DNA of 64,000 bases from a virus, in the IMG/VR virus record IMGVR_UViG_3300042397_002774, positions 64,001 through 128,000 of that record; one strand, written 5' to 3'. The notes beneath the pieces are model-generated. The model made no database searches, was not told the origin of the DNA, and saw nothing but the letters and a program-made list of their open reading frames with translations. The position numbers and the translations under genes were made by a program. Shown here one piece after another: positions 1 through 64,000 of the stretch (positions are counted from its first letter, which is position 1; each line of letters starts with the position of its first letter).

Positions 1-1327
1 CTGGGTCCCCTACAACAGTTGTAGTTGCTGCTGATCCTGTAGGGGTTGAAGCTAAATCTTCAGGTAATTTAAAAGCTCCCCAAATATCATTTTTAATTAA
101 ACATACTGTAGGATTTACAGATATTTGTAAAGGATGGCATAAGCCTAATAAATAAGGGGCTTCTGGTTTTTTTAAATTTCCAGAAGACATTTTTACTCCA
201 TTTTGGTAAGGTCTATCACTTGTTGTTACACCAACAATTGGTTTATTTCCATCTTCTGCTACAATACCTACTGTTATATGGTTATTTATTAACTTACATA
301 AAGATTCTAGTGTAATATATTTTTGACGATCAGAATCATCAAATTCTTCATCTTCTTCACCTTCTCCGTGTAATTCAATATCCATGGTAAACATATCATA
401 TGTAACACCATATTTATCAGTTACTTCATACTTAGCACTTTGGTTTTCTGATTCAATAGAACACCACAATTCGTATATTAATCCTGAAATAAAGTTTCTA
501 GAATAGAATTTTTTTAGATCTTCTGGTTTTGGAGTCTTTGCTGAGGGTGTTATTTTTAAGTACCCATTAGCTTCTAATGATATTAATGATAAATTAGCTG
601 CTGAGTAGTTTATTTTTAATGATTCTATCATTTCACCGATAGAAATCAGAGTTGTTGAGCAATCATATCCTCCATCTGGTCTTGCAGACCATTTATAATT
701 TTTTACTATACCTAAGAATCCACCATAATTTCCCTGTGCTCTTTCCTCTTTTTCAAATAATTGTTGAAATACATTTTGATAATCTTTATCAATGAGACTG
801 CTATCAAATATATTAAATGGAGTTTCTGGGGTTGTTACTAAATCTCCATTATTATTAATATAAGCAGTCCAACCCCATTCTAATAATACAGAATAACCTG
901 GTCTCATGTAAAGTAATTCTAAATCTTCTAATTGAGTTATATCCCAACAATTAAAATTTATTGTTACTTCTCTTAATGAACCATAAGCACCTTTTGATTT
1001 AACCTCAGCACTTGTAATACCAGGCATTGGTCTAATACCATACAAATGTGTTTTACCGCTTGGTGTTTGCAATGAATATGCATTTTCAGGACCTTTTCCT
1101 ACACCACTTCTTAATTTATCATTGTGTAAAGCACCACCTAATAAAACATAATTTTTAGCTAAGGCTCCACTATCTCCATTCACATCAACAGATGAAGACA
1201 TTCTTAACCATGCCTTTGCACCGTTGTGGATTGATATGTCTGTTAAATTACGTCTATTAAGAGCCTCTCCTCTTTTTAAGAGTTGCTGTTTGATATGAGA
1301 CGGGAATGATTCTTTAAATATAGACAT
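1..1327 (-). CDS. Baseplate hub-like protein, partial (runs off left edge; not in ORF track)
   Basis: ATG at 1327. Translated by hand: MSIFKESFPSHIKQQL...AWLRMSSSV...GIRPMPGITSAEVKSKGAYGSLREVTINFNCWDITQLEDLELLYMRPGYSVLLEWGW, typical of hub proteins in large Bacteroidota-type myoviruses. Follows the LysM/gp53-like gene. Confidence 0.6.
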   Translation of the reverse strand, partial: MSIFKESFPSHIKQQLLKRGEALNRRNLTDISIHNGAKAWLRMSSSVDVNGDSGALAKNYVLLGGALHNDKLRSGVGKGPENAYSLQTPSGKTHLYGIRPMPGITSAEVKSKGAYGSLREVTINFNCWDITQLEDLELLYMRPGYSVLLEWGWTAYINNNGDLVTTPETPFNIFDSSLIDKDYQNVFQQLFEKEERAQGNYGGFLGIVKNYKWSARPDGGYDCSTTLISIGEMIESLKINYSAANLSLISLEANGYLKITPSAKTPKPEDLKKFYSRNFISGLIYELWCSIESENQSAKYEVTDKYGVTYDMFTMDIELHGEGEEDEEFDDSDRQKYITLESLCKLINNHITVGIVAEDGNKPIVGVTTSDRPYQNGVKMSSGNLKKPEAPYLLGLCHPLQISVNPTVCLIKNDIWGAFKLPEDLASTPTGSAATTTVVGDP

Positions 1328-1331
1328 AACA

Positions 1332-1631
1332 TTATTTGTAATTTAAATCGTCAAACATTTTTAATATAGCACCTAAATCTGTTGGTATTCTTAATTGAGT
1401 ACCTGGTGTTAAGAACATAGATCCTTTGTTTATATTATTGTTTGCTGATGATATGATCCACCAATATTCTGGGTTTTTGTAGTATGAATAGGCTAATAGA
1501 TCTAATCTATCTCCTATTGTTGTGATAACATAGATATCATCCTCGGTTAAAGGAATGTTTGGGTATTTCTTTAACTTAAGGTATTTAGTACCTGTTGGTG
1601 TTTGTATAATATCTCTTGTTGTGTATCTCAT
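1332..1631 (-). CDS. LysM-like baseplate wedge protein (gp53/tail protein X-like)
   Basis: GDRLDLLAYSYY..PEYWWIISSAN...PGTQLRIP motif; located in baseplate module. Confidence 0.75.
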   Translation of the reverse strand: MRYTTRDIIQTPTGTKYLKLKKYPNIPLTEDDIYVITTIGDRLDLLAYSYYKNPEYWWIISSANNNINKGSMFLTPGTQLRIPTDLGAILKMFDDLNYK

Positions 1632-3922
1632 TATCTAGCTTGTGATCCTGTTAAAAATCCTGTTCCACTCATTGGGTTATCTAAATAAGATAAAAATCCA
1701 CCTTCTTTATATGTAGATAATTCTTTTCCAATAATAGTAAAACTAAATTGTGCATTTATATACATTGCTAATTTTTCATCTATATCCCAAGATGAAACAT
1801 CAGGTATATCAAAAGAAACTGATGTTAATATTCCTGGTTCTGCAACTAAGTAATTCCCTAATGTTACTTTTGTAATTATTCCTCCTAATCTATTATTACC
1901 ATCATATTTTCCAGCACCTGCTGATTGTAATTGACTTAATGCTCTATGTTTTTCAAGTAAATGAATTCTATTAAAACATGGGACTTGTATGTTAAAACTT
2001 ACATCTCTTTTATGCTCAGTGAAGGTATAAAAACTCTCTGACCTTCCCACATATTTTACTGGGTTCCAAGTTGAGTTTGAATTATATTTAAAACCTGATA
2101 AATATGCTGAGAATACTACTGTTCCTAGGTCAGTAGTGTCAAATGGATTTATTGGATCGAAAGTTACTAGCATTATGTTTCGATCAATTCTATCAAAGTT
2201 GGGAATCGTATCTCGTCCACTAAAATATTTAAAAGAAGGTTTACCACTACCCTTAATCTTTGGATCTCTATCTATGGTAATTTCTTCTGTTTTAAAATTT
2301 GTTTGATTTATTTCAGTTTTTGGAGAATCAGCCATTTCTCCATTTTCATATATTGTTTTTAATTTATTTTCTTCAGGAATGTTCTTTACATTTACAATAG
2401 ATGCTTTAACTAAATTCTTCTTTGCACGTTTACCACTAGCAACAATAACTTCATCTAATTTACTAGATATATTTTCCCAGTCAGATAATTGTTTTTCAGC
2501 ATCTGCTTGAGATATTTTACTAGTAAATGTTTGAGTGCCTGTAGGATCATCTCCTTTTTCCCCTATAAAAGAATCTCCTGATGTTCCAACAAAAGTTGTA
2601 ATCTCTCTACTTCCACCTATATACTCTGTATTTTCTTTAGTATATTTTAATGCAACAAATTTATCAAAAGAGGCAACTGTAAGTGGATTTATTGAAGGGA
2701 TAAAATCTGTCGCTTTGACATCTACAAAAATCTTTCCATTCCCAATATCATCTTGTAATTTACTTGTTGAAACTTCTGTACTATAAAAGAAATCATTTCC
2801 TTGTCTTTTTCTACCTAAGGCCTTAAATTGATCAGTTTCTACAACTTTATTTAATGGGAAGAGGGGTGATAATGGAGATGAAATAGATCCAGTAGTCCAA
2901 ATTTCTTCAGATGTTTCAAATCTGCTTTGTTCGGTTAATGGATTAACAGATATACTTCCAATTATAGTTTGGAATTGTGATTCAACAAGAGCGTCATTTA
3001 TTTTTCTTTTATCTTCAGTAAAAGTATGTCTATTGATAGTAGTTCTTCCTATACCATATAATGAATTAGGACCTCCATTGTAACTATCAATAGTAAATTG
3101 ACTAAGTAATGCTTTTACATCTAGTTTATTTCTTTTAAAATTAGTACGATCAAAATCAGTACGGATAAATTTTTCTCGAAAAAAATCACCACCAAATTCC
3201 TTAGAATATTGTCTTAAAAGTTGATTAGTAGCTCTATTAGCTTGTCTTCCTTCTCTGTTAGTAGCTCTGTTAGCTCGTCTTCCTTCTCTGTTAGTAGCTC
3301 TGTTAGCTCGTCTTCCTTCTCTGTTAGCAATTCTATTTTCTCTTCTTTCTTCTTGTAAATCAAAATCCTCACCAACACCTCCTATATTATCTCCTAAATT
3401 GAATTTATCTGTTAAAGCAACTAATCTATTATTATCAGAATTTTTATTATTTTCAGCAACTACCTTAATGTATTTAATACTATCATCCGTTACTGGGAAA
3501 AGACCATGTCTTGTTAAGTGTCCACCGAATGCTGTAAGAGGGATTTGACGAAGGGTGTTAATACCTAAATTATATAAACGAGTTGAACCAAGCAACCCAC
3601 CAAGACTTTTTTTAGTTTCAAGTTTAGGATTAGATAATTGCAATCCAACTTGTTTAGCTAAAAATAAAGGTCCTTTAGGTAAGTCTTTAAAAAATTTACC
3701 TATACGAATCGTATCAACTATTGAGGCATTTAAAGCTCCTATATGTCCCCCTCTAATTAAACCATCATCAAATTTAGTAAGTCTAAATCTAGTAAGGGGT
3801 TTATCTAAATCTTTTAATTCGGTTTTTACATAAGGTTGCCCACTGTTACCCCCGTCTGAAGTATCATTACCGTACTTCAAACTACGTAGTTTGGTAGCAT
3901 TTAACTGTGTTATTATAGGCAT
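1631..3922 (-). CDS. Baseplate/tail-tube initiator-like protein (gp48/gp54-like C-terminal domain)
   Basis: C-terminal FSAYLSGF...WNPVKYVGRSESFYTF...RDVSFNIQV...GILTSVSFDI; lies between tape measure and LysM gene. Confidence 0.6.
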   Translation of the reverse strand: MPIITQLNATKLRSLKYGNDTSDGGNSGQPYVKTELKDLDKPLTRFRLTKFDDGLIRGGHIGALNASIVDTIRIGKFFKDLPKGPLFLAKQVGLQLSNPKLETKKSLGGLLGSTRLYNLGINTLRQIPLTAFGGHLTRHGLFPVTDDSIKYIKVVAENNKNSDNNRLVALTDKFNLGDNIGGVGEDFDLQEERRENRIANREGRRANRATNREGRRANRATNREGRQANRATNQLLRQYSKEFGGDFFREKFIRTDFDRTNFKRNKLDVKALLSQFTIDSYNGGPNSLYGIGRTTINRHTFTEDKRKINDALVESQFQTIIGSISVNPLTEQSRFETSEEIWTTGSISSPLSPLFPLNKVVETDQFKALGRKRQGNDFFYSTEVSTSKLQDDIGNGKIFVDVKATDFIPSINPLTVASFDKFVALKYTKENTEYIGGSREITTFVGTSGDSFIGEKGDDPTGTQTFTSKISQADAEKQLSDWENISSKLDEVIVASGKRAKKNLVKASIVNVKNIPEENKLKTIYENGEMADSPKTEINQTNFKTEEITIDRDPKIKGSGKPSFKYFSGRDTIPNFDRIDRNIMLVTFDPINPFDTTDLGTVVFSAYLSGFKYNSNSTWNPVKYVGRSESFYTFTEHKRDVSFNIQVPCFNRIHLLEKHRALSQLQSAGAGKYDGNNRLGGIITKVTLGNYLVAEPGILTSVSFDIPDVSSWDIDEKLAMYINAQFSFTIIGKELSTYKEGGFLSYLDNPMSGTGFLTGSQAR
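3225..3328. repeat. 33-bp tandem repeat x3 encoding (NREGRRANRAT)n
   Basis: Unit ttagtagctctgttagctcgtcttccttctctg starting at 3225 (degenerate), 3258 and 3291. Confidence 0.9.
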
Positions 3923-3937
3923 TCCTTGATTTGTTTA

Positions 3938-4234
3938 TTAATAACGACCGTCAGTTGGACCTAAATCGCTATATTTACGACCTGATTTTGATTTGTATTG
4001 TTTTGCACGTGGGTTGCGTGGTGCCTTAGGATCTAATTCATTTAATGTAGATTCTGGTCTAACTTTAGAAGAACCATTAAAGTCAACTAATTTAACTTTA
4101 GGATCTGTGTGAATTGAATACTGATTGTGTAATTTATCAGTTGCGGTACCAGCAAAATATCCAAATTTTCTAGCTTCTAATCTATTAGCTGTCAAACCCA
4201 ATTTGCTTTTGTCTTTTTGATTAATGATTGCCAT
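3938..4234 (-). CDS. Hypothetical basic protein, 98 aa
   Basis: ORF track; has its own upstream ATATTTAT motif. Confidence 0.7.
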   Translation of the reverse strand: MAIINQKDKSKLGLTANRLEARKFGYFAGTATDKLHNQYSIHTDPKVKLVDFNGSSKVRPESTLNELDPKAPRNPRAKQYKSKSGRKYSDLGPTDGRY

Positions 4235-4259
4235 TTTATTTAATTTAAAATTGTCTATG

Positions 4260-4267
4260 TATAAATA
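4260..4267 (-). promoter_or_regulatory. Putative late promoter motif ATATTTAT(A/T)
   Basis: Conserved motif ~25 nt upstream of 4234 start. Confidence 0.6.
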
Positions 4268-4272
4268 TTAAA

Positions 4273-6930
4273 TTAGGCCGTTTTGTAACGTCCGTTCATA
4301 TTTTGTGTTGTACCTACTTTCACACTATCCATTATCACTACACCTTCTTTATTGATTAATTGACCAATAGCCGCTCTAACTTCATTAAGGGCGGATACTA
4401 CTGGTGATAAATCAATAGATACTCCCCCACCACCACTCTCCCCACCTGTTAAATTTGTACCTACTTTAATTTTACCATCAGCACCATACATTGCTTTATC
4501 ATTTGGATCTAATTGTACAGAACCAAACTCTCCAGTCATTACAGGACCTTTGCTTGGATCAACTATACCATCTTTCATAGCCATATAAGTACCTAAAGAA
4601 GCCATAACAGCTGCTAAACCTGCTATAATCCATACTGTGGCGGCACCAAATGAAACGGCTTCTGCGGCTGTAACTGTAGCTGCTGCTGTCCCTGCGGCAA
4701 GTGTTGCTTCTGTGGCTCTTAAACCTAATAATATTGGTATTTTAGCTATTTGTGCTAATATTCCAGCTTTACTAAGTCCTTCCATTAGGGCTTTTCCTCT
4801 GGCTACAATTAAATCTTTAAGAGCCCAACCATATGCTACTACCTTGGTGGCTAATGATTCTTTTTCTAGAGCTAAGCTTAGTGTTTTAAAAGATAATTTA
4901 CTTCCTTCTGTAGCTAATCCTATTGCTGCTTGAGCATTACCAAAGGTAGTAGCAACATTTTCTGATATTTTACTTGTTAAAGATGCTGCTTGATATCCTG
5001 CTTTTCTACCCATTAATGTTGCTGATAGTCCTTCAGTAACTGCTATTGCTTTACCTATTCCATTTATGGCTAACATTGTTCCATAAATGCCTAAAAATAA
5101 CCCTCCTATTATTTTGATAGGAGTAGCCATATAATTGATTATATTCAAAGCTCCACTTAATAAATCTAAAAAGGAACCTAAAGGGCCTGCTAACAAATCT
5201 CCTACAATTCTTTGTAATTTCTCCATAGCAGCATTAAACTTATCTTGAACATTTTGTCTTTCAAGAGCTTGTGCTGCTTCTTCTTCATTTATTTGAGCTA
5301 AAGATTTACCAGATTTAACCGCTTCTTCTCTTTTTCTTAATTGTTCTGCTAATTTATCAGATGTAGTTCCTAAAGATTGAGCATAAGCATTCTGTGCTAA
5401 TACATTCATATTAGAAAACTTAGCAGCTGTTAAACCTTGGTTTGCTAATTCTTGAGCAACACCAGCCATATCACCTTGTAAAGCTAATGCTCTAGCTCTT
5501 TCTAAATTTAAAGCCTGACCTGTTAGTAGTTCAGCTTTTAATTCATTTTCAATTGATGATTCAAAATTTAATAAAGATTCTGCTTGTGATTTAGTGTCTT
5601 CTAATGTAGTACCTAATGCTTTCATAGTTACTACAGCTCTAGCTATACGTTCAGGGTTATATCCTAAATTAGCAGCTAATTGGCCTGATACTTTAACAGC
5701 TTCAGCTAATGCTGATTTGAAATCAATACCAACTTTAAGTTGGTTTCTCGCTGTTGCTAAACCTCTAACAAATGATCTATATGTTTCTTCAGATGATTTA
5801 CCAGACAATGCAGCATATCTTTGAACTTGAGCTGCTTCATCTGCTTGTAATCCAACCTGTTTAGTTAATTTAATTTGAGTTTCAAGCTGGTCTGCTGTAA
5901 ATTCATAAGCAAATCCAGTTGCCTTTACTAATTCACCAAATGCTTGAGTTAATGTAGCTGTATTTACATTTAGATTTTTAGATGCATTTTGTATATCCAC
6001 CATCTTTTCCCTAAATGCATCTGCTCTTTGAGTTCCATATCCTAATTGCTTTCCTAATTCAACTGCTTGTGCGTTTGCATTTAGAGCTGCTTTGAAGAAG
6101 AAATTAGCAATTTTTAACAATATAGTTAATTGAGTAACAGGATCTTTTAAGGCTTGTCCTATTCCAGAAACAGTTCCTTTTACCCCAGTCATTAACACAT
6201 CCCATTTAGACCCGGTTTTAGCAACTTCCCTCATATCTTCTTTTAGGTTTTCAAAGAAGGTACTACTAATACCTAATTTACCTAAAGCACCAACTATACC
6301 ATCTACTATTTTTCCAGATATTCCTAGCTTTTCAATAATTTTATTTTCCTCATCTAATCTTTGTTGAGTAAGTGTTTGAGCTCTATGTAAATAATTGTTG
6401 TTTTGATCTAGAAATTTACCTTCCTTATCAAACAATCCATTTAATTCTCTATATTGACTTATTTCTTCTAAAACATTTTTAAGACCTCTTTCTTTAGCGT
6501 TTGCTTCAATTCTATCTAAATTCTGACCTTTATATTTAGTATCTAAAAATTCTTTACTTTTATATAACTTTTGAGTTTCTATTTGAAGTTTTTTCTGATT
6601 GCTTATTAAGTCTTGTTTAGATAATCTACTAATATCTTGAGAGTCATATTTTAATTTATCTGCAAGACCACTTATTTTTTTAAAGCTTGAATTAATATCT
6701 CTAGAAGTAACATTAGTTTTAGATAAATCTCTTACAACGTTTTTTAATTGATCTGCTAGATCCGTAAACTCATTAGATAAAGAATCAAAGTGACGTTGAG
6801 AATTGATTAATTCTCTATTAAATTCAGCAGTACTAGCCTTAACTTCATCCATTCGCTTTCTAAGAGCATCAGCGTTTAGACCTGAGTCTTTAAGGTACTG
6901 TTCAATCTGTTTTAATAGTTTCTCATCCAT
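4273..6930 (-). CDS. Tape measure protein, 885 aa
   Basis: Long helical Ala/Leu/Lys-rich protein with hydrophobic C-terminal segments; follows tube and chaperone genes. Confidence 0.85.
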   Translation of the reverse strand: MDEKLLKQIEQYLKDSGLNADALRKRMDEVKASTAEFNRELINSQRHFDSLSNEFTDLADQLKNVVRDLSKTNVTSRDINSSFKKISGLADKLKYDSQDISRLSKQDLISNQKKLQIETQKLYKSKEFLDTKYKGQNLDRIEANAKERGLKNVLEEISQYRELNGLFDKEGKFLDQNNNYLHRAQTLTQQRLDEENKIIEKLGISGKIVDGIVGALGKLGISSTFFENLKEDMREVAKTGSKWDVLMTGVKGTVSGIGQALKDPVTQLTILLKIANFFFKAALNANAQAVELGKQLGYGTQRADAFREKMVDIQNASKNLNVNTATLTQAFGELVKATGFAYEFTADQLETQIKLTKQVGLQADEAAQVQRYAALSGKSSEETYRSFVRGLATARNQLKVGIDFKSALAEAVKVSGQLAANLGYNPERIARAVVTMKALGTTLEDTKSQAESLLNFESSIENELKAELLTGQALNLERARALALQGDMAGVAQELANQGLTAAKFSNMNVLAQNAYAQSLGTTSDKLAEQLRKREEAVKSGKSLAQINEEEAAQALERQNVQDKFNAAMEKLQRIVGDLLAGPLGSFLDLLSGALNIINYMATPIKIIGGLFLGIYGTMLAINGIGKAIAVTEGLSATLMGRKAGYQAASLTSKISENVATTFGNAQAAIGLATEGSKLSFKTLSLALEKESLATKVVAYGWALKDLIVARGKALMEGLSKAGILAQIAKIPILLGLRATEATLAAGTAAATVTAAEAVSFGAATVWIIAGLAAVMASLGTYMAMKDGIVDPSKGPVMTGEFGSVQLDPNDKAMYGADGKIKVGTNLTGGESGGGGVSIDLSPVVSALNEVRAAIGQLINKEGVVIMDSVKVGTTQNMNGRYKTA

Positions 6931-6947
6931 AAGTAGTAAATTACCTA

Positions 6948-6955
6948 TATAAATA
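6948..6955 (-). promoter_or_regulatory. Putative late promoter motif
   Basis: ATATTTATA upstream of tape measure start. Confidence 0.6.
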
Positions 6956-6956
6956 T

Positions 6957-6981
6957 AAAAAGCGCCTATTTCTTAGGCGCT
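6957..6981 (-). terminator. Intrinsic terminator
   Basis: AGCGCCTA/TAGGCGCT stem followed by T-run on minus strand. Confidence 0.75.
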
Positions 6982-7214
6982 CTTGTTGAATATGTGGGTT
7001 TGGATACGTTTGGTGTTAATGGTTTAGATGATGTTTTTGTTTTATTTTCAAGCTGTTTATTTTGTTTTTCTATAGCCTCATTTTCATCATCGTAAAACTT
7101 TTTCATTTTATGGAACGTAAATCGACGCAACCATATCGGCATATTATACACTGTATTCCAATCATATCCACCTTTTCCATGAAATACTATTTCGTGGATT
7201 TGGTCAAATACCAT
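6966..7214 (-). CDS. Tail assembly chaperone C-terminal part (GT/gp51-like), probably reached by frameshift from upstream gene
   Basis: QIHEIVFHGKGGYDW..VYNMPIWLRRF motif; frame is open upstream across the T7 run at 7239-7245; directly precedes tape measure. Confidence 0.65.
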   Translation of the reverse strand: MVFDQIHEIVFHGKGGYDWNTVYNMPIWLRRFTFHKMKKFYDDENEAIEKQNKQLENKTKTSSKPLTPNVSKPTYSTRAPKK

Positions 7215-7218
7215 AGGT

Positions 7219-7971
7219 CTATCTTCCTGAGTCAGGCCAAAAAAAGTTAATTCCTACTGGAATAGAAATGCCCTCCTCTGCACCTTCAGGGTAGTGAGTC
7301 ATATCAATATCTGGTTGGATTTGTGCATAGTATTCACGTAATGCTCTAGCATCTTTTGCTGTTAAACCATTATCAACAAAATCACGAATAGTTGCTAATT
7401 CTCTATCACCATTGACTGATGTGATTATATATTTTAAACGAGTTGTAATTTCAAATGAACCTTGTGGGTTAATTTTCTTTAAACCTTTAATTTCAGCATC
7501 AATTTTTTGTTCATCACCATGTGTTAACAATTTAAATGTTACTGTATTTCCAGATAAAGGCATTTTAAATGTAAATTCATTATTACCTTCTTCAAATAAT
7601 GATAAATCAACTTCTTTTTCTTTTAATGCTGATAAATCAACACTTACTATTTCTTCAACACCTGTCTCGTAATTATAATTTTTAAATTGATATTCAGCAC
7701 CATATCCTAAAATACGAGCACCTAACAGTATAGCGTTTTTATCGCACACTAATATATCATTAAAACTAACTGGTGTTACTATTAAGGATTGCATTACTCT
7801 ATTGAGTACTGATCCATCTTTAATATAATTAGCATTAGTAAGAATATCTTCTTCTTTAGCTGTCATATATTTCATTTCAATTTCACCTTTAGAAAGTGGT
7901 GAGTCTTTCGGATATAATAATCCTTTTGAAGGCAACGAAACCGTTTCGGTTGGCATTTTAAAATCGCTCAT
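7219..7971 (-). CDS. Tail/baseplate hub assembly chaperone (T4 gp26-like)
   Basis: TETVSLPSKGLLYP...IEMKYMTAKEEDIL...FKLLTHGDE...NFFWP; lies between tube and tape measure. Confidence 0.75.
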   Translation of the reverse strand: MSDFKMPTETVSLPSKGLLYPKDSPLSKGEIEMKYMTAKEEDILTNANYIKDGSVLNRVMQSLIVTPVSFNDILVCDKNAILLGARILGYGAEYQFKNYNYETGVEEIVSVDLSALKEKEVDLSLFEEGNNEFTFKMPLSGNTVTFKLLTHGDEQKIDAEIKGLKKINPQGSFEITTRLKYIITSVNGDRELATIRDFVDNGLTAKDARALREYYAQIQPDIDMTHYPEGAEEGISIPVGINFFWPDSGR

Positions 7972-7994
7972 ATAACATTTTTATTTTGTTCGTA

Positions 7995-8002
7995 TATAAA
8001 TA
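7995..8002 (-). promoter_or_regulatory. Putative late promoter motif
   Basis: Context ttttgttcgtatataaatatata is identical to the copy at 11695. Confidence 0.6.
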
Positions 8003-8007
8003 TATAG

Positions 8008-8035
8008 AAAAAGAAAGCGTCTGCAAAGCAGACGC
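8008..8035 (-). terminator. Intrinsic terminator after tail tube gene
   Basis: GCGTCTGC-ttt-GCAGACGC stem plus T-rich tail on minus strand. Confidence 0.8.
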
Positions 8036-8064
8036 CTCTAGGAAAAGAAATATGAAAGGGGAAA

Positions 8065-8550
8065 TTAAAAATTCAATACACAGTAATCCATAGCAATAGT
8101 AAGGGAAATGTTAACTGCTGATTCACTAGCCCAATCGTATTCACCAAAGTTTGCTGATTTTACATAAGCACCTTTGATTATCCATTCGCTAACGATGTCA
8201 CCTACTGGACCTAATACGTTCAATACTAAATCTTTTTTATAAAAATCAGAATAACCATCACGGCCTGTTACTGATTCGTGAGCCAAACGAGCCCATTCCA
8301 TTACAGCTTGAGCACCACTTGGAGTGATTGGATCATAAAGTTCTAAGTTCATATCTTGCCACTTAACTTTACCTTTTACTTTACGGTAAACGTTGATGTG
8401 GTCTAATACGATTTCACCTGCATCAAATTGAGGTGACGCTGCCTTCTTAATCAAGTATGCTGGAATACCGTCTACATACATGATGAAACGATTCTGCACC
8501 TTTGGTTCGAAAGCGGTGAACATTATTTGGTTTGCGTCTAATACAGCCAT
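8065..8550 (-). CDS. Tail tube protein (T4 gp19-like)
   Basis: FEPKVQNRF...WQDMNLELYDPI...SEWIIKGAY..SANFGEYDW; directly follows sheath. Confidence 0.9.
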   Translation of the reverse strand: MAVLDANQIMFTAFEPKVQNRFIMYVDGIPAYLIKKAASPQFDAGEIVLDHINVYRKVKGKVKWQDMNLELYDPITPSGAQAVMEWARLAHESVTGRDGYSDFYKKDLVLNVLGPVGDIVSEWIIKGAYVKSANFGEYDWASESAVNISLTIAMDYCVLNF

Positions 8551-8572
8551 TTTATGTTAAATTTTGTCTATT

Positions 8573-8580
8573 AATAAATA
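8573..8580 (-). promoter_or_regulatory. Putative late promoter motif
   Basis: ATATTTATT upstream of tube gene. Confidence 0.55.
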
Positions 8581-8596
8581 TTATTGTTTATAACTC

Positions 8597-10309
8597 TTAC
8601 GCTGGGAATGTTGCCCCAGTTGGTAATACTGTGAAATCTAACACAATGAATTCTGCTGTTTTACTTGGTTGTAAATAGATTTGACCAACTAATTGGTTTC
8701 TATCGATTACATCAGGTGTGTTATTAGAATCATCCATTACCACTTTATAAGCATATAAACCTTGACGTTGTACTACTGATTCTAAGTAAGGGTTTGCAAT
8801 GCTCATAAATCTGTTTCTTGTAGCTGCTGTATTTTGTTCAAATACTAATGAACGACCTACTTGACCTAAGAAACCTTTCAAGGTAATCAACAAACGACGA
8901 ACGTTAATTCTGTCTAATGAAGTTGATTTTTTCTGTAATGTCTTTTGACCAAACGCTACAACACCTTCTCCAGGGAATGAAGCTAATGGGTTGATGTTTG
9001 TATCATATAAAGTATCACGATCTTCTTGAGATAATCTTCTTTCAGCTCTTAATACTGATCCAATTCCACCACGGTTTAAACCTGCTGGAGCGAACCATTC
9101 AGCACCTACTTGGTCGTTGAATGCGAATACACCACCCATTACTACAGATGGAGGACACCATACAGCCTTACCTAAGTTATTGCTAAACAATTGTACCCAT
9201 GGATAATATGCAGCACCATAACTTGAACCATTAGCAGCAGCCGCTGTAACAGCAGCAGCTACGTTAGCTCCATATGCTGTAGTATCGATAATTGCCATTG
9301 AATCACCTCTACCTTCACATACTGCAATTACATCATCTGAGATTGAACTTAAAGCACCAGTACCTAATGTTACACCAGGAACTAATAATAAGTTAAAGCT
9401 ATAATCATCTTTATTTGATAATAAAGTTAAAGCAGATGTGTAATCAGCAGCAGCAAATCCTTGACAGTTTGTAGCTGCCGTGTCATTTGCTTCAAAAAAT
9501 ACAGCTGTTCTGTTAGTTGCAGCTACACCACCACTAAATGAACCACTACCTGCTGCTGGTAAATAACCACCAAAAGTTGAAGTTTTATAATTACCTAAGT
9601 TATCAATTGAATCGATAGTGTTGTTTACTGTTTTAACACGTACATATGAAGAACCACCTTGGAAACTACCTGAAATTTCTACTAAGCCTTTTGAAGCATT
9701 GTAAACAGGTTTTGCATCACCTACTACACGAGAGATGAAGTTTGGTTGAGCTGGGTCTAAAGATAAGTTTGAGAATGTTTCTAGAACATTTTTGTTATTT
9801 GTGTTGTCATCACCACGACGAACTACTAATGTAAATGTACCTTTTGTACTGTTAACATTAGTTACTTCCCAACGTACGTTCTCTATTGTACCATTTGCTA
9901 AAGCACCTGATGTTTCAGAACCACTGTTGTTTGCAATATCACCCCATTGAGTAGCTTCTAAAACAAAAGAAGCAGTTGAGTTTGATGTTGCTGCTGCTGA
10001 TGAGCTAGCGTAAGTGTCGTAAGAAGAGCCACTAATAATTTTAGTTACTAACAATGAATTTCCACCATTGTTGAAATATTCTTTAGCAGCAAGTGATGTA
10101 AAATATTCATAGTAGTTACTTCCACTTTTGAATATATCACCAAAAACTGATAAATATTCACTATAAGAAGTTACAACTGTTGGGGCCATTGGGTTACCTT
10201 TAACTGTAGGACCAACAATAGCAGCTCCAACCTCTTGAATACCTCTTTGTACTAAACTCTTGTCGTTTTCGCGAGTAAAAACGCCTGGAGAGATAATTTT
10301 TTCTGCCAT
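8597..10309 (-). CDS. Tail sheath protein (T4 gp18-like)
   Basis: SPGVFTREND N-terminus; WFAPAGLNRG, RINVRRL, FEQN, PSKTAEFIVLDF. Confidence 0.95.
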   Translation of the reverse strand: MAEKIISPGVFTRENDKSLVQRGIQEVGAAIVGPTVKGNPMAPTVVTSYSEYLSVFGDIFKSGSNYYEYFTSLAAKEYFNNGGNSLLVTKIISGSSYDTYASSSAAATSNSTASFVLEATQWGDIANNSGSETSGALANGTIENVRWEVTNVNSTKGTFTLVVRRGDDNTNNKNVLETFSNLSLDPAQPNFISRVVGDAKPVYNASKGLVEISGSFQGGSSYVRVKTVNNTIDSIDNLGNYKTSTFGGYLPAAGSGSFSGGVAATNRTAVFFEANDTAATNCQGFAAADYTSALTLLSNKDDYSFNLLLVPGVTLGTGALSSISDDVIAVCEGRGDSMAIIDTTAYGANVAAAVTAAAANGSSYGAAYYPWVQLFSNNLGKAVWCPPSVVMGGVFAFNDQVGAEWFAPAGLNRGGIGSVLRAERRLSQEDRDTLYDTNINPLASFPGEGVVAFGQKTLQKKSTSLDRINVRRLLITLKGFLGQVGRSLVFEQNTAATRNRFMSIANPYLESVVQRQGLYAYKVVMDDSNNTPDVIDRNQLVGQIYLQPSKTAEFIVLDFTVLPTGATFPA

Positions 10310-10346
10310 AGTATTTTTTAATTAATTTGATTTAAATTATTCTGAT

Positions 10347-10354
10347 AATAAATA
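10347..10354 (-). promoter_or_regulatory. Putative late promoter motif
   Basis: ATATTTATT upstream of sheath gene. Confidence 0.55.
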
Positions 10355-10381
10355 TTCGGAAAAATACGTAACCGATTGGGG

Positions 10382-10642
10382 TTACGGTAAGATCTCACCT
10401 GTCTGGATGTCTAGATTTCCTTCTCCATATTTTTCACGGATCTTAGTAAGATAATCATCTTGACGTTGATAGTTAGATGTTATATCCCCGTATAATCCTG
10501 TTAATTCATTATCAATTGTTTTTAATTGATTTTCTAATTCGTGTTTTTCATACTGCAATTGACCAATTTCAAATATTGTTTTTGAATATTGTTCACGGAG
10601 CTGAGTAAGCTCAGTCATTTCTTGTTCTGTAATTTTATTCAT
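10382..10642 (-). CDS. Small coiled-coil hypothetical protein
   Basis: Heptad-rich; ends KYGEGNLDIQTGEI. Confidence 0.7.
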   Translation of the reverse strand: MNKITEQEMTELTQLREQYSKTIFEIGQLQYEKHELENQLKTIDNELTGLYGDITSNYQRQDDYLTKIREKYGEGNLDIQTGEILP

Positions 10643-10643
10643 A

Positions 10644-10871
10644 TTATTTTTCCCATTTATTTTTTGGACAACTTTTTTCTACAGGGCTAAATACCTTTTT
10701 ATTTAAAGGACACCCACAAGCATTACAATACCAGAAATTCATTACTTCTTGATGAGTTTTGTGTTCACAACCATCACATATTGATAGTCTATGTTCTGCT
10801 ATTAATTTTTGTTCAGGGGTTGGATTAGCTGCTGCTATCCATGCTTTTCCTATTTCTACTAGTTTGTTCAT
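10644..10871 (-). CDS. Small Cys-rich putative metal-binding protein (DUF6171-like)
   Basis: RLSICDGC...CNACGC...SCPKNKW. Confidence 0.65.
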   Translation of the reverse strand: MNKLVEIGKAWIAAANPTPEQKLIAEHRLSICDGCEHKTHQEVMNFWYCNACGCPLNKKVFSPVEKSCPKNKWEK

Positions 10872-10887
10872 ATAACTTAATTTAATA

Positions 10888-10912
10888 AAGAAAAGCCCCT
10901 AAATTAGAGGCT
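10888..10912 (-). terminator. Intrinsic terminator
   Basis: AGCCTCT/AGGGGCT stem plus TTTT on minus strand. Confidence 0.6.
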
Positions 10913-10937
10913 ATTTCTTCACTTTATATAGGGGGGA

Positions 10938-11408
10938 TTAGTCTTCAACTTTGATCAATTGGAAGAATGTTTGATAATTACCTTCTGTTTCTACATGAGC
11001 GAAATCGCTAATATTGAAAGGTTTATATTCTAATTCTCTTTCTTGATTCAACAAATCATTGTATTCCTTTTGGAATTCAAAGAAATCTTGGTTTGGTTCT
11101 GTTTTGAATTTTGGGTTACCTTCTTCGTCGACACCATCTTCTTTTCTGATAGATGGAGATAGTTGGTATCCACCACTTTCGTCGGTTGAACCATACTTCA
11201 TAATTAATTCATCACGAAGTTTGTTAATTGATTCTTTTTCAGAAGTCAATCTTTTATTTAAATCAGTGATCCAATACTTAGTAATCATATTAAGTTTTTC
11301 ACTTAATAGACCTTTAGAAATTGTTTCACCTGTTTGTTGGTTTACTAAACCATTAATTTCAGCTTCGAGATTTAAAAACTCGAATAATTTTAGACTAATT
11401 TTTTCCAT
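10938..11408 (-). CDS. Hypothetical acidic helical protein, 156 aa
   Basis: ORF track; co-oriented with neighbours. Confidence 0.7.
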   Translation of the reverse strand: MEKISLKLFEFLNLEAEINGLVNQQTGETISKGLLSEKLNMITKYWITDLNKRLTSEKESINKLRDELIMKYGSTDESGGYQLSPSIRKEDGVDEEGNPKFKTEPNQDFFEFQKEYNDLLNQERELEYKPFNISDFAHVETEGNYQTFFQLIKVED

Positions 11409-11423
11409 AACTGTAGTTGTTTC

Positions 11424-11672
11424 TTATTTTGTTTTCTTTGGTGCTTTTGTTTTTGGAGCTGCTTCAGGTTTTGTTTTAGGAGCTTTAGAAGTTTTAGCTT
11501 TAGCTTCTTTTACTACTTCTTTAACTTCTTCAACCACTTCTTTTACTGCTTCAATTTTTGATTCAATTGCATCAGGAATGTTGTTGTTGTTTGCATCGGC
11601 TATTTTACCCTTTCTCATTAGAACAAAGGTAACAGCGGCCACGAGTACTAATACGATAATAAGTGTTAACAT
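11424..11672 (-). CDS. Small single-pass membrane protein
   Basis: N-terminal hydrophobic helix, DANNNNIPD loop, Lys/Pro-rich tail. Confidence 0.7.
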   Translation of the reverse strand: MLTLIIVLVLVAAVTFVLMRKGKIADANNNNIPDAIESKIEAVKEVVEEVKEVVKEAKAKTSKAPKTKPEAAPKTKAPKKTK

Positions 11673-11694
11673 GTTTTATATTTTTTTGTTCGTA

Positions 11695-11702
11695 TATAAA
11701 TA
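11695..11702 (-). promoter_or_regulatory. Putative late promoter motif
   Basis: ATATTTATA upstream of 11672 start. Confidence 0.6.
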
Positions 11703-11727
11703 TATAAGAAGGTCCAAAAACGCAATC

Positions 11728-11958
11728 TTATAAAGAAGAAAGACGAGTTTCTATTTCCTGTCTAGCAGCAATGAATGCTTCTTCTGTTGATTCTTCAATA
11801 ACATTATTAGCTAAATCCTCAGCTATTTTATTATAAAAAGAAGCTGGAGCTGTAACACGGATTGAACAGTCATTAGGTTCGTTCATTAAAACGATAATTT
11901 TTTGAGTATCGGTATCTACCGATAAATGCATTTGATTTCTTTTGTAATAATTTATCAT
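11728..11958 (-). CDS. Hypothetical protein (possible fibre assembly factor)
   Basis: ORF track; last gene of the fibre operon beginning at 15619. Confidence 0.55.
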   Translation of the reverse strand: MINYYKRNQMHLSVDTDTQKIIVLMNEPNDCSIRVTAPASFYNKIAEDLANNVIEESTEEAFIAARQEIETRLSSL

Positions 11959-11971
11959 AAATTTTTATTTA

Positions 11972-12373
11972 TTAAGGTTGGGGAGGTAAACATGTATTAC
12001 AACTATAATAATAACATGGATTTGGATATGGATCACAATCATACTCATAACAACTACAATAATAACTACTACCACATCCACAAGAAGCACTATTAGACTC
12101 TATAAAAGTACTATAAGTACCACAATTTCCATTAGCATATACATAATATAGATCACAACCACTACAACTAGTATTGAGAAATGTTCCGTCTGGTTGGCAG
12201 CTACTACAAGCTGTTATAGCTGTAATCATACCTGATGAGTTGATTGAATATACGTTAGTTCCATTAGAAACCCAACCAGCGCTTACAATAGTTGTTCTTT
12301 TCTCATCCGTGTATAAATAACACCCCACTGATAAAGAAGAGCAATAAGTATAAAAATATAAACATTGAGCCAT
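11972..12373 (-). CDS. Cys/Tyr-rich fibre-associated protein
   Basis: 16 Cys in 133 aa; downstream of a collagen fibre. Confidence 0.7.
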   Translation of the reverse strand: MAQCLYFYTYCSSLSVGCYLYTDEKRTTIVSAGWVSNGTNVYSINSSGMITAITACSSCQPDGTFLNTSCSGCDLYYVYANGNCGTYSTFIESNSASCGCGSSYYCSCYEYDCDPYPNPCYYYSCNTCLPPQP

Positions 12374-12389
12374 AATTTAATTTTTTATT

Positions 12390-13181
12390 TTAACAAGTTC
12401 CTTCTCCTCCTGAATAACAACACACACAATCACCTGTCCCAGTAGCTGCTAAGGTACAAGCCTCACTAGCTGAAACTGAGCTATAGCATTGGAAATTTGG
12501 ATGAGCTACTAATGAATAAGCTTTAATATAATAATTAGTATTAGCTTGAACAGTAAATGTATAAGATAATGATTGAAGAGTTGATGATGTATTGTTAAAT
12601 GGTTTAAATATTTGTTGATTGCTAATTAAAGTTCCATTAGCAGATACTTCTAAAAAACCAAATCCAGGAGCATCCCACCCATAACTAGCCCCATCAGGAT
12701 TTATTAGTCCAAAATTTGCTTGAACATAAACACTATTTCCTACCCTAACAACTGCATTCATTTGAGGTGAATATTGTGGATTTCCAAAGAACATCCCATC
12801 TAAATTATTAGCAGGATCTAATCTAAGAGCAGATCCATTAACAAAACCAAATAAATCCACATTTTGATAAGGATTTGTCTCTTGACTCATCTCAAATAAT
12901 ACTGAAGATGCTCTTAAAGGATTTAAATAATTCCAATTACAGGTTAGATTAGGAGAAGGTCCAGTAGAAAAATTAACTCCATCTTGAAAACTACTATTAG
13001 GTATAAAAGACCCATCAGGAGAATCTCCAGTGTAAACATGAACTCTATTAGCTACTTCTTGTCGAGTTAAACAACGATTTGTAGCAGGAATAGATTGACC
13101 AGCCTTTAAGCCAAGTAAATTTTCATTTACCATAGCTTGGAGTTCATTTCCTGTTATTTGAAAATTGCTGCTTCTAGCCAT
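12390..13181 (-). CDS. Putative fibre-associated (adhesin-like) protein with Cys-rich C-terminus
   Basis: Beta-rich; TAATG coupling with the upstream fibre stop; ends CVCCYSGGEGTC. Confidence 0.6.
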   Translation of the reverse strand: MARSSNFQITGNELQAMVNENLLGLKAGQSIPATNRCLTRQEVANRVHVYTGDSPDGSFIPNSSFQDGVNFSTGPSPNLTCNWNYLNPLRASSVLFEMSQETNPYQNVDLFGFVNGSALRLDPANNLDGMFFGNPQYSPQMNAVVRVGNSVYVQANFGLINPDGASYGWDAPGFGFLEVSANGTLISNQQIFKPFNNTSSTLQSLSYTFTVQANTNYYIKAYSLVAHPNFQCYSSVSASEACTLAATGTGDCVCCYSGGEGTC

Positions 13182-15619
13182 TATTTAGATTCTAATTCTT
13201 TTATTCTAGCTTCTAATTGTTGAATTGCTTTTATTAACACACCTACTGTTGATGGAACATCCATCGTATTTTTCTTTGGAGTAGATAGATCTGATGGAGT
13301 ATCTTCAGCTATAAAACCAATGTGAGGTCTATTGTCTTTATCATCCTTATAATTAAATGACACTACATTAACTTTATTTAATATATCTAAAGCATCACTT
13401 TCATAAGGAATAATATTATACTTTAAATAGCGAGAAGAAATTTGGTAGAATCCTTCAGCTTCAATAGTATTCCCACTTACTCTAATTTGTGAGTTAGTTG
13501 TGGCTCCAGTTGAGGTACCATTGCTAATTAATAAAGCATTATTTGTTGCTGGTGAAATTGCATTAAACCCAGGGCCTGTTGAACCTTGGTCGCCTTTGTC
13601 GCCTTTGAATCCTTGAAAACCTCTATCGCCTTGATCACCTTTAGTTCCTTTATCACCTTGGTCGCCTTTAGTTCCTTTATCACCTTGGTCGCCTTTAGTT
13701 CCTTTATCACCTTGGTCGCCTTTGTCGCCTTTAGTTCCTTTATCACCTTGGTCGCCTTTGTCGCCTTTAGTTCCTTTATCACCTTGGTCGCCTTTATCAC
13801 CCTTATCACCTTTTAAACCTTTATCACCTTGGTCGCCTTTATCACCCTTATCACCTTTTAAACCTATATCACCTTGGTCTCCCTTATCACCCTTATCTCC
13901 TTTAAATCCTTGATCTCCCTTGTCGCCTTTATCGCCTTTAAATCCTTGATCTCCCTTGTCGCCTTTATCACCTTTTAAACCTATATCGCCTTTGAATCCT
14001 TGAAAGCCTCTATCACCTTGGTCGCCTTTATCACCTTTTAAACCTCTATCACCTTGAGGACCAGCTACTGTTGAATTTGCACCTTGAAAGCCTTGGTCGC
14101 CTTTGTCGCCTTTGTCGCCTTTGAATCCTTGGAAGCCTCTATCGCCTTGGTCGCCTTTGTCGCCTTTGAATCCTTGGAAGCCTCTATCGCCTTGGTCGCC
14201 TTTGTCACCTTTGAATCCTTGGAAGCCTTGATCACCCTTATCTCCCTTATCACCTTTAAAGCCTTGGTCGCCTTGATCGCCTTTTAATCCTGTAGCTCCT
14301 TGAAAACCTTGAACTCCATTAGTTCCATTTGTACCTGCAATACCTTGAGGACCTGTAGCTCCTTGCGGTCCTGTATCTCCTCTATCTCCAGTTCTTGCAA
14401 ATGTAACAATTATATCTAAATCATTTGTGAATGAACTTACTCCTGATAACCATGTAATAGGTACTCCAAAATAGTTTGTATTATGGGTGTGGGCTCCAGT
14501 TATTGCAAATAAAGCAAAATTTGTTGTGCTACCTTTTTCAGTTACAGTAAAGTGTCCTTTAATTGCTGATGTTGAGTCATCAACTGTTTGTAAATAATTG
14601 TATACAGAAACACTAGCATCATCTACTTCACTTATATATAATTCTGAAGCTGATGATAATACTAAGTTATTAAATTTTAATTTTCCATTTCCAGGAATTG
14701 TGTTTGAGGTGTTTGTACTAAATGTATAATCAAAAGCAGCACCGCCAAAATTACCTGTTAAACCTTGATGGCCTTGAGGACCTTGTACTCCTTGAATACC
14801 TTGAGCTCCTGTACCTACAGCTCCTTGAATACCTTGTGGGCCTTGGTTACCTTGAGGACCAGGAATTATAGAATCATTACCTACATGACCTTGAATACCT
14901 TGAACACCAACAGGGCCTTGGATACCTTGATCACCTATAGGACCTTGATGACCTTGATCACCTTTAGCTCCTTGGTCGCCTTTTATACCTATACTACCTT
15001 GTATACCAACAGGACCTTGATCTCCTTGATCACCTTTAAACCCTTGGTCACCTTTAGTACCTTGCACACCTATACTTCCTTGCACACCAACGGGACCTTG
15101 TACACCTTGATCGCCTTTAAATCCTTGATCGCCTTTTGATCCTTGAACACCTATGCTTCCTTGTACACCGATTGGACCTTGAATACCTTGATCACCTATA
15201 CTTCCTTGATCACCTTTTACTCCTATACTTCCTTGTGCACCAATACTTCCTTGTGCACCAACCCCACCTTGAAATCCTACTGGGCCTTGAAGACCTGTAG
15301 GGCCTTGATGACCTTGGTCGCCTTTTGACCCTTGAACTCCATTTGAACCTTGTACACCTTGAGCCCCATGATCACCTTGATCACCTTTAGTACCTTGTAT
15401 ACCAATACTACCTTGAACACCAACAGGGCCTTGAAGACCTTGAGATCCTGTTGTTCCTTGAGGTCCTTGTGCACCTACAGTTCCTTGGATACCTTGAGCT
15501 CCTTGAGCACCATTTGATATTGTAATTTGATTTATACTACCACTCAATTCGGTCCAGTTATCATCCATTTCCTGCCAAGTAAGTGGACGTAAGAGGTTTG
15601 ATCTTAAAGATAAAGCCAT
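13181..15619 (-). CDS. Collagen-like fibre protein with C-terminal S74-type intramolecular chaperone, 812 aa
   Basis: N-terminal LTWQEMDDNW anchor; two long Gly-X-Y tracts; SSRYLKYNI...HIGFIAED...LIKAIQQL. Confidence 0.85.
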   Translation of the reverse strand: MALSLRSNLLRPLTWQEMDDNWTELSGSINQITISNGAQGAQGIQGTVGAQGPQGTTGSQGLQGPVGVQGSIGIQGTKGDQGDHGAQGVQGSNGVQGSKGDQGHQGPTGLQGPVGFQGGVGAQGSIGAQGSIGVKGDQGSIGDQGIQGPIGVQGSIGVQGSKGDQGFKGDQGVQGPVGVQGSIGVQGTKGDQGFKGDQGDQGPVGIQGSIGIKGDQGAKGDQGHQGPIGDQGIQGPVGVQGIQGHVGNDSIIPGPQGNQGPQGIQGAVGTGAQGIQGVQGPQGHQGLTGNFGGAAFDYTFSTNTSNTIPGNGKLKFNNLVLSSASELYISEVDDASVSVYNYLQTVDDSTSAIKGHFTVTEKGSTTNFALFAITGAHTHNTNYFGVPITWLSGVSSFTNDLDIIVTFARTGDRGDTGPQGATGPQGIAGTNGTNGVQGFQGATGLKGDQGDQGFKGDKGDKGDQGFQGFKGDKGDQGDRGFQGFKGDKGDQGDRGFQGFKGDKGDKGDQGFQGANSTVAGPQGDRGLKGDKGDQGDRGFQGFKGDIGLKGDKGDKGDQGFKGDKGDKGDQGFKGDKGDKGDQGDIGLKGDKGDKGDQGDKGLKGDKGDKGDQGDKGTKGDKGDQGDKGTKGDKGDQGDKGTKGDQGDKGTKGDQGDKGTKGDQGDRGFQGFKGDKGDQGSTGPGFNAISPATNNALLISNGTSTGATTNSQIRVSGNTIEAEGFYQISSRYLKYNIIPYESDALDILNKVNVVSFNYKDDKDNRPHIGFIAEDTPSDLSTPKKNTMDVPSTVGVLIKAIQQLEARIKELESK
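13568..14390 (-). repeat. Collagen Gly-X-Y tract rich in GDK/GDQ/GFK with 9/27/36-bp tandem units
   Basis: e.g. ccttggtcgcctttagttcctttatca repeated around 13640-13790. Confidence 0.9.
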
Positions 15620-15641
15620 AATTATTTTTTAATTTGTCACG

Positions 15642-15649
15642 TATAAATA
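15642..15649 (-). promoter_or_regulatory. Putative late promoter motif
   Basis: ATATTTATA upstream of 15619 start. Confidence 0.6.
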
Positions 15650-15650
15650 T

Positions 15651-15677
15651 GAAAGGGGATGATTGCTCACCCCCTTC
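15651..15677 (-). terminator. Probable intrinsic terminator
   Basis: AAGGGGGTGA/TCATCCCCTT stem followed by short T-run on minus strand. Confidence 0.55.
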
Positions 15678-15701
15678 TAAAAATATATATTAATATTTTA
15701 A

Positions 15702-16166
15702 TTAACAGTCTTCGTAGCTACCAGTACCGAATACTTCAGCAACTTTTTCTTTCAATTTAGCATAACCAAATTCAAAGATATTTGCTTCTTCTACTTCAGT
15801 AAAATCTGGAATCATTACAGTAACGCTTTCAGAAACTGTAGTTTCTACGTTAGTATAAGTAATACTTCCTGATGCATCTACACTTTGAGAAGGTACATTT
15901 ACTGTTCTGTAAACAACACTTTCAGATGGAACTCTTAAATCAACATATAAGTTATCACCAATTTGTTGGTTACGAGCTATTGTTCCCATTCCTCCAGGAC
16001 CTGGGTACAAATTAGATGCTGATGTTGCTGATTCTGCGTCTAAAAATAATTGAGTTTGAAAATTAGCAAATCCACCTTTCTGAATTTGGTAATTTGTAAT
16101 ACGAAGGTATGCTTCGCTTGTGATACCTAAATCAGTACCAATTTGAGTTGTAATTCTAATTGCCAT
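15702..16166 (-). CDS. Hypothetical fibre-associated protein, 154 aa (start re-called to MAIRITTQ)
   Basis: Motif at 16190 lies just upstream of ATG 16166; the longer start overlaps the neighbouring gene. Confidence 0.65.
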   Translation of the reverse strand: MAIRITTQIGTDLGITSEAYLRITNYQIQKGGFANFQTQLFLDAESATSASNLYPGPGGMGTIARNQQIGDNLYVDLRVPSESVVYRTVNVPSQSVDASGSITYTNVETTVSESVTVMIPDFTEVEEANIFEFGYAKLKEKVAEVFGTGSYEDC

Positions 16167-16189
16167 TGTTGTATAGTTGTTTTTACGTG

Positions 16190-16197
16190 AATAAATA
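16190..16197 (-). promoter_or_regulatory. Putative late promoter motif
   Basis: ATATTTATT upstream of 16166. Confidence 0.55.
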
Positions 16198-16788
16198 TTA
16201 GCGATAATGTTCTCCCCCAAGCCATAATACAAAAGATCTACGAGTTCCTACAGTTACTGGTGAAACGCGGTGCATCATATATGAAGGAAATATAACTACT
16301 GTGCCTCTGCCACGAGGAGCTGTGATATGCCCTTTACCTCCTTGCCAAATATCTAAATCTCCACCCTCATATTCGCTAGGATCGGATAATTGGACCGTAA
16401 TAGACACTTTACGGAGCGATAACATCCCAGGCCCAATGTCTTGATGCCAGATGTAATGCCCTCCTTCTGAAGCGTAGTATTCAGTGTATTGTATTTGTTC
16501 TGGGGCTGAATGTAGGTCAAAATCCCATAAAGATTTATTAGCTTCAGCAGCCATATCCATTAATTTACCATATAGCCAATTCCATTTCATATTTTGTGGA
16601 ATCCATTTAATAGATGATGAGCGAGCTTCTTTATTATCACCACCAATTGTGGTAGCTTGAACAAAGTCAATCTCAGCAACATCTTTGTAAATTTTGTCTA
16701 GTTCTTCATTATTAAAACCTTTATCAAAATAATAATAATTTTGAAGATCAACGTGTTTTTTAGAAAATAAATAGCCTGTTTGTACCAT
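16198..16788 (-). CDS. 2OG-Fe(II) oxygenase (PKHD/prolyl-hydroxylase-like)
   Basis: YIWHQD (HxD), RKVSITVQLS..SEYEGGDL, FPSYMMHRVSPVTVGTRRSFVLW. Confidence 0.9.
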   Translation of the reverse strand: MVQTGYLFSKKHVDLQNYYYFDKGFNNEELDKIYKDVAEIDFVQATTIGGDNKEARSSSIKWIPQNMKWNWLYGKLMDMAAEANKSLWDFDLHSAPEQIQYTEYYASEGGHYIWHQDIGPGMLSLRKVSITVQLSDPSEYEGGDLDIWQGGKGHITAPRGRGTVVIFPSYMMHRVSPVTVGTRRSFVLWLGGEHYR

Positions 16789-16797
16789 TTTTATATT

Positions 16798-17370
16798 TTA
16801 TTCTGTTTCGAAAATATTCATTTTACTTGAGTATGGCTCTTCAGCCCATAAATTTATAGCAATTGCTCTTCTAGTTCCTGTTAAAACAGTATCAACTCTA
16901 TGAGGCACTTTTCCAGCATCGAAAATAATTAAACGATTTGGCCTACACAATATAATATCAGGAGAGTTAGATTCACCATCAGTATAAACATTTAATGCAC
17001 CTCCAGTAAATTCTGATCCTATTGGATAGTATACACATCCAATTGTAGGTGTCATTCTATCTCCTGTAGCTTTTCTATATGCAACATCATCATCATAATG
17101 CATTTCTAGATAATTTCTAAATCTCCCATTAGGATCTGCTTCTTGAACACCTGTCCAATATTCAAATCCATCAATTGTATATAGTTTATTAAGTGGGCAA
17201 TTATTTCGCCAAATATATTCTATTAACTTCTTTTTAACAGTGTTTACTTCATCATTCCACCACCCTTTCCAATAATAATACACACCAGGATCTTGAAAGA
17301 AAGTGGTATCATTTGTAATCTCATCTAATAATGTTTGATCTGTTATAAAATCATCAAATACTGTTATCAT
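16798..17370 (-). CDS. 2OG-Fe(II) oxygenase
   Basis: MHYD (HxD), FTGGAL, NRLIIFDAGKVPHRV...GTRRAIAINLW. Confidence 0.85.
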   Translation of the reverse strand: MITVFDDFITDQTLLDEITNDTTFFQDPGVYYYWKGWWNDEVNTVKKKLIEYIWRNNCPLNKLYTIDGFEYWTGVQEADPNGRFRNYLEMHYDDDVAYRKATGDRMTPTIGCVYYPIGSEFTGGALNVYTDGESNSPDIILCRPNRLIIFDAGKVPHRVDTVLTGTRRAIAINLWAEEPYSSKMNIFETE

Positions 17371-17374
17371 TTTG

Positions 17375-19198
17375 TTATTGTTGTGGGTTATAAATATAAT
17401 TTACATATCCTTCATCTTTACCAAATCTACTTTCAACCCATAGTGGATGTGATGGATTTTCTTTGTAAGCCCAATCTTCTTTTCCTAATTCTTCAAAACG
17501 TTTAGCTATTCTTTCGTTGTAATGATACATAATTGTTCTTACTCTACGTTGAATATCTGCACGAGATAAATCATGGGTATTTTGACCTGTATGGTTGTTG
17601 TAAATGAATTGGATGTAACCAATTTTATTTATTTTACAAATTTTGGTGTGTAAAAATGTTCTAACTATTAATTCATAATCATCAGCAATCGCTAAATCTC
17701 TATTATGTCCACCAACAGCAAAATATGTATCTCTTCTCCAAGCACGAACGTGATTTGGAACACCAACAATATGTCTGATTGTTTTAGGGTTAATGTTTTG
17801 TGTAATTACAACATCCCATTCAAATCCTCTATATTTTTCTTTTCTATATTTACCATATCCAAAAGCAAATCCATCATCATATGTTAACGATTCCCAATTT
17901 TCATCTATTTCTACACTATCATTAAAGAAGAAACCAGCATCTGGGTGTGCTATTGAAGCATTGATTAGATCCATTGTACAATTGTCTGTTAATAAATCAT
18001 CATGATCTAATTCTGCTAATAAGAATCCTCTTGTTAAACAAGCGGCTCTGTATTTTGATTCTCCAATAATACCTCCTGTTTTTTCTCTAAAATCATATAC
18101 TTTTACTCTTGGATCTCGTTTAGCAATTTCTTCTGCTATTTTAAGTGTTTTACCACCATCAGATGAATCGTTAACCATTACCCATTCCCAATCTTGATAA
18201 GTTTGTTCAAGCAGTGAACGATAAGTATTCCATAATTTATTTCCAGTATTATATATTGGTGTAAAATATGATACTAAATGTTCATTTGATGCTGTTAGCA
18301 TTTGATTCATAGCTACATTGTAAGCTATATCTCCATTTTCAACATCATCTTTTTCAACATTTAACCATTTTTTTCTTACCTCTAAAGGTTGATTAGTTAA
18401 ATTAGTAAATTCTGAAAAATGTTTTCCAATAGTGATAATTGAATCTGGTTTAAAAGATGTTAATAGTTCTTCTATATTGTAATCATTTGAAATATTTAAT
18501 ACATCTAAACTTACGTCTTCATATCCTAAATGTTTAGTACTTTCTAATTTTGCTGTACCACCTACATAAAGTACTTTAGGTACTCTTGCTTTTTTCTCTT
18601 TTGTTAAGTAATTGTAATAACAAAGTTCTGAATGAATAAAATGAAATTTATCTGAAAATTGTTTATATAGATTTTCAATAAATACACCATCACCACAATA
18701 TCCACCTTCATATCTACCTTGTGTATATAAACTTTGTTTGATAACATATTGAGCGGAGTCTATGTGTCTTAGCTTCATATGTTCAGGGCCTACTTTTCTA
18801 ACATCTAGGCCTGTAAAATCCTTCTTATTAACAAACTGCTCATAAACAAAAGCATCTTTATCAGGATTAGATTCAATTTCTGATTTGATAGTATTATAGA
18901 AGTCAGGATGGACAATATTATCATCATCCAATATTACTATATAAGTGTCTTTATGTAATTTATCAATAATATCACTTAATTGAGGATACAAATAATCAGA
19001 TCCATCTCCTTTTATAAAGTGAAATCTAGTATTTGGACTTTGTAACTCATTCAACATTTCAGCATCAATGTCTTTTAATGTTGTTGTATCAAAGATAATA
19101 TGCCAAACTACATTTATCGGACTTGGAAATACCGATTTTTTTATTGTCAATAAGTTTTGCTGACGCGTACAACGCGTTAATATATGTAATGTTACCAT
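17375..19198 (-). CDS. Two-domain GT-A/GT2 glycosyltransferase
   Basis: N-domain with ILDDDN; C-domain VSYFTPIYN...QTYQDWEWVMVNDSSD...ELDHDD...DDYELIVR. Confidence 0.9.
   Translation of the reverse strand: MVTLHILTRCTRQQNLLTIKKSVFPSPINVVWHIIFDTTTLKDIDAEMLNELQSPNTRFHFIKGDGSDYLYPQLSDIIDKLHKDTYIVILDDDNIVHPDFYNTIKSEIESNPDKDAFVYEQFVNKKDFTGLDVRKVGPEHMKLRHIDSAQYVIKQSLYTQGRYEGGYCGDGVFIENLYKQFSDKFHFIHSELCYYNYLTKEKKARVPKVLYVGGTAKLESTKHLGYEDVSLDVLNISNDYNIEELLTSFKPDSIITIGKHFSEFTNLTNQPLEVRKKWLNVEKDDVENGDIAYNVAMNQMLTASNEHLVSYFTPIYNTGNKLWNTYRSLLEQTYQDWEWVMVNDSSDGGKTLKIAEEIAKRDPRVKVYDFREKTGGIIGESKYRAACLTRGFLLAELDHDDLLTDNCTMDLINASIAHPDAGFFFNDSVEIDENWESLTYDDGFAFGYGKYRKEKYRGFEWDVVITQNINPKTIRHIVGVPNHVRAWRRDTYFAVGGHNRDLAIADDYELIVRTFLHTKICKINKIGYIQFIYNNHTGQNTHDLSRADIQRRVRTIMYHYNERIAKRFEELGKEDWAYKENPSHPLWVESRFGKDEGYVNYIYNPQQ
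17389..17396 (-). promoter_or_regulatory. Putative late promoter motif inside the 3' end of the GT gene
   Basis: ATATTTATA ~19 nt upstream of 17370 start. Confidence 0.4.
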
Positions 19199-20127
19199 TC
19201 TACGTCAAAGAAAAATAGGTGAAAGAATCTTGCATTTTCGATTGCATCTCCAAAATAACCTGTTGCTGCGTGGATTGTTTTTGAATCAAACATAACCAAT
19301 CTATTATAAACGTTTGCAACAGTATCTACTACTTCATATGTTGTTGAATCATAAAAATTCATATTGTTACTTAGCCCTTTGAAGGTATTAAAATAATCAT
19401 CACCTCTTGTTTCATCAAACCTAGTAGCACCTGTAATTTTGCTTTTATATGTGGCTGTACCTGTTTGAAGTGGGGCATCTGGTGTTAAGTACACCATTGC
19501 TGCATATGTTTGAGAATCAACATGGTAAACGATTGGATCTTGAGAAGTACAATATTGGAAAACACCATTTGCATATGATTCATAATTCCAATTTGTAATT
19601 TTTTTACCTAAAATTTCTTCAAATTTTTCTTTAGTACCATTTAAGATAAATCTGTCGTAACTACGTTTTCCTTTATGATAACCTGATTCTTTAAATTCTA
19701 AATTATTCATAGCATAATTTCTAACCCAATCAGGGTCACTATAGAAATTATCTACTACAACAATACCTTTTTTAGATACAGGGTCAAACCCTGAATGGTA
19801 AACTACCCATTTTTCAAATGTGTCTATGTTATTTACAACAGAGTTGTCTTGTAAGATAAGACTAACAGGTTTATTTAATTCCTGTTTTGTAAGAAGGATT
19901 TTAAATCCAATTTCTTCTGTTGGAATTTGAGGATAAAATTCCTTCACATCTGGTCTTGATTCAAATCCAGGAGAAATAATTTCCTCACCAATTAGAAATG
20001 CTTTAATAGGTTGTATTGGGTGAGATATCCACCCACTAATAGTACAAACATCGTTATTAATGACAACTTTGTCAATGTACCACAATACACCATCAACGTT
20101 GGTTAAATGATTAATATGATCGGCCAT
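19192..20127 (-). CDS. 2OG-Fe(II) oxygenase-like protein (DUF6445-like) with N-terminal accessory domain
   Basis: VVVDNFYSDPDWVR, YHVD (HxD), VYLTP, NRLVMFDSKTIHAA; N-terminal SGW...RPDV...GF module. Confidence 0.75.
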   Translation of the reverse strand: MADHINHLTNVDGVLWYIDKVVINNDVCTISGWISHPIQPIKAFLIGEEIISPGFESRPDVKEFYPQIPTEEIGFKILLTKQELNKPVSLILQDNSVVNNIDTFEKWVVYHSGFDPVSKKGIVVVDNFYSDPDWVRNYAMNNLEFKESGYHKGKRSYDRFILNGTKEKFEEILGKKITNWNYESYANGVFQYCTSQDPIVYHVDSQTYAAMVYLTPDAPLQTGTATYKSKITGATRFDETRGDDYFNTFKGLSNNMNFYDSTTYEVVDTVANVYNRLVMFDSKTIHAATGYFGDAIENARFFHLFFFDVEW

Positions 20128-20144
20128 AAAAGTAATTATTTTAT

Positions 20145-20176
20145 GGAATATACGATGAAACTATTTGATATCCAAA
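20145..20176 (-). promoter_or_regulatory. Host (Bacteroidota sigma-A)-like promoter of the modification cassette
   Basis: TTTG-N20-TATATTCC, resembling TTTG-N19-21-TANNTTTG with two mismatches; no ATATTTAT motif here. Confidence 0.4.
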
Positions 20177-20177
20177 T

Positions 20178-23100
20178 TTATTTATTATCTACTAGATAAT
20201 TTATTTGATTTTTTAGATCTTCGATTTGTTGTTGTTGTTCTTTCATACCCTCTACTAACAAAGCTACAAGTTTTTCATACTTAATAGTCTTGTATGTTTC
20301 AGACATTTCTGGTATAAAATCTTTAGCTTCATCTGGGTCATTACTCGGAGTATTTAATTGTGATTGATACTCAGTAATAAATAAAGGTTCTACAGCTTCA
20401 ACTTCTTGTGCAATAAGACCAATATCTTTAGTACCTGCTCTTTCTTTTACAATGTTTACTTTTTCATCATTCCATGTATAAGTAACACCTCTAAGTTGTT
20501 TAATTTTATTTATTGCATTATCAATTGTAATAATATCTTTCTTAAGTCTAGCATCTGAGTAATAGGCAATAACATCACCTGTTGCATATAAAGTACCTGT
20601 TATAACTACACCATCACTAGCTGTTCTAAATTTTTCATTACCGTTATTGTATAGGTATTGAGCAGCATCTACATATGTAAGTATTGACCAGTTATTTAAC
20701 CAAAATCCTGTAGGCCCAGACGCACCATTTGTATGCATCATTAGACACATACCACCATCTACTCTCCAACCAGAATATCCGTTATTACTACCACCCATAT
20801 ACCATGAAGTATATGAACTTGTATTTCTATGTAAGTATTTATTATTATCATTATAATCATAAAAGGTTCCAGCATACATTCCAGCACCTGTTAACCAGTT
20901 ACCAGAATCATCACACCAAGATCCCCAACTACTTGATTGATTTAAGAAACCAATTCGATTTGAGTTACAATGAAGTTCTCTAGTACCTTCATCACTATCA
21001 GTCATATAAATTGATGATGCATTTGTACCTAATCCTACAGTTAGATTACCATACATGTATGAATGTCTAGATGAATCTAATCTAATACCCCAAGAACCAG
21101 CATTATTTAGTATTCCAACATTATTACCTGTATCAGCATAAAAGCATCCTCTAACAGCACTACCATAACCACCAGGTCTCATATTAAGCTGTATCCAAGA
21201 ACCATTAGATGTAGCAAAATTCCACTCACCAGTAGATGATGCATAAAAATGGGTATCAAGGGCGGTGTTATATAAACCTGAGCCAGAATTCTGATTTCTA
21301 AACCAACCATTATTGTATACGTTTGCAAATGTTGGACCACTATCGGTTCTAACTTCTTGGTTCATATTTGCAGCATTTGGATCTGACGCTGTGTTTAATA
21401 ATCTTCTCCAAGAAGTCCATGAAGTTCTACCATGGTTTGCTTCAGACCTAACCCAAAGATTTGTTCCAGTTCCACCATCATAATGTCCACCAAGTTGATA
21501 CATATTATAACCATTGTAACCAGACCATGTAATAACATGATTCCAACCACCACTACCTGTATAACTAGGGTGCATAAAATCAACTCTTAATCCTCCACCT
21601 GCTAAACCTTGATCTACTAAATTAACAGGAGTTTCAGAAGTTAAATAACTACCATATTCATAATAAGCTCTAAGATATTGACCGCTTGTGTCTTTTCTTG
21701 AAAAAGAAGATGCGTGTAAACTATCTACTGTATCTGCATTTGATACAGATTGAGATCCTATATTGCCAGAGTCAATTACATCATGCCAAGTACCAGAACC
21801 TCTATATTGCTTAAATCTACCTTCTGCCCAAAAGTTACCACCACCATTAGCATAGTAATCACCGTTTGTAATAATGCGGTAGTTAGTATTAATAGCCTGA
21901 CCAACACTTAAATAATCAGCATGTATGTGGTATACTCTAGAAGTACTATTTGGGTCTACATAATATCCTGTATCTTGTTTATCATAAAATATATTAGCAC
22001 GGATATCATTTGTGTTAATCTGGCTTCCATCATTAACTGTTAATTGAGCATTAAAATAGAAGTTTGATCTATCAGTATATATATGAGCATGACCGCTATT
22101 AGCTGGTCCAAACCAAATATAACCGGAGTCCGTATAAAATCTTACACCCCATGTACCGTCTCCAGTAAATCTTCCACTGTTTGTTGAAGTGCCAAATCTA
22201 ACTGTATGTAATACAGATGTACCATTAGGATCTGCATAATAAGCTGTGTCTTGTGAATCATAAAATATAGGAGCTCTTACAGAATCTACACCTTGCAAAT
22301 AATTTGCATAAGCATAACCTACAATATTACCATTAACCATAAAAGCTAATGGGTGGTTGGAATAAGTACCTATTCTACCAACTCCTTGACCTGTATGAGA
22401 ATACATTGTAGTAATAATTCCATCACTATTACTTTTAACATCAAGTCTAGCATGACTAGAACCTGTTAAATTTAATCTAGCATTCCATCCTCCATCATTA
22501 GATGCATTTACATCACCCACAGAAAGATGTCTTAACCAGGAAGTGCTTGCAAAATCTCCATAATATGTACTATCATTTCCATCATAAATTATATTAGCAT
22601 ATATAGTACCAGCATATGTTGTAGAATCTAAATAAATTGTATTTCCTACAGGATTTAATCTTAATGCTTGTCCTGAATGAGATTGGACATAGGAATATGA
22701 ACCATTATTACCTATTGATATTGTAAAGTTATTTACACTACCTGGGTTTGTAGTGCCTCTTAAAAATCTACTATCAGCATCTGATGTGCTATATGTGTAT
22801 GAAGTATAGTTACCTGAATGTAATAATGTTCTTGATGTTGATCCATCATAAAAAGCTCCTCCACCATATATATATGTACTACCAGTTCCTTTAATATATG
22901 TACCTAACCCACTGTTACCATTGTACCCAAAAGAATCAGACTGGCCAGAAAAGTTAATTGCTGTACCACTAGATACTGTGGTAATAATACCAGACATAGT
23001 ACCTCCAGAAAGAGGCAATGCATATGATGAATAGTTACCTGCGTGTAATACTATATTACCATTGTATGTCATATTCCCAGTATTGGGAATAATAAAATCT

Positions 23101-24569
23101 GTACCACCTGTAGTAGTAATACGCATTCTGTTACCAGATTGCATTCTAAACCAACTATCAGTACCATCAAAATCTATTAATGCACGACCTATTGTAGCAC
23201 TTGTACTAAATGTAACAGCTGTAGATGTACTAGCCCCTCTAGCAGTAACAGTAGCTAATGTATCAACATAAACATTTGGACCTGCTGCACCTTGTGCACC
23301 AGTATTACCTTGAGGACCTGCTACTGATGAAGCAGCACCAGTATTACCTTGTGCACCAGTAGCGCCTTGTGCACCCGTTGCACCTTGGGCTCCATTTGAA
23401 CCATTAGTTCCGTTTGTACCAGCTGTGCCTTGTAAGCCTGTCGCTCCTTGAGCTCCATTAGTACCATTAGTTCCGTTTGTACCAGCTGTGCCTTGGTCGC
23501 CTTTAAAGCCTTGGAAGCCTCTGTCACCTTGGTCTCCTTTGAATCCTCTGTCGCCTTGATCGCCTTTGAAGCCTTGAAAGCCTCTATCGCCTTGAAAACC
23601 TTGAGATCCTTTATCACCTTGAGAACCTTGACGTCCTTGATCGCCTTGAGCGCCTTGTCTTCCTTGATCACCTTGGAAACCTTGGAAACCCCTAACTCCC
23701 TGATCGCCTTGAAAGCCTCTAGGGCCTTGATCGCCTTGATTTCCTTGAGAACCAGTTGCACCTTGTGCACCAGTACTACCTTGAGCACCTGTAGAACCTT
23801 GGATACCTTGAACAGACATATCTGTTGTAAATGACCAAGTTCCTCCACTACGTAAATACAATTTACCATAGTCAGGATCTGATTGTGAAAGTGAGCCTCC
23901 TACTAATCCGAATTGACCTTCGGGGCAAGTATTGTCTGCTAATAATGCAGCTACTGAGTTGTATGTTTGATAGATTGTGAATCCTTGGCCTGTTATGCCT
24001 TGATAACCTTGGTCGCCTTTAGCACCTTGAGGTCCTGTAGAACCTTGTGCACCGACTGTGCCTTGAATGCCTTGTGGGCCTTGATTTCCTTGATCACCTT
24101 TAGCACCTTGGAAACCTTGATCGCCTTGGTCACCCTTAGCGCCCTGAATGCCTTGATCGCCTTGATATCCCTGATCGCCTTGGAAGCCTTGTATTCCTTG
24201 GTCACCTTGGGCTCCTTGAATGCCTTGGTCGCCTTGGAAACCTTGGTCGCCTTGAAAGCCTTGATCACCTTTAGTACCCTGAATGCCTTGAAATCCTTGG
24301 TCACCCTTAGTGCCTTGACGTCCCTGATCACCTTGAGCTCCATCAGCTCCAACATAACCATCTTGTCCTTGAAAACCTTGGATGCCTTGTGGGCCTTGTG
24401 GACCTTGGTTACCCTGTGATCCTCTTGAAGTATAGTATATCTCCTTAGTACTTTCATTAAGTACTAAATATTTGTCTAATGAACCTGATGTGTCTTGGGG
24501 AACTACAGGTAGTCTAAAACTACCTGATACTTCTAATGAACCTGTAACTGACGCGTTGTGTATTCTCAT
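20178..24569 (-). CDS. Collagen-like fibre with beta-rich distal domains and S74 chaperone, 1463 aa
   Basis: Gly-X-Y tracts at ~23280-24420; repeated IFYD..DT.YY.DPN.TS modules; YSDARLKKDI...IGLIAQEV...LLVEGMKEQQ. Confidence 0.85.
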   Translation of the reverse strand: MRIHNASVTGSLEVSGSFRLPVVPQDTSGSLDKYLVLNESTKEIYYTSRGSQGNQGPQGPQGIQGFQGQDGYVGADGAQGDQGRQGTKGDQGFQGIQGTKGDQGFQGDQGFQGDQGIQGAQGDQGIQGFQGDQGYQGDQGIQGAKGDQGDQGFQGAKGDQGNQGPQGIQGTVGAQGSTGPQGAKGDQGYQGITGQGFTIYQTYNSVAALLADNTCPEGQFGLVGGSLSQSDPDYGKLYLRSGGTWSFTTDMSVQGIQGSTGAQGSTGAQGATGSQGNQGDQGPRGFQGDQGVRGFQGFQGDQGRQGAQGDQGRQGSQGDKGSQGFQGDRGFQGFKGDQGDRGFKGDQGDRGFQGFKGDQGTAGTNGTNGTNGAQGATGLQGTAGTNGTNGSNGAQGATGAQGATGAQGNTGAASSVAGPQGNTGAQGAAGPNVYVDTLATVTARGASTSTAVTFSTSATIGRALIDFDGTDSWFRMQSGNRMRITTTGGTDFIIPNTGNMTYNGNIVLHAGNYSSYALPLSGGTMSGIITTVSSGTAINFSGQSDSFGYNGNSGLGTYIKGTGSTYIYGGGAFYDGSTSRTLLHSGNYTSYTYSTSDADSRFLRGTTNPGSVNNFTISIGNNGSYSYVQSHSGQALRLNPVGNTIYLDSTTYAGTIYANIIYDGNDSTYYGDFASTSWLRHLSVGDVNASNDGGWNARLNLTGSSHARLDVKSNSDGIITTMYSHTGQGVGRIGTYSNHPLAFMVNGNIVGYAYANYLQGVDSVRAPIFYDSQDTAYYADPNGTSVLHTVRFGTSTNSGRFTGDGTWGVRFYTDSGYIWFGPANSGHAHIYTDRSNFYFNAQLTVNDGSQINTNDIRANIFYDKQDTGYYVDPNSTSRVYHIHADYLSVGQAINTNYRIITNGDYYANGGGNFWAEGRFKQYRGSGTWHDVIDSGNIGSQSVSNADTVDSLHASSFSRKDTSGQYLRAYYEYGSYLTSETPVNLVDQGLAGGGLRVDFMHPSYTGSGGWNHVITWSGYNGYNMYQLGGHYDGGTGTNLWVRSEANHGRTSWTSWRRLLNTASDPNAANMNQEVRTDSGPTFANVYNNGWFRNQNSGSGLYNTALDTHFYASSTGEWNFATSNGSWIQLNMRPGGYGSAVRGCFYADTGNNVGILNNAGSWGIRLDSSRHSYMYGNLTVGLGTNASSIYMTDSDEGTRELHCNSNRIGFLNQSSSWGSWCDDSGNWLTGAGMYAGTFYDYNDNNKYLHRNTSSYTSWYMGGSNNGYSGWRVDGGMCLMMHTNGASGPTGFWLNNWSILTYVDAAQYLYNNGNEKFRTASDGVVITGTLYATGDVIAYYSDARLKKDIITIDNAINKIKQLRGVTYTWNDEKVNIVKERAGTKDIGLIAQEVEAVEPLFITEYQSQLNTPSNDPDEAKDFIPEMSETYKTIKYEKLVALLVEGMKEQQQQIEDLKNQINYLVDNK

Positions 24570-24593
24570 TATATTATATCGGGGTTATTCTGA

Positions 24594-24601
24594 TATAAAT
24601 A
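24594..24601 (-). promoter_or_regulatory. Putative late promoter motif
   Basis: ATATTTATA upstream of 24569. Confidence 0.6.
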
Positions 24602-24648
24602 TTGAGATATACTTGCTCTTAAATGTTAGTTAACAAATAATATTATTT

Positions 24649-25029
24649 TTAACAGATGTATGAACAATACCCAACAACACTTCCTGGGGTTCCGTTACTA
24701 AAGGAAACAATTTCTGCATTAAGATTAAATGTTCCATTAAGTGGGGTAGAACCAATACTATTACCTCTTAACCACCTACCTGTAGTTGTTTGGTAAACAG
24801 TTATAACCTCATTACAACCACAATACCAATCACCAAATGATTGATATGAATCTAATGCTGTAGCTGTTACACCATTCATAGATTCTGATGAATATCCATA
24901 AAATTCACTCATAGCATCTGGTGTTGAGAAACCAGCAGCCGCGCTTAGTGTTCTAAGACTGTTTGAACTAGATCCTAATTCGGTTTTTATTTGTGATATG
25001 CTTATTGCTCCTGATGATTGTAGTGCCAT
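24649..25029 (-). CDS. Small fibre-tip-associated protein
   Basis: MALQSSGAISISQIKTELG...MSEFYG N-terminus typical of fibre-distal partners; Cys-containing C-terminus. Confidence 0.65.
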   Translation of the reverse strand: MALQSSGAISISQIKTELGSSSNSLRTLSAAAGFSTPDAMSEFYGYSSESMNGVTATALDSYQSFGDWYCGCNEVITVYQTTTGRWLRGNSIGSTPLNGTFNLNAEIVSFSNGTPGSVVGYCSYIC

Positions 25030-25032
25030 GAG

Positions 25033-25040
25033 TATAAATA
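25033..25040 (-). promoter_or_regulatory. Putative late promoter motif (only 3 nt from ATG)
   Basis: ATATTTATA-CTC-ATG. Confidence 0.45.
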
Positions 25041-25307
25041 TTAAGGTTTTGGTATTGAATCTTTTACATTTTTAATAGCATTAAACCAAATACCATCTGT
25101 TGTGATACTACCACTAGTATTCAACTCATGCCATAACATATCTAATTGATTTGATAATTTTGGATAGATTTGTTCTCTATCTCTTTGATACTGAGTGTCA
25201 TAAACTTGTTGTAAGCCTGTAAAAAATCCAAATCTTTGTATTTCTGTATAAGGTGTTCCATCCATTGGATTTATTAATTCTGTTCCATCATCTAAAGGGT
25301 GTGTCAT
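25041..25307 (-). CDS. Tail fibre assembly chaperone-like protein
   Basis: YQRDR..IYPKLSNQLDMLWH...WFNAIKNVKDSIPKP. Confidence 0.6.
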   Translation of the reverse strand: MTHPLDDGTELINPMDGTPYTEIQRFGFFTGLQQVYDTQYQRDREQIYPKLSNQLDMLWHELNTSGSITTDGIWFNAIKNVKDSIPKP

Positions 25308-25315
25308 ATTATTAA

Positions 25316-25762
25316 TTATTTAATTCTTGTTAAAACTGATGAAGTCATAGTTACTGTGTGTTCAACTAATACATTAAAATAAAAGGTACCACTATCTCCT
25401 GATGTGTTATTAAATTGTAAATAATTATGATCTACATTACTAGGATTTTGATAATTGGAGCATGAATATCCTCCCCAATCAGATTCTAATATATTAGAGT
25501 AAGAGGTTCCATATCTAGATGTTGTAAAACTAAATATACCAAAGGTCCAAGATGTAGCTGATCTTACTGCCATAAAATATACAGTACCTATCATTCTAAC
25601 ATATCCTGTTAGGTTACCTATTAAGTTAATAGAAGAGCCATTTGAAATAAATGAATTTCCAGCATATTCAAGCATTGCATAATTACCATTAGTATGTATT
25701 ATATTTGAACTAATAGAATTAGCACTTAATGTTGGTGCAGTTGTTGCTTGTAAATTTGCCAT
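25316..25762 (-). CDS. Paralogous fibre-associated protein C, 148 aa
   Basis: MANLQATT...TSSVLTRIK. Confidence 0.7.
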   Translation of the reverse strand: MANLQATTAPTLSANSISSNIIHTNGNYAMLEYAGNSFISNGSSINLIGNLTGYVRMIGTVYFMAVRSATSWTFGIFSFTTSRYGTSYSNILESDWGGYSCSNYQNPSNVDHNYLQFNNTSGDSGTFYFNVLVEHTVTMTSSVLTRIK

Positions 25763-25763
25763 T

Positions 25764-26237
25764 TTATCTTATTCTTTCTGTTAAATATGATGATGAAAAA
25801 GATGCTCCACCTAACCCAGTCCATCTTACATTAAAATAATAATTTCCATTTCCCCATTCAGTATTTACGGTGTTCGTAAATCTAATAAAATTTGTTCCAT
25901 AACTTGGATTATGTCTTGATAATGAAAAATATCCAGACGAATCAGTTAATATAGAAGTACTTAAACCATATTCTGATAATTGAAAATAGAATTGTCCAGT
26001 TTGAAATTGAGATTGATTTACCCACCATCTAACAATCCCATACATCCTTTCATGAGCACCCACATTAGCAAACAAATCAACATAATTGGTTGCACTATTA
26101 ACGGAACTTGGTATAAAAGCAGTACCTACAAATTCTCTTAAAACTTGTGAAGAATTTGTATGTAAAATTTTTGGGGATTGGTAACTTGTTGTAGCAGTTA
26201 ATGTACCATTTACTGTTGTAGCTTGTAAAGTTGCCAT
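25764..26237 (-). CDS. Paralogous fibre-associated protein B, 157 aa
   Basis: MATLQATT...SSSYLTERIR. Confidence 0.7.
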   Translation of the reverse strand: MATLQATTVNGTLTATTSYQSPKILHTNSSQVLREFVGTAFIPSSVNSATNYVDLFANVGAHERMYGIVRWWVNQSQFQTGQFYFQLSEYGLSTSILTDSSGYFSLSRHNPSYGTNFIRFTNTVNTEWGNGNYYFNVRWTGLGGASFSSSYLTERIR

Positions 26238-26238
26238 A

Positions 26239-26706
26239 TTAGTTAATTCTTGTTAAAACTGATGAAGTTATACTATTCTTAGAGTTTCCAGTAAAGGCAG
26301 TTACATTTACATGATAGTTTCCAAAAGCCCAAGGGGCATTATAGTTATTAGTTATTCTTAAATAAGAATTATTTCCACTTGTCCATGTTGAAACTCCCAT
26401 CAACCCATCCCAAGTTACACCAGTAGCAATTTTTAACCCATATAAGGATAATGCAAACCAAAAATCATGAGCTGTATTATAAGATTGGTTTGCAGGGATA
26501 GATACATATCCATTTATCCATGCATATCCATTTGTATTTACAAGTATATCAGCATAATTATTTACTGGGTCAACATTTGGGGTTTGTATACCTACATATC
26601 CAGCCCATTGTTGAATACTACTTGTAGATTCATTTAATACAGTACTAGCAGAAATAGATGTTGTAGCATTAAATGTTGTTACTGTAGTTGTTTGGAGATT
26701 AGCCAT
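26239..26706 (-). CDS. Paralogous fibre-associated protein A, 155 aa
   Basis: MANLQTTT...TSSVLTRIN; translationally coupled to the upstream fibre. Confidence 0.7.
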   Translation of the reverse strand: MANLQTTTVTTFNATTSISASTVLNESTSSIQQWAGYVGIQTPNVDPVNNYADILVNTNGYAWINGYVSIPANQSYNTAHDFWFALSLYGLKIATGVTWDGLMGVSTWTSGNNSYLRITNNYNAPWAFGNYHVNVTAFTGNSKNSITSSVLTRIN

Positions 26707-29700
26707 TACTTAGAATTTAAAACATTTATTTGTTGTTGTAAATCTTTTATTGCTTCAATTAATACTGCTGTTATTCTACCATAAGAAACTGAATCTGGTT
26801 CTCCTTCATTGTTTTTAAGAACAACATCAGGTAAAATTTCATATACTTCTTCTGCTATTAAACCTAATTCTTTTAAACCTGTATCTTTTTTAGTATAAGA
26901 TACACCTCTCATTTGAAGTACTTTATCTAAACCATATTCTATAGTTTTAACATTTTCTTTATATCTTATAGATGAATTTTCGGTTAAAGTTCCTAAAACA
27001 GTAACATTTGAATTATTATGAGCTCTTAATGAATTTAAAAACTGTGCATATTTGGCAGTACCCCCACCATTATATATTGCCCTAAAAAATTCAGTACTTT
27101 GACTATCATAAATCACAAAATCATCAAAATCTGCTTTTAAATAGTAATCCCATGCACTTTGAGTTCTATATCGTATATATTGATTTGAAGTACTTCCTAA
27201 TTGTATATTACCAACAACATGAAGTCTTTCTGCGGGGGATGTAGTGTTTATACCAACATTCCCATCATTTGATATAATTCCTAAATATGATCCTGCACTT
27301 CCTCTCCATTGTAATATATTTGAACCTGCGTTTTGTTGTTGTAGTTCTAAAACAGGTTGTCCTGTGCCTGAGGCATTAACAATGTGTAATTCTCCTAATG
27401 GACTTGTAGTGCCTATACCAACATTACCATTTGTTTTAATCATTACAATACCTGAACCAGTTGAAGAATCAAATCTGATATCGTTTGCTACTCCAGTTGA
27501 ACCAATATGTATGACATTTGTACCTGAGTCCTGTCCAATAATCCAATGTTGTGATAATCCTGCTCTAAGTGCAGCATCTTGATTTATTAATATAGATCCA
27601 CGAACGTCAAGTCTTTCTAGAGGAGATGTGGTACCTATACCAACGTTACCGTTTTGTAATAGTGTTAAAACAGAAGTGGATGTATCTGAATTTATAAATC
27701 TAAAGTCATTAGTTCCGTTTTGGTTATAATCATTAAGTAATGTCCATCTTGGAGTTGTACCACTTGCTACACCATTCAAAAAGTCTATTCTTGTAGCTCT
27801 ATTAGTAGCACCAGTACCTGCTAGTAATCTAACACCTGCTTGTCCTGTATCTGTGGTAAGATAAATAACAGAGTTCGCACCACTACTTCTATTAATTGTC
27901 AAAGCTTGAGATGGATCTGTAGTACCTATACCAACATTGCCACCATTTGGTTGCAAAGAAAGATTGTAATTTGTAGAATAATCTGTTGTATTTCTTGATT
28001 GTAACCAACTATAAGGATCACCAAAACCAATATCTAAAACACCATTTCCTGCAGTTTGACCAAATCTAGCTATACCATTTTGAGTACTTCCTGAAGTTGA
28101 AGGTGCACCAAATAATCCCCTAACATGAAGTGTAGAAGATGGTGTAGTTGTACCCATACCAACATTACCACCAAATGGATTCATCCATATGACTGGATTT
28201 TTGTTGTCTGCATTTCGCATATCAATAGCCATTACTTCTGTAAGACCATAATCTGTATCTGCTCCCCAAGTCGTAACACTAAATCCTATTTTACCTGTAG
28301 AATTATAAGATGGAGATGCAGCACCTGTTATTCTACCTGCTATTCTACTTGATCCTCCTGTAAATCCAAGATTTAATGTACCTGTTCCTGAGCTATTAGA
28401 ATTTATAACTCCTGCTACATCTAATCTATACCCAGGTGATGCAGTACCAACACCAACATTACCATTAGTTCCATCTATTGCAATACCTAAATTTGCACCT
28501 CTTAAATGTAAATCTGCATATGTTCCACCTGTTTGTTTATATGAAACTATTTGAGCTGTTGAACTTTGTTCTTGTATAACAATTCCAACAGTAGTCATAT
28601 CAAATGCTGCTTGCCCCATTACATGTAATGTTCTAGCAGGAGATGTAGTACCTATACCAACATTACCATCATTTTGTAATACTAAAACAGATCCACTAGT
28701 AATAGCAGACATATCTGAGTTAGTACTTCTAAATCTTAATTGATTTGGTCCATAATCAATAAATGCATTTTGGGTACCGTGTGATAAAAGATCTAGTTCT
28801 GCTGATCCATTAGATGCTGTAGCATTTAATCTTAAACCAACATTAGTAGAGCGAACTATATGAAGACTAGTAGCTGGAGAAGTAGTACCTATGCCAATAT
28901 CACCTGAAGTGTCTATATAAATTTTATTACTATCCCCACCTGTTGCAAGTGCTAGTGCCCCTGTTGATTGTAGCTGCGTATATACATTCCCACCACCATA
29001 AGAAGGATTTAATGTAAAAGAAAGTGTACCTCTATTAAATTGAGCATACCCACCAACACTTATGTAAGTACTTAAATCTTGTACAATACTATCTCCTATT
29101 GTACTTGAACTTGTAAATTTAGATAAATATCCTTGAGTACCTGATACTCCAGGTCCTGCAGGGCCTTGATTACCTTGAGCACCTGTAGGGCCTTGATTAC
29201 CTTGAGCACCTGTTGTTCCTTGAATACCAGTTGCACCTTGAGGACCAGTTGGTCCTTGGTTACCCTGTTGTCCTGTAGGTCCTTGGTTACCTTGAGCGCC
29301 TGTTGTTCCTTGAGGACCTATAGGGCCTTGATTGCCTTGAGCACCTATAGAACCTTGTATACCAGTTGCACCTTGAAATCCAGTTACACCTTGTACTCCT
29401 TGAGCACCTTGTGCACCTACGGCTCCGCTTAGATTTATATTCCAGGCTGTACCTGAGCCAAGCGTTCCATTGCTTGTTGTTGCAATGCTTAGAGCACCCG
29501 TTCCACTATTATAAGTCCTTACTCTAGCAAAGAAAAAAATTGCGCTATCTGCTTGGCTTGTTAATACTATACTTTGATTCACAACGTAGGACAATCCTGT
29601 ATCAACTGTAATATTTGTTATAGAACCAACGGAAATACCTGAATTCCAACTAAAGGCCGATGTAGTAGTAAACTGAACTGATGCTCCTTGGGCTCCATTT

Positions 29701-30005
29701 GAACCTGCCGCACCTTGAGAACCAGTTGCACCTTGAGGACCAACTGCAGCAACACCATTTACCAAAATTGAACCTGATATATTTACTGAACCAGTAAATT
29801 GATGTGTATCATCAGCACTATCACCAAACTTTGTTGAGCCTGATGTATATAGTATTGATGATGATACTATTTCTGAATGGTATTCTTGTGCAGTTAATCT
29901 ACCTTGTACGGTTAAATCTCCTGTTAATGAACCTGATCCTGAAACTGCAATGTCACCAGCTGCAGTTAATAGAGATGCAAGGATTGTATTTTTACTTTTG
30001 GCCAT
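26706..30005 (-). CDS. Fibre protein with short collagen tract, [10 protein letters not shown] repeats and S74 chaperone, 1099 aa
   Basis: About eight G(N/D)(V/I)G(I/V/M)(G/N)T.(S/T/D)P repeats; [10 protein letters not shown]...LGLIAEEV...LIEAIKDL. Confidence 0.85.
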
Positions 30006-30024
30006 TATATTGTTACCTATTTAA

Positions 30025-30038
30025 TATAAATATAAATA
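30025..30038 (-). promoter_or_regulatory. Tandem putative late promoter motifs
   Basis: Two overlapping ATATTTATA copies upstream of 30005. Confidence 0.55.
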
Positions 30039-30067
30039 TTGAAGTTGCTGTATTTTAATCTATCCTA

Positions 30068-33000
30068 TTATCTATTTATAAGTTGTTTTACTAAATCTTT
30101 AAGTTCTTCTATTTCTGTCTTTTGAGATTCGATTTGTGTTTGTTGTTCTTTAATTGCTTCGATTAATAGACCTACCATATTACCATAGGCTACTGAATAC
30201 ATACCTGTGTTGTGATCTTGGTGTACTACTTCTGGTAGTACTTCTAAAACTTCTTGAGCTAATACCCCTGCACGTCTAATATTTCTTTCATCTTCTTCTG
30301 AATCCATTTTTGTGTAGGTAACTCCTCTAATAGCTTGAACTTTTTCTACGGCATTTGTGATAACTTCAACATTATCTTTTACTCTTGCATCTGAAAAGGC
30401 GGTGATATCCCCACCTGCTAAAATTGAACCATTTCCTTGATCAAATCTTATTTTTTCATATGCTGTTCTATTACCACTAGATCTAGAAGGTACAGTAAAA
30501 CTTCTAAGCTGACCAGTACTACTTTCAGAAGTTACACAAAAATAGTTATTTGGATTATCATGATATAATCCCCATCCTGTATAAGGTTCAAAATCTACAA
30601 ATATACCTGTCCATCCTTCACCAGTTACTTGTTGCATACCAAATGCAGCCCCTGCAGATGAGGTTCCAGAAGAATTTAATAACAATCCTGGTTGGTTATA
30701 TGTTGTTGCGTTTAATGAGTAAGGTGTGCTAATACCACTACCTAATGTTACATATCCTGAAATGCTATGATCTCCAGAGGCATTAATTTGCCATCTATAA
30801 CCACTACCACTACCATCATTTTTATATACATAAAAATTACCATCTCTACCAACTACTTCCCATTTATTATTTGCTGAGGCGTCCTGGAATTGTATAATAT
30901 TTCCTGATCCTCTTAAATACATTACTCTTGATGAGCCATCATTTGTAAGTATTAGATTCGGAGCAGCAATATAACTATTTACATTAAAACTTGCTAGGTT
31001 TTCCCAAGTTACATTTCTTGTAAAATCTATTTTAAGAGCACGTGTCCAAGTACCTGCTTGTCCTATTCTTAAATTAAATGCATCGTTGCTTACCCCATCA
31101 TAATATAAATTCCAACCCCACCCACCAGCTGAGCTATTAATTGATGGGTCCCCGGTGCTATTTGCAAAATCTACAGCATATAAATGAGCTTCACCATTAT
31201 TATCACAAGATATTACAGCTCCATGCTTTCTACCTGATGAATAATCATGAACCCATAATGAAGTTCTATCTATTCCTGAACCATATGGTATTAGGTTAGA
31301 ACTATAAGTAGAAGGGTTTTCAGTTGCTAAAATACTTCTTGCTCCTAATAAACCATTATGGTTTAATCTCATCTTAATTGTAGACCAATCAGTACTACCA
31401 TTTCTACTTGTATACCACTCATGTGAATGGTCTTCTGAAGCTGTACCAGATCTCCAATGACCAGAATAGTAACGCATATCGTTACCGTATGTTCTTATTA
31501 CACCAACATAATTATCTTCAATACCTAATTCTAAAGAAGGGTAACCACTAAACCCTCTTACTTGCACCCCAATAACAGTACTTCTTCCAGAAGCTCCACC
31601 ATCACCCGCTGTTAATATAATATTATTAGTTGTGTTAGTAATATATCCAGGACCGTTTGTAAGTTGGTTTAAGTTAGTTAAATTACCTGCATGCCAAACA
31701 GTATTCCCATTTACATTTAAACTTACATATGCACGTATTTCATCAGATTTAAAACCCATTACTTTAGTCCACCCTGATGTGTAAATTCCAAATGCTCTAG
31801 CTGAATCAAAATGTATACCCATTCCATATCTACCAAATACACCTTCTGATGAACTAGCTTTAATAATACCTTCATCCCATCCTGTACTATATGGTCCAAA
31901 TCTAATTCTTGGCCATTCTACAGTATCTGTATTAGTTAGATTAAATGTAACAAGCCCAGTAAATGTACCACCTCCTAGAGGCATTGCGTATGAACTATAG
32001 TTACCTGCATGAAGAACAGTATTACCATTTACAAATGCATCAGATGTACTTACTTCAAATCTAGTACCTTCAGTACCACCTCTATTATAAAGAGCCCATC
32101 TATTATTGCCTGCAGCTCCCATAGACCACGTACCTGCACTAGATATAATATCCACCCAAGTATTAGCATTACCCGATTGAAAAAGAGCAACTTGGTTTTG
32201 TGAATTATTTACAGAAAATTGACCATTTAATTGTATAGTTACTCTATTATTGCTACCACCATAAGGTCTAAATTCATATTGCCCACCATTATAAGCTCCA
32301 ATATCCCATATAGTTGTTCCATTATTTAAATGGCTTACATATGACCAGTTTGAAGTAGAATTAATACCTATATAAGAAGCTCCACCTGAATTGACATATA
32401 AACCTAAGGTATTAGTACTGGTTAACGTAGCTGATGTACTAGCTCCTCTACCTGTAACAGTAGCTAAAGTATCTGTTAATGATGTAACAGCATATGAACC
32501 TATATTTTTAGAAGTAACAAGATCAATCCAAGAAGACCAGTTATTACAACAATCTCTTAATGAACGAACTTTAACAGCAGGGCCTGTTGTTGATAACCAA
32601 TCAGCAGACATTTCAAATCCTCTACCACTAAGGTTAAATTGCATAGCAATGTCATAAGTGTAAGGACTATTAGCTCCACCATCATAAGCACCATATATAG
32701 CTAAACCATTAGCTATTTTTTGAGTTCTATCTACATTATAACTTATCCCTGTTCCTAAAACAGTTGCAGCATTTGCTCCTTGAGCACCTTGGGCTCCTGT
32801 CGCTCCTTGAGCTCCATTAGTACCATTTGTTCCATTTGTACCAGCTGTACCTTGAGCACCTGTCGCTCCTTGAGCTCCGTTTGTACCGTTTGTACCATTC
32901 GTTCCGGCGACACCTTGAGCTCCAGTTGCTCCTTGAGCTCCGTTTGTTCCATTAGTTCCATTCGTACCTGCAGTTCCTTGGGCACCTGTCGCTCCTTGAG

Positions 33001-34921
33001 CTCCGTTTGTTCCATTCGTACCTGCAGTACCTTGGTCGCCTTTAAAGCCTTGGAAACCTCTGTCGCCTTGATCGCCTTTAAAGCCTCTATCGCCTTGGTC
33101 TCCTTTATCTCCCTTGTCGCCTTTTAATCCTTGAAAACCTTGAGTCCCTCTATCACCTTGAGAACCTTGTCTTCCTTGATCGCCTTGGAAGCCTCTAGCA
33201 CCTTGATCACCTTGGTTACCTTGATCGCCTTTAAAACCTTGTTGGCCTGTAGAGCCTTGAGCGCCTGTTGAACCTTGAATACCTTGTACAGACATATCTG
33301 TAGTAAAGGACCAAACCCCACCGCTTCTTAAATATAATTTTCCATAATCTGGATCTGATTGAGATAAACTACCACCAACTAAACCGAATTGTCCATCAGG
33401 ACATGTATTGTCTGCTAATAATGCAGATACTGAGTTATATGTTTGGTAAATTATAAAACCTTGTCCTGTAATACCTTGGTATCCTTGATCACCCTTAGCA
33501 CCTTGAGCACCAGTAGTACCTTGTGTACCTACTGTACCTTGTATTCCTTGAAAACCTTGGAAGCCTCTATCGCCTTGGTCACCCTTATCGCCTTTAATAC
33601 CTTGAGGACCTATAGGACCTTGGTTGCCTTGATCTCCCTTAGCGCCTTGAAATCCTTGGTCGCCTTGATCGCCCTTAGTTCCTTGGATACCTTGATCACC
33701 TTGGAAACCTTGGATACCTTGAAAACCTTGATCTCCTTTAGCACCTTGTAAACCTGTTGGTCCTTGGTTACCTTGAAATCCAGTTTCACCTTGAGGACCT
33801 ACACTTCCTTGAGCTCCAACAGAACCTTGAGATCCAGTGGGGCCTTGAGCACCAACAGCACCTTGATTGCCTGTTGCTCCTTGAGCACCAACAGATCCTT
33901 GTGCACCTGTTGCACCTTGATTACCTTGAGAACCAATTTCTCCCAAGTAATTATTTATTTCTATAGTATCTCCTTCAGCAGCACCATTAGCTAAAACAAC
34001 GGTTGTACCGTTTGATGCTGTATAATCTACTCCTACTGTTTGTTTAACACCGTTCCAGAATACATCTACTAACCCAATATTATAACCACCAGGTACTGTA
34101 AATGTCGTTTGATTTAATGTTGTTGTAAATACAGTTACATTTCTTGCTGATGCACTTATTGCTCCTTGAGCTCCAGTTTCACCTTGACTACCTTGAAATC
34201 CTATAGGGCCTTGAAAACCTTGAGCACCTGTTACTCCTTGATCTCCTTTTACTCCTTGAAAACCTTGGAAACCTCTATCACCTTGAGTACCTTGTACTCC
34301 ATCAGCTCCAACATATCCTGCTTGGCCTTGGAAACCTTGGAAACCTTGATAACCCCTCATACCACCAACAGTAGCAACTGCAGTACCTGCTACAGGAACT
34401 GCAAAAGTAATTGTTAATGTATTAGCGTTTGTTGCTATAGTAGGAGCAACTAGAATTTGATCATCAATATCATATAATTCTACTACAGGATATTTTTCAT
34501 TTAAATTATGTGTAAACACCCATGTTGTTGAGGCAGCAAATGTTTGTTTGGCTGTTCTTCCATCTCCAGAACTAGCAGCTGTATTATCAATCCATACAGC
34601 TCCGTTTTCAGTTATTTGTAGAACTTGTCCTACAGATCCTGTACTATTAGTATAGTCACGAACTGTATTTGGTAGTTTTACACTACCACTTAATGTTAAA
34701 GCTCCTGTAATGTTGTGAGATGAACCTGAGATTGAAAGTGATCCTGTGTTTTGGGCGTTCGTTACAAGTATTTCTTCAATACTTTCGCCTGCTGATCCAC
34801 TTTTCTCAAAATAAATTTTACCGTCGTAGGTATTCATTGCCAACTCACCCAACTCCAACTGCGATGTAGTTGGTTTGTTGCCAGTGGTTGCACTCCTACG
34901 TAACTTAACAATTTGCGCCAT
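30068..34921 (-). CDS. Collagen-like fibre, Mtd_N-like N-terminus, S74 chaperone, 1617 aa
   Basis: [31 protein letters not shown]; three Gly-X-Y tracts; [10 protein letters not shown]...GVLAQEV...[10 protein letters not shown]. Confidence 0.85.
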
Positions 34922-34979
34922 ATCTATGGTCTGTTTTTAATTTAGTATGTACTAATATGTCTTATGATCTATATAGATC
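34918..34979 (-). promoter_or_regulatory. Leader with three UANAUA-loop hairpins, one covering the AUG
   Basis: CCA-TATCTA-TGG (34918), TTAG-TATGTA-CTAA (34942), GATC-TATATA-GATC (34966). Confidence 0.5.
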
Positions 34980-34982
34980 GTG

Positions 34983-34990
34983 TATAAATA
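34983..34990 (-). promoter_or_regulatory. Putative late promoter motif
   Basis: ATATTTATA ~61 nt upstream of 34921. Confidence 0.6.
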
Positions 34991-34991
34991 T

Positions 34992-37900
34992 TTACTTAGA
35001 AGCTAACTGCGATTCTAGGTATGCTATTTTTGCATTTAATTCTTTTATTGCTTCTACTAATAATGCTGTAACTTTTCCATAGTCTATAGAATGTCTATCA
35101 TCAATGCCAGCAAGTAAATCAGCTTGGATGCTTACTACTTCAGGAACAATTTCTTTAACATCTTGAGCAATGAAACCAATTTTAGTAGATTTATCTTCAG
35201 TATCTATTCTATTGTAATAGACACCATTTATTTTTACTACTTTTTCTAAAGCATTAGTAATTGGTATAATATTTTCTTTAAGTCTAGCATCTGAATATGC
35301 TGTTACATCCCCGGTAGCTGTAGTATTACCACTATTATCAACTCTTAAAATCCAAGAACGACCTGTACTCAAAAATCCAATTGCATTATCTGAAGCGTTA
35401 TGTATATAATTTCTAGCTGTACCGCCACTTACTAAAAAGTGAATACTAGCATCAGAATTACCAGATCTCATATAAAAATCAGAACCATCTTTTGGGTATA
35501 AATGCCACCCTGTAGTTGACCAGTATATACCATTACTGTTAGTATGATTTCTAAACCAACCTCCTGTTGTGTATACATCACCACCTCTTACTACACTAAA
35601 ACTAACATCATCAGAAGTTCTTACATATTGATTCATATTCCAAGCATATGCAGCATTACTGGATGTCATTATTCTTTCCCAACCAGACCATCCTGAAGGA
35701 GTATATCCACTACCTACAGCATATCTGTAACTTAATCCTGAAGAACCACCCCACCATAATTGCATTTGTCTATGAGAAGTATTAAATTCACTCCATGGAG
35801 CGACTGTTTGCATAGCTCCCCAATAATCACCAGCTGGACCACCATTTTGTCCAGTATTATTAAAGTGCCATCCTACTCTATTTCCATCATAAGTATTAGG
35901 CCCATAACTTGTATCTCTCCAATCGGGGATATTTATACTTCCTGCATAACCACTAATATTTGTTACTCCAGTAATATATCCACTATTATTAGTAAATTGA
36001 GATATATTCATACTAGATAATGATCCTGCACTAGATGCATATCCTGCACTATCAGCATATCCTGCATATATTTTGCTCCAACCTCCCCAAGAACCACCTT
36101 CTAAAAATCTTACAGAAACATATGGATTACCCCCAGTGGATGTTCTATTCCAATAAAATTGAGATCCATAGTTACTATATTCGTTACCTAAACCAATAGT
36201 CATTCCATAATACTGAGAGGCTCCTGTACTAGGACCATTAGTATTTCCTTGCATATATCTAAAACCCCAATCTCCATAGCTATTAAAGTTAGTATAAGTA
36301 CCATGTACTTGACCCATATTATTAAATAACTGAGTAGACGATAGACCATTTAATTGAGATGAATTTGTTGCAGTAGTAGCTGTTGTTGCACTAGTAGCTG
36401 AAGTAGCTGTAGATGCATTTCCTATAAAATTACCACTATTATCTATATATGATACGTCTGTACCATTTCTTCTAAATTGAACAATTCTATCAGACCCACT
36501 ATCAGAAACAATATACCATCTAGCAGCATGATATTGTATTTTACCTTGTGTACCCGGGTCTCCAGTCCAGTTAGAAGTTGAATTACTTCTTATATCTGAA
36601 TTTGTTATTGTTATAGTTCCGGTCATTGTACCACCAGAAAGAGGTAATGCATAAGAAGAATAATTACTACTATCTAAAACAGTTCTCCATGCTTGCCAAG
36701 TACCACTATTTTTACCTCTAATAGCTATTTGACCCGTTCTAAAATCACCATATATTTGATGTATCCAAGATGAATTATAAGCAGATGAATATAACCCACC
36801 ATCTGTTTGTCCAAATAAACTTACAGATGTATTATAACCTAACTGATTTTGTGTTACTGAATCTGGATTGATTCCATTCGCACTACTAGTTAATGTTAAT
36901 CCTGATACAGAGCCTGCTGTTCCCGATGTATTTTGGTTCCATGTTGGTATATTACCAGCATGATAAATTATATTACCTCCTACAGTAGGTGTGGCTCTAG
37001 GAAAGTTTACTACACCTGTATTAGTTGCAGTCATAAATAATTGAGGGCCTGTTGCATATGAATCTGTTGTTGCAAACCCCATTGCAGTACCACTACTATT
37101 ATTATTAGAAACATAAATACCTGCTTGAGATTCAGAAGAAGAACCTCCCATAAAAGTAATTGCTGCTTGGTAATTATTTCCTGAAGTACCAGCTCCATTT
37201 TGAAAATGGTAATTACCTATTATTGTTTTCCCAACATTAAAACTGTTATTAGCAATACCTGTAGCCGTATTATAAGTAGTATATAAAATACCACTCATAG
37301 TATCTCCAGACCTAGCTACAGCATTTAAAGAACCTGCTGTGCCTTGAGCACCTTGTACTCCTGTACCTGTAGCTCCTTGAGCACCAGTACTACCTTGGGC
37401 GCCTGTAGCTCCTTGAGCACCTGTAGCACCTTGAGCACCATTAGTACCATTAGTACCATTAGTTCCGTTTGTACCTGCTGTTCCCTGTGCCCCAGTACTA
37501 CCTTGAGCGCCTGTAGCACCTTGGGCTCCAATAGTACCTTGAGCTCCATTCGATCCGTTAGTTCCATTAGTTCCTGCTGCTCCCTGAGCACCTGTTGCTC
37601 CTTGAGCACCATTTGTACCATTTGTACCTGCTGTTCCTTGTAAACCAGTAGGACCTATATTTCCTTGATCTCCTTTAGCACCTTGTAAACCAGTAGGACC
37701 TACTGGACCTTGGGTTCCTTGATGACCTTGCTGACCTGTAAATCCTTGATCACCTTTATCACCTTTTAATCCTTGAACACCAATAGCCCCTTGAAGACCA
37801 GTTGGTCCTGTAGCACCTTGCAATCCTGTTGGACCTATAGGACCTTGAGGACCTTGAACACCTTGAGGACCCCCTGCTAATAAATTTGTACCTACACCAG

Positions 37901-40409
37901 CAGAAGCTGCTGTTAAGTCAATATAAGCTCCTCTTGCATTTCCCCCTTGTTCAAAAAATCTTAATCTATTTTGCCAAACGTCTACTGTTACACCTACACC
38001 AACAAGTGATGTATTAGTTGCTGGTTTACCTAATAGTATTTCACCCCCTTCATCTCCTGATTGGTATAATATACTTAATTTTTGACCATCAAATTGAAGT
38101 AATGATTCTCCATTAAATGGAGTACTACTATTACCTGTAGCAGTAACAACATAATTGTCTGTGTTATTAGTTATTGAAACTGATGCTGATGTGCCTTGAT
38201 TTCCTTGAAAACCTTGATCGCCTTTAGCACCTTGATCACCTTTAGTACCTTGAAATCCAAATCCTTGATAACCTTGGAAGCCTCTATCACCCTGGTCGCC
38301 TTGAAAGCCTTTATCACCGGTTGGACCTTGAAAACCTTGAAATCCATCTCCTTGGTAACCTTGAAAACCCATGTCACCCTGAGCGCCTTGGAAACCTTGA
38401 TCTCCATCAGCACCTTGAGAGCCTTGATATCCAAAACCTTGATAACCTTGGAAACCCATATCGCCTTGAGGACCTTGAAAACCTTGATCGCCTTTAGTAC
38501 CTTGGACTCCAGTAGCACCCTGTGCTCCATCAGCACCAATATAGCCATCTGCCCCTTGAAAACCTTGATTACCTTTAGCACCTTGTAAGCCTGTAGGACC
38601 TTGATAGCCTTGATCACCTTGGTCACCATGGTCACCTTTAAATCCTTGATGACCTTGGAAACCTTGATCACCCATATCACCTTGAGTACCTTGAACACCT
38701 TGGAAACCAGTATCACCTTTAAATCCTTGAGCACCAGTAGGACCTTGATTGCCTTGATGGCCTTGAACACCAATAAGACCTTGATGGCCTTGGTTACCTT
38801 GAGCACCTATATTGCCTTGATCGCCTTTAGTACCTTGATGTCCTTGAGCACCTTGAGGTCCTAATTGTGTATAAGTAATTTGTTCTACATCTACAATAAC
38901 TGAAGGTGATTGTGGTTGACCATTTGAAGGTAAATTAACAATTTGTGCGTGATCAGAATTAGATTGAAAATAAAATTCTAAATAATCTCCAGCATTAACT
39001 GTAAAAATATAAGCTACATAAGGTAATTGATATGCACTATTTGATATTAAAGTAACAGTAGATGAACTTCTTGGAACATTAACTCCATTTATTTTAGCCC
39101 AAATAATAACATCAGCTGCAGAACCTCCTTGAGTTTTTCCTATTTGTGCTGAATATCCTATTCTGTAAGTTCCAGCATAATCAAAAATAATTTGAGATCC
39201 ACTAATACGAACCCCATTTGCATTTTCAGTTGTATTTAAGGTCCATACTGTTTCAGTATTTGCTGCTGTTACATTTTGAGTTTGAGTAGATGAAAATTGT
39301 CCATAGTAAGCTACTGTACCACCCACACCTACAGGACCCGCTATACCTTGATAACCTTGATCGCCTTGAAAACCTCTAGGACCTTGATTACCTTGAGGAC
39401 CTACTACTGTTGAATCAGCACCTTGATGACCTTGATCACCAATTAAACCTTGGAAACCTTGATATCCTTGAGGGCCTTGAGCACCTTGATCGCCTTTAAA
39501 ACCCTGGATGCCTTGATGGCCTTGAGCCCCTTGATCACCTTTTAAACCTTCATTACCTTGAAAACCTTGAAATCCTCTAACCCCCTGTGCACCTATTTCT
39601 CCTAAATAATTATCTATTTCTATTGTATCACCTATACTAGCAGGATTTGTTAATACTATTGTTGTACCATTTGATGCTGTGTAATCTACTCCTTCAGTTT
39701 GCTTAACACCATTCCAAAACACATCAACCATAGTTAACGTATATCCACCTGGTACTACAAATGTTGTTTGACCAGCAGTTGCAGTAAATATAGTTATATC
39801 TCTAGCAGATGAACTTACTGCTCCTTGGGCACCTGTTGCACCTTGACTACCTTGAAATCCTAAAGGACCTTGAAAACCTTGAGCACCATCTGCTCCAAGG
39901 AATCCATTAGATCCTTGAAAACCTTGGAATCCTATAACTCCTTGAGCACCAGTTGTACCATTAAATCCTTGATCGCCTTTATCGCCTTTATCTCCTTGAA
40001 AACCTTGGTCGCCTTTTGTTCCTTGAATGCCTTGAGGACCTGCTATGCCTTGAAAGCCTTGGTCGCCTTTTATACCTTGAAAACCTTGGTTGCCTTGAAA
40101 TCCTTGAACACCAACTGGTCCTTGATTACCTTGAGGACCTGCTATGCCTTGTGGACCTGGAGTTCCTATTGATCCTTGAGGACCTAATGGGCCAGGACCT
40201 CCTGAAGGGCCTGTTGCTCCTTGAGCACCTTGAGCTCCTGCTCCTCCTGTTTCACCAAGAGTTACAATAGTTTCAACACCGTTAACATTTTTCTTAAGAT
40301 AAACCTTACCATCGTAAGTATTCATAGCTAACTCACCTAATTGTAAGTCAGCAATTGTAGGAATCTTTCCAGGCGTAGCTGTTCTACGCAGAGTAATAAG
40401 ACGAGACAT
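34992..40409 (-). CDS. Collagen-like fibre, Mtd_N-like N-terminus, S74 chaperone, 1805 aa
   Basis: [31 protein letters not shown]; four Gly-X-Y tracts separated by globular inserts; YSDARLKENI...IGFIAQDV...LLVEAIKEL. Confidence 0.85.
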   Translation of the reverse strand: MSRLITLRRTATPGKIPTIADLQLGELAMNTYDGKVYLKKNVNGVETIVTLGETGGAGAQGAQGATGPSGGPGPLGPQGSIGTPGPQGIAGPQGNQGPVGVQGFQGNQGFQGIKGDQGFQGIAGPQGIQGTKGDQGFQGDKGDKGDQGFNGTTGAQGVIGFQGFQGSNGFLGADGAQGFQGPLGFQGSQGATGAQGAVSSSARDITIFTATAGQTTFVVPGGYTLTMVDVFWNGVKQTEGVDYTASNGTTIVLTNPASIGDTIEIDNYLGEIGAQGVRGFQGFQGNEGLKGDQGAQGHQGIQGFKGDQGAQGPQGYQGFQGLIGDQGHQGADSTVVGPQGNQGPRGFQGDQGYQGIAGPVGVGGTVAYYGQFSSTQTQNVTAANTETVWTLNTTENANGVRISGSQIIFDYAGTYRIGYSAQIGKTQGGSAADVIIWAKINGVNVPRSSSTVTLISNSAYQLPYVAYIFTVNAGDYLEFYFQSNSDHAQIVNLPSNGQPQSPSVIVDVEQITYTQLGPQGAQGHQGTKGDQGNIGAQGNQGHQGLIGVQGHQGNQGPTGAQGFKGDTGFQGVQGTQGDMGDQGFQGHQGFKGDHGDQGDQGYQGPTGLQGAKGNQGFQGADGYIGADGAQGATGVQGTKGDQGFQGPQGDMGFQGYQGFGYQGSQGADGDQGFQGAQGDMGFQGYQGDGFQGFQGPTGDKGFQGDQGDRGFQGYQGFGFQGTKGDQGAKGDQGFQGNQGTSASVSITNNTDNYVVTATGNSSTPFNGESLLQFDGQKLSILYQSGDEGGEILLGKPATNTSLVGVGVTVDVWQNRLRFFEQGGNARGAYIDLTAASAGVGTNLLAGGPQGVQGPQGPIGPTGLQGATGPTGLQGAIGVQGLKGDKGDQGFTGQQGHQGTQGPVGPTGLQGAKGDQGNIGPTGLQGTAGTNGTNGAQGATGAQGAAGTNGTNGSNGAQGTIGAQGATGAQGSTGAQGTAGTNGTNGTNGTNGAQGATGAQGATGAQGSTGAQGATGTGVQGAQGTAGSLNAVARSGDTMSGILYTTYNTATGIANNSFNVGKTIIGNYHFQNGAGTSGNNYQAAITFMGGSSSESQAGIYVSNNNSSGTAMGFATTDSYATGPQLFMTATNTGVVNFPRATPTVGGNIIYHAGNIPTWNQNTSGTAGSVSGLTLTSSANGINPDSVTQNQLGYNTSVSLFGQTDGGLYSSAYNSSWIHQIYGDFRTGQIAIRGKNSGTWQAWRTVLDSSNYSSYALPLSGGTMTGTITITNSDIRSNSTSNWTGDPGTQGKIQYHAARWYIVSDSGSDRIVQFRRNGTDVSYIDNSGNFIGNASTATSATSATTATTATNSSQLNGLSSTQLFNNMGQVHGTYTNFNSYGDWGFRYMQGNTNGPSTGASQYYGMTIGLGNEYSNYGSQFYWNRTSTGGNPYVSVRFLEGGSWGGWSKIYAGYADSAGYASSAGSLSSMNISQFTNNSGYITGVTNISGYAGSINIPDWRDTSYGPNTYDGNRVGWHFNNTGQNGGPAGDYWGAMQTVAPWSEFNTSHRQMQLWWGGSSGLSYRYAVGSGYTPSGWSGWERIMTSSNAAYAWNMNQYVRTSDDVSFSVVRGGDVYTTGGWFRNHTNSNGIYWSTTGWHLYPKDGSDFYMRSGNSDASIHFLVSGGTARNYIHNASDNAIGFLSTGRSWILRVDNSGNTTATGDVTAYSDARLKENIIPITNALEKVVKINGVYYNRIDTEDKSTKIGFIAQDVKEIVPEVVSIQADLLAGIDDRHSIDYGKVTALLVEAIKELNAKIAYLESQLASK

Positions 40410-40469
40410 AAGCGCTCAATATTTTTAAGTATATACTTGCACCTTGCGGTGACCTATCTATCAGGCATA

Positions 40470-40477
40470 TATAAATA
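40470..40477 (-). promoter_or_regulatory. Putative late promoter motif
   Basis: ATATTTATA ~60 nt upstream of 40409. Confidence 0.6.
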
Positions 40478-40478
40478 T

Positions 40479-40502
40479 AAAAGGGCTCCGAATTGGAGCC
40501 CT
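40479..40502 (-). terminator. Intrinsic terminator
   Basis: AGGGCTCC/GGAGCCCT stem plus T-run on minus strand. Confidence 0.8.
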
Positions 40503-40529
40503 AATTAATTATATATTTAAATTATTATT

Positions 40530-41867
40530 TTAGAATGTACCGCCGTCTATAACATTAGTCATTGTCCAAGCGCTACCATCCCATTTAGCATATTGATCTG
40601 CAGCTGAAGGAGCAGTCATTGAAACTACTTCACTTGAAGCATTGCCATATATTAAAGCATTTGTTGTTAAAGAAGCTGCATTTTGAACTGCAATTCTTTT
40701 TTCTGATCCTAATGGACCTGCTATCCAGTAATCGTTTGTTGTATCCCAAAGTAATGAACCAGATACTGTATTTGGTGAGGTTGGATCTTTAACAACCAAA
40801 CCTGCATTTGTAGCACCAGTACCATTTAATGAAATTATATTATCACCAATTTCAACTGTTGTTGAGTTTACAATTGTTGAAGTACCACTTACTGTTAAAT
40901 TACCTCCAATTACTAAATTGTTTGCAAATGAAGCATTTGAACCACTTAAAGTTAATACTGTAGCTCCAGTACTTGATTTAATATCATTACCTGAAACTTG
41001 TAAATCACCTGAAATAGCTACATCAGAACCAGATAATGTGATTGCTGTACTTCCACCACTTGATTTAATATCATCACCACCTACTGTTAAATCACCACTA
41101 ATTGTTACATTATTTGGTAATCCGATAGTTATTGTTTGTCCTGAAATTGAAGTTTCAACTTCATTAGCTGTTCCTACAACTGATAAAGCTTGAGTTAATA
41201 AATCAACACTTCCTGAACCGCTATCTGATGTAATATCTAATTCAGTTACTAATCCAGTTAAACCAGCACCATTACCTACAAATGAACCACTAAATGAACC
41301 ACTAGCTGATGTAAATACACCTTGTTGAGCATAAATTGTTCTCCAACGTTTACTATTTGTACCTAAATCAAAAGCAATATCTACATCTGGTATGATGGAT
41401 GAACTAATATCAGCTCCGAATGTTACAAAATCTGTATTAGAATCACCAACTGTGATATTACCACCTAAAGTAATGTTACCATCAATTGTTGCGTTACCAC
41501 TTAAATATAAGTTAGAACCTGTAATTACACCTGTAGTAATACTTGAAGGAGTAATTGCACTTCCACTTACAGCACCTGCTAAGTCTAAACGAACATTACC
41601 AGCTGTTTTTAAAATGTAAAGATTTTTACTACCAGTTTCATAGAAAGAAACACCTTCTAATTGGCTATAGCTAGAAATATCTGGTGCAGAAGAACCATAA
41701 TATAATTGAGGGACTGCTTTGTAAGAGCTTGAATCTCCAACGAACAATACAGGGCCTACTAGGTTACCTATGGAGCCTGTACCTAATATAATTTCACCAG
41801 CATTTATTGGTGTTATATTACCGACGTTGGCTATCGAACCGCGACGGTGTTTAATTATTTGGGCCAT
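40530..41867 (-). CDS. Non-collagen fibre/whisker-like virion protein, 445 aa
   Basis: MAQIIKHRRGS...GEIILG (Mtd_N-like); repeated GDLTVGG/GNLTVSG beta modules; ends IDGGTF. Confidence 0.7.
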   Translation of the reverse strand: MAQIIKHRRGSIANVGNITPINAGEIILGTGSIGNLVGPVLFVGDSSSYKAVPQLYYGSSAPDISSYSQLEGVSFYETGSKNLYILKTAGNVRLDLAGAVSGSAITPSSITTGVITGSNLYLSGNATIDGNITLGGNITVGDSNTDFVTFGADISSSIIPDVDIAFDLGTNSKRWRTIYAQQGVFTSASGSFSGSFVGNGAGLTGLVTELDITSDSGSGSVDLLTQALSVVGTANEVETSISGQTITIGLPNNVTISGDLTVGGDDIKSSGGSTAITLSGSDVAISGDLQVSGNDIKSSTGATVLTLSGSNASFANNLVIGGNLTVSGTSTIVNSTTVEIGDNIISLNGTGATNAGLVVKDPTSPNTVSGSLLWDTTNDYWIAGPLGSEKRIAVQNAASLTTNALIYGNASSEVVSMTAPSAADQYAKWDGSAWTMTNVIDGGTF

Positions 41868-41903
41868 ACTTTTTATTTATAATTTAATGGAATTATGTCT
41901 ATT

Positions 41904-41911
41904 AATAAATA
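41904..41911 (-). promoter_or_regulatory. Putative late promoter motif
   Basis: tgtctattaataaatatta, same context as the 8573 copy. Confidence 0.55.
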
Positions 41912-41916
41912 TTAGA

Positions 41917-42177
41917 TTAGAACGTACCCAAGTCAACTGATTGAGGGGTTGTTTCGTCTCCTAAAGTATCTATATTATCTATTGTTAAAGATGCAGAAGA
42001 TATTCCAGGTTGATCATGTATTACAGCATCTCCATATATGGTTATTGCAGGGATTGATGATGTTTGTTGATAGAAGGTTGCTGAACCACTGGTTACAGTT
42101 AAATCACCTTCTATTACTAATGAACTCCCTGATAAGCTTAATGGAGATAATATTTGTTCTAATCTAATTCGTGACAT
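41917..42177 (-). CDS. Small virion-associated hypothetical protein
   Basis: SGS/SAS-rich; ends DLGTF, like the neighbour's DGGTF. Confidence 0.6.
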   Translation of the reverse strand: MSRIRLEQILSPLSLSGSSLVIEGDLTVTSGSATFYQQTSSIPAITIYGDAVIHDQPGISSASLTIDNIDTLGDETTPQSVDLGTF

Positions 42178-42184
42178 TTTTATA

Positions 42185-43417
42185 TTATATTATTTTACCT
42201 ATTACTATTATTTTATCTGCAGGTACAAATTCATATTCTAACAATGTAGGATTTATTGTTAATATTGAATTTGATCCTACAGTTTCAAATGATACAATTG
42301 CTGATAATGGTATGTAAAGGCTATTAGCAGTAAATGTAAAGTTTGATAATGTAGGAGCAGGAACTAATGATCCTTGTGGTGGGTTCAATATACTAACACC
42401 AGCAAATACTGCTTGGGTTGGTGTTACAGTTGTAGCTACTCTTGTATTATTTGTTTGTAAGTATTCAAGATCACTAGCTGCTACACTTACAAGAGTAATA
42501 TTAGTTGATCCTTCAACAAATGATGTACCACCACCTATATTTGGTCTAATTCCAATTGTTTGTACTTCTTCAGCATCACCTGTTGTAGTTTCTAAACCAA
42601 ATACAACTTGGGATTTTGAATAAAACATATCACTATTAGCTAATTCTTTATTAATAGAATCCGGAATTATATACCCATTTAATGTAATACTAAATGTTGT
42701 TTTTGCAATTCTATCATTATCTGATTCTACTGACACTGTTGTAGCAAATGAATCGATTTTAGATCTAAATTGAAAACGTTTTGGATCACCCCAATATGAA
42801 TCAGAAGCAAATTCTACAGCTTCAACAATTTTATTATTTTGTTCTACATAGTTTGTAAATATAATACATTCATATGTTACAGTAACGTAATCAGGTACTA
42901 CAGATACATAAAACTGAGATGATGGAACTTTATTTGTTAATATTGAAAATTTATCATAATGGTTTTTAGCATTATATTTTGTTTCAAATACTTGAAATAA
43001 ATGAGCTTTATTACCATCTATTTTATTACCTAAAGTTCTATTTTTTTCAACATTATTACGTCTGAATACTATAATAGGAACTCTAACTTTATTATTTGAA
43101 TCTCTTAAGAATCCATCCTGTTGTATTGATTTCCATCTTTCAGGAGAACCATATATTATAGGAACATTAATCATTTCCCCATCTTGGAAGACTTGAGGTT
43201 TGATTGTGTTGTTAAAATAATATATAATAGCTCCATCTAAGTCTTGTAAACCAATAGAAAAATCTTTTATTTTATCGTTTTTACGAGAAATTTCTTTAGC
43301 ACGATTTTGAGTAAAAGAAGTAGTAGAAACTGGCTTGCCTATTGATTTATCATAGGCTGTTATTTGTGACTGTGCAGCCTCAAATGGTTTTGTTGTTTCT
43401 ATAGATCTTTTTCTCAT
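42185..43417 (-). CDS. Tail terminator/sheath stabiliser (T4 gp15-like)
   Basis: VPIIYGSPERW...VPDYVTVTYECIIFT..VEQNNKIVE...FSITLNGYIIP; follows the neck genes. Confidence 0.7.
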   Translation of the reverse strand: MRKRSIETTKPFEAAQSQITAYDKSIGKPVSTTSFTQNRAKEISRKNDKIKDFSIGLQDLDGAIIYYFNNTIKPQVFQDGEMINVPIIYGSPERWKSIQQDGFLRDSNNKVRVPIIVFRRNNVEKNRTLGNKIDGNKAHLFQVFETKYNAKNHYDKFSILTNKVPSSQFYVSVVPDYVTVTYECIIFTNYVEQNNKIVEAVEFASDSYWGDPKRFQFRSKIDSFATTVSVESDNDRIAKTTFSITLNGYIIPDSINKELANSDMFYSKSQVVFGLETTTGDAEEVQTIGIRPNIGGGTSFVEGSTNITLVSVAASDLEYLQTNNTRVATTVTPTQAVFAGVSILNPPQGSLVPAPTLSNFTFTANSLYIPLSAIVSFETVGSNSILTINPTLLEYEFVPADKIIVIGKII

Positions 43418-43770
43418 TATATTCTACCTTGCTTTTCTAAAGCCATTAATTTATCTAAAGCATTCATCGCTCTAAATAATTGATTGTATAATTTACTAAT
43501 TTCTTTTGCTGTAGCAGCAATATCTGGATTTGTGGAGAAAGTGAATACATCAAATTCTCTTTTATTTTGAATAATATTTCTTTTAATACCATCAATTTTA
43601 GGTAGATTAATTACTTGAGAAGCAGACATTTCAGGACGATTTGGATCCTGAGGTAATGGGACTAAAAGTCTTCCTGTTTTGTATAATTCTCTTTTTTGAT
43701 CGGGAGTTAAGTCTGAAATAGTTACTTCAGGACTTCCCATAATTTCGTCTAATATATCTGTTAATTTCAT
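43417..43770 (-). CDS. Hypothetical, putative internal head protein
   Basis: N-terminal MKLTDILDE motif. Confidence 0.6.
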   Translation of the reverse strand: MKLTDILDEIMGSPEVTISDLTPDQKRELYKTGRLLVPLPQDPNRPEMSASQVINLPKIDGIKRNIIQNKREFDVFTFSTNPDIAATAKEISKLYNQLFRAMNALDKLMALEKQGRI

Positions 43771-43772
43771 AA

Positions 43773-44111
43773 TTAATATTGTCCTACTTTTTCAATTGTT
43801 TGTAATCTAGGTAAAAATTGTAATAAACCATCTACTTTATGAGTAGTTGATGCTGCAACTTTAATTTTTTGAATATCTTCTTCTGGTGTTGATGATACAA
43901 TATATTTTAATTTTAATAAAGCAAATTCAGCTACATTAGTTGCCTTTGCATCTAAAAAATCACTTTGTTGTACAGTTACAACTACAACTCCAGGAAGAGC
44001 TCTAACCTCATTATAAATCAATACTTGATTATAATTTGAATTAGTTTTTATCAATACTTCTATTTTGTATATAGATAAAATTTCGTTTAATATATTTTCT
44101 AGTTTTATCAT
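43773..44111 (-). CDS. Hypothetical, putative head protein (start re-called to MIKLENILNE)
   Basis: ATGA overlap with upstream stop at 44108-44111. Confidence 0.65.
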   Translation of the reverse strand: MIKLENILNEILSIYKIEVLIKTNSNYNQVLIYNEVRALPGVVVVTVQQSDFLDAKATNVAEFALLKLKYIVSSTPEEDIQKIKVAASTTHKVDGLLQFLPRLQTIEKVGQY

Positions 44112-44701
44112 GATTCTAATATATTTAATCTTGTCATTCTTGTTAAAGAACAATTCAAGATATATATAATAAGGTTGCCAGATGCATTTGCTGATTGAGC
44201 TGATACAGGTGATCCTGCAGCTGTATAAAACTGAGCATCTGTTGATGTTACTTCATAATATCTATCTCTATCAACTACTATATCTCCCACTTCTGGAGTA
44301 AAGTTAAATTGTTCAACTGTTAATTTTGGTATGCTTATTGTAATGTTTTGAGTAGGGTCGGAACCATAATCAGCATCTACATAAGATAAAGCAGTTCTTT
44401 CAATTAAACACTTTATTTCCATTGGAGGATAATACCATTTCTCCATTGACTCACCATACATATTAGCTACTGTATTATCTAAGTCACATTTAAAATACCC
44501 TACCTTCATACCAGCAAAATTAATTGCTTGTTGAACAGTAGCAGCTGCTTGACCACCAGGTCCTGGGGCAGGTGATGGTGGTGCAGGTGGAGGAGTTGGA
44601 CCTGAAGGAGCAGGGGATCCTACTCCACCTCCTTTTGGTGGAGATGGTATAAATGGAGCCTGTGAAACTGTTCCTCCTTCTTTTCTAATTCCTTTTTGCA
44701 T
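44108..44701 (-). CDS. Neck/head-closure protein (T4 gp14-like) with Pro-rich N-terminal extension
   Basis: NMYGES..KWYYPP.EIKCLI...PEVGDIV...YYEV; follows the gp13-like gene. Confidence 0.7.
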   Translation of the reverse strand: MQKGIRKEGGTVSQAPFIPSPPKGGGVGSPAPSGPTPPPAPPSPAPGPGGQAAATVQQAINFAGMKVGYFKCDLDNTVANMYGESMEKWYYPPMEIKCLIERTALSYVDADYGSDPTQNITISIPKLTVEQFNFTPEVGDIVVDRDRYYEVTSTDAQFYTAAGSPVSAQSANASGNLIIYILNCSLTRMTRLNILES

Positions 44702-46698
44702 TACTTAATATAAATTGGTAAAGGAATAGATGCTAAGGTATCTTTTAAGAAACCTGCTTCTTGTTGTTTTCTCTCAAGTTGACTCTTACGAGAAACTTCA
44801 TTTAACATTTCCTTTAATTCTAAGATTAAATCCTCTTTTTCTTTTCTAGCATCCGTAATCAATTCAGAACCATTTATCGGTCCTATACCTTGAATACTTG
44901 TACTAGAATATTGAATACGAATATGTGCTTCAACTTCCCTAGCTAATGCTAAAGTATACTTAAATATCCACATTCTACCAACGGTATTAATGTTCATATA
45001 TACAGGATTTCTGTAAGGAACATTCATTACATCAGTAACAACATTTTTTCTTCTATCTCTTAATATATTATTTTTATTGCTTTTTTTAACATATTCAAAG
45101 AATAAATTTAGATCAATAGAAGGTCTTGGGAATATTCTTAATTGGTTATTTTGTAATTCAAATGAATAACTAGCACGTCTAATAGTATCGTTTAATTCAA
45201 TGGATTGAATTTTCTGTAAGTCAAAATTCATAGGCATTAACAAGAAGTTAATACCAGGAGAAAACTGACCAAATCCAAATGTTTCAAGTAATGATTGAAC
45301 ACCAGTACCTGTACCAGCATATGGATCAAAATATCTTGCGATTGCTGGGGGTTGTTCATAATACACTCTTCTAACCTCGATTGTATCTCCAGGTTCTAAT
45401 GATTCAGAAACAGCAGCCCAAGCATTTAAATCATAATCTTGTTCTCCAGGAATTAATTTTAATGAACCCTTTTTAATATCATAACTACCACCCACATTAG
45501 CTTCAGCACCATAACCATCAGCAATAACTGATGTTATAGTTGTTAAGTTGTTGCTTAATACTTTATCATTAAATGTTTCTAAAGTAGTTTGAATATAAAC
45601 TGTTGGAATTTCACCATTTGAACCTGTAAATCTTGCACCATTACCCGCAATATTAGGAGTAGTAGTAAAGAAATAAATGTGAGAAAATCCTTCAGGAATT
45701 TCATAATTAGATCCTGATGTTACTCCTGTAAATTGAGCTGATGTTCCGTTAATTCTAAAATTAGTAATATTAGAATATGATAATGAAGAAGAAATATTTA
45801 AAGTTGTTGCAGTAGATCCTGTAGTAAATACCATATTAGTGCCAAATGAAGCAGAAGATACTGCTGTTAATTTAGCTGCTATGTTTGCTGCGGTTGCTGC
45901 AGGTGTACTTCCAGTTACAATATAAAAATTTGTACTAGTGTCAGGTAAACTACCAGAACCAATATTAAAAGTTGTAATAGTATTATTACTACCTGTTACA
46001 ACAAATGATGTTGAACCTGAGGTAATACTAACGCTAGCTGCATCCCATGATGAAGTAGTAGCATTGTAAAATGGTGTAACAACTGTTGCACCACCAGTTC
46101 TGTTAAATTGATTATATACAAATTGGCTCAAATCCATTATAAGATCACCAGGTCCTGTATATGTTGGGTCATTAAATCCAGATCCTAAAGTAAATGAGTT
46201 GATATAATTAAAATCAGGCGCGATAAAATCGTTTATAGAGGCGGAAATAACCCAGATCTCATTATCTACGATAGACGCTGAATAAGACTGATTAAAGTTT
46301 ACTTCAGCAAAATTCGCTGGTCTTGGAGCAGACCAAGATACCGGAGAACCAATATCATCACTTAATATATGTGTGTATCCTATATTTGAAAATGGAGAGG
46401 TTTCTGAACCTTCCATGTTAATATAGTTGTCTCTAATTTTGTATTGGTAAACTAAATTACCGTATGTAGTAACGGCTTCTTCAAATGCAGCATATACAGT
46501 TAAATCACTAATGTTCAATGTTGATAAACCTATACCTGTACCTAAACGTTGAGCAATATACTTAGCAGCACTCTTAGCATCACGTAAGAATTCAGGATCA
46601 TCAGTATAATATTCAAAAGGACAATTGCCTTTTACATTAGAAAGGTATGATACATCACCACCGTAATTATCATATAGTTGCATTAAGTTAATCGCCAT
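44701..46698 (-). CDS. Neck/head-tail adaptor (T4 gp13-like) with large Ser/Thr-rich insertion
   Basis: YIAQRLG...AAFEEAV N-terminus; WIFKYTLALARE...NGSELITDA..EKEDL..EL...PLPIYI C-terminus. Confidence 0.7.
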   Translation of the reverse strand: MAINLMQLYDNYGGDVSYLSNVKGNCPFEYYTDDPEFLRDAKSAAKYIAQRLGTGIGLSTLNISDLTVYAAFEEAVTTYGNLVYQYKIRDNYINMEGSETSPFSNIGYTHILSDDIGSPVSWSAPRPANFAEVNFNQSYSASIVDNEIWVISASINDFIAPDFNYINSFTLGSGFNDPTYTGPGDLIMDLSQFVYNQFNRTGGATVVTPFYNATTSSWDAASVSITSGSTSFVVTGSNNTITTFNIGSGSLPDTSTNFYIVTGSTPAATAANIAAKLTAVSSASFGTNMVFTTGSTATTLNISSSLSYSNITNFRINGTSAQFTGVTSGSNYEIPEGFSHIYFFTTTPNIAGNGARFTGSNGEIPTVYIQTTLETFNDKVLSNNLTTITSVIADGYGAEANVGGSYDIKKGSLKLIPGEQDYDLNAWAAVSESLEPGDTIEVRRVYYEQPPAIARYFDPYAGTGTGVQSLLETFGFGQFSPGINFLLMPMNFDLQKIQSIELNDTIRRASYSFELQNNQLRIFPRPSIDLNLFFEYVKKSNKNNILRDRRKNVVTDVMNVPYRNPVYMNINTVGRMWIFKYTLALAREVEAHIRIQYSSTSIQGIGPINGSELITDARKEKEDLILELKEMLNEVSRKSQLERKQQEAGFLKDTLASIPLPIYIK

Positions 46699-46719
46699 TA
46701 TTCACTAGTATTTGTCATG

Positions 46720-46727
46720 TATAAATA
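46720..46727 (-). promoter_or_regulatory. Putative late promoter motif
   Basis: ATATTTATA upstream of 46698. Confidence 0.6.
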
Positions 46728-46736
46728 TTGAATATA

Positions 46737-47405
46737 TTACTTCCCATATTCATAATCCAATATCTTACCAACTAGGTCCGATCTATGGTTTGTTGCTAAT
46801 TTAATCCACTGAATTTCTTCAATTTTTTTAGATAATTCAATAGCATATGATAATCCATTTAATTCACCTGTTGGGTTTTTAATATCAGTTTGTTCATTAT
46901 CCCCATTAATCACTATTTTACCGTTTTTACCCAAACGTGTTAATATAGCTAACATCTCACCTTTAGTTAGGTTTTGAGCTTCTTCAACAATTAAAATATC
47001 ATCAATTGTTTTACCACGAATAAACTGAACAGGTAATGCTTTAATTTTTTCGTCCTGTACCAATTTTGCAACTTCATTTTTATCAGAACAACATTTAGAT
47101 AAATTTTCTAATAGAGCTTCCATATATGGATCAAACTTTTCACTTAATGCTCCTGGTAAAAATCCTAAACTTTTACCTACCTCAACAGCAGCACGTGTAT
47201 TGTATATGCAATCTATTTGTTTTCTTTTAAGAAAATCTAATGCTGCTTGAGCACATACTAATGATTTTCCGCTCCCTGCTCTACCTGTTATTATAACAAT
47301 TTGGTTTTCTACTATTAATCGTTTTGCTTCTTTTTGTTCTTCATTTAATTGAACTGCGTTAATTGATTTAATTTCACTTTTGCGTTCGCGATTAGGTTCT
47401 CTCAT
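46737..47405 (-). CDS. phoH: PhoH-family ATPase (start re-called to MREPN)
   Basis: GRAGSGKS Walker A, LGFLPG, FIRGKTI, EEAQN, LTRLG, GDNEQTD, HRS. Confidence 0.92.
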   Translation of the reverse strand: MREPNRERKSEIKSINAVQLNEEQKEAKRLIVENQIVIITGRAGSGKSLVCAQAALDFLKRKQIDCIYNTRAAVEVGKSLGFLPGALSEKFDPYMEALLENLSKCCSDKNEVAKLVQDEKIKALPVQFIRGKTIDDILIVEEAQNLTKGEMLAILTRLGKNGKIVINGDNEQTDIKNPTGELNGLSYAIELSKKIEEIQWIKLATNHRSDLVGKILDYEYGK

Positions 47406-47427
47406 ATGTAACGGTTGTTTAATTTCC

Positions 47428-47435
47428 AATAAATA
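47428..47435 (-). promoter_or_regulatory. Putative late promoter motif
   Basis: ATATTTATT upstream of 47405. Confidence 0.5.
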
Positions 47436-47440
47436 TTAAT

Positions 47441-47470
47441 AAAAGAAGCCCGACCTTACGGGGTCGGGCT
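47441..47470 (-). terminator. Intrinsic terminator after major capsid gene
   Basis: AGCCCGACC/GGTCGGGCT stem plus TCTTTT. Confidence 0.85.
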
Positions 47471-47518
47471 CTTTATAACTATAATACTGAGACTATAGCG
47501 GGGTATTGTTTAATTAAA

Positions 47519-49111
47519 TTAAACAGTTTCTAAACCATGAACGATCACTTTACCATAGAATTCAGGACGAACCATTTTCTTAGCGTAACGAGTCATCAAA
47601 CCTTTACGTGGAGTAAATGTTGTTGGATCGTATACTAATGGAGTCATCATTACAGGGATGTAAGGAGCAAATACAGCACCAGTTTCTAAGAACTGAGCAC
47701 CTTTATAACCCATCAAGATGATGTTTTCAGTGAAGTAAGGGTTTTTGTAAACTTTGTAACGGCTGTTTAAAGAACCGATCTTTTGGATACCGAAATTGAA
47801 TTCAGCTTTATCACCATCACCATCAGAAGCAAATCCTGGGATTGATTCTAAGATAGTTGCAACAGTTGGAGATACTACTAAGAAGTTAGCACCACCACGT
47901 AATGTTAATTGGTGAATCTTGTTAGATACTTTTTGTAACTTAGTACCTAAAGTTTGGAACCAACCACCTTGAGTGTTGAAGAAAGTGTTTGTTAAAGAAG
48001 CGAAAGCGCTACCGTTCCAAGCTACGTTGTTCTGAGCTGACCAATATTCAGTAGTTGAAGTTGGTACGTTCTTGATCAACATTTCTAAGATTTCTAAATC
48101 GATTTCCATAGAGATGTATTGGCTCATCAAGCTAGTTAATTCAGCTTCAGCGTCGATTGAATGGTAAGCATTCAAATCTTGAGCGAATTCTGGAGTCCAT
48201 TGTGCTTTTAACTTACGAGTTTTAGCAACAACTGCTTCAGACTTCATGTTAACGTCTAATGAAGGGATAACGATTTGAGAAGCGCTGTTAGCGTTAGGTA
48301 CGCTGTAGTCAGCTCTGTCTTCGAAATCACCACGAGCGTTATCACGGTTAGCTTTATTGTAGAATAAAGTTACAGTACCGTGAGCTGGAGAACCAGTTGC
48401 GATGAAGATCATATCATTACCAGATACTTTAGTGTACTGAGGTAAGATTGTAGATTCGTCGAAGTTAGAACCACTAACGAAACAAGCTCTTGCAGCTTCT
48501 AAATCTTGGTCAGTTTGAGCAGCACCGTTAGTTACAGTGATTTTCTTTAAAGAACCTGTAGCTACAGTTGAATCGAAGTTAACGTCAGCTAACAATACAG
48601 AAGAAGTAGCTGCAGTTAAAGATGCAGAGAATTGGTTAATTGAATAACCGAATTTACCAACACCATATAAACCTTTAGTGATGTCAGTTGACTTTAAGTC
48701 AGCAGAAGCACCATATAAAGATCCAGCAAATGCTTTCTTATCAGTACCATACTTGAAATCAAGATAGAAGATAAGACCTGAAGGTAAGCTCATTGATTGA
48801 ACTGAAACGAATTCTTTAGCGCTGATATCACCGAACACACGGCGAACTAACGGTAAAGCAACTCCAGCCCAGTTTTCACCAAAACCACCAGCACCGAAAG
48901 TAGCAGCACCACCACCTAAACCAGTTTGGTTGCTTTCTACTACTAATTGCTTAGCTTGGTTTTCTAATAAGATAGCCATGTTGTTTTTCTCAACTTCGCC
49001 TTTAAGACCTTCCAAAAGGCCAGACTTAGCCCACTTAGAGACTAAGGTGTTAGCTGTATCCATTACACGAGCGTAAGGATTAGCTGATTCTAATAATTGT
49101 TGAATTTCCAT
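47519..49111 (-). CDS. Major capsid protein (T4 gp23-like)
   Basis: LLENQ, LPLVRR, VSVQSM..PSGLIFYL, AKTRKLKAQWTPEFAQDLNAYH.IDAEAEL, FAPYIP, FTPRKGLMTRYA. Confidence 0.96.
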   Translation of the reverse strand: MEIQQLLESANPYARVMDTANTLVSKWAKSGLLEGLKGEVEKNNMAILLENQAKQLVVESNQTGLGGGAATFGAGGFGENWAGVALPLVRRVFGDISAKEFVSVQSMSLPSGLIFYLDFKYGTDKKAFAGSLYGASADLKSTDITKGLYGVGKFGYSINQFSASLTAATSSVLLADVNFDSTVATGSLKKITVTNGAAQTDQDLEAARACFVSGSNFDESTILPQYTKVSGNDMIFIATGSPAHGTVTLFYNKANRDNARGDFEDRADYSVPNANSASQIVIPSLDVNMKSEAVVAKTRKLKAQWTPEFAQDLNAYHSIDAEAELTSLMSQYISMEIDLEILEMLIKNVPTSTTEYWSAQNNVAWNGSAFASLTNTFFNTQGGWFQTLGTKLQKVSNKIHQLTLRGGANFLVVSPTVATILESIPGFASDGDGDKAEFNFGIQKIGSLNSRYKVYKNPYFTENIILMGYKGAQFLETGAVFAPYIPVMMTPLVYDPTTFTPRKGLMTRYAKKMVRPEFYGKVIVHGLETV

Positions 49112-49136
49112 TTTTAAATGAATTTGTTTTTTATTT

Positions 49137-50270
49137 TTAATATTTTGTTATACCTGCTAACTTTTGGAATCTAGAAATTTGTTCGTTTGTTTCAACGATT
49201 TGTTTGCTAGGTGCATTGCCAGCTGGTTTTGAAGCGAATCCTTTAATGATTCCTTCTTTTACCATACCTTTAGAAGTTTCTTTAGCTTCTAGAGACTCAT
49301 TAAGAGCTTCGAATACTAATTTAGCTTCGTTTGGTGTTGATGCTTTATCAAAGGCGTTAATTACTTTGATTTTGTTGTCTTCTGATAAGTTTTTAGCTTT
49401 GAAGATCTTGTTAACATATAATAACTTAGCGTTTAATAAGTTAACTTCATTCAATTCGTTACGTAAAGTTTTGATTGTAGCAACTGCTTCATCTAATTCT
49501 TTTTCGTCTTTTTTAGCTTTCTTAGCTTCATCTACTACATCTTCAGTTGCTTCGTTTTCGTCTAAAGCATCTAATTCAGCTAATAGTTCTTCTAAGTTGA
49601 TTTCATCTTCTGAAGATTCAGTTTCTTCTTCAGTACCATCTAATTCAACAGCATCATCTCCCATCATTTCTTCTTCATCTTCTGCACCTTCAGCGCCTAA
49701 TTCAGAATCTACGATGTCTTTGATAATGTCTTTTAAATCTTCAATAGATAAATCAGCTACTGATGTTTCTTCTTCAGATGTTTCATCTTCCATTTCTTCT
49801 TCAGTTTCTTCTTTACCTTCTCTCATACCAGAAGCGGCTGCGGCTCCTAATTTTTCTAATTCAGCATATGCCTTCTTAGCCATAGGTCCACCCTTCTTAA
49901 TAAGAGATTTAATACCGTTGATGATGTTTTCTAAACCAGCACCAGCTGCATTTGATGGATCATATCCACTGCTTGCTCCGGTTACTTCGTCGATTTCTTC
50001 ATCAGAACCTTCTTCAAGTTCTAATTCAGCTAAAAACTCGTCTAAATTCAACTCTTCTTCCATGTTTTCTTCATTGAAAGTTTCTACTTCTTCGATTTCT
50101 TCTTTAACATCTTCATCATCTTTTGCCATTTCTTCTAATTTAGAAGCTAACATAGATTGTAAATGAGGAGTTAAAGTTTCTTCAAGAGCAGCTTTTGCAT
50201 TAACTAACGCAGCTTCGCGAATAGTTTTTGCTTCAGCAATTGCTTGCTTAAATAATTCTTTGTTTGTCAT
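49137..50270 (-). CDS. Prohead core scaffolding protein
   Basis: Highly acidic coiled coil directly upstream of capsid; LNEVNLLNAKLLY. Confidence 0.8.
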   Translation of the reverse strand: MTNKELFKQAIAEAKTIREAALVNAKAALEETLTPHLQSMLASKLEEMAKDDEDVKEEIEEVETFNEENMEEELNLDEFLAELELEEGSDEEIDEVTGASSGYDPSNAAGAGLENIINGIKSLIKKGGPMAKKAYAELEKLGAAAASGMREGKEETEEEMEDETSEEETSVADLSIEDLKDIIKDIVDSELGAEGAEDEEEMMGDDAVELDGTEEETESSEDEINLEELLAELDALDENEATEDVVDEAKKAKKDEKELDEAVATIKTLRNELNEVNLLNAKLLYVNKIFKAKNLSEDNKIKVINAFDKASTPNEAKLVFEALNESLEAKETSKGMVKEGIIKGFASKPAGNAPSKQIVETNEQISRFQKLAGITKY

Positions 50271-50379
50271 TTTGTCCTTAAATTTTTTTCGGAAATAAGC
50301 TTATTAGAGGGGAAGCTTAATAGGGATTTGTATAATACCTGAACTACAATAAAAAATGGGTAGTCCATTTTAGGCTACC

Positions 50380-50387
50380 CATAAATA
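50380..50387 (-). promoter_or_regulatory. Putative late promoter of scaffold-capsid operon, followed by leader hairpin
   Basis: ATATTTAT followed by GGGTAGCC..GGACTACCC hairpin (50358-50380). Confidence 0.55.
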
Positions 50388-50416
50388 TATGTAGATACGA
50401 AAAACCGTGAAAAGTT

Positions 50417-51928
50417 TTAAGCAGCTACTATTTTTTGTGCTAGTTGTATAACTTCTGCTGTTTTAAATGCTGCTGCTCCTCCTTCTAATCCTTTTATAAC
50501 TAAATTAACGGCATTAGCAGCTTCAAATCCTGAGGCTACAGCAGCTGCGGTTAATATAGCGGCATAAACTCCATGAGCGGCATCATATAACGGTGATGTT
50601 TGATCAAATGGGTCTTGATTACCAAATTTTTTAGGATATGCTTTCTTTAACACATAAGAAATTGCTTCAATATATTTGTGTTCTAAGTCATGCCCCTTTT
50701 TTTGCAACCATTGTCCTACTTGTGTTTGTCCTACAGCTCCATAAGAAAAATAATTAGCAGCTCCATCAACAGCTTTACCAAGTAAATTTATTAAACCTGG
50801 AGCACCTGCAGTTAGCGCAAATAATGTAAGTGGTCCTAGTTCATTTATTTGTCCATCTTTAGGAGATGGTTTTATTGTTGATGCTGCAGATTTAAGATCT
50901 CCTAGTATATCTAGTAATCCTTTTTCAACTCCTTGCCCAACATTAGCTTCTACTTCAGTAATAATACCAGCTAATTGCTGCATTCTTATAATTTCATTGA
51001 TATTAGATTTCATTTCTTGAATTTTAATTTTTGTATTAGAAATACTATTTACTTTTTCTTCTATAGATTTTATAGTTTTATATAGATCTTTTAAAAATTC
51101 TTTATAACCTTCGGGGTTATGTTGTTTTATTTTAGATAAATATTCTAAATATTCTGATAGAGCATAATCTGAGTCGGAAGGTGTTCTTATTATTTGGCTT
51201 ACAAAGTTAAATATTTTTTGGAAAAATTTTCTACTACCTGTTCCATCTATAAATTCTTTTGTTTCAGTACTAATAATTTTAGTTTTACCTGCAAAATATT
51301 GTAATATGTTTAACAGTGCTTTTTCAATCCTTTTAATATCTCCGGGATTATTTGTAGTATTTAATACTCTATCAGTTCCTGTTATTAAGGATTCAAAAAA
51401 TTGACCAGTAAATGTTTGAAATTCAGCCCATGATTTGTAATAAATAGCTTCATCATTAGGATCATAAGCTTGTTTTAAATAATGGTGGTTTAAGGCAGGA
51501 TCTTTAGCATGTATTAACTCATGTTTAAGAGTCTGTCTTAACCTTTCAATACCTGTATTTTCATTTCCAGTAACAGTTTTATAAAGTCTTTGATCAAAGT
51601 CTTGAAAACTATTAGGTCCCGGAAAAAATTGTTTAAAATAGGTTTGATTTATAAAAATCCAATTATCTGTTCTATTATTTTTATCATACGTAGAAAATTG
51701 ACCTTTAGCATTTTTGTCAATAGCACCAACACCAATTTCTACTTCTCCTTTTTCACCATCAGAATAGATGTATGATATTTTACCAGCAGACCAAACCTGC
51801 CCACTACTAGGAATATTTTTGGTTTTAATAATCTCAATTATTTCTGGGATTATTGTTTCTAGTTGTTGTCTTTCTTCAGGGGTAAGAGTTAAAGTTCCTT
51901 CTTCAATTATGTTTAGTAACTTTATCAT
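50417..51928 (-). CDS. Putative internal head protein with HExxH motif, 503 aa
   Basis: MIKLLNIIEE N-terminus; LKHELIHAKD; internal INEIIRMQQLAGIITE. Confidence 0.6.
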   Translation of the reverse strand: MIKLLNIIEEGTLTLTPEERQQLETIIPEIIEIIKTKNIPSSGQVWSAGKISYIYSDGEKGEVEIGVGAIDKNAKGQFSTYDKNNRTDNWIFINQTYFKQFFPGPNSFQDFDQRLYKTVTGNENTGIERLRQTLKHELIHAKDPALNHHYLKQAYDPNDEAIYYKSWAEFQTFTGQFFESLITGTDRVLNTTNNPGDIKRIEKALLNILQYFAGKTKIISTETKEFIDGTGSRKFFQKIFNFVSQIIRTPSDSDYALSEYLEYLSKIKQHNPEGYKEFLKDLYKTIKSIEEKVNSISNTKIKIQEMKSNINEIIRMQQLAGIITEVEANVGQGVEKGLLDILGDLKSAASTIKPSPKDGQINELGPLTLFALTAGAPGLINLLGKAVDGAANYFSYGAVGQTQVGQWLQKKGHDLEHKYIEAISYVLKKAYPKKFGNQDPFDQTSPLYDAAHGVYAAILTAAAVASGFEAANAVNLVIKGLEGGAAAFKTAEVIQLAQKIVAA

Positions 51929-51932
51929 AATA

Positions 51933-52541
51933 TTAGCATAAAGGACAAACTCCTGTTGCGTTACAAATAATTTCTGTAATTAATCCGTTTACTTTGCTAT
52001 AGTCTTTACTAGATTGTACTTTTTTACCTTCAGATAATGACATATAAGCACCCGGAGTTGATGGTACTGATACTAGATCCCAACATAATAATTCAAAATC
52101 GTCTTGTACCTCTACTGTTTCACCCAATTGCTTAACACTACCCATACCACGAGATGAAATACCTAATGGAATGCCGGCTAGTACAATTTCTTGTGCAATT
52201 TTACCTGATGGTGTGTTTAATAATTCTAATTCACCCATTACATCATTACCTTCCCACCAAACCTTAGTGATTATATGAGAAACGTTATTTAAGTTAATAA
52301 TTGATGATTCTGGGTGGTCTAATTCACCTGTTGCTGTTCTAGTAGCTACAGGTCCTTTAGTATACATTTCTACTTGTTTTCTAAGAATATTCATAGGATA
52401 AACACGACCATTACCGTTTTTAACTTCGGCTTCTTGTAATTTACCTTTGATACGCATTCTAGTACCAGTTCCTTCTTTACCTTCAGATAAAGTAAGTTTA
52501 GCTACGTGGAATGGTGTATGATCTACTAATAGTTGTTTCAT
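51933..52541 (-). CDS. Prohead protease (T4 gp21-like)
   Basis: NGNGRVYP, GELDHP, LNTPSG, GISSRGMGS, DLVSVPSTPGA. Confidence 0.93.
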   Translation of the reverse strand: MKQLLVDHTPFHVAKLTLSEGKEGTGTRMRIKGKLQEAEVKNGNGRVYPMNILRKQVEMYTKGPVATRTATGELDHPESSIINLNNVSHIITKVWWEGNDVMGELELLNTPSGKIAQEIVLAGIPLGISSRGMGSVKQLGETVEVQDDFELLCWDLVSVPSTPGAYMSLSEGKKVQSSKDYSKVNGLITEIICNATGVCPLC

Positions 52542-52543
52542 GT

Positions 52544-53644
52544 TTATTTACTATTTTCTTCTGCTAGTACTTCACGTACAATATTTTCTAATGTTGCTTT
52601 AAATTTATCAAAAGCAGCACCTACATCTACTTTACCAATTGGTCTTAATGGGGTTAAAATATATGCGGTTGTTGGTAATCTGTCATCATGTTCTTCTACA
52701 TCCTCTTCAACATTAAATTGTAATTTGAATTTTTCTAAAAGAGTTGATGGTAATTTTTCCCAATAACCATATCTTAATACGGCTCTATCACTATGTCTAC
52801 CAATATTTTGTAAAATAAATTTATTTGAGTATGGATTTAGAGTATTATTCATCTCAATAAATTTTGCTGCTTGTTTAACAGTGTCATTTGGTTCTTCACC
52901 AGGAAACATATTTAATTTAGTTTCTTGAAGATTTTTTACAAATTCTTTACCTACATAATAGCTATCACCTTTTACTCTAATATAACCACCTTGAATAATT
53001 GGATTTTTTTCAATTCTTGCAGTTCCATATTCTTTTTCACGTGGAGTTCTTGAACCAGCACCACTTTGTCTATATCTAGAATTAGGAATAATCACATAAT
53101 CAATTTCAAAATATTCAGGAGTGTTGTCAATTACTTTAAATTCAATTGAAGATCCAGTATCACCCATATTTTGTCCAGTACCACCATATACTTTGTTAGC
53201 CCAGTCTAAATTTTCTTTAACAACCTTCATACCATTTTCTTTATCAACTAATTCACCTTTCTTTGGTGCTTTAGGAGATTTAGATTTAGCTTTTGCTTTT
53301 GGTCTTTCTTGATGAGAATCAATACCAGATAATTTTAATTGGCTATAATATGATGGATTTTCTTTTAAATGATCCATAGCAATTTTTTCTGCTTTTTTAG
53401 GATCATCTGTATGTTCCATTTCAACTTTAATACCCATTGCTAATTCAACAGGATTACATTGATATTCTTCTTTAGCTTCAGATAAAAGACCTTTGTTTTT
53501 TAAAATTTTAACTGAATCAGTAAATGATGTTACATTAGTAATGTATTGGGGAAATGTCATACGAACAGCTCTCATAAAGTTAGCCTGAGATAAATTTCCT
53601 TCTACTAATTGGTTGTATTGATTTTGTATACTTTTCATATTCAT
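52544..53644 (-). CDS. Putative head protein with DUF5661-like domain
   Basis: ELAMGIKVEMEHTDD...IAMDHLKENPSYYSQL. Confidence 0.65.
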   Translation of the reverse strand: MNMKSIQNQYNQLVEGNLSQANFMRAVRMTFPQYITNVTSFTDSVKILKNKGLLSEAKEEYQCNPVELAMGIKVEMEHTDDPKKAEKIAMDHLKENPSYYSQLKLSGIDSHQERPKAKAKSKSPKAPKKGELVDKENGMKVVKENLDWANKVYGGTGQNMGDTGSSIEFKVIDNTPEYFEIDYVIIPNSRYRQSGAGSRTPREKEYGTARIEKNPIIQGGYIRVKGDSYYVGKEFVKNLQETKLNMFPGEEPNDTVKQAAKFIEMNNTLNPYSNKFILQNIGRHSDRAVLRYGYWEKLPSTLLEKFKLQFNVEEDVEEHDDRLPTTAYILTPLRPIGKVDVGAAFDKFKATLENIVREVLAEENSK

Positions 53645-53651
53645 TTATATT

Positions 53652-53780
53652 TTATCGGCCTTGTCCTCTATATTTTTTAGGTTTTTGTTCTGTTGGGCCA
53701 TAAGATTTTTTTGCTTTTCCGCTTATCTTTTTACCAAATGAAACCTTTTGAGAAGAAGATGATGATTTTGTTTTTGCCAT
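53652..53780 (-). CDS. Small basic protein, 42 aa, ending KKYRGQGR (below ORF-track cutoff)
   Basis: Translated by hand: MAKTKSSSSSQKVSFGKKISGKAKKSYGPTEQKPKKYRGQGR; TAATG coupling with the upstream stop. Confidence 0.75.
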   Translation of the reverse strand: MAKTKSSSSSQKVSFGKKISGKAKKSYGPTEQKPKKYRGQGR

Positions 53781-54940
53781 TATTGGTTCAAGTTTTTAAT
53801 TTTATTATTAAGTTGATTAACCATTTCTGAAATATTAGCAACATTCTTTTGGGTTGCTTTCCAATATCTAATTCCATCTTCTCCTTCACTTAATTCTTGT
53901 TTCATACGAGATGTATATTCAACAATACGATCAATTTCTTGTAATTTACGCTTTACTTCACGAATTGCTTTATGCAATTGTTCAGATTTAGTTCTATATG
54001 TTACTTCTTTTTTGAATTTACCATAGGACACTTCATTAAGTACTCCTTGTTCAATAATATCGTTTAATTTCATTTCGTATATTTTTTTATAATCAAACAT
54101 TTTTGAGTTTTTTGGTAGTGTTAAATCTGCTACTGTCCAACCCATTTTCTTTAAAAATTTTACTGCTCTGTTCTCACCTTTCTTTCCAAAGGCTTTTGGT
54201 GTAGCATAATTTTCACCTGATCCTGCACTGAAAGAAGCACCACTACCAGTTACATTTTCCTCGTTCATCATTATTTCACGAGCATATGCTTTGATAGCAG
54301 ATTTTAATGCTGCTCTTTTTTCTTCATCTAATCCTTCTCTTCTTATTAAATTAAATCTTTGTGTAAAAAGTTTAGAATCATAAAGAAATTTTTCAATACT
54401 TGATTTCATTACTTCATACAACATTTCAACTCCTTTAATAATAGGTTGTATCCATCCTACAAAAGCATTAAAACTAGCTAATTTAGTAATTAAAGTTTGT
54501 AATCCATTTTCAGATAAATAAGAAACTATAAAATTTTTAATAGCATCCGGAGCTAATCCTGACATTTTGTCTATTACATGTTTGGCAATGGCACCAATTC
54601 CAACAGATGCTAGAAATTTTTGCCATCCAGTAAGATCAGTAATTTTAGTTACTACATTATTGATAGAGGCAACTAAATTGTTTAATCCTAATTTATTTAA
54701 AAAATCTATTAAACGTTTTAAAGTATTTCGTTTGAAATTATACCAAACATCATCTGAAAAACGTTGTAGTATTGTTGGGTTTGACATTACCTGCCCTATG
54801 ACAGCAGCTGCATCTTTCCAATCATTAATTTTATTAATTACATCATCATACTTTTCTCGAGCATATGCTTTCACACTATCCAAGAATGCTTCTTGTAATA
54901 GTTGTTCTTGCAAAAGTTTATTTTCTATGCTCAATTCCAT
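53780..54940 (-). CDS. Hypothetical, putative internal head protein, 386 aa
   Basis: Multiple L/I-x-E sites; GENYATPKAF motif; located in the head module. Confidence 0.6.
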   Translation of the reverse strand: MELSIENKLLQEQLLQEAFLDSVKAYAREKYDDVINKINDWKDAAAVIGQVMSNPTILQRFSDDVWYNFKRNTLKRLIDFLNKLGLNNLVASINNVVTKITDLTGWQKFLASVGIGAIAKHVIDKMSGLAPDAIKNFIVSYLSENGLQTLITKLASFNAFVGWIQPIIKGVEMLYEVMKSSIEKFLYDSKLFTQRFNLIRREGLDEEKRAALKSAIKAYAREIMMNEENVTGSGASFSAGSGENYATPKAFGKKGENRAVKFLKKMGWTVADLTLPKNSKMFDYKKIYEMKLNDIIEQGVLNEVSYGKFKKEVTYRTKSEQLHKAIREVKRKLQEIDRIVEYTSRMKQELSEGEDGIRYWKATQKNVANISEMVNQLNNKIKNLNQ

Positions 54941-55617
54941 TATTTATAGCCTAACTTAGTTAATACTTGTTCAACTTGGCTTCTAACAGCAGATTTACTA
55001 ATTTTACCTGGCTCAAACCCTAAAGATTGAAACCAAACTTCAAAAGCTCCTGGAAATTCCTGAATGCTGTTGATGTTTTTAGATTTATTAGCTACAGTAG
55101 TTGCTGATGCTTGAGCTCTACCTAAAGCAGCAACATCACTAGGTGTATTGGTTGCTGGGGCTTCATTTAAATTTTTCTCTAATTCATCAACTAGTTGATA
55201 TACTATTGATTGTTGAGCTACAAGATATCCTGCGTTAGCTTCAACTTCTTTACCATATCCTCTATAAACACTTCCTTCTTGTCTAGCTATAATACATTTT
55301 AACCCATCAGGTTTTATGCTTATAGTACTTTGTGTAAAATTATCATCCTTTGTATTTACTCCTTTTGATAATCCACTATTTCTGTTACCAGCAAATTCTT
55401 TAGCTAATTTATGTAATTCTTTTGCTTCTTCAACTGATATAGTTAATTGATTGTCTTTAAAACCCCCACCTAATACACTTAAAGTAATTTGTGTGTTTCC
55501 TTCTTTACTGGTGTCTTTTTGTATATCTAAAGTATCTACAGCTTCTTCTAACTGCGATTCATTAAGTAATCCAGCTAATTGCTGCATTCTTTTAATTTCG
55601 TTAAGTTGATTTTTCAT
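54940..55617 (-). CDS. Hypothetical, putative internal head protein, 225 aa
   Basis: N-terminal LNEIKRMQQLAGLLNE. Confidence 0.6.
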   Translation of the reverse strand: MKNQLNEIKRMQQLAGLLNESQLEEAVDTLDIQKDTSKEGNTQITLSVLGGGFKDNQLTISVEEAKELHKLAKEFAGNRNSGLSKGVNTKDDNFTQSTISIKPDGLKCIIARQEGSVYRGYGKEVEANAGYLVAQQSIVYQLVDELEKNLNEAPATNTPSDVAALGRAQASATTVANKSKNINSIQEFPGAFEVWFQSLGFEPGKISKSAVRSQVEQVLTKLGYK

Positions 55618-55618
55618 A

Positions 55619-56473
55619 TTATTTAACAGATTTTAATTCGGCTACTAATTGATGATAAGTCAATAATGTAATTATATCATCATCTTTTACACTTTGGTTT
55701 TTATCTAGAGGTTTAATTAAATTAACTACTTCATTAATTTTAATTTTAATAGTATTATCTTCAACTTTTTCAACTAATTTAATTAATTGTTTTTTAATAC
55801 CATCTATATTGTTGTTAACAAAATCTTTTAATTTTGTAGTACTAGATACGTTATTAATAAATTCTTTCAATACTAATTTTTGATCTGCTGTTAAATCACC
55901 GTACTTCTCATTGAATTTTTCAATAAGCATTTTATAAGCTAAAATACGAGTGCTCTTATCCATTGCACTATATTCTTCCATTACACGATCTTTAACTTCT
56001 TCTTTATTTACTTCTTTACGAGTAATATGTTCAAGTAAAGTTACTTTATTATCAATAACATTAGATGGATCTACAAATTCTAATGTAGAATAAGCTTCCA
56101 TTAATGTATAAACAGCAGCATGTTGTTTGTAATTGTTTACTTTAGCTTTAAAGAATTCTTCTAAATTATAATGTTGCTTAATTTCTTTAATTAAGTTATA
56201 TTTTTCTTTACGAAGAGCAGTGCGATTTAGACGTGAATGGATTTCTAAAGTAGTATTGATTAATGATTCAGCTTTACCTTCAGAAATGGTTTTATTAGCT
56301 GTTAAGGTTTGATATAATTTATATTCCTTAGCTAATTCAGATTTGCTAAAATACTTTTTAATTAAAGGCAAAGATGCAGAATCTTTACCAGAAATAGTAT
56401 CGGATGTTACTTGTCTCAATAAGAGTTCAAATAAAATTCCAGTATTTTTGTATTTGTTATGTTTTATTTTCAT
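55619..56473 (-). CDS. Conserved head-module protein, 284 aa
   Basis: MKIKHNKYKNTGILFELL; helical; directly follows portal. Confidence 0.65.
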   Translation of the reverse strand: MKIKHNKYKNTGILFELLLRQVTSDTISGKDSASLPLIKKYFSKSELAKEYKLYQTLTANKTISEGKAESLINTTLEIHSRLNRTALRKEKYNLIKEIKQHYNLEEFFKAKVNNYKQHAAVYTLMEAYSTLEFVDPSNVIDNKVTLLEHITRKEVNKEEVKDRVMEEYSAMDKSTRILAYKMLIEKFNEKYGDLTADQKLVLKEFINNVSSTTKLKDFVNNNIDGIKKQLIKLVEKVEDNTIKIKINEVVNLIKPLDKNQSVKDDDIITLLTYHQLVAELKSVK

Positions 56474-56494
56474 AAAAAGTATATAATCATTGCG

Positions 56495-56502
56495 TATAAA
56501 TA
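56495..56502 (-). promoter_or_regulatory. Putative late promoter motif
   Basis: ATATTTATA upstream of 56473. Confidence 0.6.
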
Positions 56503-56504
56503 TG

Positions 56505-58367
56505 TTATTTTTCTATACCCTTGATGTTATCTTCATTTAATAAATTAGATTCTACAGGTTTTGTACTTTCGTATAATGTTACTTTTTTCAATTCAGCAGC
56601 TTCTTTTGCTCTTTTTAATTCAGCCAATGCTAATGGTGAACCACCCTTATATGCTGTTTGCATTGGGTTTTTATCTTGGGTAGCAGTCATGTTGTATTCC
56701 TTACTACCAATTGGATCTTTACCAAATGAGCTTTTCTGAGTGCCAAATATAGATGCTTTTTGTGTTGGTCTACCAACTGGATCTTTTTCATCATATCCTA
56801 CTGGTACTGCTCCGTTACCGCTTCTACCTTTACCATATAGTGAAGCTAAATCATGTGGTGTACCAAATGATCTACCTGTTTTAGCTGGATCATTGCCTTC
56901 ATTTTCAACTTGTTGAAGTCTAAATGCACGTTTTTTATCCTCTAATACTAAATCACGATATTCATCTACTTGATCATCACTGAATTGGAATATTCTATCG
57001 TATATAAAATCTGATGGGATAATACCTGTATCAATAGCATCTTTAGCTAATGATACTTTTTCTTTCCACAATGCGATTTGTTCTTGTTGATATATAATAG
57101 ATGGTGGTGTTAAAGATAATTCAAAGCTTGTTAATGAATCACCATCAAATCCTTGTGTATATAAATGTACTAATGCAATTTTGTATAACTCAGATACAAG
57201 TACCTTTTGTATACGTTCAATTGTACGAGCAAATCTAATATCTTCAGCAGCTAATGTTGCTTTACCAGTTAAGTCTTTTTCAAATCCAAAGAATGCTTTA
57301 GGTACCTTAAGGGCAGCTAACATTTCATCACGTAAGAAGTTTACATCCTCAATACCATTATATTCTAAACCTTTTAAGGTATCAATTTTGGTATTTTGGT
57401 TTGCACCTCTAACAGGAATAATAAAATCTTCAAGTGAGTTTTGGATATTAAAACGTAAGTTGTATTCACCTGTTTGAGCATCCATGAATGGAGTCTTCTT
57501 CATTTTATTGGTGATACGCTCCATGTAGTTATCAACTTCATGTGCTGGTATTCCACCAACGTCTACGTAGAAGATACGTTTTTCTGGAGATCTCATAATA
57601 CGATGAATTAACATCGCATCTTTCATTAATGTATATTGCTTATAAACCTTACGAGCTGGTTCAATAAATGAACGTCCATAAGGTAAATAGTTAGCATCAG
57701 CATATAATCTAAAATGTGCTACTTCATAATTCTCAAAACGCTTTTTCATGTTACTCTTATCCATATGGATAGTACTTGCTAATGCGTTTGGATCGTATTC
57801 GTAATAAACCTCAAATGGGTTTTCAGGATTTAAACCTTCTCTTCTAGCTAATTCATATGAAGATAAAGGCATAACATTATATACACCTACCTCACTATTA
57901 ATTTCTAGGAATAAATAAAAATCTCCGTACTTACACATCTGACGTGTCCAAGGCCAAAGATTAAATTCTATGTTTAAGATATCGTAAAATAAATTGTAAA
58001 GTACTCTTTGTACTTTTTCATCTGAAGAACGAATTTGTAATACTTCTCCAGCTTCATTCTTTAATGTAGTTTCATCAGCAACAATGTCAAGAGCAGAAGC
58101 AATAATTGATTCTGAATCCATTGCTTCGTAATCATTATATAATTGTGTTCTTAATGTCTGATAGTTAATAGCAGGATTGAACATAGCAGACATGCTAGTT
58201 CTGTGTAGACGTGTAAAACGGTCTACCAAGCTATTTGTTTGTGCACTTCCATAAGCTTGAGTGCGGTCGGTATCAACCACTTTTAATTGGCTTCCACCAA
58301 CGTTTCTTACGATAACGTCAGTTGAAAACAATCTTCTCAGCCTTGAAAATAAATCTGTATTAGCCAT
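56505..58367 (-). CDS. Portal protein (T4 gp20-like)
   Basis: DAMLIHRIMRSPEKRIFYVDVG, EDFIIPVRG, IDTLKG, ALKVPK, EDIRFAR. Confidence 0.93.
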   Translation of the reverse strand: MANTDLFSRLRRLFSTDVIVRNVGGSQLKVVDTDRTQAYGSAQTNSLVDRFTRLHRTSMSAMFNPAINYQTLRTQLYNDYEAMDSESIIASALDIVADETTLKNEAGEVLQIRSSDEKVQRVLYNLFYDILNIEFNLWPWTRQMCKYGDFYLFLEINSEVGVYNVMPLSSYELARREGLNPENPFEVYYEYDPNALASTIHMDKSNMKKRFENYEVAHFRLYADANYLPYGRSFIEPARKVYKQYTLMKDAMLIHRIMRSPEKRIFYVDVGGIPAHEVDNYMERITNKMKKTPFMDAQTGEYNLRFNIQNSLEDFIIPVRGANQNTKIDTLKGLEYNGIEDVNFLRDEMLAALKVPKAFFGFEKDLTGKATLAAEDIRFARTIERIQKVLVSELYKIALVHLYTQGFDGDSLTSFELSLTPPSIIYQQEQIALWKEKVSLAKDAIDTGIIPSDFIYDRIFQFSDDQVDEYRDLVLEDKKRAFRLQQVENEGNDPAKTGRSFGTPHDLASLYGKGRSGNGAVPVGYDEKDPVGRPTQKASIFGTQKSSFGKDPIGSKEYNMTATQDKNPMQTAYKGGSPLALAELKRAKEAAELKKVTLYESTKPVESNLLNEDNIKGIEK

Positions 58368-58390
58368 TTTTTTATTTTAGTATGTATAAC

Positions 58391-58398
58391 AATAAATA
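58391..58398 (-). promoter_or_regulatory. Putative late promoter motif
   Basis: ATATTTATT upstream of portal. Confidence 0.55.
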
Positions 58399-58400
58399 TT

Positions 58401-59978
58401 CTAACCCAATAACCATCGTATATCTTCTGCATTTCCGTGGGCATCATCTATTTTGTATGGATTACCTCCAGGTATCCATTGCCCACCTCCATACTGCTGA
58501 TCTCCAGTTTTCCTAAAGTTTAATAAACTTGCAGTTGCTAGATCACGACCTATTTGCGCAAATCTGGATGCTGTATCTCTAATAAAGAGACCCATTGATA
58601 ATGACAATACTAAGTCATCATTATATCCGTTTTGTGCTTGCCCCTTACCATGCATCCAAATAAACACTCTTAATTCCTCAAGTAAGCGCTTTGAATGAAA
58701 GGTAAATGACTTATCTCGAAGGTACGACTCCATCTTTGAGATAACAAGTGGTCTTGTCTTTGCTGATGTAGTAAATCCAGGAACTGTTTGCCCTGAGTCT
58801 AATTTTGATAGATATTTGTCAGCACTTAATTCACCATATGAGCGAGGTGAATAGTATAAATTTGCGTACTCGCGGTCTATAATAGTATTTACGACATCCC
58901 AACCGATATTAGCATTTTCCACTACTAAAAGCGCATTATTATATTCAGTAGCCACCGATACTAACATATTTCCGTACTCACGTGTGCCTATTTGGGATTT
59001 AAACTCAGCTACTTGCTGACATGCTTCTAAATCAATGACTTGGAATGCAGAATAGTCACTTCCATCTCCACGGGCAACGTCGGCTGATACAATGTAGTTT
59101 TTATTATAATCAGGATATTGCCAAATCCAAAAATCACCTCCCATGAAACGACGTTCAACAGGATCCATTATAAATCCTTCATAATATTCTAATGTTTCTG
59201 GGTCAATTACTGTTGCACCTGAGCCTAAGAAGTCACAATCATATTCCTGCGCAAAATCTCTTGCAGTCATATTTTCTTTTTCATTCTTAACCCAAGCACT
59301 ATCTCTATCAGGGTGAACATCCCATTTTAATTGGATAGGAACAAAACTATTTTTACTTAATTCTGCTTCAACCCAGGTTTTGTGGAACCAATTACCTACA
59401 CCATTTGGTGAAGATAATGCTACGCAACCACCACCTGTTGAGATTGTAGGTTTAATTGCGGTATATATTTTATCAATACCCTCAATAAACGCAGCCTCAT
59501 CCATAATCAACCAAGATACTGCAAACGAACGACCAGCATCACTAGAAGCAGAGGTCGCTTTAATAAACGAACCATTTGATAGTTTTAATGATGTTTGGTT
59601 TGATGCTACTGGTTTAGAGCCTTTTAACCATGAAGGTAAGTTATTGTACATGAATTGAACCTTTTCAACCATGTTTTGTGCTGTTAGTTGCTTAGTTGCA
59701 ATACATAATATTGCTTTATCTTTATGGAATAACATTAACCATAAAGCATAACCGGCACATAAAGTAGAGATACCTAACTGACGAGATTTATTAATAATAT
59801 TGTAGTCGTTTGCTCTAAAGGATTTTAATACATCTTCCTGAAAAGGATATAGATGAAATAAAATTCTACCTTTAATTGGATGGGTAATGAAACAATATTT
59901 TCTAAAGAAATGGACAGGATCAGAAGCACATTTGATGTATTCCTGTTTAATTATGTCCTTTATATTTTGATCGCTCAT
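58401..59978 (-). CDS. terL: Terminase large subunit (T4 gp17-like)
   Basis: LYPFQ, KSRQLGIST, DEAAFI, SSPNG, QEYDCDF, DVARGDGSDYS, DDLVLS. Confidence 0.95.
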   Translation of the reverse strand: MSDQNIKDIIKQEYIKCASDPVHFFRKYCFITHPIKGRILFHLYPFQEDVLKSFRANDYNIINKSRQLGISTLCAGYALWLMLFHKDKAILCIATKQLTAQNMVEKVQFMYNNLPSWLKGSKPVASNQTSLKLSNGSFIKATSASSDAGRSFAVSWLIMDEAAFIEGIDKIYTAIKPTISTGGGCVALSSPNGVGNWFHKTWVEAELSKNSFVPIQLKWDVHPDRDSAWVKNEKENMTARDFAQEYDCDFLGSGATVIDPETLEYYEGFIMDPVERRFMGGDFWIWQYPDYNKNYIVSADVARGDGSDYSAFQVIDLEACQQVAEFKSQIGTREYGNMLVSVATEYNNALLVVENANIGWDVVNTIIDREYANLYYSPRSYGELSADKYLSKLDSGQTVPGFTTSAKTRPLVISKMESYLRDKSFTFHSKRLLEELRVFIWMHGKGQAQNGYNDDLVLSLSMGLFIRDTASRFAQIGRDLATASLLNFRKTGDQQYGGGQWIPGGNPYKIDDAHGNAEDIRWLLG

Positions 59979-59993
59979 ATACTAATTGTTGTA

Positions 59994-60001
59994 TATAAAT
60001 A
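59994..60001 (-). promoter_or_regulatory. Putative late promoter motif
   Basis: ATATTTATA upstream of terminase. Confidence 0.6.
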
Positions 60002-60004
60002 TAT

Positions 60005-60031
60005 AAAAGAAACCCCAACTTATGTTGGGGT
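60005..60031 (-). terminator. Intrinsic terminator
   Basis: ACCCCAAC/GTTGGGGT stem plus TTCTTTT. Confidence 0.8.
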
Positions 60032-60062
60032 CAGTCCTACAATACTATTATAGGAGGGGCAC

Positions 60063-60758
60063 TTATTTAACTAACATTAGATAACCTAAACCTCCAATCA
60101 CTATATAACTTCCTATACGTTGGAATTTAGATTTTGCTTTTAATTTCTTTAATTGCAAGTCTATTTGGTTATATTGATCTTCCCAACCTGCAATTTCCTT
60201 ATCTTTATTTGTTAAAATCAACTTATATTTACTTTCTTTATTTTCAAATCCAGTAATAATATTGTCTTTAACAGTTATTTTTGCTTCCAATGTAGTAATA
60301 GTACTATCTTTTAATACGATAATTTGTTTAGTACCATCTAATTCTACTAAATCTTTAGCAGCAGCAACTAATACTGGTTGTGCTAAAGGTAATGGGTTAG
60401 TTATTGTATCTTTAGGGTAACGAGTATTAAATGAACTGATTAATTCATGTTCTGTAAAAGTATCAACTTTGCTTTTTTCTACTTCAATAGTTTCAACAAT
60501 CCTAATTACTTTTGCTTTTTGGTGTTCTACCTTATATGTTAATTCTTCACTAACATAATTTAATGAGTCAATAACAGCATCATCTTTTTTAATTTCAGCA
60601 AATAATGAATCATTTACTTTATGTAAACTATCCATTTCAACTAAAAATGCTTTATGATCAGCATTACTACTACATTTTTCAAACAATACACTACCTATTG
60701 CTATAATAGCTACTACTATAACAATTTTTGGCAACCATTTTTTAACTAATAACATCAT
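60063..60758 (-). CDS. Coiled-coil membrane protein with hydrophobic segments at both ends (spanin-like topology)
   Basis: Start re-called to MMLLVKK; N-terminal hydrophobic helix then Cys; C-terminal IGSYIVIGGLGYLMLV. Confidence 0.55.
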   Translation of the reverse strand: MMLLVKKWLPKIVIVVAIIAIGSVLFEKCSSNADHKAFLVEMDSLHKVNDSLFAEIKKDDAVIDSLNYVSEELTYKVEHQKAKVIRIVETIEVEKSKVDTFTEHELISSFNTRYPKDTITNPLPLAQPVLVAAAKDLVELDGTKQIIVLKDSTITTLEAKITVKDNIITGFENKESKYKLILTNKDKEIAGWEDQYNQIDLQLKKLKAKSKFQRIGSYIVIGGLGYLMLVK

Positions 60759-60762
60759 ATTT

Positions 60763-61923
60763 TTATTTTTTGATACCTGCATAATACTGCATTCTGTGTT
60801 TAATACCTTCATTCAAATCATCCATTTCATCTTCGTCCTCAAGTGGATTTTCGATTGGTGGTGGAGCAATATATTCTTTGCCTGCTTTTTTAGCAATATC
60901 TTTTTGTAAATATTCTGATTTAGCAACTAAAGCATCAATTCTCTGTTCTAGACTTGCTTTTAAATCAGTTAAACCTTTAATTTCTCTAGCTGTACTACCT
61001 ACGTCATTAATATCACCAGGTGTGCTTCTATATCTTTTAGTTTTTAATAGATTTGATTTAACACTTCTTAAACGATCAGATAATTTTGAATATTCCATCC
61101 AATCTTGATAATCTTCATCTGAAATGGTAACTGCTGATTTTGATCTGCTACCACCTGTCATTTCAGGTTCTGGTTCTTCTCCTGAAGCTTTAGCTGCTGC
61201 GAATGCTGCTTCTACTTCATCATCTGACATTTCTTCTTGGCCTGATATTCCTAATGAATCTAATTCACGTGATGTAAACATACTACCAGCTCCTGCTCTT
61301 CTACCTCTTGGATTGTAATATAATTCTTCATCACCAGTCGCTGTTGTAGATGCTGTTGGAGTAGGTCTTGGGTTTGTTAATCTTGGTGCTGCTTGTTCTG
61401 ATGAAGAAACAATAACACCTGCATCAACTAATTCCATAAAATCTTTATTGATTGGATTTTGTTTATCATAACCCATTTCACCAGCTACGTTCATTTTTGA
61501 TACTGCTGATCCTGCTGCTTGAATAGCTGCTAAAATTTTAGCTTTTTTACCAGAAAATCCTGCAATTTGTGCATCAGTAACATCGTCTGCTAATTGATAT
61601 CTAACACCAACATTTGCCATTTCGTCTAATTCTGTTGAAGACATACCTGGTTTTGATAGTTTGGTAAGTTTTAATTGTGCTGCTTGTATATTTTTATTAA
61701 CAGCATTTATTTCAGCATCTTTTCCTGGTTTATCTACTGGAGCTACTTGTTGAGCAGTTAATTCTTGTTTTTTCTTATTAAGTGCTGCTATTTTAGCTCT
61801 TTCGGCAGCTAATGCTGCATTTTGTGCTTGTTTATCCTCAGCAGGACCTTCTTCAATTACTTCAAGTAATGCTTCACGGATAATATCTTGCAGTTCAGAT
61901 TTTTTCATGGTATCGTTATTCAT
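60763..61923 (-). CDS. Hypothetical, putative internal head protein
   Basis: MKKSELQDIIREALLE near N-terminus; C-terminal LNEGIKHRMQYYAGIKK. Confidence 0.6.
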   Translation of the reverse strand: MNNDTMKKSELQDIIREALLEVIEEGPAEDKQAQNAALAAERAKIAALNKKKQELTAQQVAPVDKPGKDAEINAVNKNIQAAQLKLTKLSKPGMSSTELDEMANVGVRYQLADDVTDAQIAGFSGKKAKILAAIQAAGSAVSKMNVAGEMGYDKQNPINKDFMELVDAGVIVSSSEQAAPRLTNPRPTPTASTTATGDEELYYNPRGRRAGAGSMFTSRELDSLGISGQEEMSDDEVEAAFAAAKASGEEPEPEMTGGSRSKSAVTISDEDYQDWMEYSKLSDRLRSVKSNLLKTKRYRSTPGDINDVGSTAREIKGLTDLKASLEQRIDALVAKSEYLQKDIAKKAGKEYIAPPPIENPLEDEDEMDDLNEGIKHRMQYYAGIKK

Positions 61924-61934
61924 AATTTTATATG

Positions 61935-61942
61935 TATAAATA
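61935..61942 (-). promoter_or_regulatory. Putative late promoter motif
   Basis: ATATTTATA upstream of 61923. Confidence 0.6.
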
Positions 61943-62461
61943 TTAAAGACTTTGCAAAATTGCAGCAATACGTTCTTCAGTTGTACCTTCGACTTTAATT
62001 AATTTATTAGGTTTAAACTCATCTAATGATAATTGTATAGCTACATCTATTTTTCTACGATATTCTAAATCAGTTTCACGTACACCATTATCTTCCATTT
62101 CAACACCATTTGGCGATACATAAATAACTAAATCATAATAACTACGAAGATGCATAGCTGATTCAACAAATGAGCGTTTTTCCCAATCTTTTATAGTTTT
62201 TGATGATAAAGTAAATGAACATACATCCCATACTGTACGATCTGTAATGATTTTAGGTTGTAATAATTCACTAGCACGTTCTGCTAAAAATATAAATTGA
62301 CCTGGTAATGTTGAATCTGTATTTAATGGAATACCTAGCCCACTAAGATATCTACTACGTTCAGTTTGTACAACATGATCTTTAAATTGATCAGTTTCAC
62401 CTAACGCTTTTGCTAATGTAGTTTTACCTACACTCATTGTTCCTGCTAATCCTATTCTCAT
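61943..62461 (-). CDS. P-loop nucleoside/nucleotide kinase-like protein (AAA_28/NadR-like)
   Basis: GTMSVGKTT, ITDRTVWD, YDLVIY, EDNGVRETD. Confidence 0.8.
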   Translation of the reverse strand: MRIGLAGTMSVGKTTLAKALGETDQFKDHVVQTERSRYLSGLGIPLNTDSTLPGQFIFLAERASELLQPKIITDRTVWDVCSFTLSSKTIKDWEKRSFVESAMHLRSYYDLVIYVSPNGVEMEDNGVRETDLEYRRKIDVAIQLSLDEFKPNKLIKVEGTTEERIAAILQSL

Positions 62462-62712
62462 TTATTTCTATTATTTATTTTTTTCATTTGACGTGCTACT
62501 TTCTTCTGCTGTAAAGCTTCTTTAACTTGTTGCTTTAAACGTTTTTCAGCACCTGGTTTGTATTTGACATCTACCTCAATTGGTCCTTTATCAAATTTAT
62601 CCAAATCATACTTCCATGTTTCAACAGTATTATCATCCTCATAAACTCTACTGAATTTACGAGGTTGATCTACTGGTTGTGATTCTTTAGGTCTACCTCT
62701 TCTCTCTTCCAT
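62458..62712 (-). CDS. Hypothetical protein, 84 aa
   Basis: ORF track; ATGA overlap with the kinase gene; RRGRPK motif. Confidence 0.6.
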   Translation of the reverse strand: MEERRGRPKESQPVDQPRKFSRVYEDDNTVETWKYDLDKFDKGPIEVDVKYKPGAEKRLKQQVKEALQQKKVARQMKKINNRNK

Positions 62713-62738
62713 GCTTAAATGTATGAATTTTATTTTGC

Positions 62739-62969
62739 CTAAACTCTAGCACCTGCTGCTTTACCTGCTGCTGTTTTATGGAATGGTTGCCCATTGCCAT
62801 CTTTTTTTCGATCATCCCATTGTTCTTTGGTAAATTGAAAACCAAATAACCAATACTCGGCTGCGCGTTTATTACCTTGGGGAATATATGCGGGACCGTC
62901 CCAGTTATGCATTTTTCCATCTAAATAGTATACTATACTACCGTCTGCTGTTTTTATTCTTTTTGTCAT
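62739..62969 (-). CDS. Hypothetical protein with YY.DGK.H..DGPA module
   Basis: YYLDGKMHNWDGPAYI...EYWLFG, a common phage beta-repeat unit. Confidence 0.7.
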   Translation of the reverse strand: MTKRIKTADGSIVYYLDGKMHNWDGPAYIPQGNKRAAEYWLFGFQFTKEQWDDRKKDGNGQPFHKTAAGKAAGARV

Positions 62970-62973
62970 TGTT

Positions 62974-64000
62974 TTATTTTAAAAGTGATTCTGCTACATA
63001 AATTCCGTGTGCACCTGATACTGTAATACCACGAGCTGATAGTGCATCTCCTACAAAGTGTACATTTGGATATGTTGTTAAAGACAAATCATTGTAATTA
63101 ACTAATGGTTCAGGTGAAAGATATTTTACCTCAGGCATGTATATACCCCAATCATTTTTCATTTTTGGAAATACTATTTGCATATTAGTAATAAAATCCT
63201 CAATATATTGAGCATATTCTTCACCTAAAGCATTAAATAAAACATCCATTGTATCTACTTGTACAGCTGATACTGTATTATTTTCTGATGTAGTTCCTGG
63301 TTTGCGAGTTCTGTTTGGTGAATAATAAGTACCTGTTCCATCGATTTGTAGTTTTTGTACTACATCTCTTGACCATGCAAATGGATCTTCAATACCCTTA
63401 ATTTCCATCAGGATACCAAAGTTAGTCATATTATTTCTAAATTCTTCACCTTTCTTAGCGTGACCATTATAACTAATATCACCATATGTTTCTTCTACAG
63501 CAACATAAGCAGCATTATTATTCGTGCAGAATGAGCGTAAAGAAACATTATCAAATTTCTGGTAGAGTTTAAAATCGTAAGATACATCTATTAATTTTTG
63601 GAAATATTTTTGTGGCGCTTCAAAACGAACACCAATTTGTACTGATTTAGGTTCGTTAGGTAATTCATATTGGTTTGCTAGTTGTTGAGCAAAATCAATA
63701 CCTGATTTACCTACTGCAAATATTAGTTCATCATAATTATAGTATTCTGCTAGTTTAGGATTTTCACATACTGTTGTAATATCTTGTTTCTGGAAATCAA
63801 TGTTAATAACAGTTGTATTCCATTCAAATCTAATACCTTTATCTAACAAATACTGATACCATGTTTTAGCAATTTCATGTAAGAAATTAGATCCAATGTG
63901 CCATACAGGAAACATTCTTAAACCAAAGTATGGTTTGATAAATTCAGGTTCTTCCTGAGGATCAGACATGAATATTTCTTCTGGTTTAGGGTGAAAACGT
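62974..64000 (-). CDS. FAD-dependent oxidoreductase (COG2509-like), 5' partial
   Basis: Frame is open to the window edge (RFHPKPEEIF-MSDP); HIGS, IFAVGKSG, IGVRFE, RSFCTN, PEVKY, FVGDA..ARGI..SG..G. Confidence 0.8.
   Translation of the reverse strand, partial: RFHPKPEEIFMSDPQEEPEFIKPYFGLRMFPVWHIGSNFLHEIAKTWYQYLLDKGIRFEWNTTVINIDFQKQDITTVCENPKLAEYYNYDELIFAVGKSGIDFAQQLANQYELPNEPKSVQIGVRFEAPQKYFQKLIDVSYDFKLYQKFDNVSLRSFCTNNNAAYVAVEETYGDISYNGHAKKGEEFRNNMTNFGILMEIKGIEDPFAWSRDVVQKLQIDGTGTYYSPNRTRKPGTTSENNTVSAVQVDTMDVLFNALGEEYAQYIEDFITNMQIVFPKMKNDWGIYMPEVKYLSPEPLVNYNDLSLTTYPNVHFVGDALSARGITVSGAHGIYVAESLLK

Follow-up and report, generated by a model that had tools for sequence, protein, structure and literature searches.

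A candidate fibre-glycosylation module, pairing a DUF6445 oxygenase with a two-domain glycosyltransferase, beside collagen-like tail fibres of an aquatic phage

Few unexplained "auxiliary" genes are as common in marine and freshwater phages as those for 2OG-Fe(II) oxygenases and P4H-like proteins, and a survey still calls the use of such phage oxygenases "cryptic" (PMC9301287). The window analyzed here, 64,000 nucleotides from the 161-kb genome of an uncultured aquatic phage, poses the question concretely: what do oxygenases and a glycosyltransferase do among genes for collagen-like tail fibres? Five Gly-X-Y fibre genes and a four-gene enzyme cassette all lie on the minus strand, with the cassette placed between fibres A and B and encoding a DUF6445 oxygenase (ox3), a glycosyltransferase with two GT-A domains (GT), and two PF13640 oxygenases (ox2 and ox1) (Table 1). 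Re-checking of genes and coordinates agreed with a preliminary description of the gene content, the extent of the cassette (16198-20127), and its position in the fibre array. That description counted three 2OG-Fe(II) oxygenases; two of them, ox1 and ox2, match PF13640, while ox3 has no Pfam 2OG-FeII_Oxy match and is a DUF6445 protein with the predicted fold of a 2OG oxygenase. Judging from their sequences, all of the cassette enzymes look catalytically intact.

Table 1 Fibre genes, cassette genes, and the adjacent conserved gene in the window
Feature	Position	Strand	Properties
Fibre A, collagen-like tail fibre	13181..15619	-	812 aa, 172 G-X-Y triplets, S74
P0007, conserved 154-aa protein	15702..16166	-	own ATATTTAT motif, read from ATG
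ox1	16198..16788	-	PF13640 / PKHD (YbiX, PiuC)-like, 51.5 bits
ox2, small 2OG-Fe(II) oxygenase	16798..17370	-	PF13640, 29.5 bits (cut-off 27)
GT	17375..19198	-	607 aa, PF00535 in two stretches (3e-20), two GT-A domains in model
ox3	19192..20127	-	PF20043 DUF6445, 49 bits (cut-off 24)
Fibre B, collagen-like tail fibre	20178..24569	-	1463 aa, 107 triplets, S74
Fibre C, collagen-like tail fibre	26706..30005	-	1099 aa, 38 triplets; Collagen 3.5e-15, S74 2e-12
Fibre D, collagen-like tail fibre	30068..34921	-	1617 aa, 134 triplets; Collagen 5e-60, S74 2e-13
Fibre E, collagen-like tail fibre	34992..40409	-	1805 aa, 203 triplets; Collagen 9e-86, C-terminal S74 9e-16

Pfam Collagen and Peptidase_S74 matches were found in all five fibres (Collagen E values from 3.5e-15 to 9e-86, S74 from 2e-11 to 9e-16), each of which joins uninterrupted G-X-Y repeats to a C-terminal S74 domain, that is, a collagen triple-helix repeat with an S74 intramolecular chaperone. 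Counting only triplets in G-X-Y runs of at least five, the fibres contain 654 triplets; the top ones are GDQ, GAQ, GFQ, GDK, and GPQ, with GDK most abundant in fibre A. The X position is occupied mainly by Asp (140), Ala (116), Phe (83), Thr (66), and Pro (62), and the Y position by Gln (345; 53%), Lys (92; 14%), and Thr (61). Pro at Y, the substrate of collagen prolyl 4-hydroxylases (C-P4H, vCPH), occurs in a single triplet, and the earlier observation that Y is mostly Gln or Lys and that Pro sits nearly always at X was thus confirmed.

The ox3 protein consists of a beta-sandwich (residues 1-110) followed by a DUF6445 / Syn9 gp52-family 2OG-Fe(II) oxygenase domain (residues 115-311), a membership based on a score above the gathering cut-off and a tblastn match to Syn9 gp52 (27.5% identity, E 3e-7). 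Its catalytic residues H202, D204, H286, and R300 are invariant across 32 homologues, and its model (pLDDT 91), which matches OGFOD1 and PHD2, combines the iron triad, the basic 2OG-binding residue, and the predicted DSBH fold of the 2OG-Fe(II) superfamily. Structure comparison of the modeled catalytic domain gave OGFOD1 (Z 13.7), PHD (12.9), PPHD (12.3), and Dictyostelium PhyA (11.8) as closest neighbors, with PBCV-1 vCPH at Z 11.0; the lysyl hydroxylase (LH) domains of Mimivirus L230 (Z 10.2) and LH3 (Z 9.4) were also detected, with about 25 other oxygenases ranking higher. HygX, AviO1, and EvdO (oligosaccharide orthoester synthases), HalB/D, BesD, and, at Z about 9-10, ALKBH and NgTET1 are further fold neighbors. 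On its model, ox3 resembles protein prolyl hydroxylases generically. Sequence searches of the PDB returned no match for ox3 or ox2, and neither Pfam nor PDB gave ox3 an LH/PLOD sequence match. An Atlas structure look-up with the beta-sandwich (residues 1-112) yielded no usable match, and a literature search for DUF6445 found no publications in the library covered.

A profile search with the DUF6445 domain recovered 2,317 relatives. Seven of ten long relatives carry the domain fused to GT2, GT17, GT47, or RXYLT1 domains, and FkbM methyltransferase and TPR domains are also present in fusion proteins; two of the fused proteins lie on contigs shorter than 5 kb. Within the reach of its two search patterns, a scan of genome contigs built on the ox3 alignment turned up no relative in bacteria or archaea.

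The stop of ox3 overlaps the start of GT by 7 nt. Both DXD motifs of GT (D91-D92-D93 and D398-H399-D400-D401) are invariant in 30 homologues, and together with PF00535 and the GT-A fold they identify a GT-A/GT2 enzyme, whose C-terminal domain aligns with PmHS2, WrtF, and SpsA at Z 20-23. The full-length protein aligns over residues 1-589 with K4CP, a chondroitin polymerase that likewise has two GT-A domains (Foldseek E 6e-22, Z 23.8); sequence similarity to the bifunctional polymerases spans one domain only (E 2e-8). The modeled GT resembles bifunctional polysaccharide polymerases, with chondroitin and heparosan polymerases as best matches, and its nearest families are polysaccharide and teichoic-acid enzymes (K4CP, PmHS2, TarP, RmlT, TuaG, and WcaA). 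PLOD/LH3 and COLGALT1 were absent from the top Foldseek or VIA matches of GT, which were dominated by generic GT-A enzymes.

Of the late-promoter-like motif ATATTTAT, the gene strand has 27 copies and the opposite strand two. The motif lies 24-46 nt before the starts of sheath, tube, portal, terminase, fibres A, B, and C, ox2, and P0007, including 33 nt upstream of fibre B and 27 nt upstream of ox2, and neither this motif nor a terminator was found at the junction of fibre B and ox3. A scan for sigma-70 promoters was at chance (70 found versus 71 expected). A predicted hairpin terminator (15677-15652) stands 3' of P0007, a protein with nine related ORFs. As far as these predicted signals go, the cassette shows the late/structural promoter pattern and not the early one.

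The preliminary description had proposed that co-occurrence of the cassette with collagen fibres be checked across related phages. Megablast matched the cassette to none of 50,697 phage records, and IMG/VR contained about 280 ox3 loci in all. Gene order was counted in 80 related loci, 32 after dereplication, which are phylogenetically non-independent samples. GT directly follows ox3 in 78 of the 80 (ox3 identity 49-99%). A G-X-Y ORF lies within 10 kb of ox3 in 29 of the 32 dereplicated loci (those with at least 3 kb upstream), a collagen-like ORF ends less than 300 bp before ox3 in 13 of the 32, and the fibre genes beside the module often stand three or four in tandem. The core pair adjoins S74-capped collagen-like fibres across phage lineages with little else in common. 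Adjacency solely by inherited synteny was rejected because the capsids of module carriers are only 25-28% identical to that of the source phage (G029, 256 kb and complete, and G027) or without a detectable match (G030, 114 kb and complete, G028, and G031), whereas closer capsid relatives lack the module; ox3 comes immediately after collagen ORFs in G030, G029, and G028. None of the 25 records with a 50-64% identical capsid contains ox3. Two of these 25, G010 (complete) and Flavobacterium phage immuto (cultured), lack ox3 and collagen alike, and two other capsid relatives (G003 and G007) carry collagen fibres without the module, so that, on gene content, the cassette is optional for collagen-fibre phages. 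In the cultured cyanophage DSL-LC02, a 45% identical ox3 domain, accompanied by a mannosyltransferase and an FkbM methyltransferase, is inserted between the gene for a "collagen-like protein" and tail-fibre genes. Standalone ox3 homologues without GT or collagen also exist (e.g., L058 and L083).

Of the accessory oxygenases, ox1 is found in 20 of the 32 dereplicated module loci and ox2 only in the closest relatives. Both have the catalytic residues of the 2OG-Fe(II) superfamily (H115/D117/H173/R183 in ox1, where S185 is also conserved, and H91/D93/H157/R168 in ox2) and a P4H-type catalytic domain (PF13640 / P4Hc); the HxD...H residues of ox1 are at least 95% conserved in 34 homologues. The nearest solved structures to ox1 are the PKHD-type hydroxylases Sbal_3634 and PiuC; a P4H from Phytophthora also matched (E 0.004), and a literature search on PiuC/PKHD returned antibiotic-resistance papers only and no substrate. 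Median X-position Pro is 16% in loci with ox1 versus 3% in loci without it (p = 0.03, phylogeny ignored). ox1 and ox2 would be accessory P4H-superfamily hydroxylases, with X-position Pro a possible target of ox1.

Because the core pair recurs beside collagen-like fibres in very different phages, sugar decoration of the fibres is probable, and our preferred reading, held tentatively, is that the cassette is a late-expressed, mobile fibre-glycosylation (virion-modification) module. Genomic context and fold are the basis for taking the fibres as substrate and for any proposal on the modified residue and the identity of the sugars. The conserved, horizontally mobile core would be the DUF6445 oxygenase translationally coupled to the bifunctional two-GT-A glycosyltransferase, acting in the cytoplasm during synthesis of the S74-capped, collagen-like tail fibres. 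The oxygenase(s) would hydroxylate fibre side chains, or else tailor the sugar; the double GT would then attach two or more sugars, perhaps as a chain of repeating disaccharides, leaving the fibres with a glycan coat. A single conserved hydroxylation target within the G-X-Y repeat is not evident from the sequences, because the tracts beside the module, several of them pure G-T-S or G-S-S, have only Ser/Thr in common. It is conceivable, though we advance it with still more reserve, that hundreds of aquatic phage lineages use a phage-specific mobile hydroxylase-GT module, to which P4H-like oxygenases, methyltransferases, and further GTs may be added, to build variable glycans on their collagen-like fibres.

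Fibre adjacency can also arise without a substrate relation, because the hypervariable host-recognition regions of T4-like marine phages house fibre genes together with accessory "moron" genes (PMC7029224). The main rival to fibre glycosylation, which we consider rather unlikely, places the cassette in host-surface glycan remodeling: during infection, GT and the oxygenases would change envelope glycans of the host such as LPS or capsule, for instance to block superinfection or keep progeny off debris, and would sit beside fibres as part of an accessory-gene collection in the host-recognition region. Studies of pelagimyophages and cyanophages read the GTs of the fibre-containing host-recognition cluster in this way (PMC7029224; PMC12801897), and the ox3 homologue of cyanophage S-SSM7 (30% identical) lies far from fibres, in a nucleotide-sugar/GT "LPS" cluster. 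The polysaccharide and teichoic-acid affinities of GT fit this reading, as do the further GTs and methyltransferases gained by related module loci in the manner of O-antigen clusters. However, the module tracks collagen-like fibres specifically, across unrelated backbones, and its promoter pattern is that of late genes; in the cassette we noticed no flippase, polymerase, or membrane component, the nearest ox3 folds are protein hydroxylases, and the DUF6445-TPR fusions suggest protein substrates.

The preliminary description had gone further than fibre glycosylation, proposing that the phage hydroxylates and glycosylates its own fibres by animal-type chemistry. The association of fibres and module recurs, but the Lys and Pro chemistry found no support. 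A strict procollagen-like pathway, in which Y-position Lys is hydroxylated and receives Gal-Glc, X-position Pro is 3-hydroxylated, and S74 takes the C-propeptide role, appears improbable. The fibres of the source phage, with their Y-Lys and almost exclusively X-positioned Pro, would suit it, as would the domain set of one oxygenase plus two GT-A domains shared with LH3 and L230, the detectable LH domains among ox3 neighbors, and the Mimivirus precedent, as far as the accounts in PMC5802723 and PMC9546862 extend. Yet in the partner fibres of related loci Y-Lys ranges from 0 to 40% and X-Pro from 0 to 64%, and many fibres partnering ox3-GT have no Lys, no Pro, or neither. Y-Lys, 92/654 in the source phage, is 0% beside many ox3-GT homologues, such as those in L023, L026, L035, L042, L047, and L053, and the lack of specific LH similarity in any of the oxygenases and the polymerase-like GT also count against Lys hydroxylation followed by Glc-Gal transfer; 3-hydroxylation of X-Pro finds no support where X-Pro falls to 0%.

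Small-molecule or sugar tailoring, with nucleotide sugars, secondary metabolites, or free amino acids as oxygenase substrates and GT in the same pathway, likewise has little probability. ox3 belongs to the Syn9 gp52 family, which has been proposed for metabolite biosynthesis (Iyer et al. 2010, PMC2938197), and HygX, AviO1, EvdO, HalB/D, and BesD are among its structural neighbors; in addition, the module adjoins two FAD-halogenase-like genes in L080 and lies inside an array of small oxygenase-like ORFs in L045/L046. This leaves unexplained the recurrent place right after collagen-like fibres and the late structural context, and the cassette of the source phage contains no halogenase- or NRPS-like gene.

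Some phages use an oxygenase together with a GT to modify DNA. Base hydroxylation followed by glycosylation (TET/JBP plus GT style), or hydroxylation of a host translation factor (OGFOD1/PPHD style), is nevertheless very improbable here: although OGFOD1 and PPHD are top matches of ox3 and ALKBH and NgTET1 are among its folds, TET and AlkB rank below protein hydroxylases, the cassette lies among fibre genes, DUF6445 is fused to a sugar methyltransferase, TPR, and several GT families, and DNA glycosylation does not typically involve a dual-GT polymerase-like enzyme.

The fibre-glycosylation reading has partial counterparts among known systems. Mimivirus L230 and human LH3 (PLOD3) with COLGALT1 likewise combine a 2OG oxygenase and two GT-A domains, in the virus beside collagen-like virion proteins, and the LH domain is a detectable structural neighbor of ox3. 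The phage genes, in contrast, are separate rather than fused, show no LH sequence similarity, include a K4CP-like GT, accompany partner fibres that often lack Lys, and belong to a bacterial host with cytoplasmic assembly. As in Dictyostelium Skp1 (PhyA, then GTs) and PBCV-1 vCPH, a PHD/P4H-type hydroxylase may make or accompany a glycosylation site on a cytoplasmic protein; sequence kinship is at the superfamily level only, and some phage partner fibres lack Pro. Mycobacteriophage virion glycosylation (Freeman et al. 2023, as cited in PMC12619734) and chlorovirus A064R-type multi-domain GT/methyltransferase also place viral GTs that glycosylate virion proteins beside structural genes, and related module loci likewise have methyltransferase and extra GT genes. 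The mycobacteriophage system, in that citing account, modifies capsid and tail-tube C-termini and has no oxygenase, unlike the collagen-like fibres and conserved 2OG oxygenase here. Residues 115-310 of ox3 are homologous to Syn9 gp52-family dioxygenases (24.7-45% identity), and GTs among fibre genes of the cyanophage/pelagimyophage "host recognition cluster" have been noted (PMC7029224), but the ox3 subfamily differs in its additional beta-sandwich at the N terminus, its obligate partnership with a dual GT, and its location near collagen fibres. For these enzymes, metabolite synthesis or LPS modification was proposed, not fibre modification (PMC2938197, PMC7029224). Also related is a prediction from gene neighborhoods, in which collagen-like proteins of prokaryotes first gain hydroxyl groups and afterwards undergo another modification (Iyer, Abhiman, de Souza & Aravind 2010, PMC2938197); those bacterial operons with collagen-like or tail-collar proteins pair beta-hydroxylase/PhyH with sulfotransferases, rather than DUF6445 with GTs in phages.

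The mobile DUF6445-dual GT pairing beside collagen-like fibres provides a concrete substrate hypothesis, and the cassette enzymes are possible tools to decorate recombinant bacterial collagens. If the hypothesis is true, no pathway for post-translational collagen modification would precede this module in bacterial viruses, collagen-modifying chemistry would extend beyond animals and giant viruses, and the many "P4H/2OG oxygenase AMGs" of aquatic viromes would have a function. Glycosylated fibres would give host recognition by phages, or the protection of the fibres, an additional layer of glycan; the glycans could shield fibres from proteases or receptor decoys, and fibre sequence alone would be insufficient for predicting host range.

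The window spans bases 64001-128000 of a 160,926-bp IMG/VR virus record (completeness judged to be 94%), and every gene discussed here from it is carried on the minus strand. Among cultured phages the nearest relative is Flavobacterium phage vB_FspM_immuto, with 58% capsid protein identity. Five ORFs, fibres A to E, contained long uninterrupted G-X-Y runs of 38 to 203 triplets each, and all five matched both Pfam Collagen and Peptidase_S74. Pfam matches, structural models and motifs confirmed the preliminary description of a cassette of three 2-oxoglutarate- and Fe(II)-dependent oxygenases (ox1, ox2 and ox3) and a glycosyltransferase (GT) embedded among these fibre genes. The residue pattern that it had reported, with Y mostly Gln or Lys and Pro at X, was borne out exactly by counts over the 654 triplets (Y: 345 Gln, 92 Lys, 61 Thr; Pro: 62 times at X and once at Y).

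Positions of genes and candidate regulatory features in the window
Feature	Position	Strand	Placement
Terminase	58401-59978	-	First in gene order
Portal	56505-58367	-	After terminase
Major capsid protein	47519-49111	-	After portal
GC-rich hairpin with T-rich tail	about 40440-40462	-	Before fibre E, just before ATATTTAT
Fibres E, D, C, collagen-like	40409 down to 26706	-	After capsid gene
Five small genes, three of them ~150-aa paralogues	26706 down to 24649	-	Between fibres C and B
Tandem ~150-aa paralogues	25316-25762, 25764-26237, 26239-26706	-	Between fibres C and B
Small protein with conserved N-terminal motif	24649-25029	-
Fibre B	24569-20178	-	Directly before cassette
Cassette ox3, GT, ox2, ox1, in order	20127-16198	-	Between fibre B and conserved 154-aa gene
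Conserved 154-aa gene (P0007 from its ATG)	15702-16166	-	Between ox1 and fibre A
GC-rich hairpin with T-rich tail	15652-15677	-	After P0007, just before ATATTTAT
Fibre A	15619-13181	-	After P0007
Tail sheath	8597-10309	-	Past several small genes beyond fibre A
Tail tube	8065-8550	-	After sheath
ATATTTAT sites, including	6956, 8003, 8581, 10355, 11703, 15650, 16198, 17397, 24602, 30033/30039, 41912, 46728, 56503, 58399, 60002 and others	-

Several small proteins accompany the fibres. The three tandem paralogues, 31-35% identical to one another, had no Pfam match and could be adaptors or assembly proteins that associate with the fibres. The small protein next to fibre B has a conserved N-terminal motif (M-x-L-x-S-S-G-x-I/L-S-I/L-S-Q-I), and recurred in 15 related ORFs placed immediately behind fibre genes, among them those at related IMG/VR loci L012 (8832-9392), L045 (141-1130) and L080 (1114-2154). 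P0007 has its own late-type motif, returned no family match, and accompanied the ox3-GT pair in nine related ORFs (e.g., L080 5174-5677).

The HxD...H iron-binding triad and the 2OG-binding Arg were present in all three oxygenases and were kept in homologues of ox1 and of ox3. ox1 matched PF13640 (2e-13), with the PKHD-type hydroxylases Sbal_3634 and PiuC as its closest solved relatives, and ox2 matched the same family barely over the cut-off (1.5e-6). ox3 matched DUF6445 (1e-12) and was modelled (pLDDT 91) as an N-terminal beta-sandwich plus a DSBH domain. Protein prolyl hydroxylases headed its list of structural neighbours, which included OGFOD1 (Z 13.7), Trichoplax PHD (12.9), PPHD (12.3), Tpa1 and PHD2 (12.0 each), Dictyostelium PhyA (11.8), the sugar-tailoring enzymes HygX and AviO1 (about 11.3), vCPH (11.0), mimivirus L230 (10.2) and LH3 (9.4). 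Because the differences in Z among these neighbours are small, the predicted fold shows the type of enzyme, a protein-hydroxylase-like oxygenase, and does not tell the substrate. The GT matched PF00535, and its model (pLDDT 87) consisted of two GT-A domains with a small alpha/beta linker between them; the sole full-length structural match was the two-domain chondroitin polymerase K4CP (Foldseek E 6e-22; Z 23.8, residues 1-589), and both DXD motifs were invariant across 30 homologues. Such a dual catalytic architecture would suit either an enzyme that adds two different sugars or one that polymerises a repeating disaccharide.

The octamer ATATTTAT, reminiscent of the T4 late TATAAATA, occurred 27 times on the gene strand of the window and twice on the other, and is a candidate late promoter; most copies stood 24-46 nt ahead of structural gene starts. 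Sheath, tube, portal, terminase, fibres A, B and C, P0007 and ox2 each have one at this distance. Each of two strong hairpins was paired with a copy of the octamer, and these pairs look like terminator-promoter junctions that would break up the fibre genes into distinct late units. Neither ATATTTAT nor a terminator was found in the gap between fibre B and ox3, and we infer that the cassette is transcribed together with late structural genes. Late transcription is more in keeping with a substrate in the virion than with a takeover of the host early in infection.

Six near relatives (GT identity 83-98%) share the gene order and are too close to inform; homologues of ox3 and GT at 50-60% identity were abundant in metagenomes. 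Scanning IMG/VR with an ox3 alignment returned 280 relatives, from which 80 loci were kept. The dual GT immediately followed ox3 in 78 of the 80, an ox1 homologue was present in roughly half, and ox2 was confined to the nearest relatives. Dereplication at 90% ox3 identity gave 48 clusters, 32 of which had at least 3 kb upstream. The co-occurrence test called for in the preliminary description found a collagen-like ORF within the locus in 29 of the 32 and one ending <300 bp before ox3 in 13; tandem arrays of three or four fibre genes were frequent. In the cultured Synechococcus phage DSL-LC02, an ox3 domain of 45% identity forms an insert together with a mannosyltransferase and an FkbM methyltransferase; on one side of the insert is an annotated collagen-like protein and on the other are tail-fibre genes.

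The surroundings of the ox3-GT module also varied. Two FAD-dependent halogenase-like genes (2923-4452 and 5678-7183) are next to it in L080, and in L045/L046 (3292-8724) small oxygenase-like ORFs, five or six in number, form an array around it, arrangements that recall the clustered tandem dioxygenases reported for Syn9 by Iyer et al. 2010 (PMC2938197). In a distant module phage (L008/L009; JGI 3300045627, 243-kb contig), genes for HSP20, DnaJ, ribosomal protein S21, PhoH, RNase HII and UvdE closely follow the module.

Simple inherited gene order as the cause of fibre adjacency was argued against by comparison of whole records. Among 26 records, immuto and others picked because their capsids are 50-64% identical, DUF6445 was found only in the one close relative; the complete 162-kb G010 and immuto had neither module nor collagen, and G003 and G007 had collagen fibres without the module. 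Module-bearing G029 (256 kb, complete) and G027 shared 25-28% capsid identity with the window phage, and module-bearing G030 (114 kb, complete), G028 and G031 had no capsid match, yet ox3 and GT in these distant-capsid genomes were still 48-58% identical to those of the window. Collagen ORFs were directly upstream of ox3 in G030, G029 and G028. The module occurs with distant capsids and is missing from closer capsid relatives, so it probably moves between phage backbones, perhaps with fibre genes, landing beside collagen-like fibres.

The catalytic domain of ox3 is a member of the Syn9 gp52 dioxygenase family from cyanophages. When 1.8 billion representatives were searched with a profile, 2317 relatives were recovered, in which the domain was often at the C-terminus of long proteins. 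Seven of ten long relatives examined had the domain fused to GT2, GT17, GT47 or RXYLT1, with FkbM-type methyltransferase and TPR domains, and therefore the coupling of DUF6445 oxygenases to glycosyltransferases is general. Collagen-like neighbours are not found throughout the family: S-SSM7 has a 30% homologue that lies apart from fibres, in a nucleotide-sugar/GT cluster, a TPR-fused homologue in S-SCSM2R adjoins a GH130-like gene, and ox3 stood alone in two IMG/VR loci. Extra small GT2s, larger GTs and methyltransferases were found between or after the core genes in related module loci, which look like a variable glycan-building cluster. Remodelling of host-surface glycans, the main rival to a role on the fibres, is in our view unlikely. 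Family members are labelled 'minor coat protein' in RefSeq NC_008296 (Syn9 gp52), NC_015287, NC_006883 and others, and in phrog_1644; this name has no evident basis, is suspect because the fold is that of an oxygenase, and looks like a propagated misannotation. A literature search found no paper on the ox3-GT module or DUF6445.

The preliminary description had further proposed a procollagen-like pathway, whose specific chemistry would place Glc-Gal on Hyl formed from Y-Lys and convert X-Pro to 3-Hyp. This chemistry is not general, since in fibres beside the conserved pair at related loci Y-Lys ranged from 0 to 40% and X-Pro from 0 to 64%, and we consider it highly improbable. Several partner fibres were essentially (G-T-S)n or (G-S-S)n, up to 537 triplets, and Ser/Thr were the only residues common to all partner-fibre tracts. 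Near-pure examples (L042 3-5249 and 5276-8824, L053 4575-8120, L043 and L092) are without Pro, Lys or Gln and keep the S74 chaperone cap; these 'collagen-like' fibres may not form a collagen triple helix. Loci with ox1 had a median X-Pro of 16% versus 3% without it (p = 0.03, a weak correlation uncorrected for relatedness), which is compatible with ox1 as a prolyl hydroxylase. Related known systems are mimivirus L230 and mycobacteriophage virion glycosylation, and a related earlier idea concerned bacterial collagen-like proteins in hydroxylase/sulfotransferase operons (PMC2938197). The comparative evidence supports the broader part of the proposal, and that these enzymes serve the collagen-like fibres is, tentatively, the best explanation for the module.
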